A stretch of DNA of 64,000 nt, from the IMG/VR virus record IMGVR_UViG_3300029935_000001, positions 201,867 to 265,866 of that record; one strand, given 5' to 3'. Position 1 is the first letter of the stretch; the number at the start of each line of letters is the position of its first letter. The position numbers were made by a program, and so were the translations under genes. Source of the DNA: a virus. Taxonomy: Duplodnaviria > Heunggongvirae > Uroviricota > Caudoviricetes. Of this stretch, positions 1-64,000 are shown in pieces. The notes under the pieces were generated by a model. That model was not told where the DNA came from, made no database searches, and saw only the letters and a list, made by a program, of their open reading frames with translations.

Positions 1-536
1 ACATAGTCGATGAACCTGCACACCCGTTAACTATTCCAGAAGAGGTTGCAACCCAAGCGAAACCATCGTATACTGCTAATTATACTCCGGTCGAAGTAAC
101 TTTTGAGGATATACAACAGCTTGCTGGCCCGGTTAAAGACCTAGTCTCTGTTGATCTTCCTAGCGAGCCAAAACTTTCGTTAGTGCAGGAAATGGCACAT
201 GCTCAACGAGAGGAATCAGCTGCAATTGTTAACCCAACTAATCTTAGCACCACTGATTGCCAATTTGGTGTTAAATTTCCGCTAGTTGCAAACAAAGGGG
301 ATTTATTTTTGCGAGTAGACTTTCTCCCAACTAAACTGTTTAAGTTTAACGGAAGCAAGTGGATTGAAGTTAACAAACAAAACACAGACCAATACGCATA
401 CAACGATGCTTATATCGAAATGCTCATAAGTAAGATTAGTAAAGGCGAATACGAGCCAGACTGGTTGAGTGATATTGAGCGCCAACAAATCGAAACGGTA
501 CTGCAACAAGATCCAAACACAAAAGGTAATGTATGA
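1..536 (+). CDS. hypothetical protein, 5'-truncated at window edge
   Basis: The reading frame of ORF 183..536 stays open back to position 3 with no stop (IVDEPAHPLTIPEEV...), so the gene starts upstream of the window. Confidence 0.5.
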   Translation, partial: IVDEPAHPLTIPEEVATQAKPSYTANYTPVEVTFEDIQQLAGPVKDLVSVDLPSEPKLSLVQEMAHAQREESAAIVNPTNLSTTDCQFGVKFPLVANKGDLFLRVDFLPTKLFKFNGSKWIEVNKQNTDQYAYNDAYIEMLISKISKGEYEPDWLSDIERQQIETVLQQDPNTKGNV

Positions 537-1741
537 GAACTGATGAAAATTACGAACACTGTTCATTTTGCGGAAAGCACAAAGACGCAGTAAAACGCCT
601 GATCGTCGGTAACGATGTTGGGATCTGCGACGAGTGTGTGTCTATGTGCAGCGAGTTGCTCGTGGATCAGCCAGCATCAGATTTGTCATCGCCGACTGAG
701 GAGTCCGACGGTACCATTGATCCGATTGCTCTTAAGGCGTATCTTGATCAGTATGTCATTGGGCAAGATGACGCTAAGATCATGCTTAGCGTCGCGATCG
801 CCAACCATTACAAACGCATTCAGCATAGCGCCGCAGATGTCGAAATTGACAAAGCTAACGTTCTTTTACTGGGGCCTACCGGTTCTGGCAAAACCCTTCT
901 AGCCAGGTCTGTTGCCCGTTATTTGGACGTGCCTTTTGCTATTGCTGACGCCACTTCGTTGACCGAAGCTGGCTACGTTGGCGACGACGTTGAAACCCTC
1001 GTCGCTCGCTTGCTTACAGCCGCCGGCGGCGACGTAGCAAAAGCTGAACGCGGTATAATCTTTGTTGACGAAATCGACAAAATTGCTAGGAAATCGGAGT
1101 CGGCATCAATTACCCGCGACGTATCGGGCGAAGGCGTGCAACAGGCCCTGCTCAAGCTGGTCGAAGGGTCAAGCGTGCGGGTACCTACAACAGGCAACCG
1201 CAAGCACCCTAGTGGGGACATGGTTGAGGTTAACACACGCAACATTCTCTTCATTGCTGGCGGCGCGTTTGTTGGTGTCGAAAACATTGTTAAATCACGA
1301 AAAGCACCGACGTCGTGTGGGTTCACCTCTGCAGTTAAAACTGCAACTAATGTTGATGTTAGCGACGTAACCCCAGATGATTTGGTCAAGTTTGGTCTGA
1401 TACCAGAATTTGTAGGGCGCTTTCCAAACCGTGTTACACTGCAAAAGCTCACCAAGGAAACTCTGGTGCAAATCTTGTCCAGCGTAAAGAACAGCTTGTC
1501 GTCGCAATACAAAACGCTTTTTCATCTCGACGGTGTTGCGCTTGATTTGCCTGTTGATACCCTCGACGACATTGCGCAGCGCACGTTAAAATCCAACACA
1601 GGAGCCCGCGGTCTTCAGACTGAGCTTGAGCGAATTTTGCTGCCACACATGTTCAACATCAAACGGTATCAACGCGCTGGTATCAAAACTCTTACTATCA
1701 CTCCTGAGATGGTAAATAATCCAAAAGCGCTTGAAGCGTAA
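533..1741 (+). CDS. clpX: ATP-dependent Clp protease ATP-binding subunit ClpX
   Basis: N-terminal C4 zinc-binding domain (CSFCGK...CDEC); Walker A LLLGPTGSGKTLLA; Walker B IIFVDEIDKI; full-length AAA+ unfoldase organisation. Confidence 0.9.
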   Translation: MRTDENYEHCSFCGKHKDAVKRLIVGNDVGICDECVSMCSELLVDQPASDLSSPTEESDGTIDPIALKAYLDQYVIGQDDAKIMLSVAIANHYKRIQHSAADVEIDKANVLLLGPTGSGKTLLARSVARYLDVPFAIADATSLTEAGYVGDDVETLVARLLTAAGGDVAKAERGIIFVDEIDKIARKSESASITRDVSGEGVQQALLKLVEGSSVRVPTTGNRKHPSGDMVEVNTRNILFIAGGAFVGVENIVKSRKAPTSCGFTSAVKTATNVDVSDVTPDDLVKFGLIPEFVGRFPNRVTLQKLTKETLVQILSSVKNSLSSQYKTLFHLDGVALDLPVDTLDDIAQRTLKSNTGARGLQTELERILLPHMFNIKRYQRAGIKTLTITPEMVNNPKALEA

Positions 1742-1754
1742 TAAGGAGGATTGA

Positions 1755-1973
1755 GTGGTTTCTGGCAACACCGTTTATATTAACGATGGCAACGTCGAAA
1801 AAGCGTTGCGCAAATTTAAGAAAAAAGTAGCAGAAAGTAAAATTCTGCAAGAACTTCGCGAGCGCGAACATTATACCAAACCAACTACTGCGCGCAAAGT
1901 AAAAAAAACGCAAGCTCGCAGTCGCTGGCTCAAGCACGTTCGTTCACAACAACTACCTGACGCCAAATTTTAA
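1755..1973 (+). CDS. rpsU: ribosomal protein bS21 homolog
   Basis: GTG start 8 nt after AAGGAGG; basic 72-aa protein; VEKALRKFKKKV...REHYTKPTTARKVKK matches the bS21 signature. Confidence 0.8.
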   Translation: MVSGNTVYINDGNVEKALRKFKKKVAESKILQELREREHYTKPTTARKVKKTQARSRWLKHVRSQQLPDAKF

Positions 1974-2065
1974 GATTTTATAACGAGCAAGGGTGCTCGT
2001 TATAAATTAACCGTAGATGCCTAATGGGTCTACATTTTTATCTTGCTTATAAGGAGAAATTTGAA

Positions 2066-2521
2066 ATGGCAACACAAGATCTAGCTCGTTCTATTCGTAG
2101 TATCGACATCCCTGCCCTTCGCCGCTATGCCATTGGGTTTGACACACTGTTTGACGAAATGCAGCGTGCAGTGGACACAAAGGCGATAAATTATCCGCCG
2201 TATAACATCATCAAGCTGTCGGACACCGAGTATGTTGTTGAACTAGCTGTTGCTGGATTCGCCGACGACGAACTTGCCGTTGACGTTCACGAAAACCTGC
2301 TAACAGTAACAGGCACGCCCGAGGACGCAGTTTTGCCAGTGGGGGCCACTGTGCTGACCCAGGGAATTTCGCACCGGGCATTTACTCGCGAGTTTCGGCT
2401 AGCTGAGCACGTAGTAGTTGACTCGGCAGAAGTAGTTCGAGGACTACTGCGGATCAGCTTACACGTTGAGGTTCCTGAAGAAAAACGTCCGCGCCGTATT
2501 GCAATTGAGTTCAAATCGTAA
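2066..2521 (+). CDS. small heat-shock protein (Hsp20/IbpA family)
   Basis: alpha-crystallin domain motifs YPPYNIIKLSDTEYVVELAVAGF...LLTVTGT; SD AAGGAGA upstream of the ATG at 2066 (the six-frame track begins the ORF at 2024). Confidence 0.8.
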   Translation: MATQDLARSIRSIDIPALRRYAIGFDTLFDEMQRAVDTKAINYPPYNIIKLSDTEYVVELAVAGFADDELAVDVHENLLTVTGTPEDAVLPVGATVLTQGISHRAFTREFRLAEHVVVDSAEVVRGLLRISLHVEVPEEKRPRRIAIEFKS

Positions 2522-2539
2522 TACAATAATGTAAATACT

Positions 2540-2560
2540 GTAGGGGCGCGGTGCCCCTAC
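2540..2560 (+). terminator. GC-rich stem-loop downstream of hsp20 (gtaggggc/gcccctac)
   Basis: Perfect 8-bp inverted repeat; no clear U-tract. Confidence 0.35.
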
Positions 2561-2579
2561 ATACACCAAGGAAACTAGT

Positions 2580-2882
2580 ATGGCACACACTGAACTCAAA
2601 GAACAAACCAAGCTTCGGGTTGCTGAACCTCCGATGTTTAAGGTAATTTACCTCAACGACGAAGTAACTACTGTGGAATTTGTAATGGCATCGTTGATGG
2701 AGGTGTTTCATTATGCACCTAGCACCGCCGAGCAAATCACCTGGGACATCCACGAAAATGGCGCGGCTGTAGTTGCTGTGCTGCCATACGAACTGGCTGA
2801 ACAAAAAGGGTCAGAAGTCCTGGTGAGTGCGCGTTCAAAACAGTACCCGTTACAGGTAAAGCTCGAACCCGACATGAGCTAA
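2580..2882 (+). CDS. clpS: ClpS adaptor protein
   Basis: 100 aa; PPMFKVIYLNDEVTTVEFVMASLMEVFHY matches the ClpS core (PxxYKVxLxNDDxTxMEFV). Confidence 0.8.
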   Translation: MAHTELKEQTKLRVAEPPMFKVIYLNDEVTTVEFVMASLMEVFHYAPSTAEQITWDIHENGAAVVAVLPYELAEQKGSEVLVSARSKQYPLQVKLEPDMS

Positions 2883-2887
2883 CTTGC

Positions 2888-3658
2888 TCAAATAGTAAAC
2901 TGCCTCGGATAATAGCACAGCGACTGGTTATTTCCGAGGCATTGTTTTGGGTTGCTAGTAAACCGCACGCGACCGCAGTTGATCCCAACTGGATTGTAGT
3001 AATAGCCGTGAACCCACTGAACAATTTTATGTTCTGTGTCTGCGGGGCTAGCTATGGTAAAGAGTAAGCTCGAAGCTGCTGCAAGTTCGCTAGTAATCGG
3101 CGTTGGGTTAACCAGTTTAAGATCTGGAATAGCGCTAGTGACTATACAAATTTTTTGTACATCCGGGTGCCGCTGGAGCTTTTCTAAGGATGATTTTAAA
3201 TAATTGATGTCGTTAATGCTAGCCCCCATAATCAATTTAACCTCGTGCTCGCTGGCATTATGCTTTTGCATAAACAAAGATTGTACATTTATGAAATTTT
3301 CCGAATCTTCGACATTGAAATTTGACCACCCATTGGTGCCGAGAATTGCAACACCGTCGGAAATAATTACTCGATCATGTAAGTAGACTACATTGTTTAG
3401 TTCGTCGGCAATGTCTTCAAGGAACTGTTGGGTTTCGTTTATCGCGCTCCAATTTGCAGAATGTTCGAGCAAGCCGTCGATAAAAAATACGTGTTTGTAT
3501 AGCCCTGACAGGTGTTTTAGTACACTGTGAACAACAAGCAAGTCGCTAGAGATATTTCCTGCTACCACGCAAAAAAGGCTGGTTTGTTGATTTTTAAAAT
3601 CAAAGTGATCCTGGTCCGTTAAATACAAGTCAGAAATGACATCAAAAGAGTAATCCAT
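2888..3658 (-). CDS. metallophosphoesterase-fold protein, predicted catalytically inactive paralog of 26364..27215
   Basis: Block-by-block similar to the downstream calcineurin-like phosphoesterase, but metal-ligand motifs are replaced: DVH->DLY, GD->GN, GNHE->GLLE, HHAP->TSAIP, GHLH->GYYY. Confidence 0.55.
   Translation of the reverse strand: MDYSFDVISDLYLTDQDHFDFKNQQTSLFCVVAGNISSDLLVVHSVLKHLSGLYKHVFFIDGLLEHSANWSAINETQQFLEDIADELNNVVYLHDRVIISDGVAILGTNGWSNFNVEDSENFINVQSLFMQKHNASEHEVKLIMGASINDINYLKSSLEKLQRHPDVQKICIVTSAIPDLKLVNPTPITSELAAASSLLFTIASPADTEHKIVQWVHGYYYNPVGINCGRVRFTSNPKQCLGNNQSLCYYPRQFTI
2902..2950. terminator. bidirectional hairpin terminator between convergent clpS and the minus-strand gene
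   Basis: gcctcgga...tccgaggc inverted repeat followed by attgttttgg. Confidence 0.5.
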
Positions 3659-3683
3659 AATTCTATTTACAATCGAGGAACCA

Positions 3684-4013
3684 ATGTATATTATTTTTGA
3701 CGATCAAGTAACCACTGAGCTACGTGCCCATTATACGTTGCTAGAGTTAGAAACGTTTGATAGCAAGCATGGGCCCCGAACTGCGTATTGCGTTATTGAC
3801 ACCCAGCGGCTTTCAACTGAGGATTTGTTTTACTTGGACAAGTATTCTGAAGTGCATGCAGCCCTGATAAGTAACTACAAGGAAGGCCACTTTGAATTTT
3901 GCCACCAGGCCCTCGAAGTCTTGCGCGGCAAATGGGGCGGGCAAATAGACAGTTTTTATGAAGTGTTAAACAGCCGCGTGTCTGTAGCACCAAAACAGGA
4001 CAGTGTTTTTTAG
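3684..4013 (+). CDS. hypothetical protein
   Basis: ORF with SD-like GAGGAA upstream. Confidence 0.45.
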   Translation: MYIIFDDQVTTELRAHYTLLELETFDSKHGPRTAYCVIDTQRLSTEDLFYLDKYSEVHAALISNYKEGHFEFCHQALEVLRGKWGGQIDSFYEVLNSRVSVAPKQDSVF

Positions 4014-5256
4014 GAAAATAATGGATTTTATCAACGTTGCTGCATTAAACGAATCAGTCTCGCAAACCGTTACGCAAATGGTTGCCGAGCTGCTTTCGCA
4101 CGAAAACGTTCTAGCCGAGCTTAATCGCACCGCAGCCGATGTATTAAGGGCGCAAATCACCGAACAAGTAATGCAACGAGACTTCCAGCCTCTTGTTCGG
4201 GCTGCTATCGAAAAATTTGTTAGTGAAAATACGTTGCCAACTATCGGTAACATTATCGTCGAGCATCACGGGTCAGCTCCAGTTGACTCGTTTATTGCCC
4301 TAGCAGTTGAACACGAAGTAACTCGCATTGTTGCTGCGCTAGCCCAATCTCCAGAGTGGAATGCACAGATACGTCGTTTATTGTTAAACGACGTAAACCA
4401 CGTAATCTCTACTTATATAGACCGAATCGACGTCAACAGTGCAATAGCGCAAGAAATACAAAAATACCTTGCTGCTAAGCACAGTGAATCGTTACCAAAG
4501 TTTGGTATTGTTGATAATACTACTAAACCTGTGATGTCGTTGTCAGACAATGGCGTTGACACCCAAAAACTTGTTTGTTCTGAACTTACCTGCGATACTA
4601 TCGAAGTGACGGACCTGCAAGTTAATGGGCAGCTTAAATTTGATCCTTCTGCACTCAAAGACGAGCTTACGTCGCAAATTGCCTGCCAATTAGTTGAGCA
4701 AGTTACGTCAGTTGCGATTGCGCAAACTAAAGAGATTGTATCTAGCCACCGGGTACAAGCGGATCAAGTATTTACAGGACCGGTTCCGTTACTAGCTGAC
4801 GGTAAACTAAGCCGGCTGGTTACTCACTCGTCACTAGAGTCCGTTGGCGAGCTCGAGTCGTTGACTGTATTAGGCAAAACGGAACTAAACGATACTGTTG
4901 CGGTCTTAAAGAGTCGGGTCGGTATTAACACCGCAATGCCTGATTCTGCGCTTACTGTGTGGGACGAAGAGACAGCGTTGTCATTTGGCAAACACTCTTC
5001 AAACGCGTGTTATATCGGCAGCAATCGAGGCAATAAACTAGTATTAGGGATCAACCGCAAAGGCGTTGTGGAAATTACAGACACTAAAGTTACTGTTCCT
5101 GCGTTGCAAATTAATAAAAATATGGTAGGGTTTAGTAACACAACGCCAGTGCATGCCGGCACCCGCGGAGACTGGTTATGGAACACTGAAGTTACTGACG
5201 CGTCGCCGTATGCGTGGGTGTGTCTTGGCGGTTCTCGATGGAAGGCGCTAAAATGA
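4003..5256 (+). CDS. hypothetical protein, possibly fibre-like structural (Ser/Thr/Gly/Val-rich C-terminus)
   Basis: 417-aa ORF; start overlaps the previous gene; composition resembles phage fibre/receptor-binding proteins (weak). Confidence 0.45.
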   Translation: MFFRKIMDFINVAALNESVSQTVTQMVAELLSHENVLAELNRTAADVLRAQITEQVMQRDFQPLVRAAIEKFVSENTLPTIGNIIVEHHGSAPVDSFIALAVEHEVTRIVAALAQSPEWNAQIRRLLLNDVNHVISTYIDRIDVNSAIAQEIQKYLAAKHSESLPKFGIVDNTTKPVMSLSDNGVDTQKLVCSELTCDTIEVTDLQVNGQLKFDPSALKDELTSQIACQLVEQVTSVAIAQTKEIVSSHRVQADQVFTGPVPLLADGKLSRLVTHSSLESVGELESLTVLGKTELNDTVAVLKSRVGINTAMPDSALTVWDEETALSFGKHSSNACYIGSNRGNKLVLGINRKGVVEITDTKVTVPALQINKNMVGFSNTTPVHAGTRGDWLWNTEVTDASPYAWVCLGGSRWKALK

Positions 5257-5747
5257 GGATAGCTTGGATTGTAGGGCAAAGCGATCAGAATTACGATGTT
5301 GCTGCCCTCAAGGCAATCGGTCCTCTCTGGGGCACTTGGCAGTCGTGGCGGAAGTTTAAAACTGATAACGTAGTAGTAACAGACTTTAGCAAAGCAGTTG
5401 ACTTAACTGGCCGTGCCTTTCATAGTGTTTGTAACTTGTATCTCCCCGAAGACTTGTATCAAGCTGCTCAACGGCCAGCTGGCGTGCGCTTGTTTGCGCG
5501 TCCTGCAGGCGCTGGCGATTTAGCTGCATTAATGGGAGTAGTAGCAACTGTGGCCGACATTGTTCTTATTATTGGGTTGAGGCCGGGCTCACCTAACGAA
5601 GAACGTGAAGTGAAGTCAATTGTGCTAGCACACCCTAATATTCAATGGGTGAGCCTCGATGCCACTGAACCTTTTTTTGGTGGCAATGCTCCGCCAAACT
5701 GCCTAGTAGACACCACTGCTAATGTCTTGGCGATGCTTTCTGGTTGA
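5253..5747 (+). CDS. hypothetical protein
   Basis: The ATG overlaps the upstream stop (aaATGa); the gene's stop TGA lies inside the -35 TTGACT of the next promoter. Confidence 0.45.
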   Translation: MRIAWIVGQSDQNYDVAALKAIGPLWGTWQSWRKFKTDNVVVTDFSKAVDLTGRAFHSVCNLYLPEDLYQAAQRPAGVRLFARPAGAGDLAALMGVVATVADIVLIIGLRPGSPNEEREVKSIVLAHPNIQWVSLDATEPFFGGNAPPNCLVDTTANVLAMLSG

Positions 5748-5803
5748 CTAGCTGCTGCTACGGCGTTATAATAGCTACATACATTACTACTGCGGAGAAC
5801 ACA
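5744..5803 (+). promoter_or_regulatory. sigma70-type promoter (TTGACT-17-TATAAT) plus conserved leader variant
   Basis: -35 at 5744-5749, -10 at 5767-5772; leader agctacatacattactactgcggagaacacaATG. Confidence 0.6.
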
Positions 5804-6202
5804 ATGACTGCGCTCAACGAAACCGATCTTGTCACAGTTGTCGACCAAAGCTTGGGTTTCTTGCAGGCCCTTGCTGAGGTGTATGGCTCCGAGCGCGCAC
5901 AAGAAGCGTGGGCTAAGATAAGCGAGGCCCTCGGGCACGACGTTAGAGACGCAGTGTTCTTAGCTATGCTCGCCGGCGATAACGGTTCGGCTCGTGTGAC
6001 CTTCAAAATCACAAACCAAATCGTTAGCCATCGAGTGGCTGCTATTCGAGCGATTCGCGAGGCTGCATCGCTGGGCCTTAAAGAGGCCAAAGATCTTACG
6101 GATGCGGCAATGATGCGCGCCACTGTTGTGACGTGTAAAAATCGCCAATCAGCAAAAGGCCTGCGGCAAGCGTTGCGAGATCTTGGCATGGAGGCACAGT
6201 GA
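5804..6202 (+). CDS. protein with a ribosomal protein bL12 (L7/L12) C-terminal-domain-like region
   Basis: The C-terminal 70 aa read RVTFKITNQIVSHRVAAIRAIREAASLGLKEAKDL..., closely matching the bL12 CTD (EFDVIL...KIAVIKAVRxxTGLGLKEAKDL...); the N-terminal half is unrelated. Confidence 0.55.
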   Translation: MTALNETDLVTVVDQSLGFLQALAEVYGSERAQEAWAKISEALGHDVRDAVFLAMLAGDNGSARVTFKITNQIVSHRVAAIRAIREAASLGLKEAKDLTDAAMMRATVVTCKNRQSAKGLRQALRDLGMEAQ

Positions 6203-6286
6203 TGATTGACTAGGGACTGGTTGCGTATGGAGTGATTTTGTTTGCGGTAATTTGTGTTGGTGGGTCCATTTCGACAGGAGCGAAAG

Positions 6287-6511
6287 ATGACTAAGCGTTT
6301 CGAAAAGGTACAGGTAGTTGAGCACAAGATCGATGCCAACGTGGCGTGCGTTGAGCTAGTAGCTGCGCAGCGAGCAGACACTTCATTGGTAGTGGGCAAG
6401 TTCCTGGTTCCAGTTACTGATGATTTTGACGAGTTTGTTGCTACGGTGCGTGAGCGTGCTCGCGAAACTGCGGGTGTTGAGTTTGATCACTTTCGTGTAG
6501 AGTTTCAGTAA
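6287..6511 (+). CDS. hypothetical protein
   Basis: SD GGAG 7 nt before the ATG; followed by a hairpin. Confidence 0.45.
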   Translation: MTKRFEKVQVVEHKIDANVACVELVAAQRADTSLVVGKFLVPVTDDFDEFVATVRERARETAGVEFDHFRVEFQ

Positions 6512-6548
6512 CTTTAGCGGTCAACGCAAAAACTGGCGGTTTTACAAG

Positions 6549-6590
6549 GATTCGGGCATTGTAAGTCTTTGATTTATAAGGGCCCGAATC
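6549..6590 (+). terminator. stem-loop (gattcgggc...gcccgaatc) followed by a T-rich run
   Basis: 9-bp perfect inverted repeat with a 24-nt loop, then ttgttt. Confidence 0.3.
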
Positions 6591-6705
6591 TTGTTTAAAA
6601 CGCTAAAAACTGCAAAGTGCGTGCTTACCAGCAAAGTGTCGAGACTTTTGCTGTAAATGTGCTCGATCAGAAATTACATAAACTGTGCTTAAAAAGGAAG
6701 CAATA

Positions 6706-7119
6706 ATGCCCTGGATCACTAATGTGCCGCTGCGCTGGATCGCCGAAGGTCACTACCCTAACCCGGGCTCAAACAGTATGCTGATCCAAATCGTGGACCC
6801 GGCGATGGAGTTTCCTGTACCAGCGACGCCGTTTCGGGAGATTCATCAGTTTGAGTTTCTCGACCTCGAGGACTCCGACGACTTTGCTGAAGAGTTCAAG
6901 ATCACAGACGAGCAGGCTGCCGAGCTGGTCGCGCTCCTGCAGCACGCGCTCAACCAAGGCATGAACGTTATTGTCCACTGTGTCGCTGGAGTGTGTCGCA
7001 GCGGGGCAGTATGCGAGGTTGGCGTGATGATGGGGTTTGATGATGCTGGCGCGTACCGGGCTCCTAACCTCATGGTCAAACGTCTCATGATGAGGTGTCT
7101 TGGCTGGACCTACGATTAG
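6706..7119 (+). CDS. Cys-based protein phosphatase (dual-specificity/tyrosine phosphatase fold)
   Basis: CX5R P-loop VHCVAGVCRSGAV; SD AAAAAGGAAG upstream. Confidence 0.65.
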   Translation: MPWITNVPLRWIAEGHYPNPGSNSMLIQIVDPAMEFPVPATPFREIHQFEFLDLEDSDDFAEEFKITDEQAAELVALLQHALNQGMNVIVHCVAGVCRSGAVCEVGVMMGFDDAGAYRAPNLMVKRLMMRCLGWTYD

Positions 7120-7120
7120 G

Positions 7121-7179
7121 TTGACAGCACCTGCTCAGATCCGTATAATACGAACATAGACAACGCGCCGGAGAGCAAA
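7121..7179 (+). promoter_or_regulatory. sigma70-type promoter TTGACA-17-TATAAT
   Basis: -35 at 7121-7126, -10 at 7144-7149; leader cgccggagagcaaaATG. Confidence 0.6.
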
Positions 7180-7362
7180 ATGGGTTATCGAGTGTTTGAA
7201 GCCAACGACGGGTTCGGCGCGCGCAAAGGCCTCGAAGGCCCGTTCCGTTACCCCAGCGGTCGCGTTGTATATTACGATCCCAAAGAGGGCAAGTATTATG
7301 ACCCCAAAACGGACTGGTACTTAAGCCATCAAGAGGCGTTAGAACTTTATGCATTAACCTGA
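7180..7362 (+). CDS. hypothetical small protein
   Basis: Promoter-driven 60-aa ORF. Confidence 0.45.
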
Positions 7363-7928
7363 GCACGTTGAGCTGCTCGATACGCGAGCATCTTCTCGCG
7401 TATCTTTTGCTTATGTTCTTCGGTTTGTTTGTGCCCTTTCTTTTTAGGCTTGCCAAGATGCGCTGCTGCTATCTTAGCTTTAGTCTCTTCAGAATGTTTA
7501 TCAGGAGAACCATCTAGACGAGCAGGTTTTTTGCGTCCTTTGAACTTTTCGCTCATCTTCTGTTTCCATTCGTCACTATGTTCAATTTTCTGTTTAGCTC
7601 GTGCAGCACGAATCTTTGCCTTAGCTTCTTCTGTATGGGTTCTACCAAACATATAGTTGAGCTCTCCAGGGAATGATCCCCCATCCCCGCCGTCGGTTTT
7701 GTTATAGAGAATACCTGTACCAATATCCTTTCTGCCATACCAACGGATATACCTGCGCTCAAGAGCCAATGCACCAACTTCGGTTAATCCTGTCTCAAGA
7801 AACACTATTCTCGAACGATCGCGAGGAACAGTAACATTGTGTCGGCCAAACACGCGGTTGCCTTGGCCTTTTCCGATATAGTACGGGGTTCCGTCTTTAC
7901 GGAGATAAGCATATGTATAGTAGTTCAT
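7347..7928 (-). CDS. GIY-YIG homing endonuclease with NUMOD3 DNA-binding repeats
   Basis: N-terminal [20 protein letters not shown]...R...E (GIY-YIG); three NUMOD3-like repeats ([15 protein letters not shown]; [15 protein letters not shown]; [15 protein letters not shown]); minus strand against the genome polarity. Confidence 0.8.
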
Positions 7929-8035
7929 ATTATTATTTATCCGCGCACTGATTTTTACCTCTCAGACGACGAGGTTCGCGCACTCCAGGATTCCATCTAC
8001 AATGTGCTGCGCACGTAAAAAGATTTAGATTTAGG

Positions 8036-8097
8036 TTGCCCAGAGCAGCAGAATACGGTATAATAGCTACATACAGTAACGCAACGGAGCATACAAA
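8036..8097 (+). promoter_or_regulatory. conserved promoter-leader cassette (TTGCCC-17-TATAAT-AGCTACATACAGTAACGCAACGGAGCAtacaaa)
   Basis: Near-identical to more than 13 other copies. Confidence 0.7.
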
Positions 8098-8271
8098 ATG
8101 TTTGAAACTTTCCTCACTATTCTTGCTGTGCTGGTGTTCCTGTTCTGCACGCTTGTGCTGCTTGCGGTAGGCCGCAAGAACCCGTCCAAGATTGATGGGG
8201 CTAAAGTCCTGAAACTTTTGCTGGTGTGGGCTGTCTCTGGTGCGTGGTTGGTTGCTGCTGTTATTTCCTAA
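8098..8271 (+). CDS. small hydrophobic membrane protein (57 aa)
   Basis: ATG sits directly at the end of the conserved leader; two predicted TM helices; below the ORF-track length cut-off. Confidence 0.5.
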   Translation: MFETFLTILAVLVFLFCTLVLLAVGRKNPSKIDGAKVLKLLLVWAVSGAWLVAAVIS

Positions 8272-8283
8272 CTGTCCAAAAAG

Positions 8284-8478
8284 GTGAATGCTATGACTAT
8301 CTCCCAAGAGCGCATGGTTCAAATGATTCGCATGGACGTTCGTGAATGCTACTCCGAGCAAGGTCGTGCAGGCACTGCAACCGAGTACGGAGTTGAAGCG
8401 TTTGTTGGCGCGAGCGAATCGCTTGAACAGTTTGTCGATCGTTGTGTGGCCGCCGAGCTCAACCGCTGCTACGCCTGA
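8284..8478 (+). CDS. hypothetical protein
   Basis: SD AAAAAGGTGA upstream of the ATG. Confidence 0.45.
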   Translation: MNAMTISQERMVQMIRMDVRECYSEQGRAGTATEYGVEAFVGASESLEQFVDRCVAAELNRCYA

Positions 8479-8479
8479 C

Positions 8480-8800
8480 ATGGACTACCGAGACTCGCCA
8501 ACAAAAACTCAAATCGGACTGGTAGTTGAGTGTGTAGGGCCCGATTCGAGCAAGACCTCGGTCATTTATTCCGTTGCTGGATTAGGTGTAATTTGTCCCG
8601 ACTTGCTGCTAACTTGCGGGTCCGCTTTTCGAATGTCAGTGTATCTCAGCGCACTGATTGACGGCACCGATCGATTGGCCGATGCGTTTGGACGCTACGC
8701 TATTAGCGTTTGGATTTCTGGGGAACAATACTACGACGCCGAGTCAATCGCAGCCGCTCTTGTTGCTGCTCACTATAACGCACAAAATAAGACTATATGA
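8480..8800 (+). CDS. hypothetical protein
   Basis: ATG overlaps the upstream stop (tgacATGg); in frame with track ORF 8342..8800. Confidence 0.4.
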   Translation: MDYRDSPTKTQIGLVVECVGPDSSKTSVIYSVAGLGVICPDLLLTCGSAFRMSVYLSALIDGTDRLADAFGRYAISVWISGEQYYDAESIAAALVAAHYNAQNKTI

Positions 8801-9246
8801 AATACACAATCGAACAAGCTGCTCAGATCCTCAACCTTGCTGGGCCTCGGCATGTGTCGGGATATGCTTGGCGCAAAACATTCCTTAATCACGTCACTTT
8901 GACCGAGGCACAGTGGCTGGCTACAAATCGCTGGCGCCGCGACATTCCGCAGCTTCAGAACGAAACTACTTACGATCGGTGTGTCGATGCTTGTGTGTGT
9001 GCACAATCGGGTAAGATTATCGTGACGGTTACTATCTACAACGGCGACCTGGTAGACGGGTTCCCCACTGATGCGCGTTGCAAGTTCGCCGGCGAGTTGA
9101 CCGAAATGTGCCCTGAGGTTGCAACGGTTGTAGAACAGGCGTTTGGGACACTGGTCGAAGCGGAAGTAGAACGACGCGAGAAAGCCCGTATCGACCGGCT
9201 GCGCGCAGAGGTCGAAGCACAGTTTTCCAGAACTTTCAACCTCTAA
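8797..9246 (+). CDS. hypothetical protein
   Basis: ATGA start/stop overlap with the previous gene. Confidence 0.45.
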   Translation: MKYTIEQAAQILNLAGPRHVSGYAWRKTFLNHVTLTEAQWLATNRWRRDIPQLQNETTYDRCVDACVCAQSGKIIVTVTIYNGDLVDGFPTDARCKFAGELTEMCPEVATVVEQAFGTLVEAEVERREKARIDRLRAEVEAQFSRTFNL

Positions 9247-9249
9247 CGG

Positions 9250-9306
9250 TTGACTTAAAACTCCCAAGTAGTTATAATAAGTTATTAAACAAATAAAGAG
9301 GCAAAT
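9250..9306 (+). promoter_or_regulatory. sigma70 promoter TTGACT-17-TATAAT with SD AAAGAGG (the original pnk promoter)
   Basis: -35 at 9250-9255, -10 at 9273-9278. Confidence 0.55.
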
Positions 9307-9339
9307 ATGCAAGCCATTATCACTGTTGGCGTTTCGTAA
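9307..9339 (+). pseudogene. displaced 5' remnant of pnk (MQAIITVGVS-stop)
   Basis: A 10-codon ORF behind a strong SD whose peptide and DNA (..GGCGTTTCG) match the start of the intact pnk gene (MGKAVICVGVSASGKS); it diverges exactly where the endonuclease cassette begins. Confidence 0.6.
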
Positions 9340-9395
9340 GGTAACTATTGCTGTCTCTGCCTAAAAGTGCATAAATAAAGCGTCAGGAGAGAATA

Positions 9396-10388
9396 GTGAT
9401 ACCAACAAGAGCGCAATACTTTTTTACTGAGCGTGGATTTTTTAGAAAAAACGTCCTCAAAGAAGAAAAGTTCAGTCAACGCTATCCAGCTGTTTATGCA
9501 GAAATTAACAAAATTACTTCAACCTCGTTGCCGTGGCGAGAACGAGTGTATCTATATATACATGATGCACAAGAACCCCCACTCTGCCACTGCGGATGCG
9601 GAGAGCGGTGTGCTTTTTCGAACTGCCAAGACTCGAGTCGATTTACATATTTAAAGTTTTATTCAACTAAGTGCAAAGCTCGTGCTTATGGCGGTGTTGG
9701 AAATCCGTTTTTTGGTAAAAATCACTCAGATGAGACAAAAGAAGCAATCAGAGTTAAAAAGCAGGGCAAAACATATTCGCCCGAAGTAAACGCTAAAAAA
9801 GTGCGTCGCGGTGCTCAAAACGGAATGTACCAGCGTTGTAACTATGACGTTTGGCTCGAAAAATACGGCCCAGAAATTGCTTTACAAAAGCAGTTAGCAG
9901 CAAACGCTAAAAAAGTGCGTCGCGGTGCTCAAAACGGAATGTATGGTAAGTCGCCATCAAAAAAAGCTGGCAATTCTGTTAAGTGTTGGTACAAAGGTTA
10001 CTTTTGCCGCAGTTTATCCGAGCTAAGTTTTATAATAAACTACTGCGAGCGATTTAGGTTATTGTTTGAAACTGCCGAAACTACAAAATACAAAGTTGTT
10101 ATAGGTCCTAATAAAACGTACAGACCGGATTTTTTAGTAAACAACAAATTTATTGTTGAGATCAAACCAAAAGGGCTACAGAAGGCCCATGCTGACAAGT
10201 TTAGCATAGCCAAAGCAGAGTTTCTAAAGCAAGGGCTAACGTTTAAAGTCATTGACCCTATTAAAAAACTAAGTTATAATGACATTTTTGCGCTAATGCA
10301 AACGGGTGCCGTAGAAATAATGGCTGCTACGCATAGCAAAACTTATAACAACTTTATGAAAAGGTATCAAAAATGGGCAAAGCGGTAA
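9396..10388 (+). CDS. free-standing homing endonuclease (Zn-finger + NUMOD3 repeats + C-terminal PD-(D/E)xK-like nuclease)
   Basis: GTG start after AGGAGAG; CHCGCG zinc motif; NUMOD3-like GKNHSDETKEAIRVKKQGK; duplicated AKKVRRGAQNGMY module; C-terminal RPDF...VEIKPK motif; inserted between the pnk remnant and the intact pnk. Confidence 0.7.
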   Translation: MIPTRAQYFFTERGFFRKNVLKEEKFSQRYPAVYAEINKITSTSLPWRERVYLYIHDAQEPPLCHCGCGERCAFSNCQDSSRFTYLKFYSTKCKARAYGGVGNPFFGKNHSDETKEAIRVKKQGKTYSPEVNAKKVRRGAQNGMYQRCNYDVWLEKYGPEIALQKQLAANAKKVRRGAQNGMYGKSPSKKAGNSVKCWYKGYFCRSLSELSFIINYCERFRLLFETAETTKYKVVIGPNKTYRPDFLVNNKFIVEIKPKGLQKAHADKFSIAKAEFLKQGLTFKVIDPIKKLSYNDIFALMQTGAVEIMAATHSKTYNNFMKRYQKWAKR

Positions 10389-11281
10389 TCTGTGTCGGCG
10401 TTTCGGCTTCTGGAAAAAGCACCTGGGCGCGCAATTTCATCCACGACCGTACTACGAATGCCGGCGAGCAGTGGGTTGACATCAATCGCGACTGGGAACG
10501 GCGCTGTATTTTGGTCGAAAAGTCGCAAGGTCAGATTGACCGGCTCGTTTGGCGCCACTGGAAGTGGAAGTGGGAGGACGAAGTCACCCAACGTTGTGAA
10601 GCTCGTCTTGCCGAAGCGGCTGCTGCCCAGAAAAGTGTTGTGATCTCGGATACCAACCTGAATCGAGACCGCCGGACGGCTTTGAAGCACAAGCTCGAAG
10701 CACTTGGGTACGATGTTGAATACAAGTTTTTCTCGGTTACGTTCGAGGAAGCGTGCCGGCGCGATGCTGAACGCGAAAACGGTGTTGGTTACTCGGTGAT
10801 CGCTAAGCAGTTTGAGCAGTGGAATGCCGAGTTTCATGCTAAGCACATCCTGCAAGCTGGTTTGCCTGAATGCGTGATCGTTGACATCGACGGCACCATG
10901 GCTCACATGAAGGGGCGCGGCCCGTTTGATTGGGCGCGAGTGGGCGAAGATACAGTCGACCCGGTTGTGGATCGAATGGTCCAAGCCCTTCAAGACCAAG
11001 GATTTAAGATCGTTTTCCTGTCGGGGCGCGATGGCTGCTGCGAAGCTGAAACTCGCGAATGGCTCCGCAACAAGACCAGCGTCGGCGAGTTCGAGCTGTT
11101 TATGCGCACGGCAGGCGATTCGCGACGCGACGACATTGTCAAGCAAGAATTGCTTGCTGAGCATGTCGAAGGGCGTTACAATGTTTTTTGCGTGTTCGAC
11201 GATCGCCCCCAAATGATTCGCAAGTGGCATGCTATGGGTCTCAAGGTAATGGCTGTTAGCAACCCGTACCTCGAGTTTTAA
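10373..11281 (+). CDS. pnk: polynucleotide 5'-kinase/3'-phosphatase (T4 Pnk-like)
   Basis: N-terminal P-loop GVSASGKST; C-terminal HAD phosphatase motif VIVDIDGTM (DxDGT) plus downstream Asp residues; same domain order as T4 PseT. Confidence 0.8.
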   Translation: MGKAVICVGVSASGKSTWARNFIHDRTTNAGEQWVDINRDWERRCILVEKSQGQIDRLVWRHWKWKWEDEVTQRCEARLAEAAAAQKSVVISDTNLNRDRRTALKHKLEALGYDVEYKFFSVTFEEACRRDAERENGVGYSVIAKQFEQWNAEFHAKHILQAGLPECVIVDIDGTMAHMKGRGPFDWARVGEDTVDPVVDRMVQALQDQGFKIVFLSGRDGCCEAETREWLRNKTSVGEFELFMRTAGDSRRDDIVKQELLAEHVEGRYNVFCVFDDRPQMIRKWHAMGLKVMAVSNPYLEF

Positions 11282-11282
11282 C

Positions 11283-11570
11283 ATGTGGTTTGAAGTATTA
11301 GATGAGCGTGTTGGCCCGTATGTAGTAGTTAACGGACACGGATTTGTCTACTACATACGGGCCGAACACTACTATCATCACCTGCTGTCAGGTGATACAT
11401 TCTATTCGCTAACCCTGCTGCAGATTGCTGACTTCGCGATTGATCTACAAACTAATGAGATCAAAAAGTGTCGAGTACCGTGTCACAAGTTAGTCGAATC
11501 TTATATTTTAAGGAATCACCAAGATGATGTTCATCCCGAAAGAAAAACTGAAGAGCGGTGCGTACTATGA
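11283..11570 (+). CDS. hypothetical protein
   Basis: ORF immediately after pnk. Confidence 0.4.
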   Translation: MWFEVLDERVGPYVVVNGHGFVYYIRAEHYYHHLLSGDTFYSLTLLQIADFAIDLQTNEIKKCRVPCHKLVESYILRNHQDDVHPERKTEERCVL

Positions 11571-11784
11571 AGGGCGCAGTCGAAACTCATCGCTGGCCCG
11601 CTGGAACGGCGATGTGTTTATCTACTGGCGCTATAAGATGGGCGAGCATTTTCTCGACGAAATCGGTTGCCCTGAGGATGACCGATACAATGGGTTCGAC
11701 GTGTTTTTGCCTACTCGCGAGCTCAAAGAACTACCAAAGGGCTGCAAGGTTATCCCAATGTCTATAACTCCAGGGAAAGAATAA
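11524..11784 (+). CDS. hypothetical protein
   Basis: ORF with AGGAATCACCAAG ahead of the ATG. Confidence 0.4.
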   Translation: MMFIPKEKLKSGAYYEGRSRNSSLARWNGDVFIYWRYKMGEHFLDEIGCPEDDRYNGFDVFLPTRELKELPKGCKVIPMSITPGKE

Positions 11785-11930
11785 TGGCTAAGAAAAAAGT
11801 CAAAGCAAAGGTGATTACAGCCCGCCCTGCTGAGTATGCTCGATTTTACCTTCGAGTATCCGAAAGCCCGGCGTCTCCGGCACAGCTTCCTGAGCTCATG
11901 GTTCGGCAGGTTCTGGACCGAGGGGTCTAA
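11784..11930 (+). CDS. small basic protein (48 aa)
   Basis: taATGg overlap with the upstream stop; SD GGGAAAGAA. Confidence 0.35.
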   Translation: MAKKKVKAKVITARPAEYARFYLRVSESPASPAQLPELMVRQVLDRGV

Positions 11931-11933
11931 GCT

Positions 11934-12737
11934 ATGCGCGTAGGGATCGTTGGGCATTGTGGCGTAGTTGGTTCTGCATACGCCCGCATTTATACAAATC
12001 GTGGAGCCAATGTCATTGGAATTGATCCAGCTGACCACAACTCTGCTAGCTATAGCGACCTCGATGGTGTTCGGTTAGTGTATGTTTGTGTGCCTAGCCC
12101 AACCACCGGGACTGGCTGGTGCGATACCTCGGTGCTAGAGCAAACGGTTATGCAGGTAGCTGCATTAAATCTGAAGGTGCCGATTGTGTGCAAGACTACT
12201 GCGCCGCCGTCGGTCTATGCGCAACTTCAAGCGCAGGCACCGGAAGTGATTCATGCACCTGAATTTTTGCGGCAAGACCACGCTCGCTACGATATTGAGC
12301 ATGCTGAGCTGTTAGTGTATGGGGGCGCAGCCCGAGTGACCCAACTGGTTGCGCGGCTCGAAGCTGAGTTTATTTACGATTCATTTCGTGCTCGCGTCGA
12401 AATGACTGACATCAAGACTGCTGCGCTATACAAATACCTGCGCAACGCGTACCTGGCTGCTAAGGTCACGTTCATGAATGATTTCTACAATCTAGCCACA
12501 GCCGCACAGGTAGATTGGAAGAACGTCCAGCACATCCTCGAGCGCGACGAGCACCTCGGTCCTACTCACAACGCAGTACCTGGCAAGGACGGGTTTGGCT
12601 GGGCCGGTCCGTGTTTTCCGAAAGACTTGACTGCGCTAGTTAGCTATGCTAACGTACATGCTGTAGACTTACCTGTGCTCGAAACCGTTCTCAAGCGCAA
12701 TCAACAACATCGTCTAAAAAACAAGGACACAAAATGA
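11934..12737 (+). CDS. UDP-glucose/GDP-mannose dehydrogenase-family protein (short form)
   Basis: Rossmann GIVGHCGVVGSA; APEFLRQDHARYD (compare NPEFLREG); catalytic-Cys motif GWAGPCFPKDL (compare GGSCFPKD); lacks the C-terminal UDP-binding domain. Confidence 0.55.
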   Translation: MRVGIVGHCGVVGSAYARIYTNRGANVIGIDPADHNSASYSDLDGVRLVYVCVPSPTTGTGWCDTSVLEQTVMQVAALNLKVPIVCKTTAPPSVYAQLQAQAPEVIHAPEFLRQDHARYDIEHAELLVYGGAARVTQLVARLEAEFIYDSFRARVEMTDIKTAALYKYLRNAYLAAKVTFMNDFYNLATAAQVDWKNVQHILERDEHLGPTHNAVPGKDGFGWAGPCFPKDLTALVSYANVHAVDLPVLETVLKRNQQHRLKNKDTK

Positions 12738-13285
12738 AAGTTCAAACTGAAGAAAGTATTGTTAACCAACTCGCTGATCAAATCGCGCGACTAGAAACTC
12801 TTATTGCTGAGGCCAAGGCAGTTCTTGGCATTAAAGCAGACACTCAAACTGCTGATCTATCCAGCACTTCGCCCATCATTTACCGTCGGCTTCGCTTGCA
12901 GACTGAACAAGGCACCCCCGACAACCTCAACTGTATTACGTTTGCGTTCCGCATCAACTACGCTGCCAACGTATTGCAGGCGGGCTGGAGTATTGCTAAC
13001 AACGAAAACGTGGATCTCGAGCGTGGTCGTGCGTTGGCTGCTGAACGCCTTGACAAGGATCCACTTGAAGTAGAGTACAAGGCTGGTCGCAGCCTAGTCA
13101 ACAACGTATATGCTCACTTTTTTGGTGCGGGGCCGCTGGCTCACCTGCTTAACGGTTCGTTTAACAACAATCTATACAACGCGCTAAAGCGCAAGCTTCG
13201 CGGCATGCAGTCACAAAAAACTGTGCACATCGAAGACGCGTTCGAACAGGTAGTTCAAACTATGAATCGTAGAAAAAAAGGTTGA
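12734..13285 (+). CDS. hypothetical protein
   Basis: ATGA overlap with the previous gene; ends ...RRKKG-stop, with the TGA inside the next -35 box. Confidence 0.45.
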   Translation: MKVQTEESIVNQLADQIARLETLIAEAKAVLGIKADTQTADLSSTSPIIYRRLRLQTEQGTPDNLNCITFAFRINYAANVLQAGWSIANNENVDLERGRALAAERLDKDPLEVEYKAGRSLVNNVYAHFFGAGPLAHLLNGSFNNNLYNALKRKLRGMQSQKTVHIEDAFEQVVQTMNRRKKG

Positions 13286-13341
13286 CCAGAGCAGCCACGT
13301 TGCGTATAATACGTACATAAGATAACGCAACGGAGCAAGCA
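13282..13341 (+). promoter_or_regulatory. conserved promoter-leader cassette
   Basis: aaaaaaGGTTGACC-17-TATAAT-acgtacataagataACGCAACGGAGCAAGCAATG. Confidence 0.7.
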
Positions 13342-13503
13342 ATGCGCCAAGTTACTAAGAAAGAGTTTTACGAAGTATGCAAGAGCAAACCCCGTGCTGC
13401 GTCGGTCGTTGGCGGCGTTGAACTGCGTTATTACAGCCGAGCCAAACAACTAATCGGCAAGGCGTGCCGCATCAACAAAAAAATTACATATTGGGTGTTC
13501 TAA
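13342..13503 (+). CDS. small basic protein (53 aa)
   Basis: ATG at the canonical position after the conserved leader. Confidence 0.5.
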   Translation: MRQVTKKEFYEVCKSKPRAASVVGGVELRYYSRAKQLIGKACRINKKITYWVF

Positions 13504-13516
13504 GAAAGGCCACAAA

Positions 13517-13909
13517 ATGATCTCTTACGCAAACGCATGTGCCGCAGTTGGTTATGACCCGCGTGCCGAACGTCCGGCTCCCGAGTACCAGTTTTACGCC
13601 TACAAAGCCGGAAAGGCTGTAGCATTTCCCGCCTTCGACCTTGCGATGAAGTATAGCCGGAACGTCGAGCGAGTAGCTGTCAACCAAAACGAGATCGACG
13701 CCTTCCGGGACAACCAACGCAAGCGCGAGCAGCAAGCCGCTAAGTATTGGTACGATGAGCTGCGTAGCGACTTCCGGGACCTCTCGGACAAGCAATTTGC
13801 GCTGGTGTATGCTCGCGCGTACGAAGAGTGCCACAGCTCAGGCTACGACGATATTGCTGCTGAGGTTGACACGCTTGTGGATCTATGCCGAGCGTTCGCT
13901 AACGCCTAA
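13517..13909 (+). CDS. hypothetical protein
   Basis: SD AAGAAAGG upstream. Confidence 0.45.
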   Translation: MISYANACAAVGYDPRAERPAPEYQFYAYKAGKAVAFPAFDLAMKYSRNVERVAVNQNEIDAFRDNQRKREQQAAKYWYDELRSDFRDLSDKQFALVYARAYEECHSSGYDDIAAEVDTLVDLCRAFANA

Positions 13910-13920
13910 TCGCAAAAAAA

Positions 13921-13984
13921 GGTTGCTCGCCTGGGCAGCCTTTGCTATAATGTTTTTGTTAAGACACTACTAAGGAACCGCACA
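13921..13984 (+). promoter_or_regulatory. sigma70 promoter TTGCTC-17-TATAAT
   Basis: aaaaaaaGGTTGCTC...TATAAT at 13944-13949; drives the RNA ligase gene. Confidence 0.55.
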
Positions 13985-15082
13985 ATGCGTAAGCTTGCTA
14001 CCATTCGTAAGATCGCCGAGATCAAGCCCATCGAGGGCGCCGACGCCATTGAACATTACCGCGTACTTGGGTGGTGGGTCGTTGACAAAAAAGGTGCCCA
14101 TCAAGTCGGCGACCTTGTCATTTACCTCGAGATCGATTCCTGGGCGCCCAATGAGCTGGCTCCGTTCCTGAGCAAGGGCAAAGAGCCGCGCGAATACAAC
14201 GGCGTTAAGGGCGAGCGCCTCAAAACTGTTAAGCTTCGCGGCGCTATCTCGCAAGGGCTGCTGCTGCCCGTTAAAACCGGAATCGGCGGCTACCCGTTTG
14301 TTGAGGGCTCCGCCGGCGAGCACACTGTTGTTCACGAAGGCGACGATGTCTCCGAACTGCTCGGCATTCAAAAATACGAGCCGCCCGTTCCGGCTCAGCT
14401 GCGCGGCAAGATTGCCGGCACGTTCCCGAGCTGGCTGCGAAAAACTGACCAGGAACGGATCCAATCTTGTTTTGCGGAGATTGAGCCTCTGCTCAGCGGC
14501 CTTTGGGTGATTGAAGAAAAGCTCGATGGGTCGTCTATGACTGTTGGCTACCGCAAGGGTGATTTTATCCTCGACAAGGATGGCCAGCCCATCCCTGAAG
14601 AAACTGTGGTTTGCTCGCGTAATCTGTCGCTCAAGCTCGACGATGACGCTAACTCGTTTGTGCGTGTGGCCCGAGAAACTGGCGTGCTTGACGCGCTGAA
14701 GGCGTATGGCCGTAACCTGGGCATTTCAGGCGAGCTGTGCGGCGAGGGCATCCAGGGTAACAAGTATAACCTCAAGGGCCAGCGCTGGTTTGTTTTCGAC
14801 ATTCTCGACGTTGATCGGGCCGAGTACGTTAGTTACGAAGAGCGCCAGCTGATCATCAATGATCTCGTTGCGCTCGGCGCCCAACTTGATCAAACTCCAC
14901 TGATTGCTGAGGGCGTTACGCTTGAGGGCATGACCGTCGACGGCTTGCTCCGAGCTGCTGAAGCGAAGAGTGCGCTGAATATTCAAGCCGAGCGTGAAGG
15001 ACTGGTATATAAGAGTGTTGAGCGGCCTGATGTGTCGTTCAAGGCTATTAGCAATCGGTGGTTGCTTAAAACTGGGGAATAA
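13985..15082 (+). CDS. ATP-dependent RNA ligase with N-terminal OB/tRNA-binding-like domain (Rnl5/DraRnl-like)
   Basis: N-terminal Myf/EMAP-like OB segment (RKIAEIKPIEGADAIEHYRVLGWWVV); nucleotidyltransferase motif I KLDGSS, motif IV EGLVYK, motif V FKAIS. Confidence 0.75.
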   Translation: MRKLATIRKIAEIKPIEGADAIEHYRVLGWWVVDKKGAHQVGDLVIYLEIDSWAPNELAPFLSKGKEPREYNGVKGERLKTVKLRGAISQGLLLPVKTGIGGYPFVEGSAGEHTVVHEGDDVSELLGIQKYEPPVPAQLRGKIAGTFPSWLRKTDQERIQSCFAEIEPLLSGLWVIEEKLDGSSMTVGYRKGDFILDKDGQPIPEETVVCSRNLSLKLDDDANSFVRVARETGVLDALKAYGRNLGISGELCGEGIQGNKYNLKGQRWFVFDILDVDRAEYVSYEERQLIINDLVALGAQLDQTPLIAEGVTLEGMTVDGLLRAAEAKSALNIQAEREGLVYKSVERPDVSFKAISNRWLLKTGE

Positions 15083-15086
15083 CAGT

Positions 15087-15188
15087 ATGACCAATCGTTT
15101 TGTTGCTTGGGTAGAATATCACTGCCCTGTTATTAGTGCAGCCGCGCAAGCGGCTGCGTTTGGCTACGTTACTGGAATGCAGCTATGA
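15087..15188 (+). CDS. very small ORF (33 aa)
   Basis: SD GGGGAA ahead of the ATG. Confidence 0.25.
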   Translation: MTNRFVAWVEYHCPVISAAAQAAAFGYVTGMQL

Positions 15189-15601
15189 AAAATCACACCG
15201 TTACGTTCTACAGTCCAGGCACGTTTGTGTCCGAAACCACCAAGGTCGAAATCTCCGAGTGGGATGTTGATACTGCGCTGCGGCTTGCGTTTGGGATTAC
15301 TGAACGCCACGGTGCTCGACCGTACGCGTTCCGCTTTGCTACCGAAACAGTCGGGCTGGATGCCCCAGCTACCGAAACAGCAAGATCGCCATTGCACTTT
15401 ATTGGCGGTCGTGTTCGCACGTTAGCTGAAGTCGAAGCAGACAACCTGCCCGGCGAAGAAGTGCTGCGCTGGAACATGAAGCACAACGGTATTGCTCGTG
15501 TGATCGAAACCAACACATCATACAAGCATACCTCCGAGCTAAAAGACGACGATATCGTTCTCGACGAGAAATATCTGACAGCTTTTAGACTCGCAAACTG
15601 A
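15185..15601 (+). CDS. hypothetical protein
   Basis: ATGA overlap with the previous ORF; followed by an intrinsic terminator. Confidence 0.45.
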   Translation: MKNHTVTFYSPGTFVSETTKVEISEWDVDTALRLAFGITERHGARPYAFRFATETVGLDAPATETARSPLHFIGGRVRTLAEVEADNLPGEEVLRWNMKHNGIARVIETNTSYKHTSELKDDDIVLDEKYLTAFRLAN

Positions 15602-15609
15602 TGTAAATA

Positions 15610-15643
15610 GCGAGGTGTGTTGAAAAACCACCTCGCTTTGTTG
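15610..15643 (+). terminator. intrinsic terminator (gcgaggtg...cacctcgc + tttgttg)
   Basis: 8-bp GC-rich stem followed by a U-tract. Confidence 0.65.
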
Positions 15644-16117
15644 CATCAACAGTGGGACCGCAAACCACTATAAAAAGTGCGCTAACAGGACAGTCTGGTA
15701 TGCGCTCGCATACTCCCATTGAGCTAGCCGAGGTAGTGCTCGTAGCCAGCAGATCTTGGGTCCGCCGCCAGCAGGCAAACGGTTGCCGATTTTGTGACCC
15801 GAGGAAAGCCGCCGAGAGGAGATGCGAGAGTTCTCTAAATGATGTGGGCAACTGTGAAAAAGATACAACCCACGCTTTGTATAACTGAAGGTGTAGAGGT
15901 TATACAAGGAACCGTTGAAAGCCAATAACCGATGTAGGGGGTACAGGTCAACCGCCTCCGCGCTGCAGATGTTCGGCAGTAATCAGGGCTACACCCACGC
16001 GGAAACGCCCGACTCGTCGAATTCCTGTGAAAATTTGCCCGCTCTGGGCAAATTACGACCAATCTTTCGAATATCCCTTAAAAACTTTAAAATAATTGCC
16101 ATAAGAATTTGTTTGCG

Positions 16118-16157
16118 AACGAGTTGAACACGAGTGACAAACGAGTGTGAGCGAGTG
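16118..16157. repeat. four iteron-like ACGAGTG repeats phased about 11 bp apart, next to an AT-rich stretch
   Basis: aACGAGTTg / cACGAGTG / aACGAGTG / gCGAGTG at 16118-16157; the AT-rich run aaaactttaaaataattgccataagaattt lies at 16081-16110. Confidence 0.45.
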
Positions 16158-16289
16158 AAGCAAACAGGTGTTTGTAGAACACCTTCATACAGTAAAACCC
16201 GTTTGGGCATTTGTAAGTGTCTAGAATTCTGAGTTGACAATCAGCGTTCGTTTTTGTAAACTATGATTTATTAACCACAGAGGTGTTAA

Positions 16290-16616
16290 ATGCCTAGAAC
16301 TAAAGCCGAACGGCTTGCTGCAATCCAAACAATGTATTTGCTTGCAGCTGATAATGGACGGCTCTCAGAGAGCCAAATTGCCCAACTTATTGCAGATGTC
16401 GAACAGGTAATGGATCCTCACTATACTGTGACTTTTCGGTGCCGGCACAGTCAGATGAAAAAACTTCTGCAAGCAGTAAACCGAAAGCGCAATCGTTTAT
16501 TCTTTGACGTTGACCTCGAAGTAAATGAAATTAAAAAATCGTATTTCAAACTCGAAGATACTCAATACGCGGTAACTATGCGCTATGCTACTCGCCCGTC
16601 CGGCGCGCATTATTAA
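16290..16616 (+). CDS. hypothetical protein
   Basis: SD GAGGTG ahead of the ATG. Confidence 0.45.
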   Translation: MPRTKAERLAAIQTMYLLAADNGRLSESQIAQLIADVEQVMDPHYTVTFRCRHSQMKKLLQAVNRKRNRLFFDVDLEVNEIKKSYFKLEDTQYAVTMRYATRPSGAHY

Positions 16617-16624
16617 CGTACTTT

Positions 16625-16870
16625 ATGCATTTGTTAGAAATTGGCAGCAAAGACATTGAGTGGCTAGGTCCACTCACCGACGAATTTCGAGCCCGGCACA
16701 ACTGCCCTGAGGGCCAAGTTTTGGATGGCGAATTGTTTTGCTATGAGTACGGCATTGCTAGTATAAAAACCGAGCCTGCGCCTGACTGTGAAGGTTTGTT
16801 GTCGCTAATGTGGTTTGAGTTTGCTTCGGAGGCTGATTTACTTTTGTTTGTAATGAGGTACAAAAAGTGA
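16625..16870 (+). CDS. hypothetical protein
   Basis: ORF in the same operon. Confidence 0.4.
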   Translation: MHLLEIGSKDIEWLGPLTDEFRARHNCPEGQVLDGELFCYEYGIASIKTEPAPDCEGLLSLMWFEFASEADLLLFVMRYKK

Positions 16871-17127
16871 AGGTGTTTGAGGAGTACGTACACGATCGCA
16901 CTAACCGCATGCTCGGATATAGGGTTGACACAATTTTGCTAACCAATGCAGAACTGACCAAACTTGATAAGTTTGCTCAGCAAGTTGGCGTGAGCGCAGA
17001 AACATTTTTAGATTACGAAGTTACTATGGCGGGCGATGTTGACATTCCGGCGTTGTTACTGTATTATAACGACGGTGCTGACGTAGACTATATTCGAACC
17101 TGGTTACGCCTTTATTACGAGAGCTAA
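16867..17127 (+). CDS. hypothetical protein
   Basis: GTGA/ATGA-type overlap with the previous gene. Confidence 0.4.
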   Translation: MKVFEEYVHDRTNRMLGYRVDTILLTNAELTKLDKFAQQVGVSAETFLDYEVTMAGDVDIPALLLYYNDGADVDYIRTWLRLYYES

Positions 17128-17128
17128 G

Positions 17129-18115
17129 ATGCAGATTGGATTTTGTTGCAAGATGGTTATGCCGGCGGTGAAAAAAGGTTTTGAAAACATCGAATCCTGC
17201 AACTTCAAGACTACTACGGCTAAGTGGCTGCGCGAGCATCCGGGCTCGGCTCCTGAACGGCTTGATAGTATCTTGCGTCACAATTTGCAAGCAGTCAAGG
17301 ACCTAATCAGGCGGGTAGCTCAGCGGCCGCAAGTGGGACGCATGGTTCGCATTGGCTCGGATATTTTTCCACTCTTCACGCACCCTGACGCTCGGTGGTA
17401 TTGGTCAGACCCGCTAGTGCTCAAGTTTGCTGAGTCTCAACTAGCTATAGCGGGTGCTACTGCTCGCGCAAGCGGTGTTCGTTTGTCTATGCACCCGGGA
17501 CAGTTTGTTGTACTCGCGTCCGAATCAGAGAACGTCCGCGCTAACTCAGTCGAAGAGTTTGAGTACCACGCGTTAGTAGCTCGCATGATGGGCTACTGTG
17601 TCACCGATCACGATTTTAAGATTAACGTTCATTTATCGGGCAAAGGCGGCACAGCAGTGTTTCGTCAGACTTACGCTCAGCTCAGCCCCGAAGCACGTTC
17701 CTGCATTACCATTGAGAACGACGAGTTTCAAGCTGGGCTCGATCGAGTGCTTGAAATTGCTGATTTGTGCCCGATTGTGCTTGACCTACACCACCACTTT
17801 ATTCACTCCGGCGAGTACATCCAGCCCACCGATCCTCGCATTCAGCAAGTTATTGCGTCGTGGCGCGGCGTTCGACCAGTTATCCACTACTCGCAGTCTG
17901 GTGAGCAGTATCTTGCTCACTTCCCTAACACCTTGCCTACTCATGCCGAGCTACTCCAAGTTGCTCCGCGCAGCAAGCTTCGCGCACACTCGGACTTTTA
18001 CACCCACACTCAAACAAACGCCTGGGCGCTGCAACACTTAGAGTGGGCAGACATCCAGGCAGAATGTAAAGCCAAAAACTTAGGTGCCGACCAGCTTATT
18101 GCTGCTTTGTCTTAG
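17129..18115 (+). CDS. UV-damage endonuclease (UvdE/UVDE family, TIM barrel)
   Basis: MQIGFCCK start (compare M-R-L-G-Y-x-C); ITIENDE (compare LENDD); IVLDLHHH triple-His; 328 aa, typical length. Confidence 0.6.
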   Translation: MQIGFCCKMVMPAVKKGFENIESCNFKTTTAKWLREHPGSAPERLDSILRHNLQAVKDLIRRVAQRPQVGRMVRIGSDIFPLFTHPDARWYWSDPLVLKFAESQLAIAGATARASGVRLSMHPGQFVVLASESENVRANSVEEFEYHALVARMMGYCVTDHDFKINVHLSGKGGTAVFRQTYAQLSPEARSCITIENDEFQAGLDRVLEIADLCPIVLDLHHHFIHSGEYIQPTDPRIQQVIASWRGVRPVIHYSQSGEQYLAHFPNTLPTHAELLQVAPRSKLRAHSDFYTHTQTNAWALQHLEWADIQAECKAKNLGADQLIAALS

Positions 18116-18287
18116 TAGCAGGCTTGCGACGCCGCGGCTTTTTAGGTGCCGCGACGGGCTGTGCAGTCGCGGCTGCTACAGGGTCTGGCTCTTTGGCTGG
18201 AGCAGAGCATTCTGTTTTTTCAAACAGTTTTTTGATGCGGTTAACAACCCCTGCTACCCACGAAAGACTTTGTATCCAATTAAGCAT
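18096..18287 (-). CDS. small Lys/Pro/Ala-rich basic protein (63 aa), minus strand
   Basis: Strong SD AAGGAGG 6 nt upstream of the ATG on the minus strand; C-terminus PKKPRRRKPATKTKQQ looks like a histone-like DNA binder. Confidence 0.45.
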   Translation of the reverse strand: MLNWIQSLSWVAGVVNRIKKLFEKTECSAPAKEPDPVAAATAQPVAAPKKPRRRKPATKTKQQ

Positions 18288-18426
18288 GTTTTTCCTCCTT
18301 GTGTGTGTATTTATGGTTGATTATCCGAGGAAAAATGTGTTATGCTGCACTGCAAGGTAAATAACATTGTTGAGCGCCGAATGGTTCGGGCCGACACTTT
18401 ACACTCGCTTAATAAAGGAGCTTTTT

Positions 18427-18645
18427 ATGTTTAAATCTTTCACCCCGTTTGCTTCAGTAACTGCTTTTGCCAACTCAGCTATCGACGCCACTGAGCGCAC
18501 CGTAGAACAGCTTGTTAGTTTTGCGCCAGACGCAGTTAAAGGTCACGCTCAACAGTTTAACCAATCGTACTTTGCGATCGTCCGCGCCAACTCTGCTGCA
18601 GTCAGTAATTTTTACGAGCAAGCCACAAAGAGCTTTGCTAAGTAA
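18427..18645 (+). CDS. small Ala/Ser-rich helical protein
   Basis: SD AAAGGAG 7 nt upstream; followed by a strong bidirectional terminator. Confidence 0.5.
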   Translation: MFKSFTPFASVTAFANSAIDATERTVEQLVSFAPDAVKGHAQQFNQSYFAIVRANSAAVSNFYEQATKSFAK

Positions 18646-18646
18646 C

Positions 18647-18670
18647 AAAAGCCCCGCAAGGGGCTTTTTT
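18647..18670. terminator. bidirectional intrinsic terminator aaaaGCCCCgcaaGGGGCtttttt
   Basis: Perfect GC stem flanked by an A-tract and a T-tract. Confidence 0.75.
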
Positions 18671-18674
18671 GTGG

Positions 18675-18731
18675 TTGCTCTTCCTGCATCAATACCGTAT
18701 AATACGGCATAGACACCACTGAGCGAGCACT
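18675..18731 (+). promoter_or_regulatory. sigma70 promoter TTGCTC-16-TATAAT
   Basis: -10 at 18697-18702. Confidence 0.5.
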
Positions 18732-18866
18732 ATGAGAGGCGTTGAACTTGAGCTATTAGATCGCCTAAAGACACCATATCTTGCAGCGCCCCGAAGCGTG
18801 CTCCATCAAGCATTGGCTGAGCTTATCAGCTTGCGCGAAGAATTCGCCCACGCCACTTTACTGTAA
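18732..18866 (+). CDS. small ORF (44 aa)
   Basis: First ATG after the promoter. Confidence 0.3.
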   Translation: MRGVELELLDRLKTPYLAAPRSVLHQALAELISLREEFAHATLL

Positions 18867-18878
18867 GGAATACCTACC

Positions 18879-19835
18879 ATGGGATCATGGAACAAGACGT
18901 GTGGTTTGTCAAACTTGCACATCTACTCTGGCACGCCAGTCTATGTGTTTGTAATGGAACAAAACCGAGACCGCTACGACCGTTGTTACACGACTGCGCT
19001 GTATAAGCCTTGCCTGCTCGCGTTCAAAAGTGTCTACAACGACTACGGCGGCGGCGAAAACTCTAGCGGACCCGGTCTCCCATTCATCATGGCTGCGCTC
19101 AAAGAGCATCTACACGAAATGCCATTGGGCAAAAACAAGTACCACGACATTGCTGTGACCAAAGCTGCGTTTGACGAGGAACTGTTTTTCCGCGCGGTTC
19201 ACGAAGGGCGACTCAAGCTGGACCTACACTGCAGCGAACCCGTTGACGTTGAGTTTGTAATGTTCCGCCAAGACGTAGTAGATCAAATCCTGCGTACTTA
19301 CGTAGCCGAACGTTATGTTGGCGCAGGCCAGGGCACCGGCGGCTGGAACAACGCCTATGTTCACTACTCGTGGGCTGACGTAGCAACTGACGTGCCTGCG
19401 CTAGTAGACGCCATTGCTGCAAAGGTCAACGCCGTTGACAGCAGGTTTGCTGGTATGCCTGCGCAGTGGCGGCCTGGGACCAGCCTTGATCAAATCAGTG
19501 ATCGCTGCGGTAGCAACAAGGCAGCATGGTATGTGCCTGTTAACGCCCACCAATACGCTAGCTTTTTGCGGGTTGATAGGCTTGTAATTGACCTAGTTGA
19601 AGCCAAGGACAGCAGCACTGCCGTTGCTGTGCTCACAGAGTACCTACGTGGCGCCTTTCTAGACGAGTTTATGATGGCCACGCGCCGGATCTGGGTCCCA
19701 GGCTGTCACGAAGGCAGTCAGGGAGCTGGCTATAAAGAGTACCTGGTCCTAGCCGACACTGTTCGCGATTGCTTGCGCCGCGAGATTGAGGAAAACGAAG
19801 AAGAAAACGACGACACCGTTGACCTTTCTGAATAA
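18879..19835 (+). CDS. hypothetical protein (318 aa, acidic C-terminus)
   Basis: SD-like AAGGAATACC ahead of the ATG. Confidence 0.5.
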   Translation: MGSWNKTCGLSNLHIYSGTPVYVFVMEQNRDRYDRCYTTALYKPCLLAFKSVYNDYGGGENSSGPGLPFIMAALKEHLHEMPLGKNKYHDIAVTKAAFDEELFFRAVHEGRLKLDLHCSEPVDVEFVMFRQDVVDQILRTYVAERYVGAGQGTGGWNNAYVHYSWADVATDVPALVDAIAAKVNAVDSRFAGMPAQWRPGTSLDQISDRCGSNKAAWYVPVNAHQYASFLRVDRLVIDLVEAKDSSTAVAVLTEYLRGAFLDEFMMATRRIWVPGCHEGSQGAGYKEYLVLADTVRDCLRREIEENEEENDDTVDLSE

Positions 19836-19878
19836 TTCCGGTATAATAGCTACATAACGTAACGCAACGGAGCAAGCA
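19819..19878 (+). promoter_or_regulatory. conserved promoter-leader cassette
   Basis: TTGACC-17-TATAAT-AGCTACATAACGTAACGCAACGGAGCAAGCAATG; the -35 lies inside the end of the upstream gene. Confidence 0.7.
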
Positions 19879-20232
19879 ATGGTTGAAGGCACAGTAATTC
19901 AAACGGACGGTAATGGGCTGTGGAGTCGAGTCGCAAAAGATGTCCGCCTCACCAGGCTGACTGTTGACACCTGGGAAGGCCTCGACGAAGATCTTCCCGG
20001 GGAAATGCGTGTTTTCTTTGACACAGCAACCTGGAATGTCTACGAAGACGGCTTGATTTACACTGACGAGCAGTTTAAAGGCCGCCTGGCGCTGTTGTTA
20101 AAAATCAAAGGCTTTGATGCCGACGATTGGTTTGAGTATTCAGAACAAGGGATGCAAGGTCGTGACTTTGTTTCGTTTGACGTCGGCGGCAAACTACTTC
20201 ATGAACTGATTGCTGCTCAAGCAAAGGATTGA
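19879..20232 (+). CDS. hypothetical protein
   Basis: Start at the end of the conserved leader. Confidence 0.5.
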   Translation: MVEGTVIQTDGNGLWSRVAKDVRLTRLTVDTWEGLDEDLPGEMRVFFDTATWNVYEDGLIYTDEQFKGRLALLLKIKGFDADDWFEYSEQGMQGRDFVSFDVGGKLLHELIAAQAKD

Positions 20233-20236
20233 TACT

Positions 20237-20386
20237 ATGGGCAAGTTTATTCTTGGCTTTATCCTGGGGCTGGTTGTTGCTACCATCGGCCTCGACGGAG
20301 TGTATAACCTCACTACCCGCGCAGTTGACGCATCCAAAACGGTGATCGTCGAAAACGCCAAGCCCATCGAAGGAGCCGCAAAATGA
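20237..20386 (+). CDS. small membrane protein (49 aa)
   Basis: One TM helix (FILGFILGLVVATIGL); ATGA overlap into the next gene. Confidence 0.4.
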   Translation: MGKFILGFILGLVVATIGLDGVYNLTTRAVDASKTVIVENAKPIEGAAK

Positions 20387-20646
20387 AAGTCATTCCGGTA
20401 ATTGAAGTGAGCACTTGGGACGGCGGTGATCGCCATAACTTTGCGTTTTACATTGACAATACCAATCGGTGCGGCGTAAGCCACGCGCGTGCTTACCAGG
20501 ACAAACACCCTCACGACATCGTTCGTGAAACCGAGATTGTTATTTTTGAGGGCCAGGTCGATTACAACGAGTTCCGTTCAGGCAAGGTGCGCGAGCGCGC
20601 GCTGGCCAAGCTGACAGCCGAAGAACGAAAAGCGCTCGGCTTCTAA
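20383..20646 (+). CDS. hypothetical protein
   Basis: Translationally coupled ORF. Confidence 0.45.
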   Translation: MKVIPVIEVSTWDGGDRHNFAFYIDNTNRCGVSHARAYQDKHPHDIVRETEIVIFEGQVDYNEFRSGKVRERALAKLTAEERKALGF

Positions 20647-20655
20647 GGAATAGCC

Positions 20656-21066
20656 ATGACAAAGCCTAACGCGTTTGTGTTTTACTTTGCTTTCGTGCAC
20701 GATGGGCTGCCCGGCGTGACCATGGGCTTTGTTGTGCCCGACGCCGAAGCAGTCTTTAAAAAGTTTTACGCATCTGACTTCGAAGATATGGTCGAAAAGC
20801 TTTACGCCGACGGACCATTCGACGACCTCGAATCGGCGTTTGGGGTTCACGACTGGAGAACATCGCCGAGCCAAGAAGTCGACGCAGTCGGGTTCAACAC
20901 TTACGAAGTTGAACCCAGTCAAATCGCAACGCTGATGGAACGGTGGCGCGAGGTATTTACAACCAACGTTGCCCCCGGGCCGGCTGTTGAGATCCCTGAG
21001 ATTGTCGCGTCAGGCTCGGATCACAGCATCTACAAATATATCACCGAACGCTACGAAAAAGGTTGA
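20656..21066 (+). CDS. hypothetical protein
   Basis: SD AAGGAATAG ahead of the ATG; ends ...YEKG-stop inside the next -35 box. Confidence 0.45.
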   Translation: MTKPNAFVFYFAFVHDGLPGVTMGFVVPDAEAVFKKFYASDFEDMVEKLYADGPFDDLESAFGVHDWRTSPSQEVDAVGFNTYEVEPSQIATLMERWREVFTTNVAPGPAVEIPEIVASGSDHSIYKYITERYEKG

Positions 21067-21124
21067 CTGCTAAGCTCTGTCTGCATATAATACGTATATA
21101 AAATAATGCAACGGAGCAGCCGAC
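21063..21124 (+). promoter_or_regulatory. conserved promoter-leader cassette (variant)
   Basis: TTGACT-17-TATAAT-acgtatataaaataATGCAACGGAGCAgccgacATG. Confidence 0.65.
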
Positions 21125-21424
21125 ATGATGAGCATGAAGACCCTCGAGCGGTACCATCAACTTCAAGGACTGATGGTCGGCTATAGCACCGAACCAGAAA
21201 AAAAGCAAACTCTCACGGAGATGCAACGGCTGTTCCAGCACCTCGATGTTGTTTCCTGTGTTGAGTATGCTCGCGCGTGCAAAACCGAACTAGTGCTAGT
21301 TGATTGCAAGCTCGAGGGCGAAGACATGTTCCAGGTCGCGCACAGCAAAACTAAATTCTGCTTCTTTATCGGCACTCGCACCGCTTGTGAAGAATTTCTC
21401 TCCAAGGTGTTTAAAAAAGGTTGA
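21125..21424 (+). CDS. hypothetical protein
   Basis: Ends ...FKKG-stop inside the next -35 box. Confidence 0.45.
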   Translation: MMSMKTLERYHQLQGLMVGYSTEPEKKQTLTEMQRLFQHLDVVSCVEYARACKTELVLVDCKLEGEDMFQVAHSKTKFCFFIGTRTACEEFLSKVFKKG

Positions 21425-21482
21425 CCGCCTGCCTGCTTTCTGGTATAATAGCTACATACAGTAACGCAACGGAGCAAAGATC
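21421..21482 (+). promoter_or_regulatory. conserved promoter-leader cassette
   Basis: TTGACC-17-TATAAT-AGCTACATACAGTAACGCAACGGAGCAaagatcATG. Confidence 0.7.
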
Positions 21483-21647
21483 ATGCAAGTCACCAAATAT
21501 GTTTCAAAGCAGAGCCCGGCGAACTTGGACTTTGCGGTTGTTGTTGTTGGCATTCTCGATAAGCTCTCCTACATGATCGACGACTACGAAGAAGGTCTCC
21601 AAGCTGAGCGCGACATGATGAGTTTTATCTACGGCGATGGACAGTGA
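21483..21647 (+). CDS. small protein (54 aa) with a hydrophobic segment
   Basis: Starts at the leader ATG; ends in a gTGAttGTG overlap with the next ORF. Confidence 0.4.
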   Translation: MQVTKYVSKQSPANLDFAVVVVGILDKLSYMIDDYEEGLQAERDMMSFIYGDGQ

Positions 21648-21811
21648 TTGTGACTCACGAACGTTTCAAACCTCCGCGCATTCGACGCCGGCCAACCGAA
21701 CTTTACGACGCTGACAGCCCGTTTCGCTATCAGCGGGTAGTTCAAGACAAGACCCGTCCTAAACGCAAAGACAAACATCCGGTGCGTTATGATCTCAAAG
21801 ACCTTGATTAG
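21644..21811 (+). CDS. small basic protein (GTG start)
   Basis: Start overlaps the upstream stop; Arg/Lys-rich. Confidence 0.3.
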   Translation: MIVTHERFKPPRIRRRPTELYDADSPFRYQRVVQDKTRPKRKDKHPVRYDLKDLD

Positions 21812-22037
21812 TTTAGCCGCAGCAACACTGGTAGGGTGTTCGACTGTTGCTGTGCCAAACGCGCGCAATGTAATGATAATACCCGACGACTGTGCCAATT
21901 CAAAGGCAATTGGTCAGTGGCTCGAAGAGCAGTCGCAGCGTCCTAAGCTTATTATTGAATCTCGTGAGCATCATAATGAAAGTGTTCAAGCAGTCAAAGT
22001 TCGTTTGTGGAGCTTGCGTTATCGTTGCCAGTCTTAG
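21789..22037 (+). CDS. lipoprotein (lipobox LVGC)
   Basis: Signal peptide MISKTLISLAAATLVGCSTV. Confidence 0.5.
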   Translation: MISKTLISLAAATLVGCSTVAVPNARNVMIIPDDCANSKAIGQWLEEQSQRPKLIIESREHHNESVQAVKVRLWSLRYRCQS

Positions 22038-22314
22038 CACAGGATGTAGCTCTGTGCCCGAAGCGCGATTTCCGCGAGCAATGCTTGACACTTTTGTAGT
22101 GGACTGTTCAAAAAAACGCGAACAAATTGAATTTATCAACTCGCAGCGGACCAGCGGCGGCGACCGGGCAGTTGCGCGTGTTTTGGTGTATCTAACACCG
22201 TGGCAAATGATCACCAACCCGGGGCCAAGGACCAACCAAATTGAAGTTGGGTACGGACAGCAGGATTGGATGTTGAACCAAATTTTGTGGGAGCTAGGAC
22301 AATGCCCCGAGTAA
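21976..22314 (+). CDS. lipoprotein (lipobox LSTGC)
   Basis: MKVFKQSKFVCGACVIVASLSTGCSS; overlaps the previous gene in another frame. Confidence 0.45.
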   Translation: MKVFKQSKFVCGACVIVASLSTGCSSVPEARFPRAMLDTFVVDCSKKREQIEFINSQRTSGGDRAVARVLVYLTPWQMITNPGPRTNQIEVGYGQQDWMLNQILWELGQCPE

Positions 22315-22871
22315 TGTTTGCTGTTGCTGGTATGATTGTGGCTGCTAATGCGGTAGCACAAGATAACTGTGTGCTTCAAATCGCAACCGTGACCAATGCT
22401 GACGCAGTCGTTGAGCGTGGTGCAGTGACCGCAAATATCGTCACTGATTACCGCGGCGTTAAGAAATGCGTGGTATCGTTTCGCGCCAGAGTAGGGTCAG
22501 ATTGGCACGTCACCGGAGGCGAGTGGCAGTGGGACGGAGTTTCGCCTCCCGAAACCGCGTGTGCGCTTGCGGTTAAAGAAGGCGAAAAAGCCTTAGTCGA
22601 AACAATTGCACCAGTTGCTTTGCGTAGCGAGCAACGAATGCTTTGTAATGACAGCGAAAGTCTTCGGACCCTACCGCTGTCGGAAATCGGACAGCGCGGA
22701 AACCTCGATCAGTTTAGAGTCCATCCAGAGTATCCAAATGTGTTTTATCACAACGGAACTGAGTGCCGTTGGACGCTAGACACCGTATTTGAGCGCAGTA
22801 AAGTCAAAACCTACCAAGGTATTATTTGTAAGATGGCCGGTAACCAATGGGTTCTGGTCGATCGCTTCTAA
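22302..22871 (+). CDS. secreted protein with cleavable signal peptide
   Basis: MPRVMFAVAGMIVAANAVAQDN; the track shows a TTG start at 22266. Confidence 0.5.
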   Translation: MPRVMFAVAGMIVAANAVAQDNCVLQIATVTNADAVVERGAVTANIVTDYRGVKKCVVSFRARVGSDWHVTGGEWQWDGVSPPETACALAVKEGEKALVETIAPVALRSEQRMLCNDSESLRTLPLSEIGQRGNLDQFRVHPEYPNVFYHNGTECRWTLDTVFERSKVKTYQGIICKMAGNQWVLVDRF

Positions 22872-22883
22872 CCGGAGAATGTC

Positions 22884-23471
22884 ATGAAAGTCAAAATGAT
22901 TGCAATTGCCTGTCTTGCTGCCACGCTTGCTGCGTGCTCGAGCACCCCTAACGTAGTGAAAGAAGCCCGCGAAGCCGAGCGAGTTGCTGCCAAGCAAGTT
23001 GAGAAAGCAATTGACCGCGCGCCGAGCTGGTATCTTCGTCCACCGGAGACCACGCGCGAAGTAGTCTTTGTTACTGGCACCAGCACGTCCAACAACATGA
23101 GCATGAGCCGTAACAAAGCTGTTCTTGACGCACAAGCCCAACTTGGCGACCAGCTCAACGCCCTGGTATTGGGTATGACCAAGCAGTATTTACGCGACGC
23201 AGGCGTGAACATCACGTCTACTATCGAAGACACTGAAATGATCACGCGTAAGCTGATTGCCGAAGCCAACGTAGCTGGCTACCGCGTGGAAAAGATCGAA
23301 GTTTACCCCGAAGGTCGTTACTTCCGCACCTACGTAATGCTGGCTTATCCAATTGGTGAAACTAATACTATCCGCGCCCAGCAAGAGCAAGCTCAGATGC
23401 TCAAAGCCCTGCCCGAGCAAAAGGCAAAAGCGTTTGATGAGCTCGACGCCCTACTTCAGGAGCGCCAATAA
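22884..23471 (+). CDS. lipoprotein with C-terminal coiled-coil
   Basis: MKVKMIAIACLAATLAACSS lipobox; Gln/Glu/Ala-rich helical C-terminus. Confidence 0.55.
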   Translation: MKVKMIAIACLAATLAACSSTPNVVKEAREAERVAAKQVEKAIDRAPSWYLRPPETTREVVFVTGTSTSNNMSMSRNKAVLDAQAQLGDQLNALVLGMTKQYLRDAGVNITSTIEDTEMITRKLIAEANVAGYRVEKIEVYPEGRYFRTYVMLAYPIGETNTIRAQQEQAQMLKALPEQKAKAFDELDALLQERQ

Positions 23472-23710
23472 TGGGGGCCTGGACTAACGTAGACGTCCCA
23501 ACGTTTGCTGAATGGCAGCGCGATGAGTACGAGCTCAAACTTGCTGCTGAACGAGAGTTTTGGAAAAAGCGTGCCGAACATCTACGCGACCAGCTTAACA
23601 ATATCCCAGCGGCAGTCAAGCAATACGGATACTGCGACATTACTGACACTAATGGGGTCAAGGTCCGACTTGTTGCTGAGTCGCAAGCCTCAGCGACGAG
23701 CCCGACCTAA
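23471..23710 (+). CDS. hypothetical protein
   Basis: taATGg overlap with the previous gene; 3' end overlaps the convergent minus-strand gene by 20 nt. Confidence 0.4.
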   Translation: MGAWTNVDVPTFAEWQRDEYELKLAAEREFWKKRAEHLRDQLNNIPAAVKQYGYCDITDTNGVKVRLVAESQASATSPT

Positions 23711-25258
23711 TGAGCTGGTATCTTTTTTCACAGTCTTTTTAGAATCACTAGCCTTTACGGTTGACTTAGATGTGCCGACGTCGACTGTATCGGCGCTAAT
23801 TTCAACAGGCGCGGTGGGCTTGTCGTTGTCTACGTCTGGCAGGTCTTTGGTGCCGTTTTTTAATATTTTAAACGTGAAGTTGCCTTTGATGCCGGTGCTG
23901 TAGTAGCTTTTTGACGCAGAAAACAGTACGCCGGTGGTAGCGCTGCCTGGATAGGTGGCTTTGAATTCCTTCAATACCCATTCGTGTTCGCGCTCGATTG
24001 CTGAAGTATGCACTTGAACCAGCGCACCGTGATTGAGAATATCTGCTGCTGCTGCAGAAAATCCAGTACGGGTGTTTATATGCTCGGCGACTCGGTGTGC
24101 AATAGCGGCGAGCATATGATAGTAAGCGCTAGCCGAGTTAGCATCAGCAGTATTGCGGTCTGCGTACAATTTCTTTAAACGAGGCGAAAGGGCATTCGAT
24201 CCGAGCGCAGTGGTGTAGGTTACTAATCCGCGCTGCTCTAGTCCGGCAAGGTCGTCTACTTGGCCAGCCTCGGCGTCAGATATTATACCAAGCTGAACTC
24301 CGAGCACCAGCGGCGCACTCTTGTAACCAGCTGATTTTACCGCTCGGATCATGCTAATAGTTTCTTGATAACGGTTCTTGAGCTTGGTATTGCCTGCCAT
24401 TGAAAGCTCGTCGATAGCGTCAATTAGATTTTTAATCGACGCTTGCGCCCCTAACCCGCCCTTGGAGGAAATGCGGACTAACTCGCCTCCGGGTCCGTTA
24501 AAGACCGAATCCGACAAGCCCTCAGTTTTAGTGCCACCAAAGGAAATTTTGCAACCAGCAAACCCAACATCGCCGAGAAAGATTTCCTCAGCTTCCGCAG
24601 CATTGCCTGTGACTAAGTTGCGTTGCAAAGCGATTGGGTGCATTAGCTCGCAAAAATAGTCTCGGAACGCAGTAAATGACGTGTCCAGAGGTTTAGGTAC
24701 TGAGATAGGCAACGGCATTCCGGCGTTGATGCGGTTGGCTATTGCAGTAAGGGGATGATCAGATCCAAACCGCTCAGACACCTGCTCCACAATGTGGTCC
24801 GCATCAAGGTCGTCAAGTGAAGTTAGGATATCTTGAGGCATCATTCCTGCTTGCGCTTTTGAAGCAGTTTTGCTACTATACTTGTATCCAGGAATTCCAG
24901 AGTTTGGCCAAAAGTTATCGTTGATAAAACGCTTTACTTCTTGGAAGTATCTGCCAAAATAAATAGACTGCCCTGTTTCAGTTTCGAATGTAGCGATTGC
25001 AAATCCGCCCATGCGTGCGTTGGGTTGGTTAGACCAAACCAATCCAGGATGTTGCTCAGTAGCTACCGCACCGGCTGTTGCAAGCGCCTGGGGATCAAGC
25101 TTTCCTCCTTCGGCAGGCACAAACTTGATGGATTTGAAGTAAATTTCGCCACTACCGTCGGCAGCAACAAAAACATCACCGGGTTTACGATGCGCAATAC
25201 CAGTGGATTCGGCTAAAAAAAGTTTGTTTAGGATGTCTCTCATAACTATAGTTATCAA
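23690..25258 (-). CDS. large hypothetical protein (522 aa) with Lys/Ser/Thr-rich C-terminal tail
   Basis: Long uninterrupted minus-strand ORF divergent from clpP; no recognisable motifs; the tail ([19 protein letters not shown]) suggests a nucleic-acid-binding or virion-internal protein. Confidence 0.55.
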
Positions 25259-25263
25259 AAAAA

Positions 25264-25321
25264 GCGACTAACGTATCGCTATCGTGTATTATTTAACTTT
25301 GTTTTTTTACCAGGACCAAAT
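25264..25321 (+). promoter_or_regulatory. extended -10 promoter (TGTATTAT) upstream of clpP
   Basis: tgTATTAT at 25285-25292, 29 nt upstream of the ATG; weak -35. Confidence 0.35.
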
Positions 25322-25918
25322 ATGACCACCCTTATCCCCATCGTTGTTGAACAAACTGCCCGCGGCGAACGCTCCTACGACATCTTTAGTCGTATGCTCA
25401 AGGACCGTATTGTTTTCCTCAACGGCCCTGTTCGCACTGAGATGTCGCATTTGATTGTAGCGCAGCTTCTTCTACTTGAAGCCGAAGATCCTGAGCGAGA
25501 CATTGTTATGTACATTAACTCGCCAGGCGGCGAAGTCACTGCAGGCCTGGCAATCCTTGACACTATGCGTTTCATCAAGCCTGACGTAGTTACGGTAGTA
25601 ATGGGGCAGGCGGCGTCAATGGGCTCACTGCTTGCATCCTCGGGCACTAAAGGAAAGCGCTATCTGCTGCCCAATGCGCGGCACCTCATCCACCAGCCAC
25701 TCGGCGGCGCCTCGGGCCAAGCCTCGGACATCGAGATCCATGCCAAGGAGATTATCCGCCTCAAGCGCGAGCTCACTGAAATTTACGTAGGCAACACAGG
25801 CAAGACATTTGAAACACTCGAGCGCGACATGGATCGTGACAACATTATGACGGCTGCTGAATCCGTGGCATATGGCCTCGCTGACAAAATCATTACTAAC
25901 CGACTTGACGGGCTATGA
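25322..25918 (+). CDS. clpP: ATP-dependent Clp protease proteolytic subunit ClpP
   Basis: 198 aa; [14 protein letters not shown]; active-site Ser in QAASMGS; His in LIHQP; canonical Ser-His-Asp triad spacing. Confidence 0.9.
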
Positions 25919-25962
25919 GATTAACTGTATACTAATAACAGTTAAACAAATGGAGCTCGATT

Positions 25963-26361
25963 ATGCTCGACAGTCTCTTGTACATTGTTACTGCACTCGT
26001 TGTTGGATTTGTAGCGCAAATCGTGTATTACTTTGTTAAGTTTCTAATCGAGCTCCGGGCTAGCGGCTGGGATGTCGACGAGCTCGAACGCCGGCTTGCT
26101 ATCGAGGAGGCAGCAACCGCTGCCGCAGCAGCACCCACTTCGCTGATAATCGAGCTCGAAGCCGAAGCTCACAATGGGGTAGTTTATTGCTTTTCGCCAA
26201 GCACTCGAGAGTTTATATGCCAAGGTGCCACAATAGATGAACTGGTATCGAACCTCTCGCACCGTTTTGGGCATCGAAACGTTAAAGGCAAAATTGTATC
26301 AACGACGCAAGAAGCACGAAATCTGCTTATCAAAGCGGGTGCTAGCTTGATTAAGGATTAG
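25963..26361 (+). CDS. membrane-anchored hypothetical protein
   Basis: N-terminal TM helix (LLYIVTALVVGFVAQIVYYFV). Confidence 0.45.
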   Translation: MLDSLLYIVTALVVGFVAQIVYYFVKFLIELRASGWDVDELERRLAIEEAATAAAAAPTSLIIELEAEAHNGVVYCFSPSTREFICQGATIDELVSNLSHRFGHRNVKGKIVSTTQEARNLLIKAGASLIKD

Positions 26362-26363
26362 GT

Positions 26364-27215
26364 ATGCCTAAGGTAGCAGTAGTAAGTGATGTTCACCTCG
26401 AGTTTGGGTCTGGAACCATCGAAAACAAAGAAGCTGCAGATATTTTGCTCCTCGCCGGCGATATTTGTGTAGCCGAAGACCTTAAGCGACACCCGGTTGA
26501 CGCTACAGTAGTAGACAAACGAACAAGCCCGCGCCTAGTTAGTGCAATGGCTTATCGCGAGTTTTTCCGCGAGTGTGCTAAACAGTTTGAGCATGTAGTT
26601 TATGTGCTAGGCAACCACGAGCACTATGACGGCAACTACGACGAGTCTTATTCAGTAATTAAGGCAGCACTGGCTGAGATTAGCCCCCGGTTTCACGTGC
26701 TCGAGCAAGAAGCAGTCACGCTTGATGGTGTAGTATTTGTTGGGAGTACCTTATGGACTGATATGTTCAAAGGCGATTCGTTAGCGGTGTATCACGCCCG
26801 CGAGAGAATGAGTGATTACAACTGTGTTCGGGTGGCAAAGAAAAGCTATCGCAAGTTGCAACCTGCTGACACCATGCATGACCACTGGCGCAGTGTTCAG
26901 TTCATCAAGACCGTAGCCGAAAACAATCGAGCTAGTGACACACCTAAGTCGATTGTGGTCGTATCGCACCACGCGCCTGCGTCACTGTCGCTGAATCCTG
27001 CTTATCGCGGTGACTTGCTCAATGCGGCGTATTACTCGGACTTGTCGGATCTGATCCTAGACAACCCAGAGATTCGCCTTTGGATTCATGGTCACCTGCA
27101 CAACGAATCTGATTACATGGTAGGAGATCAGACTCGGGTGGTCTGTAACCCACGTGGATACTACGGCGAGCAGCATGCTGATCGCGAGATTCGCTTAGTT
27201 TATGTTGACATTTAA
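26364..27215 (+). CDS. calcineurin-like metallophosphoesterase
   Basis: All conserved motifs present: DVHLE, GDIC, GNHEHYDG, HHAP, GHLHN. Confidence 0.8.
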   Translation: MPKVAVVSDVHLEFGSGTIENKEAADILLLAGDICVAEDLKRHPVDATVVDKRTSPRLVSAMAYREFFRECAKQFEHVVYVLGNHEHYDGNYDESYSVIKAALAEISPRFHVLEQEAVTLDGVVFVGSTLWTDMFKGDSLAVYHARERMSDYNCVRVAKKSYRKLQPADTMHDHWRSVQFIKTVAENNRASDTPKSIVVVSHHAPASLSLNPAYRGDLLNAAYYSDLSDLILDNPEIRLWIHGHLHNESDYMVGDQTRVVCNPRGYYGEQHADREIRLVYVDI

Positions 27216-27262
27216 CTCGGTGCCTGTTATAATCTAATCATCAACTACAAGCAGCGACGAAC
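27205..27262 (+). promoter_or_regulatory. sigma70 promoter TTGACA-17-TATAAT
   Basis: -35 at 27205-27210 overlaps the end of the phosphoesterase gene; -10 at 27228-27233. Confidence 0.55.
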
Positions 27263-27490
27263 ATGAAGCGTAAAGTTTATAGCAAAAGTGACAAGTTTGC
27301 GCTTGTGCGCGAACTCGGCCCCAAGGGCAAATACCGATACGCAGTAAAGTCATTGCGCTGGCTGCCATCAGACGAAGTAACGCGTATGTTTCAAGTCTTG
27401 CCCAAGGATCAATGGCAGGGTAGTGTGGCTTATTTTAATAAGCATGCAGATGCTAAGCGTTTGTTTCTTGCTCTTGTGTTAATTGTATGA
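27263..27490 (+). CDS. hypothetical protein
   Basis: Promoter-driven ORF. Confidence 0.45.
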   Translation: MKRKVYSKSDKFALVRELGPKGKYRYAVKSLRWLPSDEVTRMFQVLPKDQWQGSVAYFNKHADAKRLFLALVLIV

Positions 27491-27690
27491 AATGGACCCC
27501 TAACAAAAGCTCGCGGCCAGGGTGGACAATGTTAAAAGCGCCGTACACACATGAAGCCCGCCAGTGGTGCCGCGCGAACTATCCAGACTCTGGATGGTGG
27601 TATTGTTGGATGACCGGCAATTTTTACTTCAAACACGAAGAAATTGCATGCGAGTTTGTGCTAAAGTACGGAGCACAATGTAATGTTTAA
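27487..27690 (+). CDS. hypothetical protein (Trp/Cys-rich)
   Basis: ATGA overlap with the previous gene. Confidence 0.4.
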   Translation: MKWTPNKSSRPGWTMLKAPYTHEARQWCRANYPDSGWWYCWMTGNFYFKHEEIACEFVLKYGAQCNV

Positions 27691-27710
27691 CTAGTTAAAA
27701 GGTGTGTAGT

Positions 27711-27881
27711 GTGAAAATATATGTTTGTTACGAGTGTGAATTTGCATATGGTAGCCAGCGGCAAGTAATTTCAACAGTAGTAAAAATCGCACGCAACGAA
27801 GATGCAGCGCTTATATGGTGCAGCGAGCTCGGCGAAAGCAAACTTAAGTGGCGTGAATATGAGGAGCGAGAAGTAGAATGA
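27711..27881 (+). CDS. small Cys-containing protein (GTG start; CYECE motif)
   Basis: SD AAAAGGTG upstream; stop overlaps the next ATG (aATGA). Confidence 0.3.
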   Translation: MKIYVCYECEFAYGSQRQVISTVVKIARNEDAALIWCSELGESKLKWREYEEREVE

Positions 27882-28180
27882 ACCCATCCTTAGCTGAACA
27901 AATGAATCGTAAGATCTCAAACATCATCAAAGAGCTTAATTCAGTACGTTACGAGACTAGTCAAGACAACGATCACTCGTGGCGGTCGATGTGCGCTCAG
28001 ATTCTCATAATGGTACAAACTGAATCCAAGCGAGCTCGAGACTTGGTCGAAGACATGAAGCACGAAGGCTTCACTGTTGGCCTTATCGAGGCCGAAGGCT
28101 TCTTGCGTGCTGTGCGCACCATCGAAGAAGAAGTTAAGGGCATTCTCGAGGACAAGCTCGACGAAGTTCAACTTGACTAA
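27878..28180 (+). CDS. hypothetical helical protein
   Basis: Translationally coupled ORF. Confidence 0.45.
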   Translation: MNPSLAEQMNRKISNIIKELNSVRYETSQDNDHSWRSMCAQILIMVQTESKRARDLVEDMKHEGFTVGLIEAEGFLRAVRTIEEEVKGILEDKLDEVQLD

Positions 28181-28188
28181 CTGCTAAC

Positions 28189-28503
28189 ATGAACCACTTC
28201 TACCTTCTGTTAGTTCCAAACTCTGAAATATGGCAACTAATTGACGTAACAGCCGTTGAAAAACAAGCAGTTTGGGATCAGTTATCCAGCACACTAAGTA
28301 ACCCACTAGCGATGTGTGCAGCTTCAATTACACGATTCTATCTCAAACACAAAAACATAAAGGTATTATCGTTTGAATCTGAGCTAACACTAGCTGAGCT
28401 CCGTAGTCTACTAACGGCGGAGCAAACGCGCATGATTGCTCTTATTAGCGAAAACAGTAACTTGGTTTTTCTGCCCACTGGATTTAGTCATGACATCACC
28501 TAA
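28189..28503 (+). CDS. hypothetical protein
   Basis: ORF in the same gene train. Confidence 0.4.
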   Translation: MNHFYLLLVPNSEIWQLIDVTAVEKQAVWDQLSSTLSNPLAMCAASITRFYLKHKNIKVLSFESELTLAELRSLLTAEQTRMIALISENSNLVFLPTGFSHDIT

Positions 28504-28960
28504 CGCATCAACTCTGTATCGCAAAGAAGGTCGAAAGTATGTTCCAGTTCAGCTTGTAGAAGACGTGTATCACCGATTCCCGCACGGGGCGCATTTGGTA
28601 GTCGCCGATTTGCCCCATTGTACAATCTTCCGCTATAATGTAGAAAACTTGGATGTAGCTGTGCTAGCTGCCTTAGTTCGTTGCGAGAATCGGCTTGTTG
28701 AAGAGATTTGCGTCGAATCCGCATTGCGCCCTTCACGCCCTCCAATTACACCGGAGCAACACCGGGCTTGGAAAAACTTCATTGCTGTAATGGGCGACAG
28801 CGGGCGCACAGTAACCCACAATTCTGCCCAGCAAATAGCAGCTTCTGCGTTACAAAAGCTCAGCAAAGACATTGAGCAGACTTTGGCTGATCCACGCGTT
28901 CGGGAAGCATACGAAAAATTTAAACTTGTAGTAACAATGCTCGACAACGAGGAAAAATAA
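28490..28960 (+). CDS. hypothetical protein
   Basis: Internal ATG of track ORF 28436..28960 chosen to minimise overlap. Confidence 0.4.
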   Translation: MTSPNASTLYRKEGRKYVPVQLVEDVYHRFPHGAHLVVADLPHCTIFRYNVENLDVAVLAALVRCENRLVEEICVESALRPSRPPITPEQHRAWKNFIAVMGDSGRTVTHNSAQQIAASALQKLSKDIEQTLADPRVREAYEKFKLVVTMLDNEEK

Positions 28961-29601
28961 TGCTCTTTGATCTTGACGAACTTTCGTGGACTCGTCCGGT
29001 CCCAGTCAGGCCATCAATTAAAGTGATCCCAGGGCAATATCCGTTGGTGCCCGAAGCTGACCAAGGTGCAGTGACGCTAATTGGACCAAATCTCGAGCAC
29101 GGGCCTTGGATTGCCGGCGGAGCCCCCTTACATTGGTATCGCGGGGAGTCGATTGGTCTACATCACGACATTGACGTGTGGTTTAAAGACTTGGAACAGT
29201 TTTCGGCGGCAGTGTTACGCCTCCGCGATTATGGGGACGTGGTGTGTGAATCACCTAATGCACAGACTTTCCGATATTATCACCCTGACAGTGGCACCTG
29301 CACAATCCAGTTAATCAAGGTAAACTTTTTTGCTAGCGCACAAGAAGTTATTGATCACTTTGACTTCAGTGTGTGCCAGCTAGTTACCGATGGCAAAGTT
29401 ATGCTCTATGGCAAACACACGCGCGAGGACATCGAATCCAAGCGCCTTCGAGTAGTAAAGGTTCGAGCTGATTGCGCTAAACGCATTGTGAAATACCTGT
29501 CGTATGGTTACAAAATGGCGCTTACTGACATTAAAGAGCACTTTGCTCTAACTGAAAATTGGGAGTTCACCCACGAGGATTACGAGGCAACAAAGCTATG
29601 A
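28960..29601 (+). CDS. possible minimal nucleotidyltransferase-fold protein
   Basis: RGESIGLHHDIDVWF resembles a G[GS]...DxD pol-beta NTase motif, with a later DHFDFS acidic patch; weak. Confidence 0.3.
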   Translation: MLFDLDELSWTRPVPVRPSIKVIPGQYPLVPEADQGAVTLIGPNLEHGPWIAGGAPLHWYRGESIGLHHDIDVWFKDLEQFSAAVLRLRDYGDVVCESPNAQTFRYYHPDSGTCTIQLIKVNFFASAQEVIDHFDFSVCQLVTDGKVMLYGKHTREDIESKRLRVVKVRADCAKRIVKYLSYGYKMALTDIKEHFALTENWEFTHEDYEATKL

Positions 29602-30002
29602 CTGTGCAATACAACGAATCGCTCAAACTGTTCACGAAGTTTGCACCTCTCCCGGCAGTAGATCCCACCACTCGAGTTGAAGACCGGCTGGTGTATTGGG
29701 CCGGTCATGCAATGCCAGTGCCACTTGCTCTTGCTATTGCCATCGCTGCAGGTGGCGCCTTTCCTACGCCAGCAATGAAAAAAGAGCTGACACAGCGGTT
29801 TATTGAGGCGTATGAATCTGGTATGTTTAAAGGCGCAGATGGAGTGCACGACCCTGACGCAGCCTACTTGTATGAACGTGCGCTTGTTGGGCGTTGTGTG
29901 TATGGCTTTTATCAAAACTACGTCTTCACTCGTTTTTACGGAACCCAGCCACGTCCGTCTGATGCAGAAGCACTCGTGGACATTATTTTGAGTACTGAAT
30001 AA
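29598..30002 (+). CDS. hypothetical protein
   Basis: ATGA overlap with the previous gene. Confidence 0.4.
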   Translation: MTVQYNESLKLFTKFAPLPAVDPTTRVEDRLVYWAGHAMPVPLALAIAIAAGGAFPTPAMKKELTQRFIEAYESGMFKGADGVHDPDAAYLYERALVGRCVYGFYQNYVFTRFYGTQPRPSDAEALVDIILSTE

Positions 30003-30401
30003 ATGTTGCAACATATCTGGTTGCTACTAACGTTTCGACACCGCGGACAAGGGCTTTCCCGTACTCCGTTGGCGTTTGCTGCTGTAATAGTAGGTATTGC
30101 TGTAGCGTTGGATGCGTTCCGGTTTGGGGTAGCAAGCGCGGAACCAATGGTCACTGCAGCAGCATGGACCGCGTGGGCGATCGCCCAAGCACTTGGTGCA
30201 ACCTTGCTCTGGGCTATTTCTCGAGGAACGGAACATCGGCCCATGTTCGCAGGATGGTATATGATTGCTATAGCGTTTGACGTTGTTGCAATCACGTTGT
30301 TTGCAGCTGGAGTGCCTTACCCGGGGTTACTTGTGCTGTATGAAGTAGCTGCTGCAATAACCTTTGCAACCCGCCTGCGGGTCTCGGTTGACCAAACATA
30401 A
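30003..30401 (+). CDS. integral membrane protein (4 TM)
   Basis: Hydrophobic throughout (AAVIVGIAVALDAF..., WAIAQALGATLLWAI..., MIAIAFDVVAITLFAAGV...). Confidence 0.5.
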   Translation: MLQHIWLLLTFRHRGQGLSRTPLAFAAVIVGIAVALDAFRFGVASAEPMVTAAAWTAWAIAQALGATLLWAISRGTEHRPMFAGWYMIAIAFDVVAITLFAAGVPYPGLLVLYEVAAAITFATRLRVSVDQT

Positions 30402-30450
30402 CTATTCTGTTACAATGTTGTTTACTAATTAATAGTTTTGAGAGCTAACT
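30388..30450 (+). promoter_or_regulatory. sigma70 promoter TTGACC-17-TACAAT
   Basis: The -35 overlaps the stop of the upstream gene. Confidence 0.45.
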
Positions 30451-31242
30451 ATGGCAATCATTCAAGCGTGGAAGTGCCTAAAAACCGGCAAGTTGTTTGA
30501 ATCTGAGCGAGCTTACAAAAAACATCGCCGGCAACTGGCGGTCTTGGCTCGGAATTTGCTTATGAACAAGCGCAGCCTGCGAAACTACGCACATGACCTA
30601 CAAGAGCTGGTTGAGGTTGAGCGCAGCCTGCCAATGCTCATGGACGCGCTCATTGCCAAGCAAGGTAAGTTCTGGGCCCGCGCAAAACAGCTCAACAGCT
30701 GGATCCATGGTCGAAAAGATTTTGAAGAGTGGCCCGAGTTGGTTAAGGTCAATTTTCGCAATATTACCTATCGCGATCGAGTGTCTAACTCACACAGCCG
30801 CCCAGTCGGCGGAGTAACCAATTGGGGCGGCGACCCCAATAAACCGCGTGGATATCCCGGGTGGACCGGCAATATCGACTTCAAGTACCGGTATCTCAAA
30901 AAAGCGAGCGGCTACTACCCGGGCGGTGCTCTGTTTGCTGCGATCAATGTCCATACCGGAACCGGTGGCGGCGGCGGCCACATAGACGACCCAACTAGCA
31001 AAGATCACATCATCCAGTCGTATAGCTACGGCGTCGAGATCTTTGCTCACGATCACCCAGGGCTGTGGAAGCATCATGCTCGTCAGGTAGAGCAAAAGCG
31101 GCGCGCAGCGGCGTGGAAGGCTGTTGGCGGCAGGGAGTTCGTGCTCCCTGCCCTCGAAGATGACTGGGAGCCGCCTGCCTTGCCGAGTCTCGAAGAATAC
31201 CTCGTTAACCCTTCTCTTAACATCGGATATGAGCATGCGTAA
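30451..31242 (+). CDS. hypothetical protein (263 aa, Gly-rich loop HTGTGGGGGH)
   Basis: SD GAGAGCTAACT ahead of the ATG. Confidence 0.5.
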   Translation: MAIIQAWKCLKTGKLFESERAYKKHRRQLAVLARNLLMNKRSLRNYAHDLQELVEVERSLPMLMDALIAKQGKFWARAKQLNSWIHGRKDFEEWPELVKVNFRNITYRDRVSNSHSRPVGGVTNWGGDPNKPRGYPGWTGNIDFKYRYLKKASGYYPGGALFAAINVHTGTGGGGGHIDDPTSKDHIIQSYSYGVEIFAHDHPGLWKHHARQVEQKRRAAAWKAVGGREFVLPALEDDWEPPALPSLEEYLVNPSLNIGYEHA

Positions 31243-31456
31243 ACCACAAGCGGCTGTTTTGCCAGCCCCAAAATCGGTGACTGAAAAGCGTATTGAGCTA
31301 TTTGTGCAGCTCAAGGCGCTTGGCTTGCCAACCTCAAAAGCCAAAACCGAGGCATGGACAAAAGCGTGGCAACTATTTTACTCAGGAGAGCTAGATGATA
31401 AACCCGCGGCCGTATTTTACTCAGGCAGTCCCGAAGCCACCAGTCCAACTTGTTGA
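31235..31456 (+). CDS. hypothetical protein
   Basis: Overlapping start (ATGcgTAA). Confidence 0.4.
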   Translation: MRKPQAAVLPAPKSVTEKRIELFVQLKALGLPTSKAKTEAWTKAWQLFYSGELDDKPAAVFYSGSPEATSPTC

Positions 31457-31491
31457 GGAACGATGTTGGCTAGTAACCCCACCAAAAAAGC

Positions 31492-31552
31492 TTGACCCTG
31501 TTGGCCTAAACCAGTATAATACAACTTCCAAAACTAAGCAAGGAGAACTCAA
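31492..31552 (+). promoter_or_regulatory. sigma70 promoter aaaaaagcTTGACC-17-TATAAT with SD AAGGAGAA
   Basis: -10 at 31515-31520. Confidence 0.6.
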
Positions 31553-32467
31553 ATGAATTTCAAATCTGTACCTGCCGTAATCTTCGACTTTCCGCCCCTT
31601 GCGGCAATTCTCGTAACTCTCTCTACACTGTTTCTTGCTGCGTGCGGCGACCGAGTTGAAGTGCCCCCAGCACATGTAGCCAAGATCATGACCAAGGATG
31701 GCTACAAGGCCGACACCATCGGCACGTCAAAATTTCGTCTTGAATGGTGCTGGGCATACTGCGACAAGCTGGTTCTGCTTGACGCGTCTGACCAAGCAGT
31801 GTCTGAAAAGATGGAACTTTTCATGCCGCAAGACAAGTTGAACATGGCGTTTGACTTGCGTCTAACGCTAGTGGTCAATCCCGACAAGTACGAAGAACTT
31901 TTTGCGCGGGTGCCGCCAGTTGAACAAAACGGCATCGAGTACATTGCCTGGGCAAAAGCATATCAAACGTATGCGCAGCAAATCGTTCGAGCCGAGGCAC
32001 GTGAATTCCTGAGCGGTTTTACGATTGCTGAAATCGCCAGCTCGCGCGAAGCGATTAACGCACAGCTTAGCACACGACTGACTGAGAGCATCAACAAGCG
32101 CACCCCGTTCCAAGTACGGTACGTTGGGCTAGCTGACATTCAGTACCCAGCAATTATTGTCGAAGCGCAAGAAAATGCAGCGCAGCGACGTGAGCAGATC
32201 CAACAAGAAGAAGCGCAGCTCGAAATTAGCAAAGTGGCACTTGAGCGACAACTGCAAGAGCAACAACTTCAGCGCCGAATTGACGTTGAACGCGCTCAAG
32301 CAGAAGCAGAAGTTGCGCGCATTCAATCGCAATCGCTTACTCCGCAATACATGAAGTATCGCGAACTTCAGATCCTAGAGAAGCTCGCAACAAGCGACAA
32401 CAAGGTGTTTGTGCCTAGCACGATGCTAGATTCGATCGCCGGTCAAGTGCAACTTGGTCGTCAGTAA
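31553..32467 (+). CDS. SPFH/band-7 (stomatin/prohibitin/HflKC-like) lipoprotein
   Basis: Lipobox LAAC after the signal peptide; central SPFH-like region; long C-terminal coiled-coil Q/E/A/R heptads (EQIQQEEAQLEISKVALERQLQEQQLQRR...). Confidence 0.5.
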   Translation: MNFKSVPAVIFDFPPLAAILVTLSTLFLAACGDRVEVPPAHVAKIMTKDGYKADTIGTSKFRLEWCWAYCDKLVLLDASDQAVSEKMELFMPQDKLNMAFDLRLTLVVNPDKYEELFARVPPVEQNGIEYIAWAKAYQTYAQQIVRAEAREFLSGFTIAEIASSREAINAQLSTRLTESINKRTPFQVRYVGLADIQYPAIIVEAQENAAQRREQIQQEEAQLEISKVALERQLQEQQLQRRIDVERAQAEAEVARIQSQSLTPQYMKYRELQILEKLATSDNKVFVPSTMLDSIAGQVQLGRQ

Positions 32468-32477
32468 ATAACGCAAC

Positions 32478-32498
32478 CGAGGGGCCTGAGGCCCCTCG
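32478..32498 (+). terminator. GC-rich stem-loop cgaggggcc-tga-ggcccctcg
   Basis: Perfect 9-bp stem; no U-tract. Confidence 0.35.
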
Positions 32499-32513
32499 CA
32501 ATGGGAGAATAGG

Positions 32514-32885
32514 ATGCTTGATTATCTGTATAACGTAGCGCAAAGCTTTATGCCATATTTAGTAGGCGGAGTGTTTGTGCTTGCTATGTTTGTAGCGATT
32601 CTATCGATTGTTAATGTTTCAACCGAGCAACGTGCTCGAGTGCGAAGATACGTATTTAAAACTGTGCTCGCGATTTGGGTGCTCGGTTTGCTCCTTGCGC
32701 TGGTAGCGCCAGCAAACACATTTAAGCGCGAACCGCACAACAAGGCTGCGACAAACGCTCAGATTGAGCAGCATCAAAAGTCCTTGACAAGCAATCAACT
32801 AATTGTCGATCGCTCGAGAAAGCCGGCGATGACAGACGAAGAACGCGCAGCCCATGTTCGAAATTTAGTGGATTACCGAAAATGA
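32514..32885 (+). CDS. membrane protein (2 TM)
   Basis: SD GGGAGAATAGG; TM helices in the N-terminal half. Confidence 0.5.
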   Translation: MLDYLYNVAQSFMPYLVGGVFVLAMFVAILSIVNVSTEQRARVRRYVFKTVLAIWVLGLLLALVAPANTFKREPHNKAATNAQIEQHQKSLTSNQLIVDRSRKPAMTDEERAAHVRNLVDYRK

Positions 32886-33100
32886 AAGTAGTAATGGACA
32901 CTGACGAAGTTGGTCGAGCTGACGGTCTGCCAGTTTCGCTCGAGATTGGGTACAATATGATCAATGACGGCGAAGATAACTCTATTCGGCCTTTGCTGTG
33001 GTTCGAAACTCCGATGGAAACCGTAACGGTAGAGTTGTCCCCAGCGAAAGCTCGGCGATTGATTCGGGCTCTTGAAATGCTCGTTGACACCTTGGAGTAA
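32882..33100 (+). CDS. hypothetical protein
   Basis: ATGA coupling. Confidence 0.4.
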   Translation: MKVVMDTDEVGRADGLPVSLEIGYNMINDGEDNSIRPLLWFETPMETVTVELSPAKARRLIRALEMLVDTLE

Positions 33101-33102
33101 GC

Positions 33103-33348
33103 ATGCGAGCACGCAAACTGATACGAAGCGGAAAGTGGATCAGCTATACGGTCCCTTGTCACGCACCGATTCGGCGGTTTTCTGAGCTCGCAAATAGGTT
33201 TACCCTGATGGCCAGCATGCGATCGTGGTGCTCAGAAAACCTCCAAGAACCGTTTGTTGTTAAGTGGCACTCAGGTAATGACATTGTGTGCTTGGTTACA
33301 AACTCGCTTGATTTGATGCGTGTGATGGCAGAGTTCCCTAATGAATGA
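33103..33348 (+). CDS. hypothetical protein
   Basis: Coupled ORF. Confidence 0.4.
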   Translation: MRARKLIRSGKWISYTVPCHAPIRRFSELANRFTLMASMRSWCSENLQEPFVVKWHSGNDIVCLVTNSLDLMRVMAEFPNE

Positions 33349-33574
33349 ATACGATCGCGAAGATTTTACTTACCTGCTCGAGCTCACGGTCGAAGGCATG
33401 ACCGATCGGGGCTACGAGTGGGTAAACGATCAAATGGCGGTAAACCCGGAGCGAATGTGCTGGTTAATAGCCCTTGCTGCCGAAATGGTGGATTTGGCTG
33501 CTATTGACAAAAAAACAGCCAACACTCTGGATTTTCCTGAAATTATCAAAATACTCAAAGAGATTTTAAAGTGA
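33341..33574 (+). CDS. hypothetical protein
   Basis: Overlapping start. Confidence 0.4.
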   Translation: MNEYDREDFTYLLELTVEGMTDRGYEWVNDQMAVNPERMCWLIALAAEMVDLAAIDKKTANTLDFPEIIKILKEILK

Positions 33575-33849
33575 CACTACTTTACGTGGCTGAATCAACC
33601 GCCTGGCCAGCCTCCTTGGTGCCACTAATGTACGAACCAGCGCAACGCAAGCTTGTCGCTGTTGGGAGTAACATGGTATATACAGAAGTGAGTTTTGCAC
33701 ATCCCCCTGAGCTCCTCGCTGTAGTAACCTGGGCAAAACAAAAAATGCTCGAAGAAAGCGAGATCAATCACCTCGTACAATCTAACCCTGCGATTCGTGA
33801 CGCAAAAACTGCCCTTGATGTATTATTGGCGCTGAACAAATCCAGTTGA
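33571..33849 (+). CDS. hypothetical protein
   Basis: GTGA overlap. Confidence 0.4.
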   Translation: MTLLYVAESTAWPASLVPLMYEPAQRKLVAVGSNMVYTEVSFAHPPELLAVVTWAKQKMLEESEINHLVQSNPAIRDAKTALDVLLALNKSS

Positions 33850-33896
33850 CATCTGGACATAGTGTGCTATAATAGCTTATACCAAGGAGAAGCAGC
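33846..33896 (+). promoter_or_regulatory. sigma70 promoter TTGACA-16-TATAAT, leader with SD AAGGAGAA
   Basis: -10 at 33868-33873. Confidence 0.55.
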
Positions 33897-34151
33897 ATGG
33901 ATAACTCTGTTGTTGAAGTAGCCGAAGATCTCGAAGAATTTGTCAAGACAATCGCAGCAACCGAACCAATGCAGAAGGTCTACTATAATCCTGGTGTGGT
34001 CAAGTATGAGTTTCAGTTTCGCTCGTCGCAAATAAATAACGGTAAGGTGGTTGTTGCGTCAAAGAAAGACATTGTGTTGGTGCTCGATAACGAGATTTAT
34101 CATAGCACTGATTTTTTCGACGCCCGCCGGAATCTTATAATGATGACTTGA
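33897..34151 (+). CDS. hypothetical protein
   Basis: Promoter-driven ORF. Confidence 0.45.
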   Translation: MDNSVVEVAEDLEEFVKTIAATEPMQKVYYNPGVVKYEFQFRSSQINNGKVVVASKKDIVLVLDNEIYHSTDFFDARRNLIMMT

Positions 34152-34154
34152 CAC

Positions 34155-34421
34155 ATGGGACCTTACGCGGAAGTGGATATAGATTTAGAATTTGCAAATT
34201 TGCGGAGTCACTCGCTTGCCCGCATTGCGGACAGGATTGAGTCGATTTGGGGGACCTCCGAAGCTGTGTCTTACCTCAACAGCTTAATAATCGACTACCG
34301 CGGCAATCGATCAGGGTTTCCGCGTTCGGTGATGTCAAGTTTGCTTAAACTATACAGTGCGCATCCAAGCCTTGGGCAACCTGATGGGAGCAACCCGTGG
34401 ATAACAACTCGGTACCAGTAG
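34155..34421 (+). CDS. hypothetical protein
   Basis: ORF in the gene train. Confidence 0.4.
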   Translation: MGPYAEVDIDLEFANLRSHSLARIADRIESIWGTSEAVSYLNSLIIDYRGNRSGFPRSVMSSLLKLYSAHPSLGQPDGSNPWITTRYQ

Positions 34422-34756
34422 GCGACTTGCATCTTGCAATGTGGTGCAGCGAAGGCCTCGAAGCTTTAGTTAATCTTAGCGAGCAATCGCGGGCTGACAC
34501 TTTTTCTGTTCTTTCTACCAGCAAGGCTGACCCTAAGTCTTTTAACAGCCACCAATTGGAAATGATGAAATTGCGCGCTCGTATGAATTCGCAACGCTGC
34601 TACGAAATCTATGCGTTTTGGTCTACAGTCGACACCAACACCGTTCGTGAAGTGTTTGATAGCGATCCGCAAATGCTGGTAGACTGGGTCCGCGAGCATG
34701 GCGAAAAAATTTACTCAGACCGTGTAGTTCACCATCGCAAAATCCTTATTACTTAA
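34397..34756 (+). CDS. hypothetical protein
   Basis: Overlapping ORF. Confidence 0.4.
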   Translation: MDNNSVPVGDLHLAMWCSEGLEALVNLSEQSRADTFSVLSTSKADPKSFNSHQLEMMKLRARMNSQRCYEIYAFWSTVDTNTVREVFDSDPQMLVDWVREHGEKIYSDRVVHHRKILIT

Positions 34757-34794
34757 CGTTATCTTGCCTATAACAACACCTGCCCTGAGGTAGC

Positions 34795-35124
34795 ATGAGC
34801 GACCAACCAGAACTATTCACACTCGACGACAGCAGCCAGGATTGGTGGCTTAACGGCGAACTACATCGCGATGATGGCCCTGCTGTAATCGATAGCGACG
34901 GAACCGAGTGGTGGTTCCGCAATGGGCGATTACATCGCGAAGACGGGCCTGCTGTAATTCGGACCGATGGTACCCAGGAGTGGTATCGCAACGGCCAACT
35001 ACATCGCGAAGATGGTCCTGCTGTTATCTATGCAAACGATGGCACCCAGGAGTGGTTTCTTGATGGCAACCGAGTAGACCCCATTGTTCACTTAATGCTG
35101 CGTTATGAGCAAGAAACAGGTTGA
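34795..35124 (+). CDS. MORN-variant repeat protein, paralog 1 (3.5 repeats)
   Basis: 23-aa repeats DGTxEWWxRNGxLHREDGPAVI; conserved tail VDPIVHLMLRYEQETG. Confidence 0.65.
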   Translation: MSDQPELFTLDDSSQDWWLNGELHRDDGPAVIDSDGTEWWFRNGRLHREDGPAVIRTDGTQEWYRNGQLHREDGPAVIYANDGTQEWFLDGNRVDPIVHLMLRYEQETG

Positions 35125-35178
35125 CCGTTGCGTTAATTCCGGTATAATATAAATATACAGATAATCCAGGAGTTTCGC
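35121..35178 (+). promoter_or_regulatory. promoter unit duplicated with the MORN genes
   Basis: cagGTTGACCgttgcgttaattccggTATAAT; the -35 overlaps the ...ETG-stop of the upstream gene. Confidence 0.6.
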
Positions 35179-35505
35179 ATGAACAACAAACCAACCCTAC
35201 AAAAACGCACAAACGGCACCCAGCAGTGGGTCCTCAATGGGCAACTACATCGCGAAGATGGGCCTGCTGTTATTCAAGCCGATGGTACCAGGATGTGGTA
35301 TCTTAATGGCCAGCGACATCGCGAAGATGGCCCTGCTGTGATCGATAGCGACGGAACCGAGTGGTGGTTCCGTAATGGCGAACTACATCGCGAAGATGGC
35401 CCTGCTGTTGTTCAAACAGACGGAACCAAAGAATGGTGGATCAACGGCGAAGAAGTAGACTTCGTGACTCACGCAGTGCTGCAACACAAAAATAAAAATC
35501 GTTGA
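35179..35505 (+). CDS. MORN-variant repeat protein, paralog 2
   Basis: Same repeat type; divergent tail VDFVTHAVLQHKNKNR. Confidence 0.65.
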   Translation: MNNKPTLQKRTNGTQQWVLNGQLHREDGPAVIQADGTRMWYLNGQRHREDGPAVIDSDGTEWWFRNGELHREDGPAVVQTDGTKEWWINGEEVDFVTHAVLQHKNKNR

Positions 35506-35561
35506 CCATCCGGGCTTGTTTTGGTATAATAACTATATCAACAACGCATTAGGTACGTGTT
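35502..35561 (+). promoter_or_regulatory. promoter TTGACC-17-TATAAT
   Basis: -10 at 35525-35530. Confidence 0.55.
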
Positions 35562-36029
35562 ATGAGCGGCAAACCAGAACTACACAAGCTCACCGACGGC
35601 ACCCAAAAGTGGTATCGCAACGGCGAACTACATCGCGAAGATGGGCCTGCTGTTATTCGGGCAGATGGCACTCGGTGGTGGTACCTCAATGGTCAAATTC
35701 ACAGAGAAGATGGTCCTGCGTGTATTTGCTCCAATGGCACCCAGGAGTGGTGGATCAACGGCCGACTACATCGAGAAGACGGGCCTGCATATATCGATGC
35801 AGACAGCACCCAGGAGTGGCACCTCACTGGCCTGCGACATCGCGAAGATGGGCCTGCATACATTGGTGCAGATGGCTCTCAGTGGTGGTACCGCAATGGC
35901 CGACTACATCGCAAAGACGGGCCTGCTGTTATCTATGCAAACGATGGCACCCAGGAGTGGTACCTCAATGGCAACCGAGTAGATCCTATCGCTCACTTAG
36001 TGCTGCGTTATGAGCAAGAAACGAGTTGA
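35562..36029 (+). CDS. MORN-variant repeat protein, paralog 3 (6 repeats)
   Basis: Six consecutive W-x-x-N-G-x-x-H-R-E/K-D-G-P-A repeats; tail VDPIAHLVLRYEQETS. Confidence 0.65.
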   Translation: MSGKPELHKLTDGTQKWYRNGELHREDGPAVIRADGTRWWYLNGQIHREDGPACICSNGTQEWWINGRLHREDGPAYIDADSTQEWHLTGLRHREDGPAYIGADGSQWWYRNGRLHRKDGPAVIYANDGTQEWYLNGNRVDPIAHLVLRYEQETS

Positions 36030-36086
36030 CCACCTGGGCTCGTTTCGGTGTAATAACTACATACAACAACACATTGGGTATGTGCA
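36027..36086 (+). promoter_or_regulatory. promoter TTGACC-17-TGTAAT
   Basis: The -35 overlaps the ...ETS-stop. Confidence 0.5.
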
Positions 36087-36482
36087 ATGAGCAGTAAGAC
36101 AGAAATGCGCGAATTCGCGGATGGCGGCCGGATGTGGCTACTTAATAGCCAACCACACCGCACGGACGGACCTGCTGTTATTCAAGCAGATGGAACCCAA
36201 AAGTGGTTCAGGAATGGCCGACTACATCGCGAAGACGGACCTGCTTTTATTCATGCAGATGGAACCCAAAAGTGGTATCGCAACGGCGATCTACATCGCG
36301 AAGATGGACCTGCTGTTACTTGGATTGATGGAACACAAGCCTGGTATCGAAATAGCCAACTACATCGCGCGGATGGACCTGCATATATTGATGCAAACGG
36401 CACCCAAATGTGGTACCTCAATGGCAAACGAGTAGATCCCATCACTCACTTAGTGCTGCGTTACGAGCAAGAAACAGGTTGA
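36087..36482 (+). CDS. MORN-variant repeat protein, paralog 4 (5 repeats)
   Basis: Same family; tail VDPITHLVLRYEQETG. Confidence 0.65.
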   Translation: MSSKTEMREFADGGRMWLLNSQPHRTDGPAVIQADGTQKWFRNGRLHREDGPAFIHADGTQKWYRNGDLHREDGPAVTWIDGTQAWYRNSQLHRADGPAYIDANGTQMWYLNGKRVDPITHLVLRYEQETG

Positions 36483-36524
36483 CCGTTGCGTTTAATTCTG
36501 GTATAATAGCATTGGGTATATGCC
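36479..36524 (+). promoter_or_regulatory. promoter TTGACC-17-TATAAT
   Basis: Nearly identical to the unit at 36848. Confidence 0.55.
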
Positions 36525-36851
36525 ATGAGCAACCGACTAAAACTACGTAAACTCGCTAATGGCACCCAGATGTGGGCCCTTGGCGGCCGACTACATCGCG
36601 AAGACGGGCCTGCTGTTATTCACGCCGACGGCGACCAGATGTGGTATCGCAATGGCCAACTACATCGAGAAGATGGGCCTGCAGTTGTCTACTCTGATGG
36701 ACAACAAGAGTGGTGGATCAACGGCCAACTACATCGCGAAGATGGACCTGCTGTTGTTTGGCCCAATGGCACCCGAATGTGGTGGCTTAATGGCAAACAT
36801 GTAGACCCCATCACTCACCTAATGCTGCGTTATGAGCAAGAAACAGGTTGA
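36525..36851 (+). CDS. MORN-variant repeat protein, paralog 5 (4 repeats)
   Basis: Same family; tail VDPITHLMLRYEQETG. Confidence 0.65.
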   Translation: MSNRLKLRKLANGTQMWALGGRLHREDGPAVIHADGDQMWYRNGQLHREDGPAVVYSDGQQEWWINGQLHREDGPAVVWPNGTRMWWLNGKHVDPITHLMLRYEQETG

Positions 36852-36909
36852 CCGTTGCGTTTAATTCTGGTATAATAACTACATACGGTAATTGAACGGA
36901 CAAAAAGAA
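36848..36909 (+). promoter_or_regulatory. promoter TTGACC-17-TATAAT plus leader variant (actacatacggtaattgAACGGAcaaaaagaaATG)
   Basis: -10 at 36871-36876. Confidence 0.6.
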
Positions 36910-37605
36910 ATGGCTCGCCAACAATACGCAAAACCTGCACCAGTAATGATTCCGGCTGAACGAGTGTGGGCGGCTATCGCTCTTGCTTGGCGTGTAGTTG
37001 GTAATCAATATCTCGCCGAACCTTTGGTGGTCTACGGCAACCAAGGCGAAGTGCTGTCGACCACACCGCCCAACAAAGTCCTGGTTCGCCAAATTCTAAC
37101 CAACGAATCAGAGTATCGAATCACTGCTGCCGACCAGGAAAAAGGCGCCGAGTTCCGGCAGCAAATCAATGCCCTGAGCTTTGCAGTGCTTATGGGCCGT
37201 CGGCTCAATAGCTTTCTCACCAACTTGGTTGAGCTTGCGCAAAAAGATGAAGTTGACCTCAACGACCGGTTCGCCGTTGGTGTGCTCTCATGTGCGCCCA
37301 AGACTGCTATCGCCGAGCATACGCGAGCAATGCAAGATCAGCGACTGGCGTTTGCCAATACCAAGCACCTTGGCAAAGTTGGCGAGCGCGTCAACATACA
37401 AGTTGAAGTGATTAAATCCGTCTACTCGCAGCAGTGGAACACTTATTACATCACTGCTATTTCCGAAACTGACCAAGCGGTCTGGTTTGCGTATCGCAAG
37501 CCAATTGAGCTTGGCACCAAGATCTCGATTGCTGGCACAGTCAAGCGGCTGGCTGACAACGGGCAAACCCAACTCAGTCGCGTGACTGTTAAATCCACCC
37601 TGTAA
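36910..37605 (+). CDS. hypothetical protein (231 aa)
   Basis: ATG at the canonical leader position; the track's 36892 start lies inside the leader. Confidence 0.5.
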   Translation: MARQQYAKPAPVMIPAERVWAAIALAWRVVGNQYLAEPLVVYGNQGEVLSTTPPNKVLVRQILTNESEYRITAADQEKGAEFRQQINALSFAVLMGRRLNSFLTNLVELAQKDEVDLNDRFAVGVLSCAPKTAIAEHTRAMQDQRLAFANTKHLGKVGERVNIQVEVIKSVYSQQWNTYYITAISETDQAVWFAYRKPIELGTKISIAGTVKRLADNGQTQLSRVTVKSTL

Positions 37606-37627
37606 TAATCCTCCAAAGGAGTAGTAT

Positions 37628-37954
37628 ATGAGTAAAGATCTATTTTCTGTTGCTGGCGTCGCACGCAACCCCGACGGCGAAATGAAGGTTCGCTTTGCAA
37701 ACGACATTGTGTCCAGGACCAAGATCCTCGTCAAGGCCAACTGCACTGATATTGACCTTAACGAGCTTCCGGCGCCAATGAGCAAGCTCGAAGCCCTCAA
37801 ATGGCTTAATGCCAACAAGAACTACGAAGGCGATGCTCAGTTTGTTGTTCAACTCAAGCTTCAAGAAAAGAACAAAGAAGCAAAGAAAGCTCAACTCAAG
37901 CTCAGCGGCATCGTCACGCACCTCAAAGAAAAGGAACCCGCTACTGAGGGGTAA
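37628..37954 (+). CDS. hypothetical protein with Lys-rich coiled-coil C-terminus
   Basis: Strong SD AAAGGAG. Confidence 0.5.
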   Translation: MSKDLFSVAGVARNPDGEMKVRFANDIVSRTKILVKANCTDIDLNELPAPMSKLEALKWLNANKNYEGDAQFVVQLKLQEKNKEAKKAQLKLSGIVTHLKEKEPATEG

Positions 37955-37978
37955 TAAATACCCCTACAAGGGGGTTAA

Positions 37979-38206
37979 ATGGCTTTGTCGGCATTATGTC
38001 TCAAATGGCTTACTACAGCGTTATTTTTAGCCGCCGGGTTGATATTAGCGCTTAATCTGCCGTTTAGCGTTTTGGGATTTTTCCTGTTTTTAACAGGACA
38101 CTTAATACTAATCGCGGTCTTTCTGCAAGCCAAAGACTGGCCGCTGGTATCGCAAAATTTAATGTTTTGCACAATAGATCTGATTGGGATCTATAGATGG
38201 CTTTAA
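37979..38206 (+). CDS. small membrane protein (2 TM)
   Basis: Hydrophobic 75-aa ORF; SD-like GGGGTTAAATGG. Confidence 0.45.
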   Translation: MALSALCLKWLTTALFLAAGLILALNLPFSVLGFFLFLTGHLILIAVFLQAKDWPLVSQNLMFCTIDLIGIYRWL

Positions 38207-38218
38207 TAAGGAGAATAT

Positions 38219-38410
38219 ATGACATCGCATGAAATTATCGTTGAGCAGTTTAACCAGTACCTTGCCGAACACGCCAAGTTTACGGAAAAAGGCGTTAAGG
38301 CCAGTGCCGCCCGCGCCCGCAAAGCGCTGCAAGAAATTGCTAAAGCAGTGAAAGAGCGTCGCAAAGAAATCACAGCCGAAAAAGAAGCAATGTCGGCTGT
38401 TGCTGAGTAA
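38219..38410 (+). CDS. small basic helical protein (63 aa)
   Basis: SD AAGGAGAA; Lys/Ala/Glu-rich; followed by a hairpin. Confidence 0.5.
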   Translation: MTSHEIIVEQFNQYLAEHAKFTEKGVKASAARARKALQEIAKAVKERRKEITAEKEAMSAVAE

Positions 38411-38421
38411 TACTTACCTGC

Positions 38422-38444
38422 GGGCACGGCTATAAACCGTGCCC
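38422..38444 (+). terminator. stem-loop gggcacgg...ccgtgccc
   Basis: 8-bp perfect stem with a weak T-run. Confidence 0.4.
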
Positions 38445-38792
38445 AATTTGACTATGTCAGTTATTAACCCACACCAGCAGACTGCTGGCCACACAGTTGT
38501 AAACATAAGTTCCGCGGCAGCGATCCCGTGGTCAGATGCTAATTTGCCCCACAAAATTAGCAACACTATAAATACATCTTTGCGTATTGATTCAGATTCT
38601 ATTGTAATCGGCGACCAAACACTCAGTGTTATTTTGCAAAACTTGCAAGAGCAAATAGCTCTTTTGGTTCCAAGTCTTGAGCTGCACAAAGAGTATGCCG
38701 AGCTTCGAGAGCTCTACGATCAGTACCAAACTAAGCGCAACGAAATCAAGGAGAAGCGCCGAATGTGGGAAACACTAAAAAGCAATGGCTAA
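38439..38792 (+). CDS. hypothetical protein
   Basis: ORF; C-terminal helical region. Confidence 0.4.
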
Positions 38793-39003
38793 AGAAGAAG
38801 CAATCCGTTTAGACGGGGTAGTAACCGAAGTCCTGCCTAACGCAATGTTCAAGGTAGAAGTTGGTGACACAAAGCACCAAGCAGTAGCACATATTAGTGG
38901 ACGAATGCGCCAAAACTCGATCAAAGTGATTGCCGGGGATCGCGTAGAGATTGAGTTTTCGCCCTACGATTTGACCAAGGGCCGAGTAGTGCGTCGCCTG
39001 TAA
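38785..39003 (+). CDS. infA: translation initiation factor IF-1
   Basis: 72 aa; the S1-like OB signature [64 protein letters not shown] aligns along its full length to bacterial IF-1. Confidence 0.85.
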
Positions 39004-39036
39004 AATAGCTAAATACTCGTATAAAACGAGTAAGCT

Positions 39037-41811
39037 ATGACGCAAATACGCTGGATAACAAGTGCCGGGTCGTTAGGGACCATTCCGGAAGGACGATTTT
39101 ACCGACTACCACTCCAGGCGGTTGCTCCCGGTGAAGATGTGAAATTTAAACTGATCTCAGGCAGGCTTCCTGCAGGGATTCAAGTAAAAATAAACGGAAC
39201 ACTTGAGGGCATACCAGAAGCAGTGGCAATAACACAAGGTGTTCCACTTCCGGTTGACCGCAATGTAACTTCAAAATTCACTGTTCGAGCATACGTCACT
39301 GACGCCCATGGCACAGTGATTGGCATTGCTGACCGGACGTTCGAAGTTACCGTCACGGGTCAAGACGCGCCGCGGTTTGTTACCCCAAGCGGTAGTCTCG
39401 GCGGTTTTTTAGATGCCACCGAGGTCCGCATTCCTATTCAAGTAGCTGACGACGACAACGAAGAGTTAACAATCACTGTCGCGTCTGGCCAGCTCCCACC
39501 GGGCCTTACTGTTGTTGGTAATGTTATTCAAGGCATTATTGAGCCCGAACTTACTCTCGAAAACACTGCTATTCCTGGATTTGACAGATCATCATACGAC
39601 CAGTATCCGTTTGACTTTTCTGCTATCGCAGTGGACCGTAATTATCAATTTACCTTAGAAGTTACCGACGGAAAAGAAACCGATCGCCGCCAATACTCAA
39701 TATTTGTAATGGCGCGCAACAACATCCCACTGGATCCGAGCGAACGGTTTGCGTTATTATCAGGGTTGGTATCAAATTCCGACTCCGATTGGACAGTTGA
39801 GCGGCCTCCGTTTATTACAAACGCATTAAACGAGTTAACAGTTCGCCACGACAACTACTTTTTTTTAAAATTTAATACTGTCGATTTCGACGGCGATCAA
39901 GTGGGAGTTAGGGTCGTCGGCGGGGTGGTGCCGCCATTTCTTTATAATTTCAAAGACACAAACACAACGTTCGATAATGGGACTACTACATTTAAAGAGC
40001 GTTTAGAGGCGTATAAGACTGTTACCTTTGATAATAAGACTACAGTGTTTGATAGCGGCCGTACTCAAATGTTTGTTTCTGGGCATATAACTTTCGACAC
40101 AACCACTCCGAATTTAACATCTAACGCAACAACATTTGATTGCAGGTTGAGCAGCGGCGAAACCTCCGCTACGAGGTTTTATAGTTATTTGCCAGTTAAT
40201 GTTGCTACTTCTTTTGTTAACAATTCGTTGTTCGGCCAACTACCAGACCAGGGTGCCACTGAAGAAGAGTATGTGTTTGTAGTCGAAGCCTACAAACTCA
40301 ACAACCCCGCAATTCGAAGCCGCCCATACCAGTTTAAAATAACCGTAGTCGGCGACATCGAAAAAGAGGTTACCTGGTTAACTGCTACAGTAGACTCAGT
40401 TTGGACTGGCCAGCCATCAACGTCGTTTGTTCAAGCAGCCAGTAAGCTGGGTTATCCGCTACAGTATCGGTTAGCGAAGAACACAGCTAGCAAGTTGCCG
40501 CAAGGCTTACAACTGTTGCCAACAGGTGAAATTGCCGGCCGCCCAAGTATTAACCAGCTAATGTTCGACGGTGAAAAAACCACATTTGATTCGGAACTGG
40601 CCACCCGTCGCGAAGTTAAACCAACTACGTTTGACCGAACTTTTGAATTTGTTGTTGAAGCTTTTTACGTCGATCCTGCCGACGCAACTAACACAATTGT
40701 TTCGACATTTAAGCAATTTACCATCCAGGTGCGTGATTCCGCTAAGCGGCCGTGGGAAGGGTTGTATATTCAAGCAATGCCTCCACTGGACGACCGCGCA
40801 ATAGTGCGGGAGTTTTTATCTAGTACCATTTTTGATCCTGAGATGTTGTTTCGGCCAAATGACCCAAACTTTGGCTTAGCTCGAAACATAGTTTATCATC
40901 ACGCGTTTGGTGTCACTGCTGCTGATTTAGAACAATATGTAGATGCCGTGCAACAATCGCATTATTCCAAAGAAGTCACAATCGGTGAACTGAAGAGCGC
41001 ACAAGCCCTGGACGACAACGGTCAAGTTGAATATGAAGTAATTTATGCGTCTATTGTCGACGATTTAGTCACCGCTAGCGGAGAGTCAATTTCTACTCGT
41101 GTTCAGTTACCGCCATTAAAAAATCGTCCGGTTGATGCTAGCGGAGTTCCAGTCTCTGGTGTTTATCCAAACAGTTTGCAAAATATGCAGAAGCGTATAT
41201 TTACTGAAGTTGGGAGAGTAATACCGTCACTCCCAGCTTGGATGCGTTCTAAACAACCCGACGGCCGGGTGTTAGGCTTTACACCTGCGTGGGTTATAGC
41301 TTACACCAAACCCGGAAAATCACGCGAACTGCTGTATCGAATACAAGAAAATTTTATAAATGTTTTTAATAAAATTGACTTTTCGGTTGATCGATTTATT
41401 GTTGACAAAGAACTAACGTATATCTGGGGTGCAACGCGAACCCCTTCGTATGCAGCTTCGCTTGCGGGTGCAGGAGTTACTGTGTTGCCTGGCGCGTGGG
41501 ATACTCCAACATACACTACGTTTGACATTGATGTCAATCGCACATTTGATCCAGTTAACACATACGACCGTGGCACGGTCACAACAGAAACGCTCGCAGA
41601 CCCGCCGTTTTGGATCAGCGGCGCTGTGTCAACTATTATTTCAAATTCGTGTGGCCAGTGGGACTGCGGCGAAGTGTTGGGTCTAAGCGGCGGAACTGGC
41701 ACTACTTTTGATCGAGCCCGGTTGCGGTTTGTTGCTCCTGTGATTTCCTACGGGCAAGGCGACATTCATAATAAATATGTTATGTTCACAAAACGAGGTA
41801 TTTTTAAATGA
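39037..41811 (+). CDS. large structural protein (924 aa) with N-terminal Ig-like (He_PIG-type) repeats and multiple T-T-F-D motifs
   Basis: Repeats ISGRLPAGIQVKINGTLEGIP / ASGQLPPGLTVVGNVIQGIIEP / ASKLPQGLQLLPTGEIAGRP; at least 8 copies of (T)TFD; likely tail-fibre, baseplate or decoration protein. Confidence 0.55.
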   Translation: MTQIRWITSAGSLGTIPEGRFYRLPLQAVAPGEDVKFKLISGRLPAGIQVKINGTLEGIPEAVAITQGVPLPVDRNVTSKFTVRAYVTDAHGTVIGIADRTFEVTVTGQDAPRFVTPSGSLGGFLDATEVRIPIQVADDDNEELTITVASGQLPPGLTVVGNVIQGIIEPELTLENTAIPGFDRSSYDQYPFDFSAIAVDRNYQFTLEVTDGKETDRRQYSIFVMARNNIPLDPSERFALLSGLVSNSDSDWTVERPPFITNALNELTVRHDNYFFLKFNTVDFDGDQVGVRVVGGVVPPFLYNFKDTNTTFDNGTTTFKERLEAYKTVTFDNKTTVFDSGRTQMFVSGHITFDTTTPNLTSNATTFDCRLSSGETSATRFYSYLPVNVATSFVNNSLFGQLPDQGATEEEYVFVVEAYKLNNPAIRSRPYQFKITVVGDIEKEVTWLTATVDSVWTGQPSTSFVQAASKLGYPLQYRLAKNTASKLPQGLQLLPTGEIAGRPSINQLMFDGEKTTFDSELATRREVKPTTFDRTFEFVVEAFYVDPADATNTIVSTFKQFTIQVRDSAKRPWEGLYIQAMPPLDDRAIVREFLSSTIFDPEMLFRPNDPNFGLARNIVYHHAFGVTAADLEQYVDAVQQSHYSKEVTIGELKSAQALDDNGQVEYEVIYASIVDDLVTASGESISTRVQLPPLKNRPVDASGVPVSGVYPNSLQNMQKRIFTEVGRVIPSLPAWMRSKQPDGRVLGFTPAWVIAYTKPGKSRELLYRIQENFINVFNKIDFSVDRFIVDKELTYIWGATRTPSYAASLAGAGVTVLPGAWDTPTYTTFDIDVNRTFDPVNTYDRGTVTTETLADPPFWISGAVSTIISNSCGQWDCGEVLGLSGGTGTTFDRARLRFVAPVISYGQGDIHNKYVMFTKRGIFK

Positions 41812-42116
41812 GCACAATCGATCCAACTACTATTGATGTAAACTATCCTATTCCAGGCCAGGATAATGATTCGCAAGGATTCCGCGATAACTTTTTCAAC
41901 ACCCGCAGAAACTTTGAATTTGCTGCAACCGAACTTGACCAGCTAAACCTAAACTTTTCGAGGCTGGGCCGCCCCGGCCCCAATGGCATACTGACCTTAT
42001 GGCCGTCCACTAGCGCAGTAATTCCAGCCGGCTGGAGTGATACTAATCATAAGTTAGTGGCAAAAGACGCTGCCAACGCCGATGTAGAGTACAAAATTAT
42101 TCGATTTGACGGCTAA
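41808..42116 (+). CDS. hypothetical protein (probably structural partner)
   Basis: ATGA coupling to the large gene. Confidence 0.45.
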   Translation: MSTIDPTTIDVNYPIPGQDNDSQGFRDNFFNTRRNFEFAATELDQLNLNFSRLGRPGPNGILTLWPSTSAVIPAGWSDTNHKLVAKDAANADVEYKIIRFDG

Positions 42117-42130
42117 TTTACCAAAATCTA

Positions 42131-42184
42131 TTGCTTGCAGCACCCGTGTGCTATATACTCAAGTTATAAGGAGATATAGCACAC
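42131..42184 (+). promoter_or_regulatory. sigma70 promoter TTGCTT-17-TATACT with SD AAGGAGA
   Basis: -10 at 42154-42159. Confidence 0.45.
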
Positions 42185-42589
42185 ATGACACAAGTAAATC
42201 TACACGCTTACCAAGATTTTGTTCAAGCAATCACCAGCGAGGACAGCAATGACCCTGAGGCGTTTGTTCGACGCATTCAAGCGCTCGTTGAGCAAGGAGT
42301 AAATCCGGCGCTGCTTAATACTGCAGCCATTGGTCTGCCTAGCGAAGCCGGTGAATTTTCGGACCTGGTGAAAAAAGTTTTGTTCCATCGCAAAGAACTT
42401 ACAGCCGAGGTTCGCAACAAACTCAACCAGGAACTTGGCGACGTGGCTTTCTATTGGATTACAGCATGCCGCGCACTTGGCTTAGACCCGAACCAAGTGA
42501 TTCAAGACAACATTCAAAAATTATCAAATCGATACCCTAACGGGTTTGATGTTTTTCGAGCTGAGAATAAAGACAAGCTAGGCATTTAG
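42185..42589 (+). CDS. mazG: MazG-like nucleoside triphosphate pyrophosphohydrolase
   Basis: All-alpha NTP-PPase motifs EAGEFSDLVKK and ELGDVAFYW. Confidence 0.65.
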   Translation: MTQVNLHAYQDFVQAITSEDSNDPEAFVRRIQALVEQGVNPALLNTAAIGLPSEAGEFSDLVKKVLFHRKELTAEVRNKLNQELGDVAFYWITACRALGLDPNQVIQDNIQKLSNRYPNGFDVFRAENKDKLGI

Positions 42590-42602
42590 TATATGCGCAT
42601 TT

Positions 42603-42646
42603 AATGTCTCCTAGTGGAGCATAAGTATTATGAACTAGGAGACATT
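42603..42646 (+). promoter_or_regulatory. 13-bp perfect hairpin that occludes the SD of the homing endonuclease gene
   Basis: aatgtctcctagt...actaggagacatt; the 3' arm contains AGGAGAC 5 nt before the ATG at 42651. Confidence 0.55.
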
Positions 42647-42650
42647 ATCT

Positions 42651-43559
42651 ATGAGGCTAGACGACCACACCCTCGTTGCAAATTTTATCAAACGGGTGCA
42701 ATTAAGACAGCCGAACTTTTTTGCGTATTATGATTACTCTGAGGCCGAGCTCAACAGAAGCAATGGCAAAATTAAATTAAAATGCCCAGCACATGGGGAA
42801 TTCTGGACAAACAGGGGCGATCATTTAAGTGGGTATGCAGGGTGTTCTGAATGCTCGGCAGAAAAAAGAAAGAAGACGCTTTTAGCAAAATACGGGGTTG
42901 ACAATTTTTTTAAGAGGACGGACTTAGTTGAGCAAGCGATGCTCAAAAAACACGGGGTTAAAAATCCCGGGTTGTTGCCAGATCACGTGGCTAAAATTCA
43001 AGAAACTAGTCAACAAAGATACGGAATACTGTGGGCCAACCAAACTGATGTATCAAAAGCACATCGAAAGAAAACTAATTTAGAAAAATTCGGCCACGAA
43101 TATCCGATGCAAAATACCGCAGTATCAAAAAAAATGGTCGCAACTAAGATAAAAACTGGCGGATTTACAAAGTCAAATTCAAGCAAACAAGCTACATCCT
43201 ATATTAAAAGTTATATTGAGAGTAAACACTACGACTTATCACAGTGCGCTTTTGCTAGTGTTGAGGATGGCCTCTACGAGTGGGGTATTTATGTTAGCGG
43301 CCGGTGGCTGTTGTTTGACTTAGTAGTGTTTGAAAAAGGGCATCGTGGAAATAAAGAAAAGATACTCGAAATACTCGAATTCCACGGGCCTTTCCACTAT
43401 AATGAAATAGATGTTCAGTTGCGCGGCAATGATGCGGCATATCCTTGGAAAACTAATCGAACCACTATTATGGAGAGCTATATGCGAGATAAAGAAAAAG
43501 AAGCCGTTGCGTTATTGTTAACGGATAAGTTTACAATTGTATGGGGCAAAGATTTATGA
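42651..43559 (+). CDS. free-standing homing endonuclease-like protein (repeated KYGV-N DNA-binding modules + C-terminal nuclease-like domain)
   Basis: Four ~22-aa modules (AKYGVDNFFKRTDLVEQAM / KKHGVKNPGLLPDHVAKIQET / QRYGILWANQTDVSKAHRKKT / EKFGHEYPMQNTAVSKKMVAT); inserted between mazG and a duplicated mazG 3' fragment. Confidence 0.55.
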   Translation: MRLDDHTLVANFIKRVQLRQPNFFAYYDYSEAELNRSNGKIKLKCPAHGEFWTNRGDHLSGYAGCSECSAEKRKKTLLAKYGVDNFFKRTDLVEQAMLKKHGVKNPGLLPDHVAKIQETSQQRYGILWANQTDVSKAHRKKTNLEKFGHEYPMQNTAVSKKMVATKIKTGGFTKSNSSKQATSYIKSYIESKHYDLSQCAFASVEDGLYEWGIYVSGRWLLFDLVVFEKGHRGNKEKILEILEFHGPFHYNEIDVQLRGNDAAYPWKTNRTTIMESYMRDKEKEAVALLLTDKFTIVWGKDL

Positions 43560-43681
43560 GACAAGCGCTCGGCCTGGACCCAAATCAAGTGATTCAAGAC
43601 AACGTAACCAAGCTCGAGGCGCGGCATCCTGCTGGTGTGTTTAATGTTAATTTCGAAAACACTCGCAATGAACCAAAATAA
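43556..43681 (+). pseudogene. displaced 3' fragment of mazG (MRQALGLDPNQVIQDNVTKLEARHPAGVFNVNFENTRNEPK)
   Basis: The peptide duplicates the MazG C-terminus (ACRALGLDPNQVIQDNIQKLSNRYPNGFDVF...), but with diverged codons. Confidence 0.6.
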
Positions 43682-43923
43682 TGGAACACCCATTTATTCA
43701 CGGCTTGGGCCATCTTAGTGCAGACGAGATTCAAGCCACGCTTTCGGAGTTGTATAAAAAACTAGCGTTCGCATCTCGCTCTGGAAATAGTATGCTAGCG
43801 AATCAGATTCGAATGGCAATAGAATCATACCAAGTTGCACATACTCGTAAGCTAGAGGAAATGATCCCTAAGCCCAACGATGATGACGACAGCGACCCTT
43901 TTACTCTAATAGATATATCATGA
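43681..43923 (+). CDS. hypothetical protein
   Basis: taATGg coupling. Confidence 0.4.
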   Translation: MEHPFIHGLGHLSADEIQATLSELYKKLAFASRSGNSMLANQIRMAIESYQVAHTRKLEEMIPKPNDDDDSDPFTLIDIS

Positions 43924-44525
43924 ATGTACGAATCCAGCAGTCATTTGGCTTTTTAGCCGGAGTCTTTGATTCATCCGAGGGACTACTTATGAATGAGTAT
44001 TCCTTGACGCTAGATCTTATTACCAACACTGTTGACTCGATTGAACAAAACATTGCGTTCGACCGGATAACTCACTTTATTGAGAATGTGGTGTCGAATG
44101 CGGTCTTTGTGCGCGACACAGACGTTGAGGTTTGTAAAAATTTGCACGCTGCTGGAGTTCGAGTAATCACTCTACCCGAAGAGCCGTACGATCAAATTGT
44201 TGGGCTGGCATTGTATGCCAAGCTAAGTGCAATAATGGAGCAGCGAATGTTTATCACCGACTGCGAAATTTCCAGCAGCGAAGGCCGTCATGTTGTGTAT
44301 ATGCACGCTGCTGAAGAATCTATCGGACCATTCGAGCTGCCAGGCTGGTGGAATGACCCCAGCAGGTCGTACTGCGATAAAAAGTTGTTTGCCTGGGATA
44401 AAAAAATAATCAAACTTAGTAAATCCGACGACTCGTGGCGGAACTTCAATTTAGATTGGGAAGCTGCAACAGAACCCGCCGATTCGAATGTGGTGGTAGT
44501 AAAATTCGACTATGAAAAAGAGTAG
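43920..44525 (+). CDS. hypothetical protein (201 aa)
   Basis: ATGA coupling. Confidence 0.45.
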   Translation: MNVRIQQSFGFLAGVFDSSEGLLMNEYSLTLDLITNTVDSIEQNIAFDRITHFIENVVSNAVFVRDTDVEVCKNLHAAGVRVITLPEEPYDQIVGLALYAKLSAIMEQRMFITDCEISSSEGRHVVYMHAAEESIGPFELPGWWNDPSRSYCDKKLFAWDKKIIKLSKSDDSWRNFNLDWEAATEPADSNVVVVKFDYEKE

Positions 44526-45015
44526 TGTTGGCGAAAATATTTACTCCGAAGACGAGTTAATTGACTCGTTAATGCGCGACCCTGCTGCGCAACTGTCAGG
44601 CGCTACTGCCGACGTTACACTGCCGACAAATTTAGCCGAAGTGTTAGACGATGTGCCGCATTTTGTTCAACCGACTAAGTTACTGGATGTAGCGGCGTTT
44701 GATCAAAAAAATCAACAACAGTGGCTAATGCCAGACGAGTACAAAGAGTTTGATGTTGCCAAATATGTATTAGAGTTGTGTACCACTGACGCCGAGTTGC
44801 AGCGAGTAGGAAATGAATTATTACTTTACCAAGAGAGGGATTTGTTTAACTTGCTGCGGTATTTAAAGTTTTTAGTAGACACAATGCAACAGCACAATAT
44901 TATTTACGGCGTTGGTCGTGGATCGAGTGTTGCGTCGTATGTGTTGTACTTATTAAAAGTACATAGAATTAATTCTATGTACTATGATTTAGACATTGGT
45001 GAGTTTTTACGCTAA
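44512..45015 (+). CDS. hypothetical protein (167 aa)
   Basis: Overlapping start. Confidence 0.45.
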   Translation: MKKSSVGENIYSEDELIDSLMRDPAAQLSGATADVTLPTNLAEVLDDVPHFVQPTKLLDVAAFDQKNQQQWLMPDEYKEFDVAKYVLELCTTDAELQRVGNELLLYQERDLFNLLRYLKFLVDTMQQHNIIYGVGRGSSVASYVLYLLKVHRINSMYYDLDIGEFLR

Positions 45016-45039
45016 GTAAGCGTATAGGAGATTATCAAA

Positions 45040-45471
45040 ATGACAAAACGAATATATAGATCAGCCAATGGCAAAATGGTCGACCTTGGTCAGTTAATTT
45101 TGCAAAACGAAGATGCGGTTGCAGTTGGCAACATGAATGTAAATGCTCGCGGGGATGTGGTTTCCCCAACAGGAGCGATTGTAGAACCGCGAGCAGCAAC
45201 GGTTGCTGCATATGTTGATGATCAGATTGAGTATGCAAAGCCAGGCCGAGTGCCTACATCGCGTCGAGCTGCAACAATAGAAGCTGCCGAAAAAGTCAAA
45301 TCCCCAGCGATCTCAGGCGAGCACACCACCAAAGCAGAAGTGGAAGCCGAGGAAGTAGCTGCACTAAGTGGCATTGCTGCTGCACTGGCCCGGACTAAAT
45401 TGGTTCAACAAGATGAGTTAACTCCGCCAAATAAAGTGGCTCGAGCCAAGACTGGAGTGAGTAAAATCTAA
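45040..45471 (+). CDS. hypothetical protein (Ala/Val-rich)
   Basis: SD AGGAGATTATC. Confidence 0.45.
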   Translation: MTKRIYRSANGKMVDLGQLILQNEDAVAVGNMNVNARGDVVSPTGAIVEPRAATVAAYVDDQIEYAKPGRVPTSRRAATIEAAEKVKSPAISGEHTTKAEVEAEEVAALSGIAAALARTKLVQQDELTPPNKVARAKTGVSKI

Positions 45472-45848
45472 TGGCAGTAATTTTTCAACCACATCGGATT
45501 AAATCATTTACTGCATTGGCTGATCATGTCATTGTCGAAGACATGAACTTCGAAGGACGGAAACTCGCATCGGGTATTATACTTCACTCAGATAATGCCA
45601 AGTCGGAAGGTATTCGACCACGGTGGGGTCGAGTTTACGCAGTCGGTCCGGAACAAAAAGAAATTCAAGTCGGGCAGTGGGTTTGCGTAGAGCACGGCCG
45701 GTGGACCCGCGGGGTAAAGATTGAAGACTCTGCAGGCAATCATACAATTCGCAGAGTAGACATTAACGCGATCATGATGGTCTCAGACGAACAACCGTCC
45801 GACGAGACAATGTCCGACGCTATTTCGGTGACTGCAAAATCATGCTAA
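45471..45848 (+). CDS. GroES/Cpn10-like co-chaperonin (T4 gp31-like)
   Basis: LADHVIVEDMNFEGRKLASGIILHSD...GRVYAVGPE...VGQWVCVEHGRW follows the GroES beta-barrel pattern (RVLVK...GGIVLP...GxVVAVGxG...GDxVxF). Confidence 0.55.
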   Translation: MAVIFQPHRIKSFTALADHVIVEDMNFEGRKLASGIILHSDNAKSEGIRPRWGRVYAVGPEQKEIQVGQWVCVEHGRWTRGVKIEDSAGNHTIRRVDINAIMMVSDEQPSDETMSDAISVTAKSC

Positions 45849-46084
45849 ACCTAACCCAAGAAGAGGCGAGAGCGCGGATTCGTAAGCTCTCGCCTTACCG
45901 CACTGTATCTGGCACCGAGCGCAAGCAGCTTGAGCTAGTGTTTGCGCTCATGGAACCGGTTTATCAATTTAATGATCAGCGTAGCTGGACCGACGTATAT
46001 CACTTAGATGACCAGATATTTTATGTGTCAAGTGGCTGCGGCGACGAAGTTGAAATAGTTGAGCGCCTGCCGGACGTGGATTAA
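45842..46084 (+). CDS. hypothetical protein
   Basis: Overlapping ORF. Confidence 0.4.
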   Translation: MLNLTQEEARARIRKLSPYRTVSGTERKQLELVFALMEPVYQFNDQRSWTDVYHLDDQIFYVSSGCGDEVEIVERLPDVD

Positions 46085-46149
46085 TTATGACACCAACAAA
46101 AGAACTAATTATCACCAACATCATGTTGGCAACTTGTCGTCCGGAATAA

Positions 46150-46236
46150 CTGACACCGAAGCAGCGTTTTTGTATAATCAAATGAAACAAGTGTTTGAAA
46201 ACTGTATCGAACCCTACGTAACGTTTAAGGAATAAT
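46150..46236 (+). promoter_or_regulatory. sigma70 promoter CTGACA-17-TATAAT with long leader, SD AAGGAATAAT
   Basis: -10 at 46173-46178. Confidence 0.45.
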
Positions 46237-47160
46237 ATGAGTAAGCTCTGGACGGAACATTACCGCCCTAAAACCGTTGATGGTTATGTGTTTCGCGACG
46301 CCAGCCAAAAAGAACAAGTAGCAGCCTGGCTACGAGAGGGAATGATTCCCCACTTACTGTTTTCGGGTGCGCCGGGTACTGGCAAAACCACCTTAGCCAA
46401 GGTGTTGCTCAATGAGCTCGGCGTTGACGATTACGATGTGCTTGAGATCAACGCATCGCGCGAAAACTCGGTCGACACCATTCGTGACAAGATCACAAAC
46501 TTTGTTCAAACCATGCCGTTTGGCAAGTTCAAAGTGGTGTTACTCGACGAAGCTGACTACATTTCGCCCAATGGCCAGGCCGCCTTGCGTGGGGTAATGG
46601 AAATGTATGCTGCGACTGCCAGATTCATCCTGACTTGTAACTACCCGCACAAAGTTTTGCCGGCACTAAAGTCTCGGTGTCAAGGATTTCACATCGAACA
46701 GCTGGACGAAGTTGAATTCACTGCGCGAGTTGCTACGGTACTGGTCGAAGAAGGAGTTGAGTTTGACCTCGATACTCTGGACTTGTATGTTAAGGCTACT
46801 CGTCCAGACTTGCGCAAGTGCTTAAACCTACTCCAGATGAACTCAGGTACGGGTAAGTTGCTTGCGCCGGCTGCTGAAGAGTTGTCAGACACAAGTGGAT
46901 ACTTGCTACAAGCGGTAGAGCTATTTAAAGCAGGGCGCAGCCGAGATGCCCGGCAAGTGCTATGCAGCAACACGCGCGTCGACGAAGTAGAAAAAGTGTT
47001 CCGCTGGATGTATGATAATCTCAGTTTGTGGGGGCAGTCGCCAGAACAGCAAGACCGGGCGATTGTGATCATTCGTCAAGGCTTAGTAAATCATTCGTTT
47101 GTTGGCGACCCAGAAATCAACCTCAGCGCTACTATCACAGAACTAATCAATATAGAGTAA
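46237..47160 (+). CDS. clamp-loader ATPase (RFC small-subunit / T4 gp44 type)
   Basis: HYRPKTVDGYV; Walker A LLFSGAPGTGKTT; DEAD box VVLLDEADYIS; sensor-1 TCN; SRC motif LKSRCQGF. Confidence 0.85.
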   Translation: MSKLWTEHYRPKTVDGYVFRDASQKEQVAAWLREGMIPHLLFSGAPGTGKTTLAKVLLNELGVDDYDVLEINASRENSVDTIRDKITNFVQTMPFGKFKVVLLDEADYISPNGQAALRGVMEMYAATARFILTCNYPHKVLPALKSRCQGFHIEQLDEVEFTARVATVLVEEGVEFDLDTLDLYVKATRPDLRKCLNLLQMNSGTGKLLAPAAEELSDTSGYLLQAVELFKAGRSRDARQVLCSNTRVDEVEKVFRWMYDNLSLWGQSPEQQDRAIVIIRQGLVNHSFVGDPEINLSATITELINIE

Positions 47161-47162
47161 CT

Positions 47163-47441
47163 ATGCGATACCTAATCATCCGTTATACCCGACAGCCATC
47201 GGGCGAATTCAAAGAGCAGGCCACTGTTGCTGAAACCCTCAAAAACCATGACTTACAAATGGCCGCAGTGATTTTGGACTATCGAGCCCAGGCGGTAGTA
47301 AAGGCGGTCATCGACGGCAAAACTTTGCCACGAGTATTCCAGCGCTTTCACACTTACTATCAAGAATTTTTCCCAGCGATCGTCGACCGCTTAGAAAAAG
47401 AAAACAAATCGGTTGTTGTACCGGAGCCTCCTGTGTTATAA
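47163..47441 (+). CDS. hypothetical protein (possible clamp-loader accessory subunit)
   Basis: ATG 3 nt after the stop of the clamp-loader gene; the gp44-gp62 analogy is based on position only. Confidence 0.4.
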   Translation: MRYLIIRYTRQPSGEFKEQATVAETLKNHDLQMAAVILDYRAQAVVKAVIDGKTLPRVFQRFHTYYQEFFPAIVDRLEKENKSVVVPEPPVL

Positions 47442-47448
47442 TCTATTC

Positions 47449-47835
47449 ATGATTGCTGCTATTATTGGTTCGCGCGGATTTAACAACTACGTCGGCCTCA
47501 GTCGCGTACTCTCGGAGTATCCGATCACTCGGATCGTGTCGGGCGGCGCCGTTGGGGCCGACACCTTAGGCGCTGAGTGGTCTGACGCGCAAGGCTTGCC
47601 TGAGCCGATTATCTTTCTCCCAGACTGGACCCGGTATGGTCGAGCGGCCGGCCCTATTCGCAACCAAGACATTGTTGACGCTGCAGATTTTGTGGTAGCA
47701 TTTTGGGACGGCAAATCCCGTGGCACACGGTCTGCGCTGCGTTACGCAAAAAAAGTAGGCAAGCCGGCTCACGTGTGGTTATACGATGCCGAGACCTTTG
47801 AAATTCTGCGCCTCCTCGATCCCGCCGAGCATTGA
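47449..47835 (+). CDS. SLOG-superfamily (DprA/Smf-like Rossmann) protein
   Basis: IVSGGAVGADTLGAEW matches the DprA/SLOG glycine-rich loop (VSGxAxGxD); about 128 aa. Confidence 0.5.
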   Translation: MIAAIIGSRGFNNYVGLSRVLSEYPITRIVSGGAVGADTLGAEWSDAQGLPEPIIFLPDWTRYGRAAGPIRNQDIVDAADFVVAFWDGKSRGTRSALRYAKKVGKPAHVWLYDAETFEILRLLDPAEH

Positions 47836-48599
47836 TGGAACTTGACAATAAATACTGCATGTTCCTAAATGATTTGTTCGATGATATTAACGTTGTTAAC
47901 GATAAGTTAGCGTTTGACTACCGCGACCGCACCGGTGTTTCTACTGCGCTTGGCAAAAGCAACTTTGTGCCATATGCTCGCAAAGACAAAACACTTGATG
48001 GCTATACTATATATAGCGTCTACGCCAGCGGCGACGATTCCCTTACTGACGTGTTGCTTGCGTTAAAAAAGAAGTCGTTTATTAAAGTAGATCCGCAGGA
48101 TTACGAGTATTTTCTCAAGCGCACAGCAATTTTCATCACCAGCAAAATCTTGCGCCCTACGCGGTGTGACATCATCATCACACCGCGGTCGTCGACGAAC
48201 ATTCTCAACGACATTCTCAAGTATCTACAAGCGCAAAATCCGCACATTGAGTTTCTACCTGAGTCGTATGTCAAAACCGTAGATCTGACGCGAATCGAGG
48301 TAGATCGAGCCCACCCGCAGATCACTGACAAGATTGCGTATGGCTTAGAGCGCATTATCAAAAACGCTCAGCAAACAGGCAAGTTTGAAATCAAAAAAGC
48401 GCTCCCGCAGTATCGAAAATTTTTCCGCAACTTTTTCGAAGTAGTAGACCCAAGGTTGACAAAAAAGTTTGCAGGTCGTAACATATGTGTATTAGATGAT
48501 GTGCTTTCGTCAGGAACTACTGTAGTTCAAATACTCAAGGATGTGGCCAATTATGCGCCTGCAGAAGCATTCGGCTGCACCCTCTTCAAGACAAAATAA
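47832..48599 (+). CDS. phosphoribosyltransferase-domain protein
   Basis: PRPP-binding motif ICVLDDVLSSGTTV near the C-terminus; ATGA coupled to the SLOG gene. Confidence 0.55.
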   Translation: MMELDNKYCMFLNDLFDDINVVNDKLAFDYRDRTGVSTALGKSNFVPYARKDKTLDGYTIYSVYASGDDSLTDVLLALKKKSFIKVDPQDYEYFLKRTAIFITSKILRPTRCDIIITPRSSTNILNDILKYLQAQNPHIEFLPESYVKTVDLTRIEVDRAHPQITDKIAYGLERIIKNAQQTGKFEIKKALPQYRKFFRNFFEVVDPRLTKKFAGRNICVLDDVLSSGTTVVQILKDVANYAPAEAFGCTLFKTK

Positions 48600-48876
48600 A
48601 TGTGACCCCATACAAGTCCACCTAACGGCTGAATTTGACTACGACATATTAACTAAACTGGTTAGCGTGGCTGAGTTTTACGACCTGATTACCGCCGTGA
48701 CCTCTTTTGCTGTCCAGAAACTACCAGGGCAGTTGCCCGATAATGAGTTGTTTCGAGACCACTTTGGATTTTGGTTTGACATGACCAAATCGGCGGTAAA
48801 GATCAACGACCAGCAAAAATATCTTCTTTTTGTCTTGCAATCAGGGATGACGGTTGACCAGTTTGTGGCTGAGTAG
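48541..48876 (+). CDS. hypothetical protein (start uncertain)
   Basis: ORF overlapping the PRTase 3' end by 59 nt; the next promoter's -35 lies inside its 3' end. Confidence 0.35.
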   Translation: MWPIMRLQKHSAAPSSRQNKCDPIQVHLTAEFDYDILTKLVSVAEFYDLITAVTSFAVQKLPGQLPDNELFRDHFGFWFDMTKSAVKINDQQKYLLFVLQSGMTVDQFVAE

Positions 48877-48913
48877 TATAATACTTGTTGTCTACTAACT
48901 AAGCGGTGGTTAT
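48854..48913 (+). promoter_or_regulatory. sigma70 promoter TTGACC-17-TATAAT
   Basis: -10 at 48877-48882. Confidence 0.55.
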
Positions 48914-49237
48914 ATGAATGTCACTCTCGATGCCAGGCGCAATGCCTACGACCATCATGATCGCGAGCAGGTTCGAAAGCAGCTATTGTTTCACGCACAC
49001 TATCCTTATGTAATAGTTGTAGACGGTGGCACGCCTGCGCGGACAGTGCACGGCACGCCAGGCCGCGACGAGCGCAAGGCATGGTGTTACTCAGCTAAAC
49101 TGCACGGTGCATGGATGACCGTCGACACGTACCGCAGCCGAGATTATTATTTTGCCGTTGAGCAAGACGCTCTGCTGTTTGTTATGACCTTTGGTGGCAA
49201 CTACGTCAAGCAAGAAGATACCAATGACAACCCCTGA
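48914..49237 (+). CDS. hypothetical protein
   Basis: Promoter-driven ORF. Confidence 0.45.
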   Translation: MNVTLDARRNAYDHHDREQVRKQLLFHAHYPYVIVVDGGTPARTVHGTPGRDERKAWCYSAKLHGAWMTVDTYRSRDYYFAVEQDALLFVMTFGGNYVKQEDTNDNP

Positions 49238-49424
49238 CGATACCTATCGCGCCCTTGCCGGGCACCCGCTTCCGGTCCGCAGAATCTGGTGCCGAGTAGG
49301 CATTCATATGTGGACACCATGGTCTGAGTCGCGATCGGTAAAGTGGTCGTCTTACTACGTCCAAGAATCGACATGCGTGTTCTGCAACCGACTCCGCGTG
49401 CGAAGAATCAAGGGTACCGGTTGA
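49191..49424 (+). CDS. hypothetical protein (Trp/Cys-rich)
   Basis: Overlapping ORF. Confidence 0.35.
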   Translation: MVATTSSKKIPMTTPDDTYRALAGHPLPVRRIWCRVGIHMWTPWSESRSVKWSSYYVQESTCVFCNRLRVRRIKGTG

Positions 49425-49475
49425 CCTTTCAGAATGATTCTAGTATAATAGCTACATAACGAACGGAGCAAATAA
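49421..49475 (+). promoter_or_regulatory. conserved promoter-leader cassette (short-leader variant)
   Basis: TTGACC-17-TATAAT-AGCTACATAACGAACGGAGCAAATAAATG. Confidence 0.7.
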
Positions 49476-49643
49476 ATGACCCAAGTTTTTGTTTCAAAGC
49501 GCACAGGCAAGCAAATAACCGCAACTCCGCTGGTAGTTGGGTTCACAAATCGACGAGCCGATATGTTTCGGGTCACGCATGCCGACGGCCGCGTAACGAC
49601 TGTTGACCGCGATTCGATTCGTCGTCGATACTGCGCAGCCTAA
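49476..49643 (+). CDS. small protein (55 aa)
   Basis: ATG at the end of the conserved leader. Confidence 0.45.
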   Translation: MTQVFVSKRTGKQITATPLVVGFTNRRADMFRVTHADGRVTTVDRDSIRRRYCAA

Positions 49644-49651
49644 GGCGGTAA

Positions 49652-49858
49652 TTGAATGCATCTGGTCTGGTACTAACAACAAGTGTCTCTGAAATGAATC
49701 GACTATATAAACTAACAGGCACAGTCACAAAAACTAAGTCTGTTGACACAATTTACGTTATTGCTCCAACTGCGGCGCAAGCGCAAGCTGATGCGGAAGC
49801 CTTTGCTACTGCAGTCACGGTTGTAAGTTCAGAAAAACTCAGTGAGGAATGGAATTAA
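49652..49858 (+). CDS. hypothetical protein
   Basis: ORF in the gene train. Confidence 0.4.
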   Translation: MNASGLVLTTSVSEMNRLYKLTGTVTKTKSVDTIYVIAPTAAQAQADAEAFATAVTVVSSEKLSEEWN

Positions 49859-50088
49859 TGGAGTCGTTTCAACTTGAAAATCTGGCCGAAGAAGAATTTG
49901 GCCAGCTACAAGCATATCACTTCAGCGAAGACGCAGTGCGCGCCTTTCGTGAAGCACTGCCAAAGGGACCAAGTCTTTCGGAGTGTATCGACTGTGGCGA
50001 TGACATTCCCGAAGCACGACAACAAGCTGTTGCTGGGTGCAAGCGCTGCGTTGATTGCCAAACTATGTACGACAAGTATAAAAAATGA
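49849..50088 (+). CDS. TraR/DksA-family C4 zinc-finger protein
   Basis: CIDCGDDIPEARQQAVAGCKRCVDCQ matches the C-x2-C-x17-C-x2-C DksA/TraR finger; 79 aa, typical of phage TraR. Confidence 0.6.
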   Translation: MELMESFQLENLAEEEFGQLQAYHFSEDAVRAFREALPKGPSLSECIDCGDDIPEARQQAVAGCKRCVDCQTMYDKYKK

Positions 50089-50237
50089 TTACTGCTGCCG
50101 AATCGACGATTCTGTCAACTCCTGATGAGCTCACGGTAACACTAATTATGGAACAGGTTGTAGACGGCCTCGGACTAAGCTGTCAGACCCCCAGCGTCCT
50201 CTGAGGACTGCTTAATAGTTATTTAATAGGTTAAATT

Positions 50238-50507
50238 ATGCTAAAAGTAGCGTTTAGTGTAGCTATTAGTCCGCCCGAGTTTCAGAACGAAGATTCCTGG
50301 CGAAGTCTTTGCGAATGGATGGCCAAGCAATCGGATCTGATTACGACGGTCTCGCAACTGATTCAAATACACTCGCCTAACCTTTCAACCAAGCCAACGG
50401 CTTGTCAGTGCCAGACAATAAATTGTTGGGAATTCGCCAACACTGGCGACCTTGAATATTTTCTCTTATGCTTGCCGCCGGGCGTATGTTATCAGATCCA
50501 CGAGTAA
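50238..50507 (+). CDS. hypothetical protein
   Basis: ORF. Confidence 0.4.
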   Translation: MLKVAFSVAISPPEFQNEDSWRSLCEWMAKQSDLITTVSQLIQIHSPNLSTKPTACQCQTINCWEFANTGDLEYFLLCLPPGVCYQIHE

Positions 50508-50710
50508 TTGCGCAAAAGCCTGCGGAGCCACCGTTTCTCTACAAAATAGTGATCGAGCGGCACTACAATCCCGCATATGGTGACAGCCGATTGTGTGAGT
50601 GCGGGCATCCGTACCGCCGGCACTTTGACTTTTACGAAAGCACAGAACTATGCGGCTGTAAGCATTGTGGATGTTTTGAGTTCAAACCGGTTGACACTGA
50701 GGTAACTTGA
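50468..50710 (+). CDS. hypothetical Cys/His-rich protein
   Basis: CECGHPYRRH...CGCKHCGC suggests a zinc-binding fold. Confidence 0.4.
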   Translation: MLAAGRMLSDPRVIAQKPAEPPFLYKIVIERHYNPAYGDSRLCECGHPYRRHFDFYESTELCGCKHCGCFEFKPVDTEVT

Positions 50711-50749
50711 CACTACAATGTAGCTTTATATAGTAAAGCGAACAAACTT

Positions 50750-51223
50750 ATGACTACTTGTTATCGCATTTGGCCTTGTTTGGGCTACTTCTATGACGTT
50801 GACTCAGGAATGGTCTACTCAGAAGCCCGCGGGAATAACCGCCTACTTTCGTGGAATCGGCGGAGTGATTCGCTGAACGACTCTATGAGGTTTTATATCC
50901 ACGGAGTGCAAGTGAGTCGAACCCGACGTCAAATTCTTGACTTAATTCAACCCCAGATTGACAGAGCAAACACACTTACTGAGGAAATTCAAATGATCAA
51001 AAATTCGCATCGCACCAGTGCTATGCACACCACAAAGGGCTATATTGTTGGGTCAATCCGCCAAGACGGCACCCACAGCATTTCGACCAAGCCGAAGTAT
51101 CACGAATCCTACGCCGAAGCCAGCGCCGAGGCTGCGCGCCTTGCTACACAACACCCCGGTGTCAGGTTCATGGTCCTGACCGTTGGCGGTGTTGTGTCTG
51201 TTAGCACCATCAGCTGGGAGTAA
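50750..51223 (+). CDS. hypothetical protein
   Basis: ORF. Confidence 0.45.
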   Translation: MTTCYRIWPCLGYFYDVDSGMVYSEARGNNRLLSWNRRSDSLNDSMRFYIHGVQVSRTRRQILDLIQPQIDRANTLTEEIQMIKNSHRTSAMHTTKGYIVGSIRQDGTHSISTKPKYHESYAEASAEAARLATQHPGVRFMVLTVGGVVSVSTISWE

Positions 51224-51227
51224 ACTT

Positions 51228-51527
51228 ATGCCCGTTGTGGCTCATTTCCAAGTTGAAGATCGTTACTTTCAGCACCAGATAAATTACGTCACTGACGAAG
51301 TTGTGTGTGTTGAGCTATCCGACAGTGCCGCAGTAGACCCACTGGTAGTCTACACTGCCGACGGTACAGTTACTACCGGCGGGAAGTGCGCTGGACGAAT
51401 GAGCCTCGGGCTTGATGGCTACTGGTCATTTGTGGACAACAGCGGTGCCCGGCACCAACTTGGCGCTGACTTGTACGCCGCCGAAGCACTGGTTAGTCAA
51501 CTTTTAATTGGAGATAGTAATGTTTGA
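51228..51527 (+). CDS. hypothetical protein
   Basis: Internal ATG chosen right after the upstream stop. Confidence 0.4.
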   Translation: MPVVAHFQVEDRYFQHQINYVTDEVVCVELSDSAAVDPLVVYTADGTVTTGGKCAGRMSLGLDGYWSFVDNSGARHQLGADLYAAEALVSQLLIGDSNV

Positions 51528-51780
51528 ATGGTTTACAAAAAAAGACAAGGTCGACGCTACGCCGGAGTACACAGAGTTTGATTGGAAGATTCATCACCTT
51601 ACATTAGGCCACATCACTGTTCGAGCAGCTTGTGTTGATGTTGGTACTACCGGTGCATGGTTCCGCGACCAGTCGCTGGCAGGGATTTTGTTTGTGCCAA
51701 CGTCTGAACTTGGATGTATCCAGCGAGTCGACTGTGCTGGAGAGGAAGTAGATGCTGATCTACCCGGCACAGCTGACTGA
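51520..51780 (+). CDS. hypothetical protein
   Basis: GGAG 8 nt upstream of the ATG. Confidence 0.4.
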   Translation: MFEWFTKKDKVDATPEYTEFDWKIHHLTLGHITVRAACVDVGTTGAWFRDQSLAGILFVPTSELGCIQRVDCAGEEVDADLPGTAD

Positions 51781-52351
51781 TCTCACGTCATTGCACAACC
51801 ACCAAGCAGAGGTATGTATTGCGCAGTGGTTTGCGCAATGGACAAAGTGGCCTGTCCTATATGAGCCCAAGGCAAGCTATTTTCCAGACTGGGATTTTGT
51901 TATTGCACACTCGAATTCTCGAAAGGTTGCCCGCGTAGAAATCAAGATTTCCGCAAAAGGAAATTATGACGGCTCGTTAGAAATCAGCCGAAGTGACGGA
52001 TCACCGTCGGGATTGACGGCTACTACGGCGGATTTTTATCTAATGCTTAATGTAGCAAGCAGATCTACTGGCAAGATCCGAGCCATTCGTACTGAACATC
52101 TTAGGCAATATGCCGCTTCGCGCATTCACACTGCAATTGACTTGCCAACCCGCGGCACAAACATAGGCTCGAAGGTGTTGCCGCTAAATCTTACATCGTC
52201 GCAGATACAGGACTTAATGATAGCTGAGTTGCCGTGGGATAGCAGCACAGGTGCGTTCGACTTTGATCCTGCGCGTTTCAAATACAACACTTTTGCAAAC
52301 CGAAATATTTCACGCTTTTTAGTAGACGATAACTGGTACAGTAGTAAATAG
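51752..52351 (+). CDS. hypothetical protein (199 aa)
   Basis: ORF. Confidence 0.45.
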   Translation: MLIYPAQLTDLTSLHNHQAEVCIAQWFAQWTKWPVLYEPKASYFPDWDFVIAHSNSRKVARVEIKISAKGNYDGSLEISRSDGSPSGLTATTADFYLMLNVASRSTGKIRAIRTEHLRQYAASRIHTAIDLPTRGTNIGSKVLPLNLTSSQIQDLMIAELPWDSSTGAFDFDPARFKYNTFANRNISRFLVDDNWYSSK

Positions 52352-52505
52352 TATTTTACACTGAGGCATTTATGTCGTTGTTTGCTTTTATGCAGTTGCA
52401 CGTTCAGTATTCCTGTAACCTTAGTACCTACTATATATTGCACAAGCGTAGGCTGACTGAAGAGGAGAATCGCGTGCTCGACGACGCATTTACTTTTATG
52501 TGAGG

Positions 52506-52566
52506 TTGACCGTCGGTCTCGGTTGCCGTATAATACGTACATAAGATAACGCGACGGAGCAAGCAA
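52506..52566 (+). promoter_or_regulatory. conserved promoter-leader cassette
   Basis: gaGGTTGACC-17-TATAAT-acgtacataagataACGCGACGGAGCAAGCAAATG. Confidence 0.7.
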
Positions 52567-53091
52567 ATGAACCCGATAGAAACCGCAGTTCTCCCGCTCA
52601 AAGCTGCTGCTATCGAACGCGCTCGCAATCGCGCTGTTGAGCTTGTTGAAACCATGCGCCAGCAACTCGAAGCCGTTGACTTTGATCTCAACAAGGCTGC
52701 TCCCTACCCCAAAGCCAACATCGGTCGTCCGGCGTACATGGCTGCAATGTCGCGTCGCCAAATGTTCCAACGCGTGTTCCGCCCTACTCAGTGCTCGCGC
52801 AAAATGACCGATCCCGACACTGTCTACCTCAACGAAGAATGCCGTGACCTGTTTATCCAGCACGCTGGCGAAAACGCTGCGTTCGAGTACGATGCGTTTG
52901 TGGCCAAGCTCAACGCTAAGATTGGCGAGGTGGTCAGTGCCGAGCTCGAAGGCAACCACGTGTGGGGCCACTCAATTCTGCGTGTTGTTAAGGCCGACGG
53001 CTCCAAAGAAAACTGGAAAACGCAGATGATCATCAACGTGAGCAAGCTGGGTAAGCTGTTCAACCAATACCCAACCCGTAAGGTTAAGTGA
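52567..53091 (+). CDS. hypothetical protein (174 aa)
   Basis: Leader-positioned ATG. Confidence 0.5.
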   Translation: MNPIETAVLPLKAAAIERARNRAVELVETMRQQLEAVDFDLNKAAPYPKANIGRPAYMAAMSRRQMFQRVFRPTQCSRKMTDPDTVYLNEECRDLFIQHAGENAAFEYDAFVAKLNAKIGEVVSAELEGNHVWGHSILRVVKADGSKENWKTQMIINVSKLGKLFNQYPTRKVK

Positions 53092-53609
53092 TGGGCAATT
53101 TTACTTCCATCTTCCGACACCCTGAAAAAGGGGTGTATCGCTACAGCTTCGGCTCGGGCTCGCTCGAAGAAGAAAGAAAAACAGCCGAGCTTATGGGCGC
53201 CATGTCCAGTGAGATCTTCGGCGACTTTCTCTACAGCAGGCCAGTGCGTCAGGTACTGCCCCGCTGCGGTCAAAGGTACCAGTTTAGGGTTGACAAAGCA
53301 GCAATGCGCCTACACTATCGAGCCGTAAACGAGGAGATGTTCGGACAGTTTGACTATTTTAACATTAACGGGCCTCATAACTCCACTATTGACTTTTTAG
53401 TCGACGTTATCAAAACCGGCGCCTTTGAGACTCAAGCTCGCGGCAGTTTTAACGCTGCAATGTCATTCAAATTTGCCGACTTTTGTAACCAGTGCGAGTT
53501 TGAGTTTGTGCGTGCTGACGGCGGGATTTACTTGTTAGGAGTCGACGCGTCTCGCCGAAAAATTGTTCAAATCCCGCTCGAAATCGGTCACACTCATATG
53601 TGGTTATGA
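53088..53609 (+). CDS. hypothetical protein (173 aa)
   Basis: GTGATG coupling. Confidence 0.45.
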   Translation: MMGNFTSIFRHPEKGVYRYSFGSGSLEEERKTAELMGAMSSEIFGDFLYSRPVRQVLPRCGQRYQFRVDKAAMRLHYRAVNEEMFGQFDYFNINGPHNSTIDFLVDVIKTGAFETQARGSFNAAMSFKFADFCNQCEFEFVRADGGIYLLGVDASRRKIVQIPLEIGHTHMWL

Positions 53610-53757
53610 TGCGGTTATTAGCGCTTCGTGTGGATGCTGTCCACCCCACAGTATCTGAGGCAGTGAATAACTTTTGCCGCGACCACGGTGCTCACTGGTA
53701 CTCAATCGGTTGACTTTGCTGTAGCTGTGTATATAATGTTTGTACGTTAATGCGTAG

Positions 53758-53958
53758 GTGCCCGCAATGATCCGCAAAAATTTCCAACTCACAATCACCA
53801 AAGCAGACCGTCGGCACAAGAGCGGTGTTCGACTGTGGAACACGTACACCTACTCTGATGTTGACCCAGCGTGGATGGCCGAGGAAGTTCGAGTCTTGCG
53901 CAACCAGCTTTACCGAGTTGAGGATGGCTTTGCCCTTACTGTGGAGGAAGTGCAATGA
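53758..53958 (+). CDS. hypothetical protein
   Basis: Upstream TATAAT-like element at about 53732. Confidence 0.4.
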   Translation: MPAMIRKNFQLTITKADRRHKSGVRLWNTYTYSDVDPAWMAEEVRVLRNQLYRVEDGFALTVEEVQ

Positions 53959-54248
53959 GCGTGTCCAAGGTCGAGGAACTCCTCAAAGTAGCCGGGCAGA
54001 CACTGTACTTTGAGCTGCCCGAGTCAGTGCAGAAGCAACTCAATCTGCCCAAATACGTATGTTCAGGCCCGATTGTCACCCAGCGATTGACTTACGTTGC
54101 GCATCGAATCTGGCAAGTAAGCAATGGCGAAGCTCGGTATCTAAAAAATAGGTTCGCGCCAGTGCAATGCCCGCCTGATCCTGCCGAGCTAACGGCTATC
54201 ATCCTCTCGGCGCGGCGGATTCAAAACACGGATTTATATGACTTATAA
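53955..54248 (+). CDS. hypothetical protein
   Basis: ATGA coupling. Confidence 0.4.
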   Translation: MSVSKVEELLKVAGQTLYFELPESVQKQLNLPKYVCSGPIVTQRLTYVAHRIWQVSNGEARYLKNRFAPVQCPPDPAELTAIILSARRIQNTDLYDL

Positions 54249-54549
54249 AATTTTAAAATATCGCAAGCGTCACTCGGCTTCGATCCCAGAGCCGAAAAGC
54301 ATCGACGATCAGTTGCGCGATGTGCTGTTCCGACCGCGGGTAACGGGCGCAGCTCGCCGAGCCGAGATTGTACGTTTGCTTGCGCAATCAGAACATAAGC
54401 AAATCCCCGTTAATCGTCGCTATTGTATCGTTGTTGATCGCGACGCTGACTTCCGGTATATGATCAAACACGGCATTGGTCGCCTTGTGCGCCAGCATCT
54501 TTCGCGTACAAACGCCCGCACATACTTTGAGCTTGTTGACTGTGATTAA
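54238..54549 (+). CDS. hypothetical protein
   Basis: Overlapping ORF. Confidence 0.4.
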   Translation: MTYKILKYRKRHSASIPEPKSIDDQLRDVLFRPRVTGAARRAEIVRLLAQSEHKQIPVNRRYCIVVDRDADFRYMIKHGIGRLVRQHLSRTNARTYFELVDCD

Positions 54550-54716
54550 ATGGATCATTAATCACGCCCCGGCGGGGGTCCTGGCAGTGCTCTTTTACAT
54601 TGCTATAGGGCTTGGTGCCGCAGCGACTCGCGTACAAGAAGCGTACTATATCGTTTTTCGGATTCCGTATTACAAAGGTACGGGCAAGTTCCACTATTAC
54701 GTAGTGAGGAAGTCGA

Positions 54717-54905
54717 ATGTTCGGTAAAAAGCTATCGTTCCGTGACGTGCTTGTTGCTCGCGGTTGGGTTGGTCACATCGATCGAATGTATGAGTATGCG
54801 CATACCCTCGATTACCCTTACTTTTTGTGGAACGGTCGTATCTACCAGCTCGTTAATGAAGGCGGGTTTGTTCCTACTAATTATTTGCTCGAGGATGTAG
54901 AATAA
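54717..54905 (+). CDS. hypothetical protein
   Basis: ORF. Confidence 0.35.
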   Translation: MFGKKLSFRDVLVARGWVGHIDRMYEYAHTLDYPYFLWNGRIYQLVNEGGFVPTNYLLEDVE

Positions 54906-54982
54906 TGGATATTTTGTTACGAGTATCTTCGCAGGCTGGCTAATCACCGCGGTTATCGTAGCAGTGTATCAGCTCTCTTAGG

Positions 54983-55038
54983 TTGACCTTCGGCGCCTAT
55001 GTCCGTATAATAACAACATACGCTAACGGAGAGAAGCA
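54983..55038 (+). promoter_or_regulatory. conserved promoter-leader cassette (variant)
   Basis: taGGTTGACC-17-TATAAT-aacaacatacgctAACGGAGAGAAGCAATG. Confidence 0.65.
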
Positions 55039-55203
55039 ATGTCGAACGAATGGGTTGTGTATTTTGTAGAATACGGTCTCGACGGCGAGCAATGGGAATC
55101 TCACGTTGAATACTGCCCGACCGAGGCAGAAGCCGAAGTGGCGCGCGCCGAGTGGCAAGCAGCTGACCCCCACAACACGTATCTGGTTCGGGAGGCATTC
55201 TAA
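55039..55203 (+). CDS. small acidic protein (54 aa)
   Basis: Leader ATG; taATGc coupling into the next gene. Confidence 0.45.
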   Translation: MSNEWVVYFVEYGLDGEQWESHVEYCPTEAEAEVARAEWQAADPHNTYLVREAF

Positions 55204-55697
55204 TGCGCAAAGGCGAAATGCTCAGCCTGGCGATCCTAATCGCTACTCTTGCCCACGAAGGTCAGTTTGACAAGGGCGGCAAGCCCTACATTCTCCATTC
55301 GCTCACTGTCCTATACAAGCTCAACACCAACGACGAAGAGCTCCAGTGCGCTGCTGTGCTTCACGACGTCATTGAAGACTGCTCGGGCAAGCGCATCCAC
55401 TTCGCCGGTGAAGATCGAGTGATCAGCTTCGCGATGCTTGCAGACGCAGGCATGTCGACTCGAGTGATCGATATCGTGCGGCGCCTCACTAAGATGCCAG
55501 GCCAAACCTACGAAGAGTACCAAGCCGCAGTGCTCGGCGATGTTGGTGCTATGCTGGTCAAGCGCGAAGACCTGCGCACCAATAGCGATCTTCGCCGACT
55601 GAAGTCTCGCACAATTACTGAAAAAGACGTTGCCCGCGTCGCAAAGTACATGACATTTTACGCCTTGATTGAGGCCAAACTCGCAGAAAAAGGTTGA
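55203..55697 (+). CDS. small alarmone hydrolase (RelA/SpoT-type HD-domain (p)ppGpp pyrophosphohydrolase)
   Basis: LAHEGQFDKGGKPYILHSL...AAVLHDVIEDC matches the SpoT/Mesh1 HD motif (AHxGQxRxxGxPYIxHP...LHDxxED); 164 aa with no synthetase domain. Confidence 0.7.
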   Translation: MRKGEMLSLAILIATLAHEGQFDKGGKPYILHSLTVLYKLNTNDEELQCAAVLHDVIEDCSGKRIHFAGEDRVISFAMLADAGMSTRVIDIVRRLTKMPGQTYEEYQAAVLGDVGAMLVKREDLRTNSDLRRLKSRTITEKDVARVAKYMTFYALIEAKLAEKG

Positions 55698-55699
55698 CC
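55672..55699 (+). terminator. perfect 12-bp hairpin CGCAGAAAAAGG-ttga-CCTTTTTCTGCG at the end of the HD-hydrolase gene
   Basis: The stem embeds the GGTTGACC -35-like box in its loop; a copy of the 5' arm occurs in the promoter at 56773. Confidence 0.5.
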
Positions 55700-55776
55700 T
55701 TTTTCTGCGGAATCAGTGCCCTTACTAAGACAGAGTTTGCCTATAGGAGTCATAAATAAAAAAAAAAGGAAAACCT

Positions 55777-56187
55777 ATGCCAACTTCTTTATTATCGACT
55801 GGGATTCAATTCCCAGACAACACTATCCAAACTACAGCAGCGTCGGGGTCCGGTGGCGCAGCATTTGCGTGGGTCAATTTCAACGGCTCGACGGCCGGCA
55901 TCCGCGCAAGTTTAAACGTGTCGAGCATTACCCGACACGCTGCTGGACAATACACTATTAACTTTATTAATGCAGCAGTAGACAACAACTATGTTGTATG
56001 CGGTATTACTCGCCGAATCGGCTCTGGTTCGGCTACTGACATAAACGCTGGCTTATCGTTAGTGGGCGGCCAAGTCTCAACATGGCCGTATAATGCAGTT
56101 AAAACTACATCTGGTGTGCGAATTTTAGGTGGCACCCGCGACACTATACAAGATTCTGACATGTTTGATATTATTATTTTTCGATAA
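55777..56187 (+). CDS. hypothetical Gly/Ser/Thr-rich protein, possibly fibre/structural
   Basis: SD AAAGGAAAACC; low-complexity beta-rich composition. Confidence 0.45.
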   Translation: MPTSLLSTGIQFPDNTIQTTAASGSGGAAFAWVNFNGSTAGIRASLNVSSITRHAAGQYTINFINAAVDNNYVVCGITRRIGSGSATDINAGLSLVGGQVSTWPYNAVKTTSGVRILGGTRDTIQDSDMFDIIIFR

Positions 56188-56189
56188 CT

Positions 56190-56420
56190 ATGACTAATTT
56201 AGTAATTATATATTTACAAGATAACAACGTCCCGGCGGTGGTAATTCCAGCACCTGGGGCGCTGGAAGCCTTTGCAATCAACGACATCGCAAATAAAGAC
56301 GTACCGTTTGGTAAGAAGTACAAAATATTATCAATTGACGATCTCCCGCTGGATTCGCCGCAAGAATCCTGGACGGTCGACGAAGAAGATTTAACCGACG
56401 GCATAGGATCAAAACTGTGA
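56190..56420 (+). CDS. hypothetical protein
   Basis: ORF. Confidence 0.4.
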   Translation: MTNLVIIYLQDNNVPAVVIPAPGALEAFAINDIANKDVPFGKKYKILSIDDLPLDSPQESWTVDEEDLTDGIGSKL

Positions 56421-56626
56421 GCATAGTTAAAGTTAACCCAGAGATTAAAAGCAAACTTGCAAGACAACGCAGAATTGCAGAGTTACAAGAGTTGCTAAGG
56501 CAAACGGATTACGTTGCACTCTCAGATTATGACGGCTCTTGCGATGCGATTATTCAGCAACGCGCAGCCTGGCGCTCAGAAGTGAGGGCACTAAAGTCAG
56601 ATGCTGACCCGGATGTTATTAGGTAA
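56417..56626 (+). CDS. hypothetical protein
   Basis: GTGA coupling. Confidence 0.4.
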   Translation: MSIVKVNPEIKSKLARQRRIAELQELLRQTDYVALSDYDGSCDAIIQQRAAWRSEVRALKSDADPDVIR

Positions 56627-56791
56627 ACGCACCACTACAGCAGACAACAACAAAAATATATAATCGCGTTGATTGACTATATTTACGTTGCGCTCGCAGT
56701 GCGGTCAAATTGCAGACTATTAGTTTGCGGACTGGCATGCAGCTAGTCGCACACGGCGTTACCAGCATAAGACCAAACTCGCAGAAAAAGG

Positions 56792-56853
56792 TTGACCAGG
56801 TCGCGCCCGCGCTGTATAATAGCTACATACAGTAAACAAACGGAGTAAGAAAC
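56792..56853 (+). promoter_or_regulatory. conserved promoter-leader cassette
   Basis: aaaaaGGTTGACC-17-TATAAT-AGCTACATACAGTAAacAAACGGAGtAAGaAacATG. Confidence 0.7.
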
Positions 56854-57216
56854 ATGGCACGCGAAACCCGAGCACAACGTGAAGCCCGCCTTGCTGCCGA
56901 GCAAGAAGCAAACCGCCGCAAACACCAAGAGCACTACATGCCTCGCTTGCTGGCGCTGCTCGAATCCGCCTTCATTGAGGGATTTGCGCTGCGTGTTGAA
57001 GCCGGGCGCTTTGTGCTCTCCGAAAAGTTTAACAGTCACGGAACTTTCTCGTTTGCTGCAGAGTACAACGACGACGACTGGTTTGACATGGAACGCCTGT
57101 ACCAAGAAATCAACTATCGTAAACAGGAGCGCGAAGAACAAGCTCAACGGGCCGAAGCCAAGCGGGCTGCGCTGGCCAAGCTGACAGCCAATGAACGCGA
57201 CCTGCTGGGGCTTTAA
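56854..57216 (+). CDS. hypothetical Arg/Glu/Ala-rich helical protein
   Basis: Leader ATG. Confidence 0.5.
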   Translation: MARETRAQREARLAAEQEANRRKHQEHYMPRLLALLESAFIEGFALRVEAGRFVLSEKFNSHGTFSFAAEYNDDDWFDMERLYQEINYRKQEREEQAQRAEAKRAALAKLTANERDLLGL

Positions 57217-57245
57217 CCTAAGGCAAATACTCGTTTGGAAAAACA

Positions 57246-57545
57246 ATGACTGACCTACAACAACTCTTCGCCGACCAGCTGGCAATCACGGATCCGATTA
57301 CTCCCGAAATGGCCGCCGCAATGCAAAGCCGTTGCGACGAGCGCAGCAGCAAGCATTGGCTAACGGATCGCATCGAAAACGGAACAATCATTGGGCGCAA
57401 GTTGGTGTTCTTTATGTTCGAAGACGACAACAAGCTTCGTATGCTCGAAGCAGTTGACGACGAACTCGACACTGTGTTGGCTTCACTAATGTATGTGAGA
57501 AGTTCCGGAGTGTATCCTGTATTTCGACATAAGCATAGCGATTAA
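57246..57545 (+). CDS. hypothetical protein
   Basis: ORF. Confidence 0.4.
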   Translation: MTDLQQLFADQLAITDPITPEMAAAMQSRCDERSSKHWLTDRIENGTIIGRKLVFFMFEDDNKLRMLEAVDDELDTVLASLMYVRSSGVYPVFRHKHSD

Positions 57546-57577
57546 CGCGAGAACCGCTCTACCTTAGGAATCGAAAC

Positions 57578-57763
57578 ATGAAACCCAGAACTATTATCGG
57601 AATCTTTCTGTGGGTTGCCCTTAGCGTTGCCCTTGGCTATATGGGTATCGACGCAGTCAACGACCCGTTGAAGTTTCTTGCAATCATTATGATTGTCGGC
57701 GGCATCTACATCAATGGTCGAATGAGCGGTCGACCTCGGCCTGAAGTCGACAGCAGTGATTGA
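57578..57763 (+). CDS. small membrane protein (2 TM)
   Basis: SD TAGGAATCG; hydrophobic. Confidence 0.45.
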   Translation: MKPRTIIGIFLWVALSVALGYMGIDAVNDPLKFLAIIMIVGGIYINGRMSGRPRPEVDSSD

Positions 57764-57806
57764 TGATCGCTAACTCGATGCCCGTCAGCAAATGGAAGGC
57801 CCGCCA

Positions 57807-58076
57807 ATGCAAATCCGAGTAGAAGAATGCTCGTACATCAACATCCGATTTGACGGCGGCCAAGCAGTTCTGCGCCAAGGACTGGTTGCAAACGAGCTCG
57901 AGATTGTGTTCTTCCATGTGTGCTTAGCTAAGCGCAATCAAGGCCTGGCTAAGCAGGCACTACGCGAAATTCAGGCACACTTCCAAGACTGTGTGCTCAA
58001 GCCAATCGACATCCTTGAGACTGCCGAAGGGTTCTGGAACCGAATGGCAACCGAGGGCCTAGTCTCATTACAGTAA
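57807..58076 (+). CDS. possible GNAT-fold acetyltransferase-like protein
   Basis: GGAAGG 7 nt before the ATG; CLAKRNQGLAKQALREI resembles the GNAT motif A (weak). Confidence 0.3.
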   Translation: MQIRVEECSYINIRFDGGQAVLRQGLVANELEIVFFHVCLAKRNQGLAKQALREIQAHFQDCVLKPIDILETAEGFWNRMATEGLVSLQ

Positions 58077-58086
58077 GGAAACAGCT

Positions 58087-58203
58087 ATGAAAAAGATTCT
58101 TGTTCTTGCGGCCGCTGCTCTTGCTCTCGTTGGTTGTGACCAGTATGTCACCCGCACATTCGGCGGCGAAACAAGCTTGAGATTCCTGCCGGCACGCAAC
58201 TGA
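58087..58203 (+). CDS. short lipoprotein ORF (38 aa), possibly the 5' part of a frameshifted gene
   Basis: SD TAAGGAAACAG; MKKILVLAAAALALVGC lipobox; the downstream ORF (to 58367) is open in the -1 frame from about 58140. Confidence 0.4.
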   Translation: MKKILVLAAAALALVGCDQYVTRTFGGETSLRFLPARN

Positions 58204-58537
58204 TGTCGATAACGTGGAAGGGCTCAGACTTGTGGTACCTGTACTTTGACCCTGCAACCAATCGTTGCGTGTTCCGAGAGTCGTCGATGGTGGGCGTAAT
58301 GGAAGGCTCTGTTGTGGTTCCTAATTGCAATCCGGTTGGCGCACATGAAAAAGCGATGGGCGATTAAGTTTGCTTGGTTGCCCACGCGTGTTCAGGCGCG
58401 TTGGGTTTGGCTCAACTGCTACTGGGAACTCGAAGTGTACCGGTGGGCCGGCGACGGGTTTTACTGCTGGTGCTCGACGTTCCCGGAACCTACTCGAGAC
58501 TTTCTCGAATCTTAGCAACCGTTTGCTAAGATTCTCC

Positions 58538-58599
58538 TTGACACCTCCGGTCAGATCCGGTATAATAGCTACATAACGTAACGCAACGGAGCAAGTCAA
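58538..58599 (+). promoter_or_regulatory. conserved promoter-leader cassette
   Basis: TTGACA-17-TATAAT-AGCTACATAACGTAACGCAACGGAGCAAGtCAAATG. Confidence 0.7.
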
Positions 58600-58926
58600 A
58601 TGATCACCGCAGCCGAAGCCAAAACACTGTACGACGACTCGGGCGCCGAGGTTGACAAGTATCTCCAGTACAAGATCGAGCCTGAAGTCAAAGCTGCTGC
58701 GACCTCAGGCAAGCGCATGGTGTTCCATTGCATTGGGTCCCGCGACGTTTTTACGCATCCGCGCCCTGACGCGCTCCAAGCCCGGATCATCGAAAAGCTG
58801 CGCAGCCTTGGTTACACCGTTCAGTGGATGGCATCCGTTGGCGACAGCTATGTTCCGCGCGCCCTGGCCGACGACGACGGCAACGGCCCGGCCTATACCG
58901 ACTACGGCATCCAGATCACCTGGTAA
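58600..58926 (+). CDS. hypothetical protein
   Basis: Leader ATG. Confidence 0.5.
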   Translation: MITAAEAKTLYDDSGAEVDKYLQYKIEPEVKAAATSGKRMVFHCIGSRDVFTHPRPDALQARIIEKLRSLGYTVQWMASVGDSYVPRALADDDGNGPAYTDYGIQITW

Positions 58927-58937
58927 GGCATAGCATA

Positions 58938-59435
58938 ATGACTACGCTCTACGTTGTTCACAGCACCACAGGCGGCTTTGCTCGCGAAGATGCTGCCCAA
59001 AGCACAGTCGAAGGCGCCTACACTGACGAAGCTGTTGCGCGAAAAGTGGCTGCTCTTGTCGGCGGTTGGGTTGCTACTGTAACGCTCAACAAGATCGCGC
59101 CTGGATATCTCAACGCTGCCCAAGAGATGGGTATCTTGCTCCGGCCAACGTCGACCCCACTTGCGAGGTTTGAGCAGATCTACAAAGCCGTTGCTACCCG
59201 TGAGAACCACGTTCGGCCAAGTCATCCCCAAATGGATAATTGGGCTGTTGACCGCTATGAGCGCGCCGACGGCTATTTTGCTGGCATGATGGACAATGGC
59301 TATTACAAGTACGTCGGGCTCAAAATCGACGGCAAGCAAGTGTGGCGTGTAAGCTGCGCCTATACTAGCCCGAGTGACGCGCTGCGTTACGATAATATCT
59401 CTTGTGAAGACTTTGCAACAATGGAGTTCCAATGA
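58938..59435 (+). CDS. hypothetical protein
   Basis: Internal ATG of track ORF 58824..59435 placed after the upstream stop. Confidence 0.4.
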   Translation: MTTLYVVHSTTGGFAREDAAQSTVEGAYTDEAVARKVAALVGGWVATVTLNKIAPGYLNAAQEMGILLRPTSTPLARFEQIYKAVATRENHVRPSHPQMDNWAVDRYERADGYFAGMMDNGYYKYVGLKIDGKQVWRVSCAYTSPSDALRYDNISCEDFATMEFQ

Positions 59436-59629
59436 AGCTCACCGACGTTCGATCTTTGCTCCGCCAGACTATTTACAACAAGAAAGCGTACCTCGCGGAC
59501 CTGGCTAAAGATCAGCCTGCTACTGTAGCTGAGCGCCAAACTCGGTCAACTGTGGTCCAAGTGCTTGACATTAACATCGCCGAGCTCGAGCGGATTCTTG
59601 TTGATCTCGACCGGTGCGATCAACTATGA
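59432..59629 (+). CDS. hypothetical protein
   Basis: ATGA coupling. Confidence 0.4.
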   Translation: MKLTDVRSLLRQTIYNKKAYLADLAKDQPATVAERQTRSTVVQVLDINIAELERILVDLDRCDQL

Positions 59630-59982
59630 AAGTCAACGAAGTCGACAGCGAGGACATTCTGTATGAAATGTCCAACTTCAACGCTCGCACCACCGGCCTA
59701 CCGTCGAGCATCGACATATGGGCGCGCACCGATCTGCAGAATCACGGTCATTCACGCTACCGCGTTAAAATCACAAAGCAACAAGCGTGGGCAGCTATTT
59801 TTACTGTAGGGTCAAGTCCAGGGTTGGTGAAGGACATCAACCAATCTCTTTTGCCCAAAGAGGTTGCGCAAATCCAAGAGTGGATTCGGCAGTTTTACCC
59901 GCTGATCATCAGTCTCATTGACGGAAAAATCGACTCTGCTGAGTTTGCTATAGAGATGCAAAAGATCAGAAATTCTGGTTGA
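59626..59982 (+). CDS. hypothetical protein
   Basis: ATGA coupling. Confidence 0.4.
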   Translation: MKVNEVDSEDILYEMSNFNARTTGLPSSIDIWARTDLQNHGHSRYRVKITKQQAWAAIFTVGSSPGLVKDINQSLLPKEVAQIQEWIRQFYPLIISLIDGKIDSAEFAIEMQKIRNSG

Positions 59983-60040
59983 TCGTTTGAGCTATCTCCA
60001 GTATAATGGCTACATAACGTAACGCAACGGATCAAACCAA
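59979..60040 (+). promoter_or_regulatory. conserved promoter-leader cassette
   Basis: TTGATC-17-TATAAT-gGCTACATAACGTAACGCAACGGAtCAAaCcAAATG. Confidence 0.7.
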
Positions 60041-60433
60041 ATGATTACACCCGCTATCATTGACGCAGTCAAAGTTCAGTTCCTCAAGCCGATCTTCGAA
60101 GACGACTTCCCCGAAAAAGGCATGCGGGCGTGGCTGACCGACGTCAAGTGGGACAAAGGACACGAGTGTTACAAACTCTACTTTGACTTCGCTGACTTTG
60201 AGGCTGAGAACGAGAAATACTTCAAGTGCTGCTACTACGCAAACCGGCATACAGCTGAGATCGCTGCTGCTACTGGTCGCTCGCTTTTTACTGCGCGCGA
60301 AGCTGGGCACTATACGTCCAAATACTCGGTTTATTTCAGCGTCGGAGATATGACCAAGCGCGATGACGCTGCGTTTGCCGAAGAAATCAAAAATTCCTGC
60401 GCGAGGTTGAATGATGAACAAACTCATGCTTGA
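60041..60433 (+). CDS. hypothetical protein
   Basis: Leader ATG. Confidence 0.5.
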   Translation: MITPAIIDAVKVQFLKPIFEDDFPEKGMRAWLTDVKWDKGHECYKLYFDFADFEAENEKYFKCCYYANRHTAEIAAATGRSLFTAREAGHYTSKYSVYFSVGDMTKRDDAAFAEEIKNSCARLNDEQTHA

Positions 60434-60650
60434 ACTGTACCGCCGGGCCCATGTGCCGTCAACTGCGATCGACCCGTCAAACAACATGCCGTACGAAACA
60501 ACGTCGTTTAGCGCTGATCGGTTTGCTGAGCTAATCGTTGAGGAGTGTTTGTCAACGATCAAGACGCAGGCCTTAGAAAAGCCAATGAGCGACTACTACG
60601 TTGCCCAGATTCGCAAGCATTTTGGAAAATCGAAGAACTGTTTGGGGTGA
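60411..60650 (+). CDS. FAELIV-motif small protein, paralog A
   Basis: Shares RFAELIVEEC...with the next two genes. Confidence 0.45.
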   Translation: MMNKLMLELYRRAHVPSTAIDPSNNMPYETTSFSADRFAELIVEECLSTIKTQALEKPMSDYYVAQIRKHFGKSKNCLG

Positions 60651-60654
60651 AATT

Positions 60655-60876
60655 ATGAGCCATGATCTACTGATGAGACTGGTCGAGCAATCGGGGTGCT
60701 TTATGAGCGAGCACCCCGATGACTATGTCAAGTTTGCTGAGCTGATCGTTCGCGAATGCGCTGCTCACTTGGAAACTACTGATTACGGCGATATCGTCAC
60801 CGGGGGCAACACTGTTGCTGAAATTGCTGCGGTGGACTTGCTGGAACTTTTTGGCGTTGACCGGATCGAACCGTGA
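60655..60876 (+). CDS. FAELIV-motif small protein, paralog B
   Basis: KFAELIVRECAAH...LLELFGV. Confidence 0.45.
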   Translation: MSHDLLMRLVEQSGCFMSEHPDDYVKFAELIVRECAAHLETTDYGDIVTGGNTVAEIAAVDLLELFGVDRIEP

Positions 60877-61118
60877 ATAAACAGCTTCAAAAGATTGCCA
60901 AGCAAGCAAGCGGCCACAACAATATCACAAAGTTTCGCGGGCACTGCCTTCCGCCTCCTCCTGATTACATCGACCCCGCGACCGTAGACTTGGAAAAGTT
61001 TGCCGAGTTAATTGTTCTCGAGTGTGCTGCCGTTGCCGACAAAGGCTACGCGTCAGACAACTTCGGCAACGGCATCACCGGAACGCAACTGCTCAAACTC
61101 TTCGGACTTGAAAAATGA
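60873..61118 (+). CDS. FAELIV-motif small protein, paralog C
   Basis: KFAELIVLECAAV...LLKLFGL; GTGA coupling. Confidence 0.45.
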   Translation: MNKQLQKIAKQASGHNNITKFRGHCLPPPPDYIDPATVDLEKFAELIVLECAAVADKGYASDNFGNGITGTQLLKLFGLEK

Positions 61119-61465
61119 GAGCCGTCGACTTGTTTGAAATGAGCAACATCCGGAAGACAGAATCCGGATTGCCGGTTAACATATATGTAAGCAGCGGTGG
61201 CAGTGTTAACAAGCAGCACGGTCCGCGTATAAAAGTAATGACAGACGCAGGGGATCGATTCAATCCAACGCAAACTGTCAGCGTGTTGCTCAAGCCAAAC
61301 ATTACTGCCGAGGACGTTGTGGGCTACAACCGGTTGCCCGAGTCAACATTGCGCGCTGTGCGAGCGTTCATTAACCTAAACTACACTGTGCTCTTGGCTT
61401 ACTGGAACGACGAGATCAGTACCCGAGAAATGATTCTTTCCCTGCAGGCACTACCTAAGGATTAA
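61115..61465 (+). CDS. hypothetical protein
   Basis: ATGA coupling. Confidence 0.4.
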   Translation: MRAVDLFEMSNIRKTESGLPVNIYVSSGGSVNKQHGPRIKVMTDAGDRFNPTQTVSVLLKPNITAEDVVGYNRLPESTLRAVRAFINLNYTVLLAYWNDEISTREMILSLQALPKD

Positions 61466-61467
61466 AA

Positions 61468-61833
61468 ATGTCATTCAATATCTTCCCTGCAAATCGTGCC
61501 CGTGAACTGGTCGAGGCCAGCGAAAAGACTCTTCGTGGCCGTCTTGAAGAAGTTAGCAAAAAGATCGAAGCCTTGGCAGCCAAGGGCGAGCGCGAGTGCT
61601 ACCCGGTTGACTACTTTGGCCCGTCTTCGATCTACGCTGTAGCCAGCGTGAGTCAAACGCAAGCACCCACGTTCACCGCGCAGCAACTCGCAGTCAAAGT
61701 CGAGCTCGAAAAGGCCGGGTACCAAGTGAAGATTACTCGTTACGAATATCGCGAGCTGACCACAATTGATCCTGAACCCGGACAAGCTCCGTACTCGGTC
61801 AAAATCGGCTATAAGTTCGGCATCTTCTGGTAA
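61468..61833 (+). CDS. hypothetical protein
   Basis: ORF. Confidence 0.4.
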   Translation: MSFNIFPANRARELVEASEKTLRGRLEEVSKKIEALAAKGERECYPVDYFGPSSIYAVASVSQTQAPTFTAQQLAVKVELEKAGYQVKITRYEYRELTTIDPEPGQAPYSVKIGYKFGIFW

Positions 61834-61956
61834 TCTGTATGCCATCAAGAGACGAGTTAGACCAGTGCTACATGCAGGTAGCACTTGCGCACCGCTTTGC
61901 TCATCGCAGCGTGCGCAAGGGTGGCACGGTACCAATACAACGTATGTGAGACTACC

Positions 61957-62163
61957 ATGATTAGATACGCGGTTAAGTTCGAAGATGTCAAGACGGGCGA
62001 GGCTCGTTACGAAGCTATCGGCCTAGGCACTAGCCCTGACCGTCAGTACGCCCACCTATACACCACACCGGAACTAGCTGAGAAGAAAGCTGCCCAGTAC
62101 CGTAAGGGCAAGCAGTGGTGGAAGAATGTTGAAGTGATTCCGGTGGAGGTTATTTGGAAATAA
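61957..62163 (+). CDS. hypothetical protein
   Basis: Internal ATG of track ORF 61885..62163. Confidence 0.35.
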   Translation: MIRYAVKFEDVKTGEARYEAIGLGTSPDRQYAHLYTTPELAEKKAAQYRKGKQWWKNVEVIPVEVIWK

Positions 62164-62285
62164 GTGATAGATTATATTCCGACACGGATTTCTATGTCCG
62201 CGTTCAAAAAGACTAAGCTGGCTATCGTTGTCGCCGGCATAGATTTTCTCGCCCGGGCTGGGGTCGAAGTGCGTCAACTTGGTGG

Positions 62286-62346
62286 TTGACAACTTCTCTA
62301 CTTCTTGTTAAAATAGCTACATAACGTAACGAGACGGAGCAACAAA
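62286..62346 (+). promoter_or_regulatory. conserved promoter-leader cassette (-10 TAAAAT)
   Basis: TTGACA-17-TAAAAT-AGCTACATAACGTAACGaGACGGAGCAAcaAAATG. Confidence 0.65.
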
Positions 62347-62550
62347 ATGGCGCGCTGGTTTAGTGAAGACCCCGAGTACTCCGAGATCTCCCCAGCCGAA
62401 AAGGCCATCCGTGATCGCATTGTTGCGGTGATGGCCAGGCATACCCAAGAGATGGAAGGGTATAGCTACTATGGCTCCAACCCTGGCATCGCCGAAGAGG
62501 ACTACGAAGACATCGCCGACGAACTTATGAAGGAGTTTGGCCTCAAATGA
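62347..62550 (+). CDS. small acidic protein
   Basis: Leader ATG. Confidence 0.5.
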   Translation: MARWFSEDPEYSEISPAEKAIRDRIVAVMARHTQEMEGYSYYGSNPGIAEEDYEDIADELMKEFGLK

Positions 62551-62708
62551 TCCCTCTCCATCTCGCAATCATCCTGTACTCGGTAGCAGTGATTTACAGC
62601 TATCGGCGCCAAAAAGACAGTCGTGACACCACAGTAGTCATTGTCAACACGGTTATCATCGCCCTGAACGTGCTGGGCATCCTGTACCGACTTGTTACCC
62701 CTATCTGA
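62547..62708 (+). CDS. small membrane protein (53 aa, 2 TM)
   Basis: ATGA coupling; hydrophobic. Confidence 0.4.
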   Translation: MIPLHLAIILYSVAVIYSYRRQKDSRDTTVVIVNTVIIALNVLGILYRLVTPI

Positions 62709-62716
62709 GAGACACC

Positions 62717-63055
62717 ATGCCTTTTATCATCGAAGTTGTTGACCTCGAAACCGGCCGCACTACCTATGTCACACGAGGCGAGTGGAGTGATTTCAGTCTC
62801 GACGATCGTGTATCTTCGGCCAAGCATTTTGATACGCTTGACGATGTCAACCAAGCACTTCAAAGCCCTGATTTTACGAAGTGTTCGGAATTTTCTGGTG
62901 GCAGCAAAGCCCCTCCGTCGATCTTGTGGACGGGGCTGAAGATCAGCTACGCAAAGCCGCGTGGCCGTGGCGAGATCAGGGTGTATGAATTGATTTACAA
63001 AACAGTAAGCCAACATCGTGTTGAGGCTGAGCTGATTCGAGGCAAGGAGGACTAA
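62717..63055 (+). CDS. hypothetical protein
   Basis: SD GAGAGACACC. Confidence 0.4.
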   Translation: MPFIIEVVDLETGRTTYVTRGEWSDFSLDDRVSSAKHFDTLDDVNQALQSPDFTKCSEFSGGSKAPPSILWTGLKISYAKPRGRGEIRVYELIYKTVSQHRVEAELIRGKED

Positions 63056-63246
63056 CCGTGCGTTGGAATCTCAAAAAAAGCTGAGCTTGGCACTAAACGC
63101 ACGGTTAGGCGGTTTGCGTTTTGGCCGACCCGGTTATGCGATGACAACACTGTAGTATGGCTCGAGTCCTACCTCGAAGACCACGAGTATCGTGAGTATG
63201 GTTACGGTCATCCGTATGCTTGGATTGTTTTGCGGCGACATTTAGG

Positions 63247-63308
63247 TTGACCTCCACCAGCTTGCTCTGTATAATAGTTACATAACGTAACGCAACGGAG
63301 CAAGCCAA
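63247..63308 (+). promoter_or_regulatory. conserved promoter-leader cassette
   Basis: taGGTTGACC-17-TATAAT-AGtTACATAACGTAACGCAACGGAGCAAGCcAAATG. Confidence 0.7.
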
Positions 63309-63506
63309 ATGAAAGCCACTCTTAGCATGATCTCTGCTGTTAAGGCCGTTCAAAAAAGCCAGCGCCTTCAGGCGGCTGCTCTGGCGGAACAAACGTTCCA
63401 CACTTACTACGTTGCGCTCCAAACGATCGACAAATACACTGAAGCCGAGCTGATCGAGATGGCCGGCGACGCTGCTGCGGCCGAAGTTCGCTTTTACTTC
63501 CACTAA
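63309..63506 (+). CDS. small Ala-rich helical protein
   Basis: Leader ATG. Confidence 0.5.
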   Translation: MKATLSMISAVKAVQKSQRLQAAALAEQTFHTYYVALQTIDKYTEAELIEMAGDAAAAEVRFYFH

Positions 63507-63515
63507 GAGGCGGCC

Positions 63516-63674
63516 ATGACTGTTTATATGGTGATCAGTAACGACAAAGTCGTCCAGGTGTTTTGGAGCGTGTATCCTCCGGACGCAAAACAGGCAGCCG
63601 AAGACCTGGTGCGTGAGCTCACAAAGAAATGGGCAATCGCCCGAGTTGTTGAACAGCAAGTAACGGTGGTATAA
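63516..63674 (+). CDS. small protein (52 aa)
   Basis: SD AGAGGCGGCC; taATGa coupling downstream. Confidence 0.35.
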   Translation: MTVYMVISNDKVVQVFWSVYPPDAKQAAEDLVRELTKKWAIARVVEQQVTVV

Positions 63675-63922
63675 TGACCAAGTACCCTAATCTCCGCGAT
63701 GTTCCTGCTAAACTGGCTTACGAATGGGTTCGTACCTGTCGCTGGAACAAACAACAGTTTGTTGCGTGGCTTAACGCCAAGCAGCTCGACCACGGTTCGA
63801 TCCGCACTTTGCCTGGCGGCACTGTAGTGTATCGAACCAGCGCTGAGCTAGCATACGAATGGGTGCGAACTAAGCACTGGAATCGCTGGTTGTTTCAGAA
63901 CTGGTTGAACCACATGCTATGA
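63674..63922 (+). CDS. protein with two tandem ~25-aa Trp-rich repeats
   Basis: LAYEWVRTCRWNKQQFVAWLNAKQL / LAYEWVRTKHWNRWLFQNWLNHML. Confidence 0.45.
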   Translation: MTKYPNLRDVPAKLAYEWVRTCRWNKQQFVAWLNAKQLDHGSIRTLPGGTVVYRTSAELAYEWVRTKHWNRWLFQNWLNHML

Positions 63923-64000
63923 ACCCAATCGTTGAACGCTTTATCGAACACGCGACTCGCGCCGCCACCGCAAACGGCAAGTTAATGGACGACTGGAAGC
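63919..64000 (+). CDS. hypothetical protein, 3'-truncated at window edge
   Basis: ATGA coupling; ORF runs off the end of the window. Confidence 0.3.
   Translation, partial: MNPIVERFIEHATRAATANGKLMDDWK

Follow-up and report, generated by a model that had tools for sequence, protein, structure and literature searches.

A repeated promoter-and-leader cassette, probably serving early gene expression, in an uncultivated jumbo phage related to Pseudomonas phage PA5oct

Introduction

Many small genes in a 64-kb stretch of tailed-phage DNA, hereafter called the window, are preceded by almost the same sequence, which contains a predicted promoter, a short transcribed leader and a ribosome-binding site. 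The repetition raises the question of what these copies are for, and why their conservation extends beyond the -35 box, the -10 box and the ribosome-binding site. An earlier reading of the letters alone (the sequence-only reading) described a promoter plus 5'-UTR reused at least 14 times, with a -35 box that doubled as the stop codon of the upstream gene, and suggested that the leader was a shared post-transcriptional control element. The clamp loader of the phage has 55 % amino acid identity with that of Pseudomonas phage PA5oct, its closest cultured relative by this protein. PA5oct depends on the host RNA polymerase, and 32 promoters of the TTGAC/TATAATA type have been reported for it (Lood et al. 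2020, PMC7318152).

Results

Copy number and anatomy of the cassette

Approximately 31 near-consensus sigma70-type promoters (GGTTGACC-N17-TATAAT) were identified in the window, all on the + strand. A search with GGTTGACC-N17-TATAAT, allowing up to two mismatches, returned 27 matches (0.14 expected), again only on the + strand and co-oriented with the genes. Most copies matched the hexamers at 11-12 of 12 positions and had a spacer of 17 bp. Sixteen copies were near-identical, with the structure TATAAT-AGCTAC-A(+1)TAnnnTAACGCAACGGAGCAA-N3-6-ATG, in agreement with the claim of at least 14 uses. All positions listed previously (5744, 8036, 13282, 19819, 21063, 21421, 36848, 49421, 52506, 54983, 56792, 58538, 59979, 62286 and 63247) were recovered, and one further copy was found at 7121. 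Decayed versions accounted for four more copies (35121, 35502, 36026 and 36479), all within a tandem paralog array. The 13-mer TAACGCAACGGAG from the leader, with up to two mismatches, occurred 17 times in the window (1.6 expected), only downstream of a promoter, and an HMM built from the 16 aligned copies gave 22 matches there, all on the + strand. The cassette copies were the following.

5742..5803, + strand: cassette with variant leader ATACATTACTACTGCGGAG, before ATG 5804 (protein with a ribosomal L7/L12 C-terminal domain); the -35 TGA (5745-5747) ends the upstream ORF
7119..7179, + strand: cassette with outlier leader ATAGACAACGCGCCGGAG and perfect TTGACA-N17-TATAAT, before ATG 7180 (conserved 60-aa protein); preceded by the upstream stop TAG 7117
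8034..8097, + strand: full cassette with -35 box TTGCCC, before ATG 8098
13280..13341, + strand: cassette before ATG 13342; TGA 13283-13285 ends gene 12734..13285 (...RRKKG-stop); spacer CGTTGCG pairs with leader CGCAACG
19817..19878, + strand: full cassette with consensus leader, before ATG 19879; upstream stop TAA 19833 lies in the spacer
21061..21124, + strand: cassette before ATG 21125; TGA 21064-21066 ends gene 20656..21066; spacer complementary to leader
21419..21482, + strand: full cassette before ATG 21483; TGA ends gene 21125..21424
35119..35178, + strand: decayed cassette in the five-paralog array, with the reverse complement of TAACGCAACGG in its spacer; TGA ends the upstream paralog
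35500..35561, + strand: decayed cassette in the paralog array; TGA ends the upstream paralog
36024..36086, + strand: decayed cassette in the paralog array, with -10 box TGTAAT; TGA ends the upstream paralog
36477..36524, + strand: cassette with shortened leader in the paralog array; TGA ends the upstream paralog
36846..36909, + strand: cassette with leader ATACGGTAATTGAACGGAC and spacer-leader pairing, before ATG 36910; TGA ends the last paralog
49419..49475, + strand: cassette with a 6-nt leader deletion, before ATG 49476; TGA ends ORF 49191..49424
52504..52566, + strand: full cassette of the 'AAGA' subtype, as at 13282, before ATG 52567
54981..55038, + strand: cassette with a 5-nt leader deletion, before ATG 55039
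55681..55709, + strand: -35-only remnant CGCAGAAAAAGG-TTGA-CCTTTTTCTGCG, forming a perfect 13-bp hairpin where gene 55203..55697 ends; the TGA in the loop is the stop codon of that gene, with no -10 box after it
56790..56853, + strand: full cassette before ATG 56854; shares its upstream flank AAACTCGCAGAAAAAGG with 55675-55692
58536..58599, + strand: full cassette with perfect TTGACA/TATAAT, before ATG 58600
59977..60040, + strand: full cassette with -35 box TTGATC and ribosome-binding site GGAT, before ATG 60041; TGA ends ORF 59614..59982
62284..62346, + strand: full cassette with -10 box TAAAAT, before ATG 62347
63245..63308, + strand: full cassette before ATG 63309, with orthologs in the relatives L011 and L009/L018/L027; spacer GCTTGCTCTG pairs with leader ACGGAGCAAGC (-23 kcal/mol, z -4.5)

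The cassette is about 64 bp long and consists of an optional A-tract, a promoter, a discriminator, a leader, a GGAG ribosome-binding site and the ATG. The A-tract (GAAAAAGG), present in some copies, resembles an UP element. With up to two mismatches, GAAAAAGGTTGACC gave 10 matches (0.47 expected), nine of which were + strand promoter flanks; upstream of the copies not matching it lay ordinary coding sequence. The promoter part reads GGTTGACC-N17-(g)GTATAAT, and the discriminator of 6 nt ends in the predicted start site C-A(+1)-T. GGAG precedes the ATG by 6-9 nt in the cassette copies and was found in 15 of the 28 promoter-linked genes, including nearly all cassette copies; the remaining genes in the window have varied ribosome-binding sites (AAGGA, GAGG, AGGAG and similar).

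Conservation was strong at the -35 box, the -10 box, the start region and the leader and weak in the spacer, which was completely different from copy to copy within the window. The near-invariant leader as a whole, ATAnnnTAACGCAACGGAGCAA, is conserved in blocks, TACATA-N3-TAACGCAACGGAGCAA, with the N3 free and the leader block also written as TAACGCAAC. Around the predicted start, T+2 and A+3 were invariant in the 16 window copies, T+7 was present in 14 of the 16, and +4 to +6 varied freely.

Approximately 11 more promoters in the window had the same -35/-10 type and unrelated leaders. The promoters with other leaders are given here.

9248..9278, + strand: promoter GGTTGACT-N17-TATAAT, unrelated leader
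13921..13951, + strand: weaker promoter AAAAAAGGTTGCTC...TATAAT, before the RNA ligase gene at 13985
18647..18703, + strand: intrinsic terminator hairpin (18647-18668), then promoter GGTTGCTC-N17-TATAAT
27203..27233, + strand: promoter of the same type, unrelated leader, before ATG 27263
30386..30416, + strand: promoter GGTTGACC...TACAAT, unrelated leader, before ATG 30451
31490..31520, + strand: promoter AAAAAAGCTTGACC...TATAAT, unrelated leader, before the SPFH/Band-7 gene at 31553
33844..33873, + strand: promoter with a 16-nt spacer and a short leader, before ATG 33897; TGA 33847-33849 ends ORF 33571..33849
48852..48882, + strand: promoter GGTTGACC-N17-TATAAT, unrelated leader, before ATG 48914
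50689..50719, + strand: promoter GGTTGACA...TACAAT, unrelated leader, before ATG 50750
53708..53737, + strand: promoter GGTTGACT-N16-TATAAT, unrelated leader; TGA 53711-53713 ends the upstream open frame

No cassettes occurred between 37 and 48.8 kb, where the MazG, chaperonin-like and clamp-loader genes are located. The cassette-driven proteins are ORFans with no Pfam function and with PHROGs matches of 'unknown function' only. The label of MORN genes given to some genes in the sequence-only reading was not borne out, as only sub-threshold matches to MORN_2 were obtained (E 0.015-0.3) and the best match was DUF6745. No tRNA or tmRNA was found in the window.

Stop codons in the -35 box

At 15 sites, an open frame with 40 codons or more terminates at the TGA of TTGAC (5744, 13282, 21063, 21421, 33846, 35121, 35502, 36026, 36479, 36848, 49421, 53710, 59979, 62286 and 63247), and a stricter count gave 11 of 23. 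The overlap, proposed earlier for at least nine cases, is thus present in 11-15 of 23-27 promoters, a frequency only modestly above the random-frame expectation of one-third. One of the cases then named was wrong: gene 55203..55697 ends in the -35-only hairpin remnant and not in a full cassette. The antisense peptide CVTLCSYYT, noted in the same reading, was reproduced, the antisense frame reading LRCVTLCSYYT.

The cassette consensus holds stops in three frames (TGA and TAATAG in one, TAA at +2 and TAA at +7). The supply of stops in all frames as a role of the cassette was considered and appears incidental, since the upstream genes use only the -35 TGA, a stop within the spacer or one just upstream. 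In such a tightly packed genome the upstream gene would extend into the cassette, about half of the genes ending at the TGA of TTGAC, and an A-tract read as coding sequence would give the upstream protein its ...K/E-K-G tail.

The cassette in related phages

The same cassette was found in three IMG/VR loci and 28 metagenome loci, belonging to at least three lineages with 39-55 % GC; the proteins of the low-GC lineage were at most 50 % identical to those of the window. At orthologous sites the -10-plus-leader region was 85-97 % identical, compared with 35-94 % for the spacers.

Recombinant junctions were seen among these relatives. In L009 the upstream gene and promoter were of the L027 type (promoter 100 % identical), whereas the leader (100 %) and the downstream gene were of the L007 type. 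Judged by this arrangement L009 is a natural recombinant, the crossover of which would lie inside the shared TATAAT-AGCTACATA core, with the reservation that the recombinant junctions come from short metagenomic contigs of the relatives, not from the window, so that assembly chimeras at repeats are possible. The ortholog of the 58600 gene in L019 keeps a leader-only half-cassette, and L019 also has one extra cassette that is absent from the window. L015 lacks two genes upstream of the 21421 cassette and L020 lacks the gene just upstream of the 52506 cassette. The recombinant, the half-cassette and these gene insertions or deletions at cassette edges agree with the earlier suggestion that the cassettes are modular and recombinogenic.

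A wider family comprised at least 119 IMG/VR contigs in which GGTTGAC-N18-TATAAT-NNN-TACATA precedes a ribosome-binding site, with an A-rich leader of median length 25 nt in between. The sequence of this leader was lineage-specific even before orthologs of the 7180 gene. More distant relatives kept the TACATA start region, an A-rich leader of about 25 nt and a GGAG-type ribosome-binding site.

Among 50,697 phage records there was no DNA match, near-identical or distant, to an 8-kb piece of the window, and both the cassette and its leader were absent from these records. A search of 185,579 bacterial and archaeal species genomes returned no copy of the cassette or of its leader on its own, which argues against host-gene mimicry, a prophage copy or a CRISPR spacer at the exact-match level. 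The first 50 kb of PA5oct contained few promoters of this type and no shared leader. In 65 IMG/VR loci found via the clamp loader no cassette leader was present near the replication module, the variable regions lying outside these loci. The clamp-loader protein itself has exact matches in the SRA assemblies SRR1144626 and SRR34955047/8.

Structure of the leader RNA

The predicted transcribed leader is 25-27 nt long, with 47 % A and 10 % T. The near-invariance reported previously for a 28-nt leader is correct but the length is not, because the first 6 nt (AGCTAC) precede the predicted start. The minimum free energy of folding (MFE) was -1.1 kcal/mol for the leader and -2.6 kcal/mol for other 27-nt upstream regions. 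RNAalifold, which had been proposed as a check for leader structure, gave 0 consensus pairs and no covariation among the leader copies, and an Rfam search with the cassette leader gave no match at the gathering score. A structured cis-regulatory RNA (riboswitch, leader or thermometer) was rejected on the lack of pairs, the weak folding (MFE about -1 kcal/mol) and the lack of an Rfam match.

Folding of 90-nt cassette regions gave a mean z-score of -0.3, with 3 of 28 regions below -2, and terminator-like sites were not enriched at the promoters. A general stem-loop like that of the promoter-early stem-loops (PeSLs) of T4-like phages was rejected on the folding z-scores, the RNAalifold result and the terminator scan. 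Significant pairing between spacer and leader was observed in 5 of 19 copies, and also in the relatives L020 and L011. Apart from some promoter spacers, no antisense copy of the leader was found elsewhere in the window.

Discussion

The repeats are probably standardised, recombination-prone early expression cassettes of an uncultivated PA5oct-related jumbo phage, analogous to the PeSLs and to the early promoters of phage T5. Host RNA polymerase would initiate at the predicted start of each cassette early in infection and so provide every small ORFan gene with a strong promoter of its own. The uniform, structure-free leader would make translation start independent of the neighbouring coding sequence. 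The near-identical core from the -10 box to the ribosome-binding site, present at many loci, could act as a portable stretch of homology, in which recombination would insert, delete and swap gene modules between related phages and keep the copies within a genome alike.

PeSLs have been described in the T4-like phages RB49/phi1, PST/T4 and nt-1/KVP40 (Arbiol et al. 2010, PMC2839356; Comeau et al. 2014, PMC4122927). Like the cassettes they are repeated intergenic units of a sigma70 early promoter, Shine-Dalgarno sequence and start codon; they lie mainly between small ORFan genes of variable regions, and core modules lack them. An A/T-rich stretch precedes some PeSLs, to which the A-tract of some cassette copies may correspond. 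Insertion, deletion and replacement of genes between related phages, crossovers between the -10 box and the ATG, and 'half' (degraded) cassettes are also common to both. A further property of PeSLs is the excision of mini-circles through recombination of neighbouring elements. The stem-loop terminator that defines PeSLs is, however, not a general feature of the cassettes; within the window only 18647..18703, where a terminator is joined to a promoter, is truly PeSL-like. In addition, the upstream stop is usually inside the -35 box here and upstream of it in PeSLs, the leader between the -10 box and the ribosome-binding site is far more uniform in this phage, and the genome carrying it is that of a PA5oct-related jumbo phage rather than of a T4-like myovirus.

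The T5 early promoter family (P_N25 and relatives) likewise consists of multiple copies of a promoter, discriminator, start and conserved A-rich leader that runs into the ribosome-binding site. In the T5-like Salmonella phage beppo, about 20 early promoters have in common the leader TATAAT-atattC-ATAAATTtGAGAGaGGAG (consensus ttaaaaatt-TTGCTT-N17-TATAAT-atattC-ATAAATTtGAGAGaGGAG-ATG). They resemble the cassette in their TATAAT, in a discriminator of 6 nt with C as its last base, in A(+1)TA and in a leader length of about 25 nt. The -35 box (TTGCTT versus GGTTGACC) and the leader sequence differ, and apart from TATAAT-N6-ATA the sequences are not homologous. The A/T-rich region upstream of the T5 copies is non-coding, unlike in the cassettes described here, and in the T5-like sequence inspected (beppo) no -35 box was seen to overlap a stop codon.

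The sequence of the leader is lineage-specific while its length and A-richness are constant, which would fit a generic optimised translation-start region better than a single operator, the uniformity within a genome possibly being maintained by copying or recombination. As the spacers are wholly different between copies, conversion of whole cassettes is not the sole homogenising force, and selection on the leader itself is implied. About 20 leader positions are exactly conserved in lineages of diverse GC content, which exceeds the strict needs of an unstructured A-rich leader and leaves room for a sequence-specific partner.

Such a partner, a dedicated phage or host protein or small RNA that would bind ATAnnnTAACGCAACGGAGCAA and switch the cassette genes jointly after transcription, is doubtful. 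The block pattern of the leader resembles a two-part binding site, the block is kept over lineages of 39-55 % GC and is 85-97 % identical at orthologous sites with randomised spacers, and within the window the leader never occurs without the promoter. These observations are set against the lack of RNA structure, covariation and an Rfam match, the restriction of antisense copies in the window to some promoter spacers, and the distant relatives, in which leaders of the same length and composition differ in sequence even before the same orthologous gene. Nor was a candidate regulator found: no RegA-like ORF adjoins the clamp loader, and the cassette-driven proteins are without annotated function. 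Because the leader is unstructured, lacks an Rfam match, departs from the RegB/S1 consensus of T4 and changes in distant relatives, the control element postulated in the sequence-only reading was not upheld. A narrower proposal, which we consider unlikely, is that the 20-nt block TAACGCAACGGAGCAA, invariant in at least three lineages (39-55 % GC), is the operator of a clade-specific switch turning the early ORFan set off. The effector, a phage protein or small RNA, would then recognise all cassette transcripts at their 5' ends, or else the corresponding DNA just downstream of the start site, and the anti-leader sequences encoded in the spacers of some copies would silence read-through transcripts in a similar manner.

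The beginning of the transcript may instead be a signal read by RNA polymerase at the DNA level, either an initially transcribed sequence optimised for escape or a T(+2)A(+3)nnnT(+7) element for sigma70 pausing near +17. Sigma70-dependent promoter-proximal pausing has been associated with a canonical -10 box, a 6-nt spacer and a YRY start site (PMC7876045), and the cassette has all three, the start being C-A-T. Together with the early TAnnnT hexamer (invariant T+2 and A+3, frequent T+7 and free +4 to +6) this resembles the lambda PR' and E. coli 'G1d' pause elements, and the T5-like early promoters (TATAAT-N6-ATAAATT) have the same TAnnnT at +2 to +7. However, the hexamer lies 13 bp past the -10 box instead of the reported 11 bp (PMC7876045), T+7 is present in only 30 % of the wider-family promoters, and in the cassette the TAACG block begins with this T, so that the pattern is not independent evidence. 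Conservation from +8 to +24 would also be left unexplained, and this account of the leader is quite unlikely.

Cleavage of the GGAG by a RegB-like phage endoribonuclease, which would inactivate early mRNAs at their ribosome-binding sites as in T4, is very improbable. The cassette genes rely almost exclusively on GGAG, other genes having varied sites, and it lies in single-stranded A-rich RNA, as do RegB/S1 sites (PMC1702504). The T4 consensus, GGAGRAYARAA, is nevertheless not matched: T4 sites hardly ever have C at positions 5-6 and never at position 9 (PMC1702504), and the cassette sequence GGAGCAAGCAA has C at positions 5 and 9. No RegA- or RegB-like protein was found among the approximately 55 window proteins scanned against Pfam or PHROGs, a non-exhaustive scan of part of the genome.

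An origin of the copies as recent duplications, or as a selfish mobile repeat, without a role in expression is hardly credible. Spreading does occur, as shown by subtypes common to distant loci (13282 and 52506; 19819 and 49421), and the tandem array of five paralogs (34.8-36.9 kb) has cassettes between its members. Outside this array, however, the flanking genes of different copies are mutually unrelated, which refutes segmental duplication there, and similarity ends at the cassette edges. Every copy is on the coding strand and keeps a fixed distance to the start codon that follows, the conserved positions are those of the -35 box, -10 box, start site and ribosome-binding site with the spacer free, and the cassette persists in phages with proteins at most 50 % identical.

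The design of a plug-in expression cassette, as known from PeSLs and T5, extends to a large group of uncultivated PA5oct-related jumbo phages, in a more compact form that combines a standardised leader with a -35 box serving also as a stop codon. The cassettes provide dozens of predicted start sites and gene starts for genome annotation and a simple DNA motif for spotting early or accessory gene regions in metagenomic jumbo-phage contigs, and the natural recombinants mark where gene modules are exchanged. The compact promoter-plus-leader part is also a candidate for synthetic biology. With a leader that is identical within lineages and different between them, the alternatives of a generic translation enhancer and a lineage-specific control site are readily testable.

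Cassette copies in the window

The promoter pattern GGTTGACC-N17-TATAAT, with at most two mismatches, was matched 27 times in the window, 27 of 27 on the + strand, where 0.14 matches were expected. The full 32-nt leader of the sequence-only reading was found three times with at most three mismatches (0 expected), and the leader core TAACGCAACGGAG 17 times with at most two mismatches (1.6 expected). Copies were defined by listing every TTGAC-N-TATAAT site together with the sequence that follows it, and by an alignment, which gave 16 copies with a common leader, four decayed copies within a tandem paralog array and about 11 more promoters of the same type with unrelated leaders. An HMM built from the 16 copies had 22 matches in the window, none of them on the minus strand. 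At 15 sites (11 of 23 by a stricter count) the TGA of TTGAC closes an upstream reading frame of 40 codons or more, and the other upstream genes have their stop codon in the spacer or at most 15 nt 5′ of the −35 box. The earlier finding of a reused promoter-plus-leader cassette, with a −35 box that also ends the preceding gene, is real and well described, and the antisense peptide ascribed to the cassette is also real.

The gene 55203..55697, earlier listed as a cassette case, ends in a −35-only remnant with a perfect 13-bp hairpin and no −10 box downstream. This hairpin (55681-55709, + strand; CGCAGAAAAAGG-TTGA-CCTTTTTCTGCG; −21.9 kcal/mol, z −3.9) is built on the remnant, and the TGA in its loop is the stop codon of the gene, which encodes an HD-domain protein.

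The consensus of the cassette is (GAAAAA)GGTTGACC - 17 variable nt ending (c/t)gG - TATAAT - AGCTAC - A(+1)TA - NNN - TAACGCAACGGAGCAA - 3-6 nt - ATG. The predicted transcription start is the A of C-A-T, as expected from the usual 7-nt spacing and from T5 P_N25, the start region of which (TATAAT-AGATTC-A+1) was confirmed in the sequences of T5-like genomes; the predicted leader would therefore be only 25-27 nt long. The leader is A-rich (47% A, 10% T) and has essentially no structure, with a mean MFE of −1.1 kcal/mol vs −2.6 for the 27 nt preceding other genes, no consensus base pairs in the 16 copies (RNAalifold) and no match to an Rfam family anywhere in the window. Its ribosome-binding site is a bare GGAG with C on either side; non-cassette genes have a mixture of AAGGA, AGGAG, GAGG and similar sites, and never use the AACGGAGCAA context. 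The leader motif was not found without a promoter in the window, except for a chance-level near-match at 32469.

Source phage and flanking genes

No near-DNA match to the window was present among 50,697 deposited phage records. Nearly all genes of the window are small and on the + strand (GC ~48%), and the identifiable proteins include ClpX, RNA ligase, UvdE, an SPFH protein and an RFC-like clamp loader. The clamp loader has 55% identity with that of the Pseudomonas jumbo phage PA5oct, the closest cultured relative, and 45% with those of Atu_ph07 and Phosso, from which the window is assigned to an uncultivated jumbo phage of this broad group. The identical clamp-loader protein is present in a small number of SRA assemblies, in one case on a contig of 0.2-1 Mb.

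Several further genes were noted. The largest ORF (39037-41811, +, 924 aa) has no Pfam matches and has 26% identity, over ~40% of its length, with S8-family peptidases of Atu_ph07 and Phosso. ORF 44512-45015 (+, 167 aa), whose neighbours include MazG (42185), a Cpn10-like ORF (45471) and a SLOG/YAcAr ORF (47449), matches only a portion of the DNA polymerase III alpha NTPase domain and is possibly a polymerase gene that is split or fragmented. ORF 9396-10388, with matches to NUMOD3 and a TnsA-like endonuclease, is likely a homing-endonuclease-type gene; it contains a 45-nt direct repeat (9785-9829 and 9899-9943, +; 98% identical, 114 nt apart). The cassette-driven gene at 5804-6202 (+, 132 aa) contains a ribosomal protein L7/L12 C-terminal domain (Pfam E 5.5e-08) and is a predicted phage-encoded ribosomal-protein-like gene.

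All-against-all comparison of the + strand ORFs gave a single paralog family, five tandem genes at 34795-36851 with 45-73% amino acid identity. Outside this array the repeat is limited to ~64 nt and the neighbouring genes are unrelated ORFans, which rules out segmental duplication as the origin of those copies. Within the array the promoter boxes are kept and the leader has decayed, showing the fate of a leader which diverges together with its gene. The five paralogs (+), with the decayed-leader cassettes in between, match DUF6745, and the earlier 'MORN' label is not upheld, as it rests on sub-threshold MORN_2 matches only. Three of the array leaders end in a small hairpin (e.g. CACAT-tgggt-ATGTG) with GGG in the loop, immediately 5′ of the ATG.

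Relatives with the same leader and recombination at cassettes

A pattern scan for the cassette found 3 IMG/VR loci and 28 metagenome loci, and none among 185,579 bacterial and archaeal genomes. The scan required TAACGCAACGGAG, so the set of loci is biased, and the informative parts are the unrequired positions and the non-matching neighbour cassettes.

Groups of loci with the same leader
Lineage A: GC ~39-43%; own conserved spacer CAATAATACCCAAACTGC
Lineage B: GC ~47-55%; DNA identity to parts of the window 65-87%
Lineage C: GC ~41-55%; −35 box TTTAC
L025, single locus: GC 42%

Lineage A is linked to the window by only two small proteins (44-50% identity), yet it retains ACATA-N3-TAACGCAACGGAG. 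Between orthologous sites, identity is 85-97% in the −10-plus-leader part, 35-94% in the spacers and 47-97% in the flanks. Unlike in the window, the 17-nt spacer is near-invariant among the lineage A copies (loci L001-L003, L005, L010, L012-L014, L017, L030 and L031), reflecting either very recent copying or a lineage-specific site in the spacer.

In locus L009 the upstream gene and the promoter match those of L027 (81% and 100%), and the leader (100%) and the downstream gene match those of L007; a crossover is therefore placed in the common TATAAT-AGCTACATA core. In L019, TAA-CATAACGCAATGGAGCAACAA-ATG, a leader without promoter, precedes the ortholog of window gene 58600, and next after this ortholog come a full cassette and a gene absent from the window. 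In L015 the ortholog of 20383-20646 is joined straight to the 21421 cassette and gene, skipping two window genes, and L020 is without gene 51752-52351, which in the window directly precedes the 52506 cassette. The 17 nt 5′ of the 56792 −35 box are repeated at 55675-55692, so that two unrelated genes both end ...KLAEKG*. These patterns are the signatures described for shuffling mediated by PeSL, the promoter-early stem-loop of T4-like phages, and the view of the cassette as recombination-prone holds. A further case of shared gene ends is a 48-nt repeat (20599-20646 and 57169-57216, +; 77% identical) with which two genes that are unrelated elsewhere both end, so that they have the C-terminal peptide ALAKLTA... 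in common.

Stem-loops at the cassettes

PeSL-type stem-loops are generally absent: terminator-like sites are not enriched, and the folded 90-nt cassette regions had a mean z of −0.3, with 3 of 28 below −2. The single true terminator-plus-promoter unit in the window is at 18647-18703. In 5 of 19 cassettes (13282, 21063, 35121, 36848 and 63247) the spacer shows significant complementarity to that part of the leader which contains the ribosome-binding site (pooled z = −2.9); the 63247 stem reaches −23 kcal/mol (z −4.5), and the pairing recurs in orthologous cassettes of L020 (−27 kcal/mol) and L011. Such stems enclose the −10 box, as in one PeSL sub-class; their formation would be confined to transcripts that read through the cassette, where they would mask the ribosome-binding site.

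A wider family with lineage-specific leaders

When only GGTTGAC-N18-TATAAT-NNN-TACATA was required, at least 119 IMG/VR contigs were found vs ~1 expected by chance, some of 280-353 kb. Among the matches listed, 79% have a ribosome-binding site and start codon at most 40 nt after TACATA, and the leaders have a median of 25 nt (IQR 23-27) and contain 51% A and 14% T (background 30/30). The leader sequence varies by lineage, e.g. GACAGCAACAAACAGGAG, CAGACACAAAAGGAGC and CAAACAAACATTGGAGCG, and the 60-aa protein encoded at 7180 has orthologs behind differing lineage-specific leaders or behind no promoter. Thus leader length, base composition and the GGAG(C) site hold across the family, and the exact sequence is uniform within and different between lineages, which argues for a generic cis-acting optimum, held uniform within a genome by copying or recombination, and less for one universal operator. 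The special post-transcriptional element proposed from the near-invariant leader is unsupported by structure, covariation or this wider comparison, and is the less likely reading. A sigma70 pause was weakened as an explanation, since a +7 T completes a −10-like TAnnnT in only 30% of the matches listed.

The cassette at 7121-7180, before the conserved 60-aa gene, has the leader ATAGACAACGCGCCGGAG, unlike the main type of the window and resembling leaders of the GACAGCAAC type in other lineages (L136, L165, L172, L197 and L204), as if this copy had escaped homogenisation. In several IMG/VR relatives (L039, L065, L067-L070, L072, L079, L086, L089, L090, L092 and L095) TTGAC-N17-TATAAT is followed by ATG after exactly 6 nt, a spacing which suggests leaderless mRNAs in this phage group; some of these ATGs open a J-domain-like gene starting M(E/D/N)HY(Q/K)TLGV.

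Comparison with known systems

The cassette resembles PeSL in its promoter, ribosome-binding site and ATG, ORFan context and recombination behaviour (PMC2839356, PMC4122927), but lacks the defining stem-loop and has its stop codon placed differently. In T5-like phages, with ~20 early promoters per 50 kb, the discriminator, the start site and an A-rich leader that extends into the ribosome-binding site are likewise conserved; the architecture is shared, the sequence is not. The T4 RegB/S1 site (GGAGRAYARAA; PMC1702504) is not fitted by the cassette GGAGCAAGCAA. PA5oct has host-type promoters (PMC7318152), and its first 50 kb contain no leader in common with the window. At its locus L032, the promoters 36575 and 37972 have the leaders CATAAT-AATTACAACGCAAC / AATTACAACACAAC in common, faintly like the ACGCAAC block of the window, which may be chance. 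The value of the cassette lies chiefly in annotation and in the insight it gives into the shuffling of jumbo-phage accessory regions.

Follow-up and report, generated by a model that had tools for sequence, protein, structure and literature searches.

A conserved gap in a T4-like phage genome probably encodes a pseudoknotted non-coding RNA of an uncatalogued family

Large, highly structured RNAs without an assigned function are seldom met, and every one of them has led to new biology; GOLLD, ROOL and OLE have recently been shown to form RNA-only assemblies. GOLLD and ROOL are large 'ornate' bacterial and phage-associated non-coding RNAs (PMC12286853, PMC5737381). The RNA predicted here, which lies within a 64,000-nucleotide stretch of phage DNA that was analysed as a whole (the window), is like them in being several hundred nucleotides long, in having many helices together with a pseudoknot, and in being phage-carried and recognised by covariation instead of by experiment. 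It differs from them in that Rfam covariance models match it neither in sequence nor in structure, even under permissive settings, in its position away from tRNA genes, of which there are none in the 64-kb window and none in 45 family loci, and in its hosts, which are T4-like and jumbo myoviruses from metagenomes.

In the specificity domain of bacterial RNase P RNA and in T-box stem I the tRNA elbow is docked by an interdigitated double T-loop, in which two pentanucleotide T-loops intercalate reciprocally and form base triples (PMC4810234). The phage RNA likewise has two short T-loop-like motifs around a hairpin, as predicted from sequence, but it matches neither the RNase P nor the T-box model and lacks the P4 and CR-I to CR-V signatures of RNase P. 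Among the replication origins of T4, oriE contains evenly spaced 12-nt repeats whose role is undefined, and oriF and oriG combine a promoter with an A+T-rich unwinding element (PMC3016281). The window likewise has evenly spaced short direct repeats beside an A/T-rich stretch, also in a non-coding gap of a T4-like phage. These repeats are, in contrast, lineage-specific, embedded in a covarying RNA hairpin and preceded by ~450 nt of conserved RNA structure, and the neighboring stretch is A-rich on the transcribed strand only.

We have shown here by comparison of homologous loci that the element at ~15644-16184 is conserved, that it has a conserved structure on the plus strand, that it is homologous to a wider family, and that it is independent of the flanking genes. 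We interpret it, with a probability of about 0.9, as the gene for a compactly folded, pseudoknotted non-coding RNA of ~540 nt. The first-pass annotation had proposed a replication origin or packaging region here, with a structured RNA as the alternative. It is this alternative that is now strongly supported: the sequence is conserved, compensatory changes occur, a pseudoknot covaries and there is a large family of homologs.

The interval and its conservation

The interval extends over 688 bp (15602-16289), from the stop of the ORF at 15185-15601 to the ATG at 16290. No plus-strand frame has a positive codon-usage score across it, the sole exception in the interval being a weak blip on the minus strand at ~16020-16140, and the ORFs inside it are junk-like and at most 88 aa long. 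A protein-coding reading of the RNA alignment likewise finds no support: its indels are not multiples of three and the substitutions in its stems are compensatory. The non-coding island described at first pass, given there as 690 bp, is thus real. The features of the interval are as follows.

15609-15637, plus strand: terminator-like hairpin with a 9-bp stem and an 11-nt loop, followed by TTTGTTG, directly after the stop of the 138-aa ORF
15644-16184, plus strand: predicted structured non-coding RNA gene, delimited by the identity profile, alignments, pair counts and profile matches
16234-16262, plus strand: sigma-70-like promoter, TTGACA-17-TAAACT, outside the RNA
16280-16285, plus strand: Shine-Dalgarno sequence GAGGTG serving the 108-aa gene that starts at 16290, outside the RNA

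The hairpin after the stop codon, noted earlier as terminator-type, is retained in relatives by way of a compensatory G-C to A-U change. It is either a terminator-like divider between the upstream operon and the RNA or the 5' flank of the RNA itself. The promoter (TTGACT-17-TATAAT at the equivalent position in the relative L003) and the Shine-Dalgarno sequence are, judged from their placement, predicted to belong to the 108-aa gene and not to the RNA. The 108-aa protein has no homologs outside its own cluster. In the window genome the RNA locus adjoins the tRNA-repair enzymes PNKP and RNA ligase.

Across six syntenic relatives ~15640-16185 is 88-99% identical at the DNA level, with most of the flanking sequence at 55-80%. 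Identity to L003 peaks at 88-99% over 15500-16160, with flanks again mostly at 55-80%, and drops from ~0.9 to 0.6 past the terminal hairpin P17. The neighboring RNA ligase gene likewise matches L003 at 96-98% identity in parts, so that some of the identity within the lineage could reflect recent recombination and not constraint. The lineage contains a single divergent relative, L022.

Pairing is maintained in 98.5% of cells of the lineage alignment, and 25 pairs are changed on both sides, compared with 6.0±1.8 in shuffles (0 of 500 reached 25) and 0-5 in slid controls, the structure having been partly derived from the same few sequences on which the pairs were counted. A tally of the per-pair table of this alignment gives ~77 G-U cells among 789; read from the minus strand they would become A-C mismatches, which places the RNA on the plus strand. 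The folding energy of the single sequence is no better than that of shuffles (z = -0.21 for the plus and -0.36 for the minus strand).

Predicted fold and pseudoknot

The family fold, as predicted from covariation, has about a dozen helices (P2-P4, P7-P12, P14, P16 and P17), a loop-to-strand pseudoknot (PK1), an almost invariant core of ~55 nt, an A-rich linker and two terminal hairpins. To these the window lineage adds a 5' hairpin, an internal domain, two GNRA hairpins and an expansion of ~45 nt in the P16 loop. The predicted elements in the window, all on the plus strand, are listed from 5' to 3'.

15651-15669, plus strand: P1, lineage-specific 5' hairpin AGTGG/CCACT with one both-side change
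15697-15714, plus strand: P2, hairpin GGTATGCG/CGCATACT, with a U-A to C-G change in L007
15715-15718 with 15757-15760, plus strand: P3, CCCA/TGGG, enclosing P4
15723-15750, plus strand: P4, variable hairpin with four different stem sequences within the lineage
15761-15812, plus strand: lineage-only domain holding P6, a gap in 64 of 64 aligned IMG/VR copies
15780-15786 with 15794-15800, plus strand: P6, CGGTTGC/GTGACCG (GTGACCS in the lineage), three pairs with both-side changes
15818-15836, plus strand: P7, GAGA tetraloop hairpin with two both-side changes; the homologous hairpin covaries in the family
15843-15874, plus strand: P8/P8b, with conserved loop GAAAAAGAUAC; invariant in the lineage, covarying in the family
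15875-15909, plus strand: P9, 12-bp hairpin with the 5' strand of PK1 (GGTGTAG) as its loop at 15890-15896
15910-15963, plus strand: nearly invariant core, CCGTTGA...GTAGGGGGTACMGGTCAACCGCCTCCG, containing P11
15937-15942 with 15954-15959, plus strand: P11, GGGGGT/GCCTCC
15962-15980, plus strand: P12, variable-tip hairpin with GC, CG and GU exchanges
15989-15995, plus strand: 3' strand of PK1, CTACACC, 3' of P12, pairing with 15890-15896 in a 7-bp pseudoknot
15999-16008, plus strand: P13, lineage-specific GNRA hairpin GCG-GAAA-CGC, with C-G to U-A in L022
16011-16025, plus strand: motif 1, GACUCGUCGAAUUCC, T-loop-like, with a look-alike in motif 2
16031-16055, plus strand: P14, AAATTTGCCC/GGGCAAATTA, with five of nine pairs covarying in the family
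16064-16077, plus strand: motif 2, CUUUCGAAUAUCCC, containing UUCGAAU
16078-16109, plus strand: single-stranded A-rich linker
16110-16116 with 16160-16166, plus strand: P16, TGTTTGC/GCAAACA, whose loop holds four CGAGT repeats (16119-16157)
16167-16183, plus strand: P17, terminal hairpin GGTGTT/AACACC, just after which conservation stops

Both local hairpins singled out at first pass lie in the 5' part of the RNA. The hairpin that is now P2 is real and covaries in relatives, and the IMG/VR copies keep a hairpin of different sequence in its place. The other, ggcaa-acg-gttgcc at 15774-15787, can form in the window but is broken in L022, and it is the alternative stem P6 that covaries. All four pairs of P3 covary across the family and are 99.6% paired, with pair 102-165 occurring as CG, UA, GC, AU and GU; an alternative pairing of 15650-15655 with 15716-15721 has some support within the lineage and was set aside as overlapping the family-supported P3. 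In P8/P8b the family pair 262-291 is GC in 30 copies, UA in 30 and CG in five. An RNase P-like GAGGAAAG at 15802 is not conserved in L003-type copies.

The pseudoknot joins the loop of P9, a stem in which six of 12 pairs differ on both sides between the window and L022, to the strand following P12. In L022 PK1 reads CACACAG/CTGTGTG, with five of its seven pairs changed on both sides, and it covaries family-wide through other complementary combinations such as ATCTAATA/TATTAGAT and GTCTATTC/GAATAGAT, the mean self score being 6.7 and the cross score 4.8. The core between P9 and P12 is conserved in 69 of 69 aligned copies, and is still near-invariant in 73 copies retrieved without selecting on the core block. 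An anti-Shine-Dalgarno-like CCUCC and a likeness to the 16S 3' end found no support.

The motifs that flank P14 read ...GUCGAAUU... and ...UUCGAAUA... in the window. Their family equivalents are CUCxGAyzAUG and UCUxGAyzAUA, in which x, y and z are identical between the two motifs in 129 of 130 copies. In this identity covariation the two motifs are symmetric; a search for their partner revealed neither a third covarying column nor an internal complement within the RNA. We take UUCGAAU, present in motif 2 of the window lineage, to be a tRNA T-loop sequence, and the succession of motif 1, P14 and motif 2 presumably recalls J11/12-P12-J12/13 of RNase P. A double T-loop in the phage RNA is put forward only as a hypothesis.

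At the 3' end, an AT-rich run and four ACGAGTG iterons at 11-bp spacing had been described. The run is indeed A/T-rich, but it is a strand-asymmetric linker of the family, with 51% A against 21% T and more A than T in 66 of 69 copies. The repeats are likewise present, evenly spaced and non-random (three or more copies of any 5-mer at a fixed period arose in eight of 2000 dinucleotide shuffles). Only two of them are exact, however, as the series reads ACGAGTT at 16119, ACGAGTG at 16130 and 16141 and GCGAGTG at 16151, with CGAGT cores at 16120, 16131, 16142 and 16152 and thus spacings of 11, 11 and 10 nt. They lie inside P16, the stem of which changes from C-G to U-A in L023 and covaries in six of six pairs in the family. 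The family P16 loop is GAGCG-NN-AGCGAAA, and a profile built from IMG/VR copies only aligns this loop to the last repeat, GAGCGAGTGAA. We identify the 'iterons' as a lineage-specific expansion of the P16 loop that multiplies a conserved RCGAR element. P17, which follows, is invariant in the lineage and covaries in six of seven pairs in the family.

The wider family and its gene neighborhoods

Homologous RNAs of ~400-420 nt are carried by at least about 177 IMG/VR phage contigs. This lower bound comes from a 17-mer of the core, with at least 119 exact IMG/VR matches of which 104 are homologous by nhmmer, and from a second sequence pattern that adds at least 73 further copies. As far as tested, the family is confined to uncultivated T4-like and jumbo myoviruses. 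A profile of the IMG/VR copies (L044-L235), built without the window lineage, matches the window once, at 15836-16206 (E=8.8e-18, 57.4 bits, nhmmer), the next best match having E=1.2; a family profile that includes window-lineage sequences matches 15684-16209, and homology to the wider family starts near 15684. P3, P4, P7, P8, P9, P11, P12, P14, P16 and P17 are common to the window and the IMG/VR copies and occur in the same order. In the joint alignment of 69 sequences (64 of them IMG/VR copies, with the window rows included) 45 of the 71 consensus pairs show compensatory changes and 97.2% of cells are paired. The 488 double-change cells compare with 111.7±9.4 in shuffles and 34-76 in slid controls. 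These profile matches and the common order of helices identify the window RNA as a predicted member of this newly delimited phage RNA family.

In the window the RNA follows the 138-aa ORF, and in IMG/VR the gene upstream of it is a GIY-YIG ORF of 142 aa in 124 of the 154 listed loci and another ORF in 30. Downstream genes are co-oriented with the RNA in the window and convergent with it in the IMG/VR loci. Since both neighbors differ between lineages, the RNA is independent of them.

The family is absent from Rfam 15 and is uncatalogued. No Rfam 15 covariance model, including those for GOLLD, ROOL, OLE and HEARO and for RNase P, tmRNA, group I and II introns and riboswitches, matches the 64-kb window at its gathering threshold; a permissive search of 15500-16400 gives only two chance-level matches (E>1), and 13 family loci give no match, with only noise at E>3 in L091. 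By blastn, neither the island nor one IMG/VR copy has a match among GenBank phages and plasmids. Searching IMG/VR with the proteins of the two flanking ORFs returned nothing, the DNA seeds ACGAGTGACAAACGAGTG (an 18-mer), GATGTAGGGGGTACAGGTC and CCCGACTCGTCGAATNCC gave no or only chance matches, a metagenome scan with a seed specific to the window lineage gave chance matches only, and bacterial and archaeal genome contigs yielded 11 chance matches and no homolog. Phages with distant homologs of the 138-aa protein (L008 and L009) or with 70-76% RNA ligase homologs (L010-L018) are without the RNA. A literature search, including by sequence strings, found no description of the family. Fremin et al. 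2023 (PMC10690425) give 10,006 unnamed candidates, which may already include it.

Possible role and rival readings

The IMG/VR copies begin directly after a stop codon and leave no room for a promoter, which suggests that the RNA is transcribed together with, or just downstream of, the upstream gene; its 3' end would lie at P17. As a folded RNA it would work in trans and not as a DNA site, either as a ribozyme or by offering a protein or RNA partner a scaffold or decoy. Within this reading our preferred guess at a mechanism, tentative and at somewhat less than even odds, is a binding platform, in which the invariant core, together with the identical T-loop-like motifs on either side of P14, may hold a macromolecular partner, possibly a tRNA-like RNA. 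It is conceivable, if unlikely, that the RNA founds a new class in big lytic phages, one of large RNAs that are catalytic or form assemblies. The twin motifs would then build an unusual tertiary module, symmetric or with parallel strands, or would both dock the same trans partner, for instance a tRNA. In the docking case, tRNA of the host or the phage would be captured or presented by the RNA during infection. With over 170 natural variants, a pseudoknot that covaries, an invariant core of ~55 nt and identity covariation between two motifs, the family is a target for cryo-EM, chemical probing and partner hunting, and it illustrates that conserved 'gaps' of huge phage genomes can conceal RNA genes.

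The main reading at first pass, an iteron-type replication origin in which phased repeats bind an initiator beside an A/T-rich element for unwinding, with a transcript (R-loop) as a possible primer, now appears highly improbable, and its packaging-site variant is not supported either. The proximity of the four CGAGT repeats to the A/T-rich run is as such a reading would have it, the phage carries T4-like replication genes (clamp loader), and oriE and oriF/oriG offer a precedent in T4 (PMC3016281). The repeats, however, are kept only in relatives of ~95% identity, being replaced in L022 and absent in the listed IMG/VR homologs, while the enclosing stem, which covaries as RNA, and the neighboring hairpin are kept. 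The A-richness of the linker is confined to one strand. No turning point of cumulative GC skew falls at the locus, where the curve climbs monotonically from 0.63 to 0.75 across 14-17 kb; nor does transcription switch strand, as the long ORFs on both sides (with family matches or a positive codon score) are on the plus strand. An origin would also leave the ~450 nt of pseudoknotted structure upstream unexplained. Short phased repeats beside AT-rich DNA are thus not necessarily origins.

We give similarly little credence to a cis-acting element of a flanking gene, whether a long structured 3' UTR or terminator complex of the upstream operon or a 5' leader or riboswitch of the 108-aa gene. The start of the IMG/VR copies at a stop codon, the terminator-like hairpin before the RNA in the window and the probable co-transcription with the upstream gene would suit such an element, but the upstream genes are unrelated between lineages, and an element of 400-540 nt with an invariant core is well above the size of any known UTR stabiliser. 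The 108-aa gene has its own predicted promoter 50 nt past the end of conservation, and downstream genes elsewhere in the family lie on the opposite strand. Least probable is a self-splicing intron or other mobile ribozyme element, a reading prompted by the SegE-like GIY-YIG endonuclease ORF directly upstream in most listed IMG/VR loci and by the differing genomic contexts of the RNA among phages. There is no match to the Rfam group I or group II models even at E up to 10, and no host gene is split, the family of the 138-aa protein being full-length (127-218 aa) in other phages. In L091 the gap between the GIY-YIG ORF and the gene before it is only 17 nt, which leaves no 5' intron half, and the 30 loci with another upstream ORF have no endonuclease. 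A candidate T4-late-type promoter, TATAAAAA at 15669, is not enriched in the window and is not conserved upstream of family members that lack GIY-YIG. The simpler reading of the neighborhood is a homing endonuclease gene that has settled next to a conserved target; in L207 the upstream gene is of another GIY-YIG type.

The gap and the RNA predicted within it

The gap is 688 bp long, running from the stop of ORF 15185-15601 to the ATG at 16290. Its description in the first-pass annotation as non-coding is well founded. A codon-usage measure trained on long ORFs of the same window puts all plus-strand frames at or below zero across 15600-16290 and the flanking genes clearly above it; the minus strand of the gap gives one short weak blip, and its six-frame ORFs are junk-like and at most 88 aa long. 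The scan for known RNA families that the annotation proposed gave no family match: Rfam has no match anywhere in the 64-kb window, and at a permissive threshold the island (the non-coding gap) has only two chance-level matches (E > 1). ARAGORN finds no tRNA or tmRNA in the window, and the island has no blastn match among GenBank phages and plasmids.

Features of the gap and of the putative RNA (window positions)
15609-15637: 9-bp hairpin directly 3' of the stop codon, then TTTGTTG
15669-15676, plus strand: TATAAAWA, T4-late-promoter-like, just 5' of the RNA
15697-15714, plus strand: helix P2
15780-86 with 15794-800, plus strand: helix P6, a covarying pairing
16011-16025 and 16064-16077: paired motifs flanking P14 (columns 501-512 and 561-572 of the joint family alignment A5)
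16078-16109, plus strand: A/T-rich run, the family's single-stranded linker
16110-16 with 16160-66, plus strand: P16 stem, with repeats in its loop
16119 ACGAGTT, 16130 ACGAGTG, 16141 ACGAGTG, 16151 GCGAGTG: repeats
16234-16262: sigma-70-like promoter TTGACA-17-TAAACT for the downstream gene
Upstream of the downstream gene's ATG: its Shine-Dalgarno sequence, GAGGTG

Homologs of the 138-aa upstream protein and of the RNA ligase led to six syntenic copies of the island (L003/L004/L005, L006, L007, L019/L020, L023 and L032) and to one further, divergent copy, L022. DNA identity to L003 is 88-99% over 15500-16160, falling to ~0.6 directly 3' of the hairpin at 16167-16183, and is mostly 55-80% in the flanking genes. 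Identity to L003 is likewise 96-98% in two parts of the RNA ligase gene, amid neighbors at 55-80%. This suggests mosaic exchange in the region, so that raw identity alone is no proof of constraint.

Differences between copies are non-random: they are concentrated in hairpin tips, and elsewhere base pairing is retained. Both sides have changed at six pairs of the 12-bp helix P9 (15875-86/15898-909) between the window and L022. The P9 loop GGTGTAG (15890-96) forms a 7-bp pseudoknot, PK1, with the distant CTACACC (15989-95), which in L022 reads CACACAG/CTGTGTG, amounting to five double changes. Under a 19-helix model, 98.5% of cells in the lineage alignment A4 are paired and 25 pairs have changed on both sides. 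Shuffles gave 6.0±1.8 such pairs, none of 500 attaining 25, and sliding the partners by 1-3 columns gave 0-5. In the per-pair table, G-U accounts for about 77 of 789 cells. Some of these pairs are invariant and would be A-C on the opposite strand, indicating that the RNA is read from the plus strand. Single-sequence folding energy is no better than in shuffles (z = -0.2), which is weak negative evidence only. The hairpin annotated at 15697-15714 reappears as helix P2, while the proposed ggcaa/ttgcc hairpin is unsupported, the covarying pairing there being P6.

A wider family and its changing neighbors

Several DNA seeds were tried without success before the core 17-mer GGTCAACCGCCTCCGCG (15946-15962), which has at least 119 exact matches in IMG/VR; by nhmmer, 104 of those listed are homologous to the island core, some over much more. 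A second pattern, GGTTCCGTTGA...TAGGGGGTAC, leaves out the 17-mer block and adds at least 73 contigs. GGTCAACCGCCTCC is almost invariant in the 73 of these listed, and so its conservation is not a search artefact.

The IMG/VR copies are ~400-420 nt long. Aligned jointly, 69 distinct copies share a consensus of 71 pairs, of which 45 show compensatory changes, and 97.2% of the cells pair. Double-change cells number 488; shuffles give 111.7±9.4 and slid controls 34-76. PK1 is kept family-wide through many differing complementary sequences, such as ATCTAATA/TATTAGAT, GTCTATTC/GAATAGAT, ATTTATCAT/ATGATAAAT, ATCGATT/AATCGAT and ATCTTG/CAAGAT. A profile built from IMG/VR copies only has a single match in the window, at 15836-16206 (E = 8.8e-18). 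The structured non-coding RNA that the annotation had offered as an alternative is thus strongly supported in both lineage and family, and these comparisons show the island to encode a conserved, compact, pseudoknotted plus-strand RNA, as judged from sequence. Rfam has no match in any of 13 family loci checked, one IMG/VR copy has no blastn match among 50,697 GenBank phage records, and bacterial and archaeal genomes gave chance matches only. Neither Rfam 15 nor the searchable literature yielded a description of the RNA. Fremin et al. 2023 (PMC10690425) predicted 10,006 unnamed candidates from IMG/VR, and the RNA may already be one of them.

In the IMG/VR loci the RNA starts directly 3' of the upstream gene's stop codon. 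That gene is a 142-aa GIY-YIG (SegE-like) ORF in 124 of the 154 loci listed (for example 6197-6625 in the IMG/VR contig L091) and an unrelated ORF in 30; another locus, L207, carries a different GIY-YIG type beside the RNA. Such ORFs resemble homing endonuclease genes that have settled next to a conserved RNA gene. In the window, the 138-aa ORF upstream of the RNA shows no relation to the 142-aa GIY-YIG ORF, and none of the L091 neighbor genes has a homolog in the window. On the 3' side lie convergent genes, including one for a T4-type baseplate protein. No tRNA genes occur near the RNA in 45 loci. Some carrier contigs measure 337-347 kb, and the nearest cultured relative of the L091 gp46-like protein is in the jumbo phage PA5oct (43% identity). 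The differing neighbors across lineages indicate that the RNA is a unit of its own and no particular gene's appendage.

Repeats, linker and rival explanations

The annotation's first reading was a replication origin or packaging-site region, and its landmarks exist; for an origin of the iteron type, T4 oriE offers a comparison (PMC3016281). The A/T-rich run is present, and the repeats are real, as at least three copies of a 5-mer at fixed period arose in just 8 of 2000 dinucleotide shuffles. Only two of the four supposed 11-bp-phased ACGAGTG iterons are exact, however, and the distances between the four CGAGT cores are 11, 11 and 10 nt. P16 holds the repeats in its loop and has a stem that covaries in lineage and family; the IMG/VR-only profile aligns the family loop, GAGCG-NN-AGCGAAA, with the last window repeat, GAGCGAGTGAA, and L022 has a different insert in their place. 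The "iterons" are therefore a lineage-specific expansion of an RNA hairpin loop, in which a conserved RCGAR element is multiplied over ~45 nt. The origin reading is contradicted by this lack of conservation among relatives, by the RNA-type covariation surrounding the repeats, by the strand asymmetry of the linker (51% A and 21% T on the RNA strand across the family, with A exceeding T in 66 of 69 copies), and by GC skew, which has no turning point at the locus, nor is there a transcription-strand switch. A secondary DNA-level role of the RNA's 3' part is very improbable. Three independent Logan unitigs (L005, L007 and L032) all stop within the repeat block, at ~16150-16160, a place of sharp divergence between strains. 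The block is a possible break point of recombination or of assembly.

A cis-regulatory role for a flanking gene is unlikely, as the neighbors differ between loci and the downstream gene's own promoter sits beyond the conserved block. An intron or mobile ribozyme is likewise unlikely, because the locus shows neither a split gene nor a 5' half and no intron model in Rfam matches it. In the favored reading, the free-standing RNA would be synthesized together with the upstream transcript or directly following it, would end at P17 and would act in trans. TATAAAWA occurs at five other window sites, all on the plus strand; it is not statistically enriched in the window and is not kept upstream of family members lacking the GIY-YIG gene.

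Paired motifs and the surrounding phage genome

Two look-alike motifs, CUCxGAyzAUG and UCUxGAyzAUA, flank P14. Of 130 distinct family copies, 129 have the same letters at x, y and z in both motifs (states ATG 50, GTA 32, GTG 22, ATA 20, ACG 3 and ATC 2). At x and z, the two column pairs measured, mutual information is ~1 bit. The "identity covariation" runs in parallel register, and no third partner column or complement for it was found inside the RNA. The window lineage obeys the same rule with other letters, UCGAAU occurring in both motifs; motif 2 reads UUCGAAU, which we take to be the tRNA T-loop sequence. The tRNA-elbow dock of RNase P is built from two T-loops flanking a hairpin. The T-loop motif of such docks has been described (PMC4810234). 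The ~55-nt invariant core points to a site either of contact with a conserved partner or of chemistry, and our preferred guess, by analogy, is that the RNA would serve as a tRNA- or RNA-docking platform. GOLLD and ROOL are likewise large, ornate phage RNAs, but are unrelated to it by model search. We rate the RNA as a new family of an already known kind, and the identity covariation could point to something new.

The window belongs to a ~323-kb contig of a large phage, for which no close cultured relative was found, and encodes T4-like replication and RNA-repair genes (clamp loader, polynucleotide kinase-phosphatase, RNA ligase and UvdE). The kinase-phosphatase and ligase form an RNA repair pair at 10373-11281 and 13985-15082; the next-closest ligases (70-76%) are in unrelated T4-like contigs. 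A 305-aa antisense ORF (10367-11284, minus strand) almost exactly shadows the plus-strand kinase-phosphatase gene and is probably a compositional artefact. A sigma-70-type promoter with a highly conserved leader of ~30 nt, AAAAAGGTTGACC-N17-GTATAATAGCTACATAACGTAACGCAACGGAGCAAGCAATG, has at least 15 copies in the window, all on the plus strand; the leader may itself be a regulatory RNA element.

Copies of the sigma-70-like promoter and leader (window positions, plus strand)
5741, 8033, 13279, 19816, 21418, 36845, 49420, 52503, 54980, 56789, 58535, 59976, 62283, 63244

A 45-nt direct repeat (98% identity) occurs at 9785-9829 and 9899-9943, 114 nt apart, inside ORF 9396-10388, and about six paralogous small genes (~108-130 aa) lie in tandem at 34794-36856 as 300-nt repeat units of 60-79% identity.
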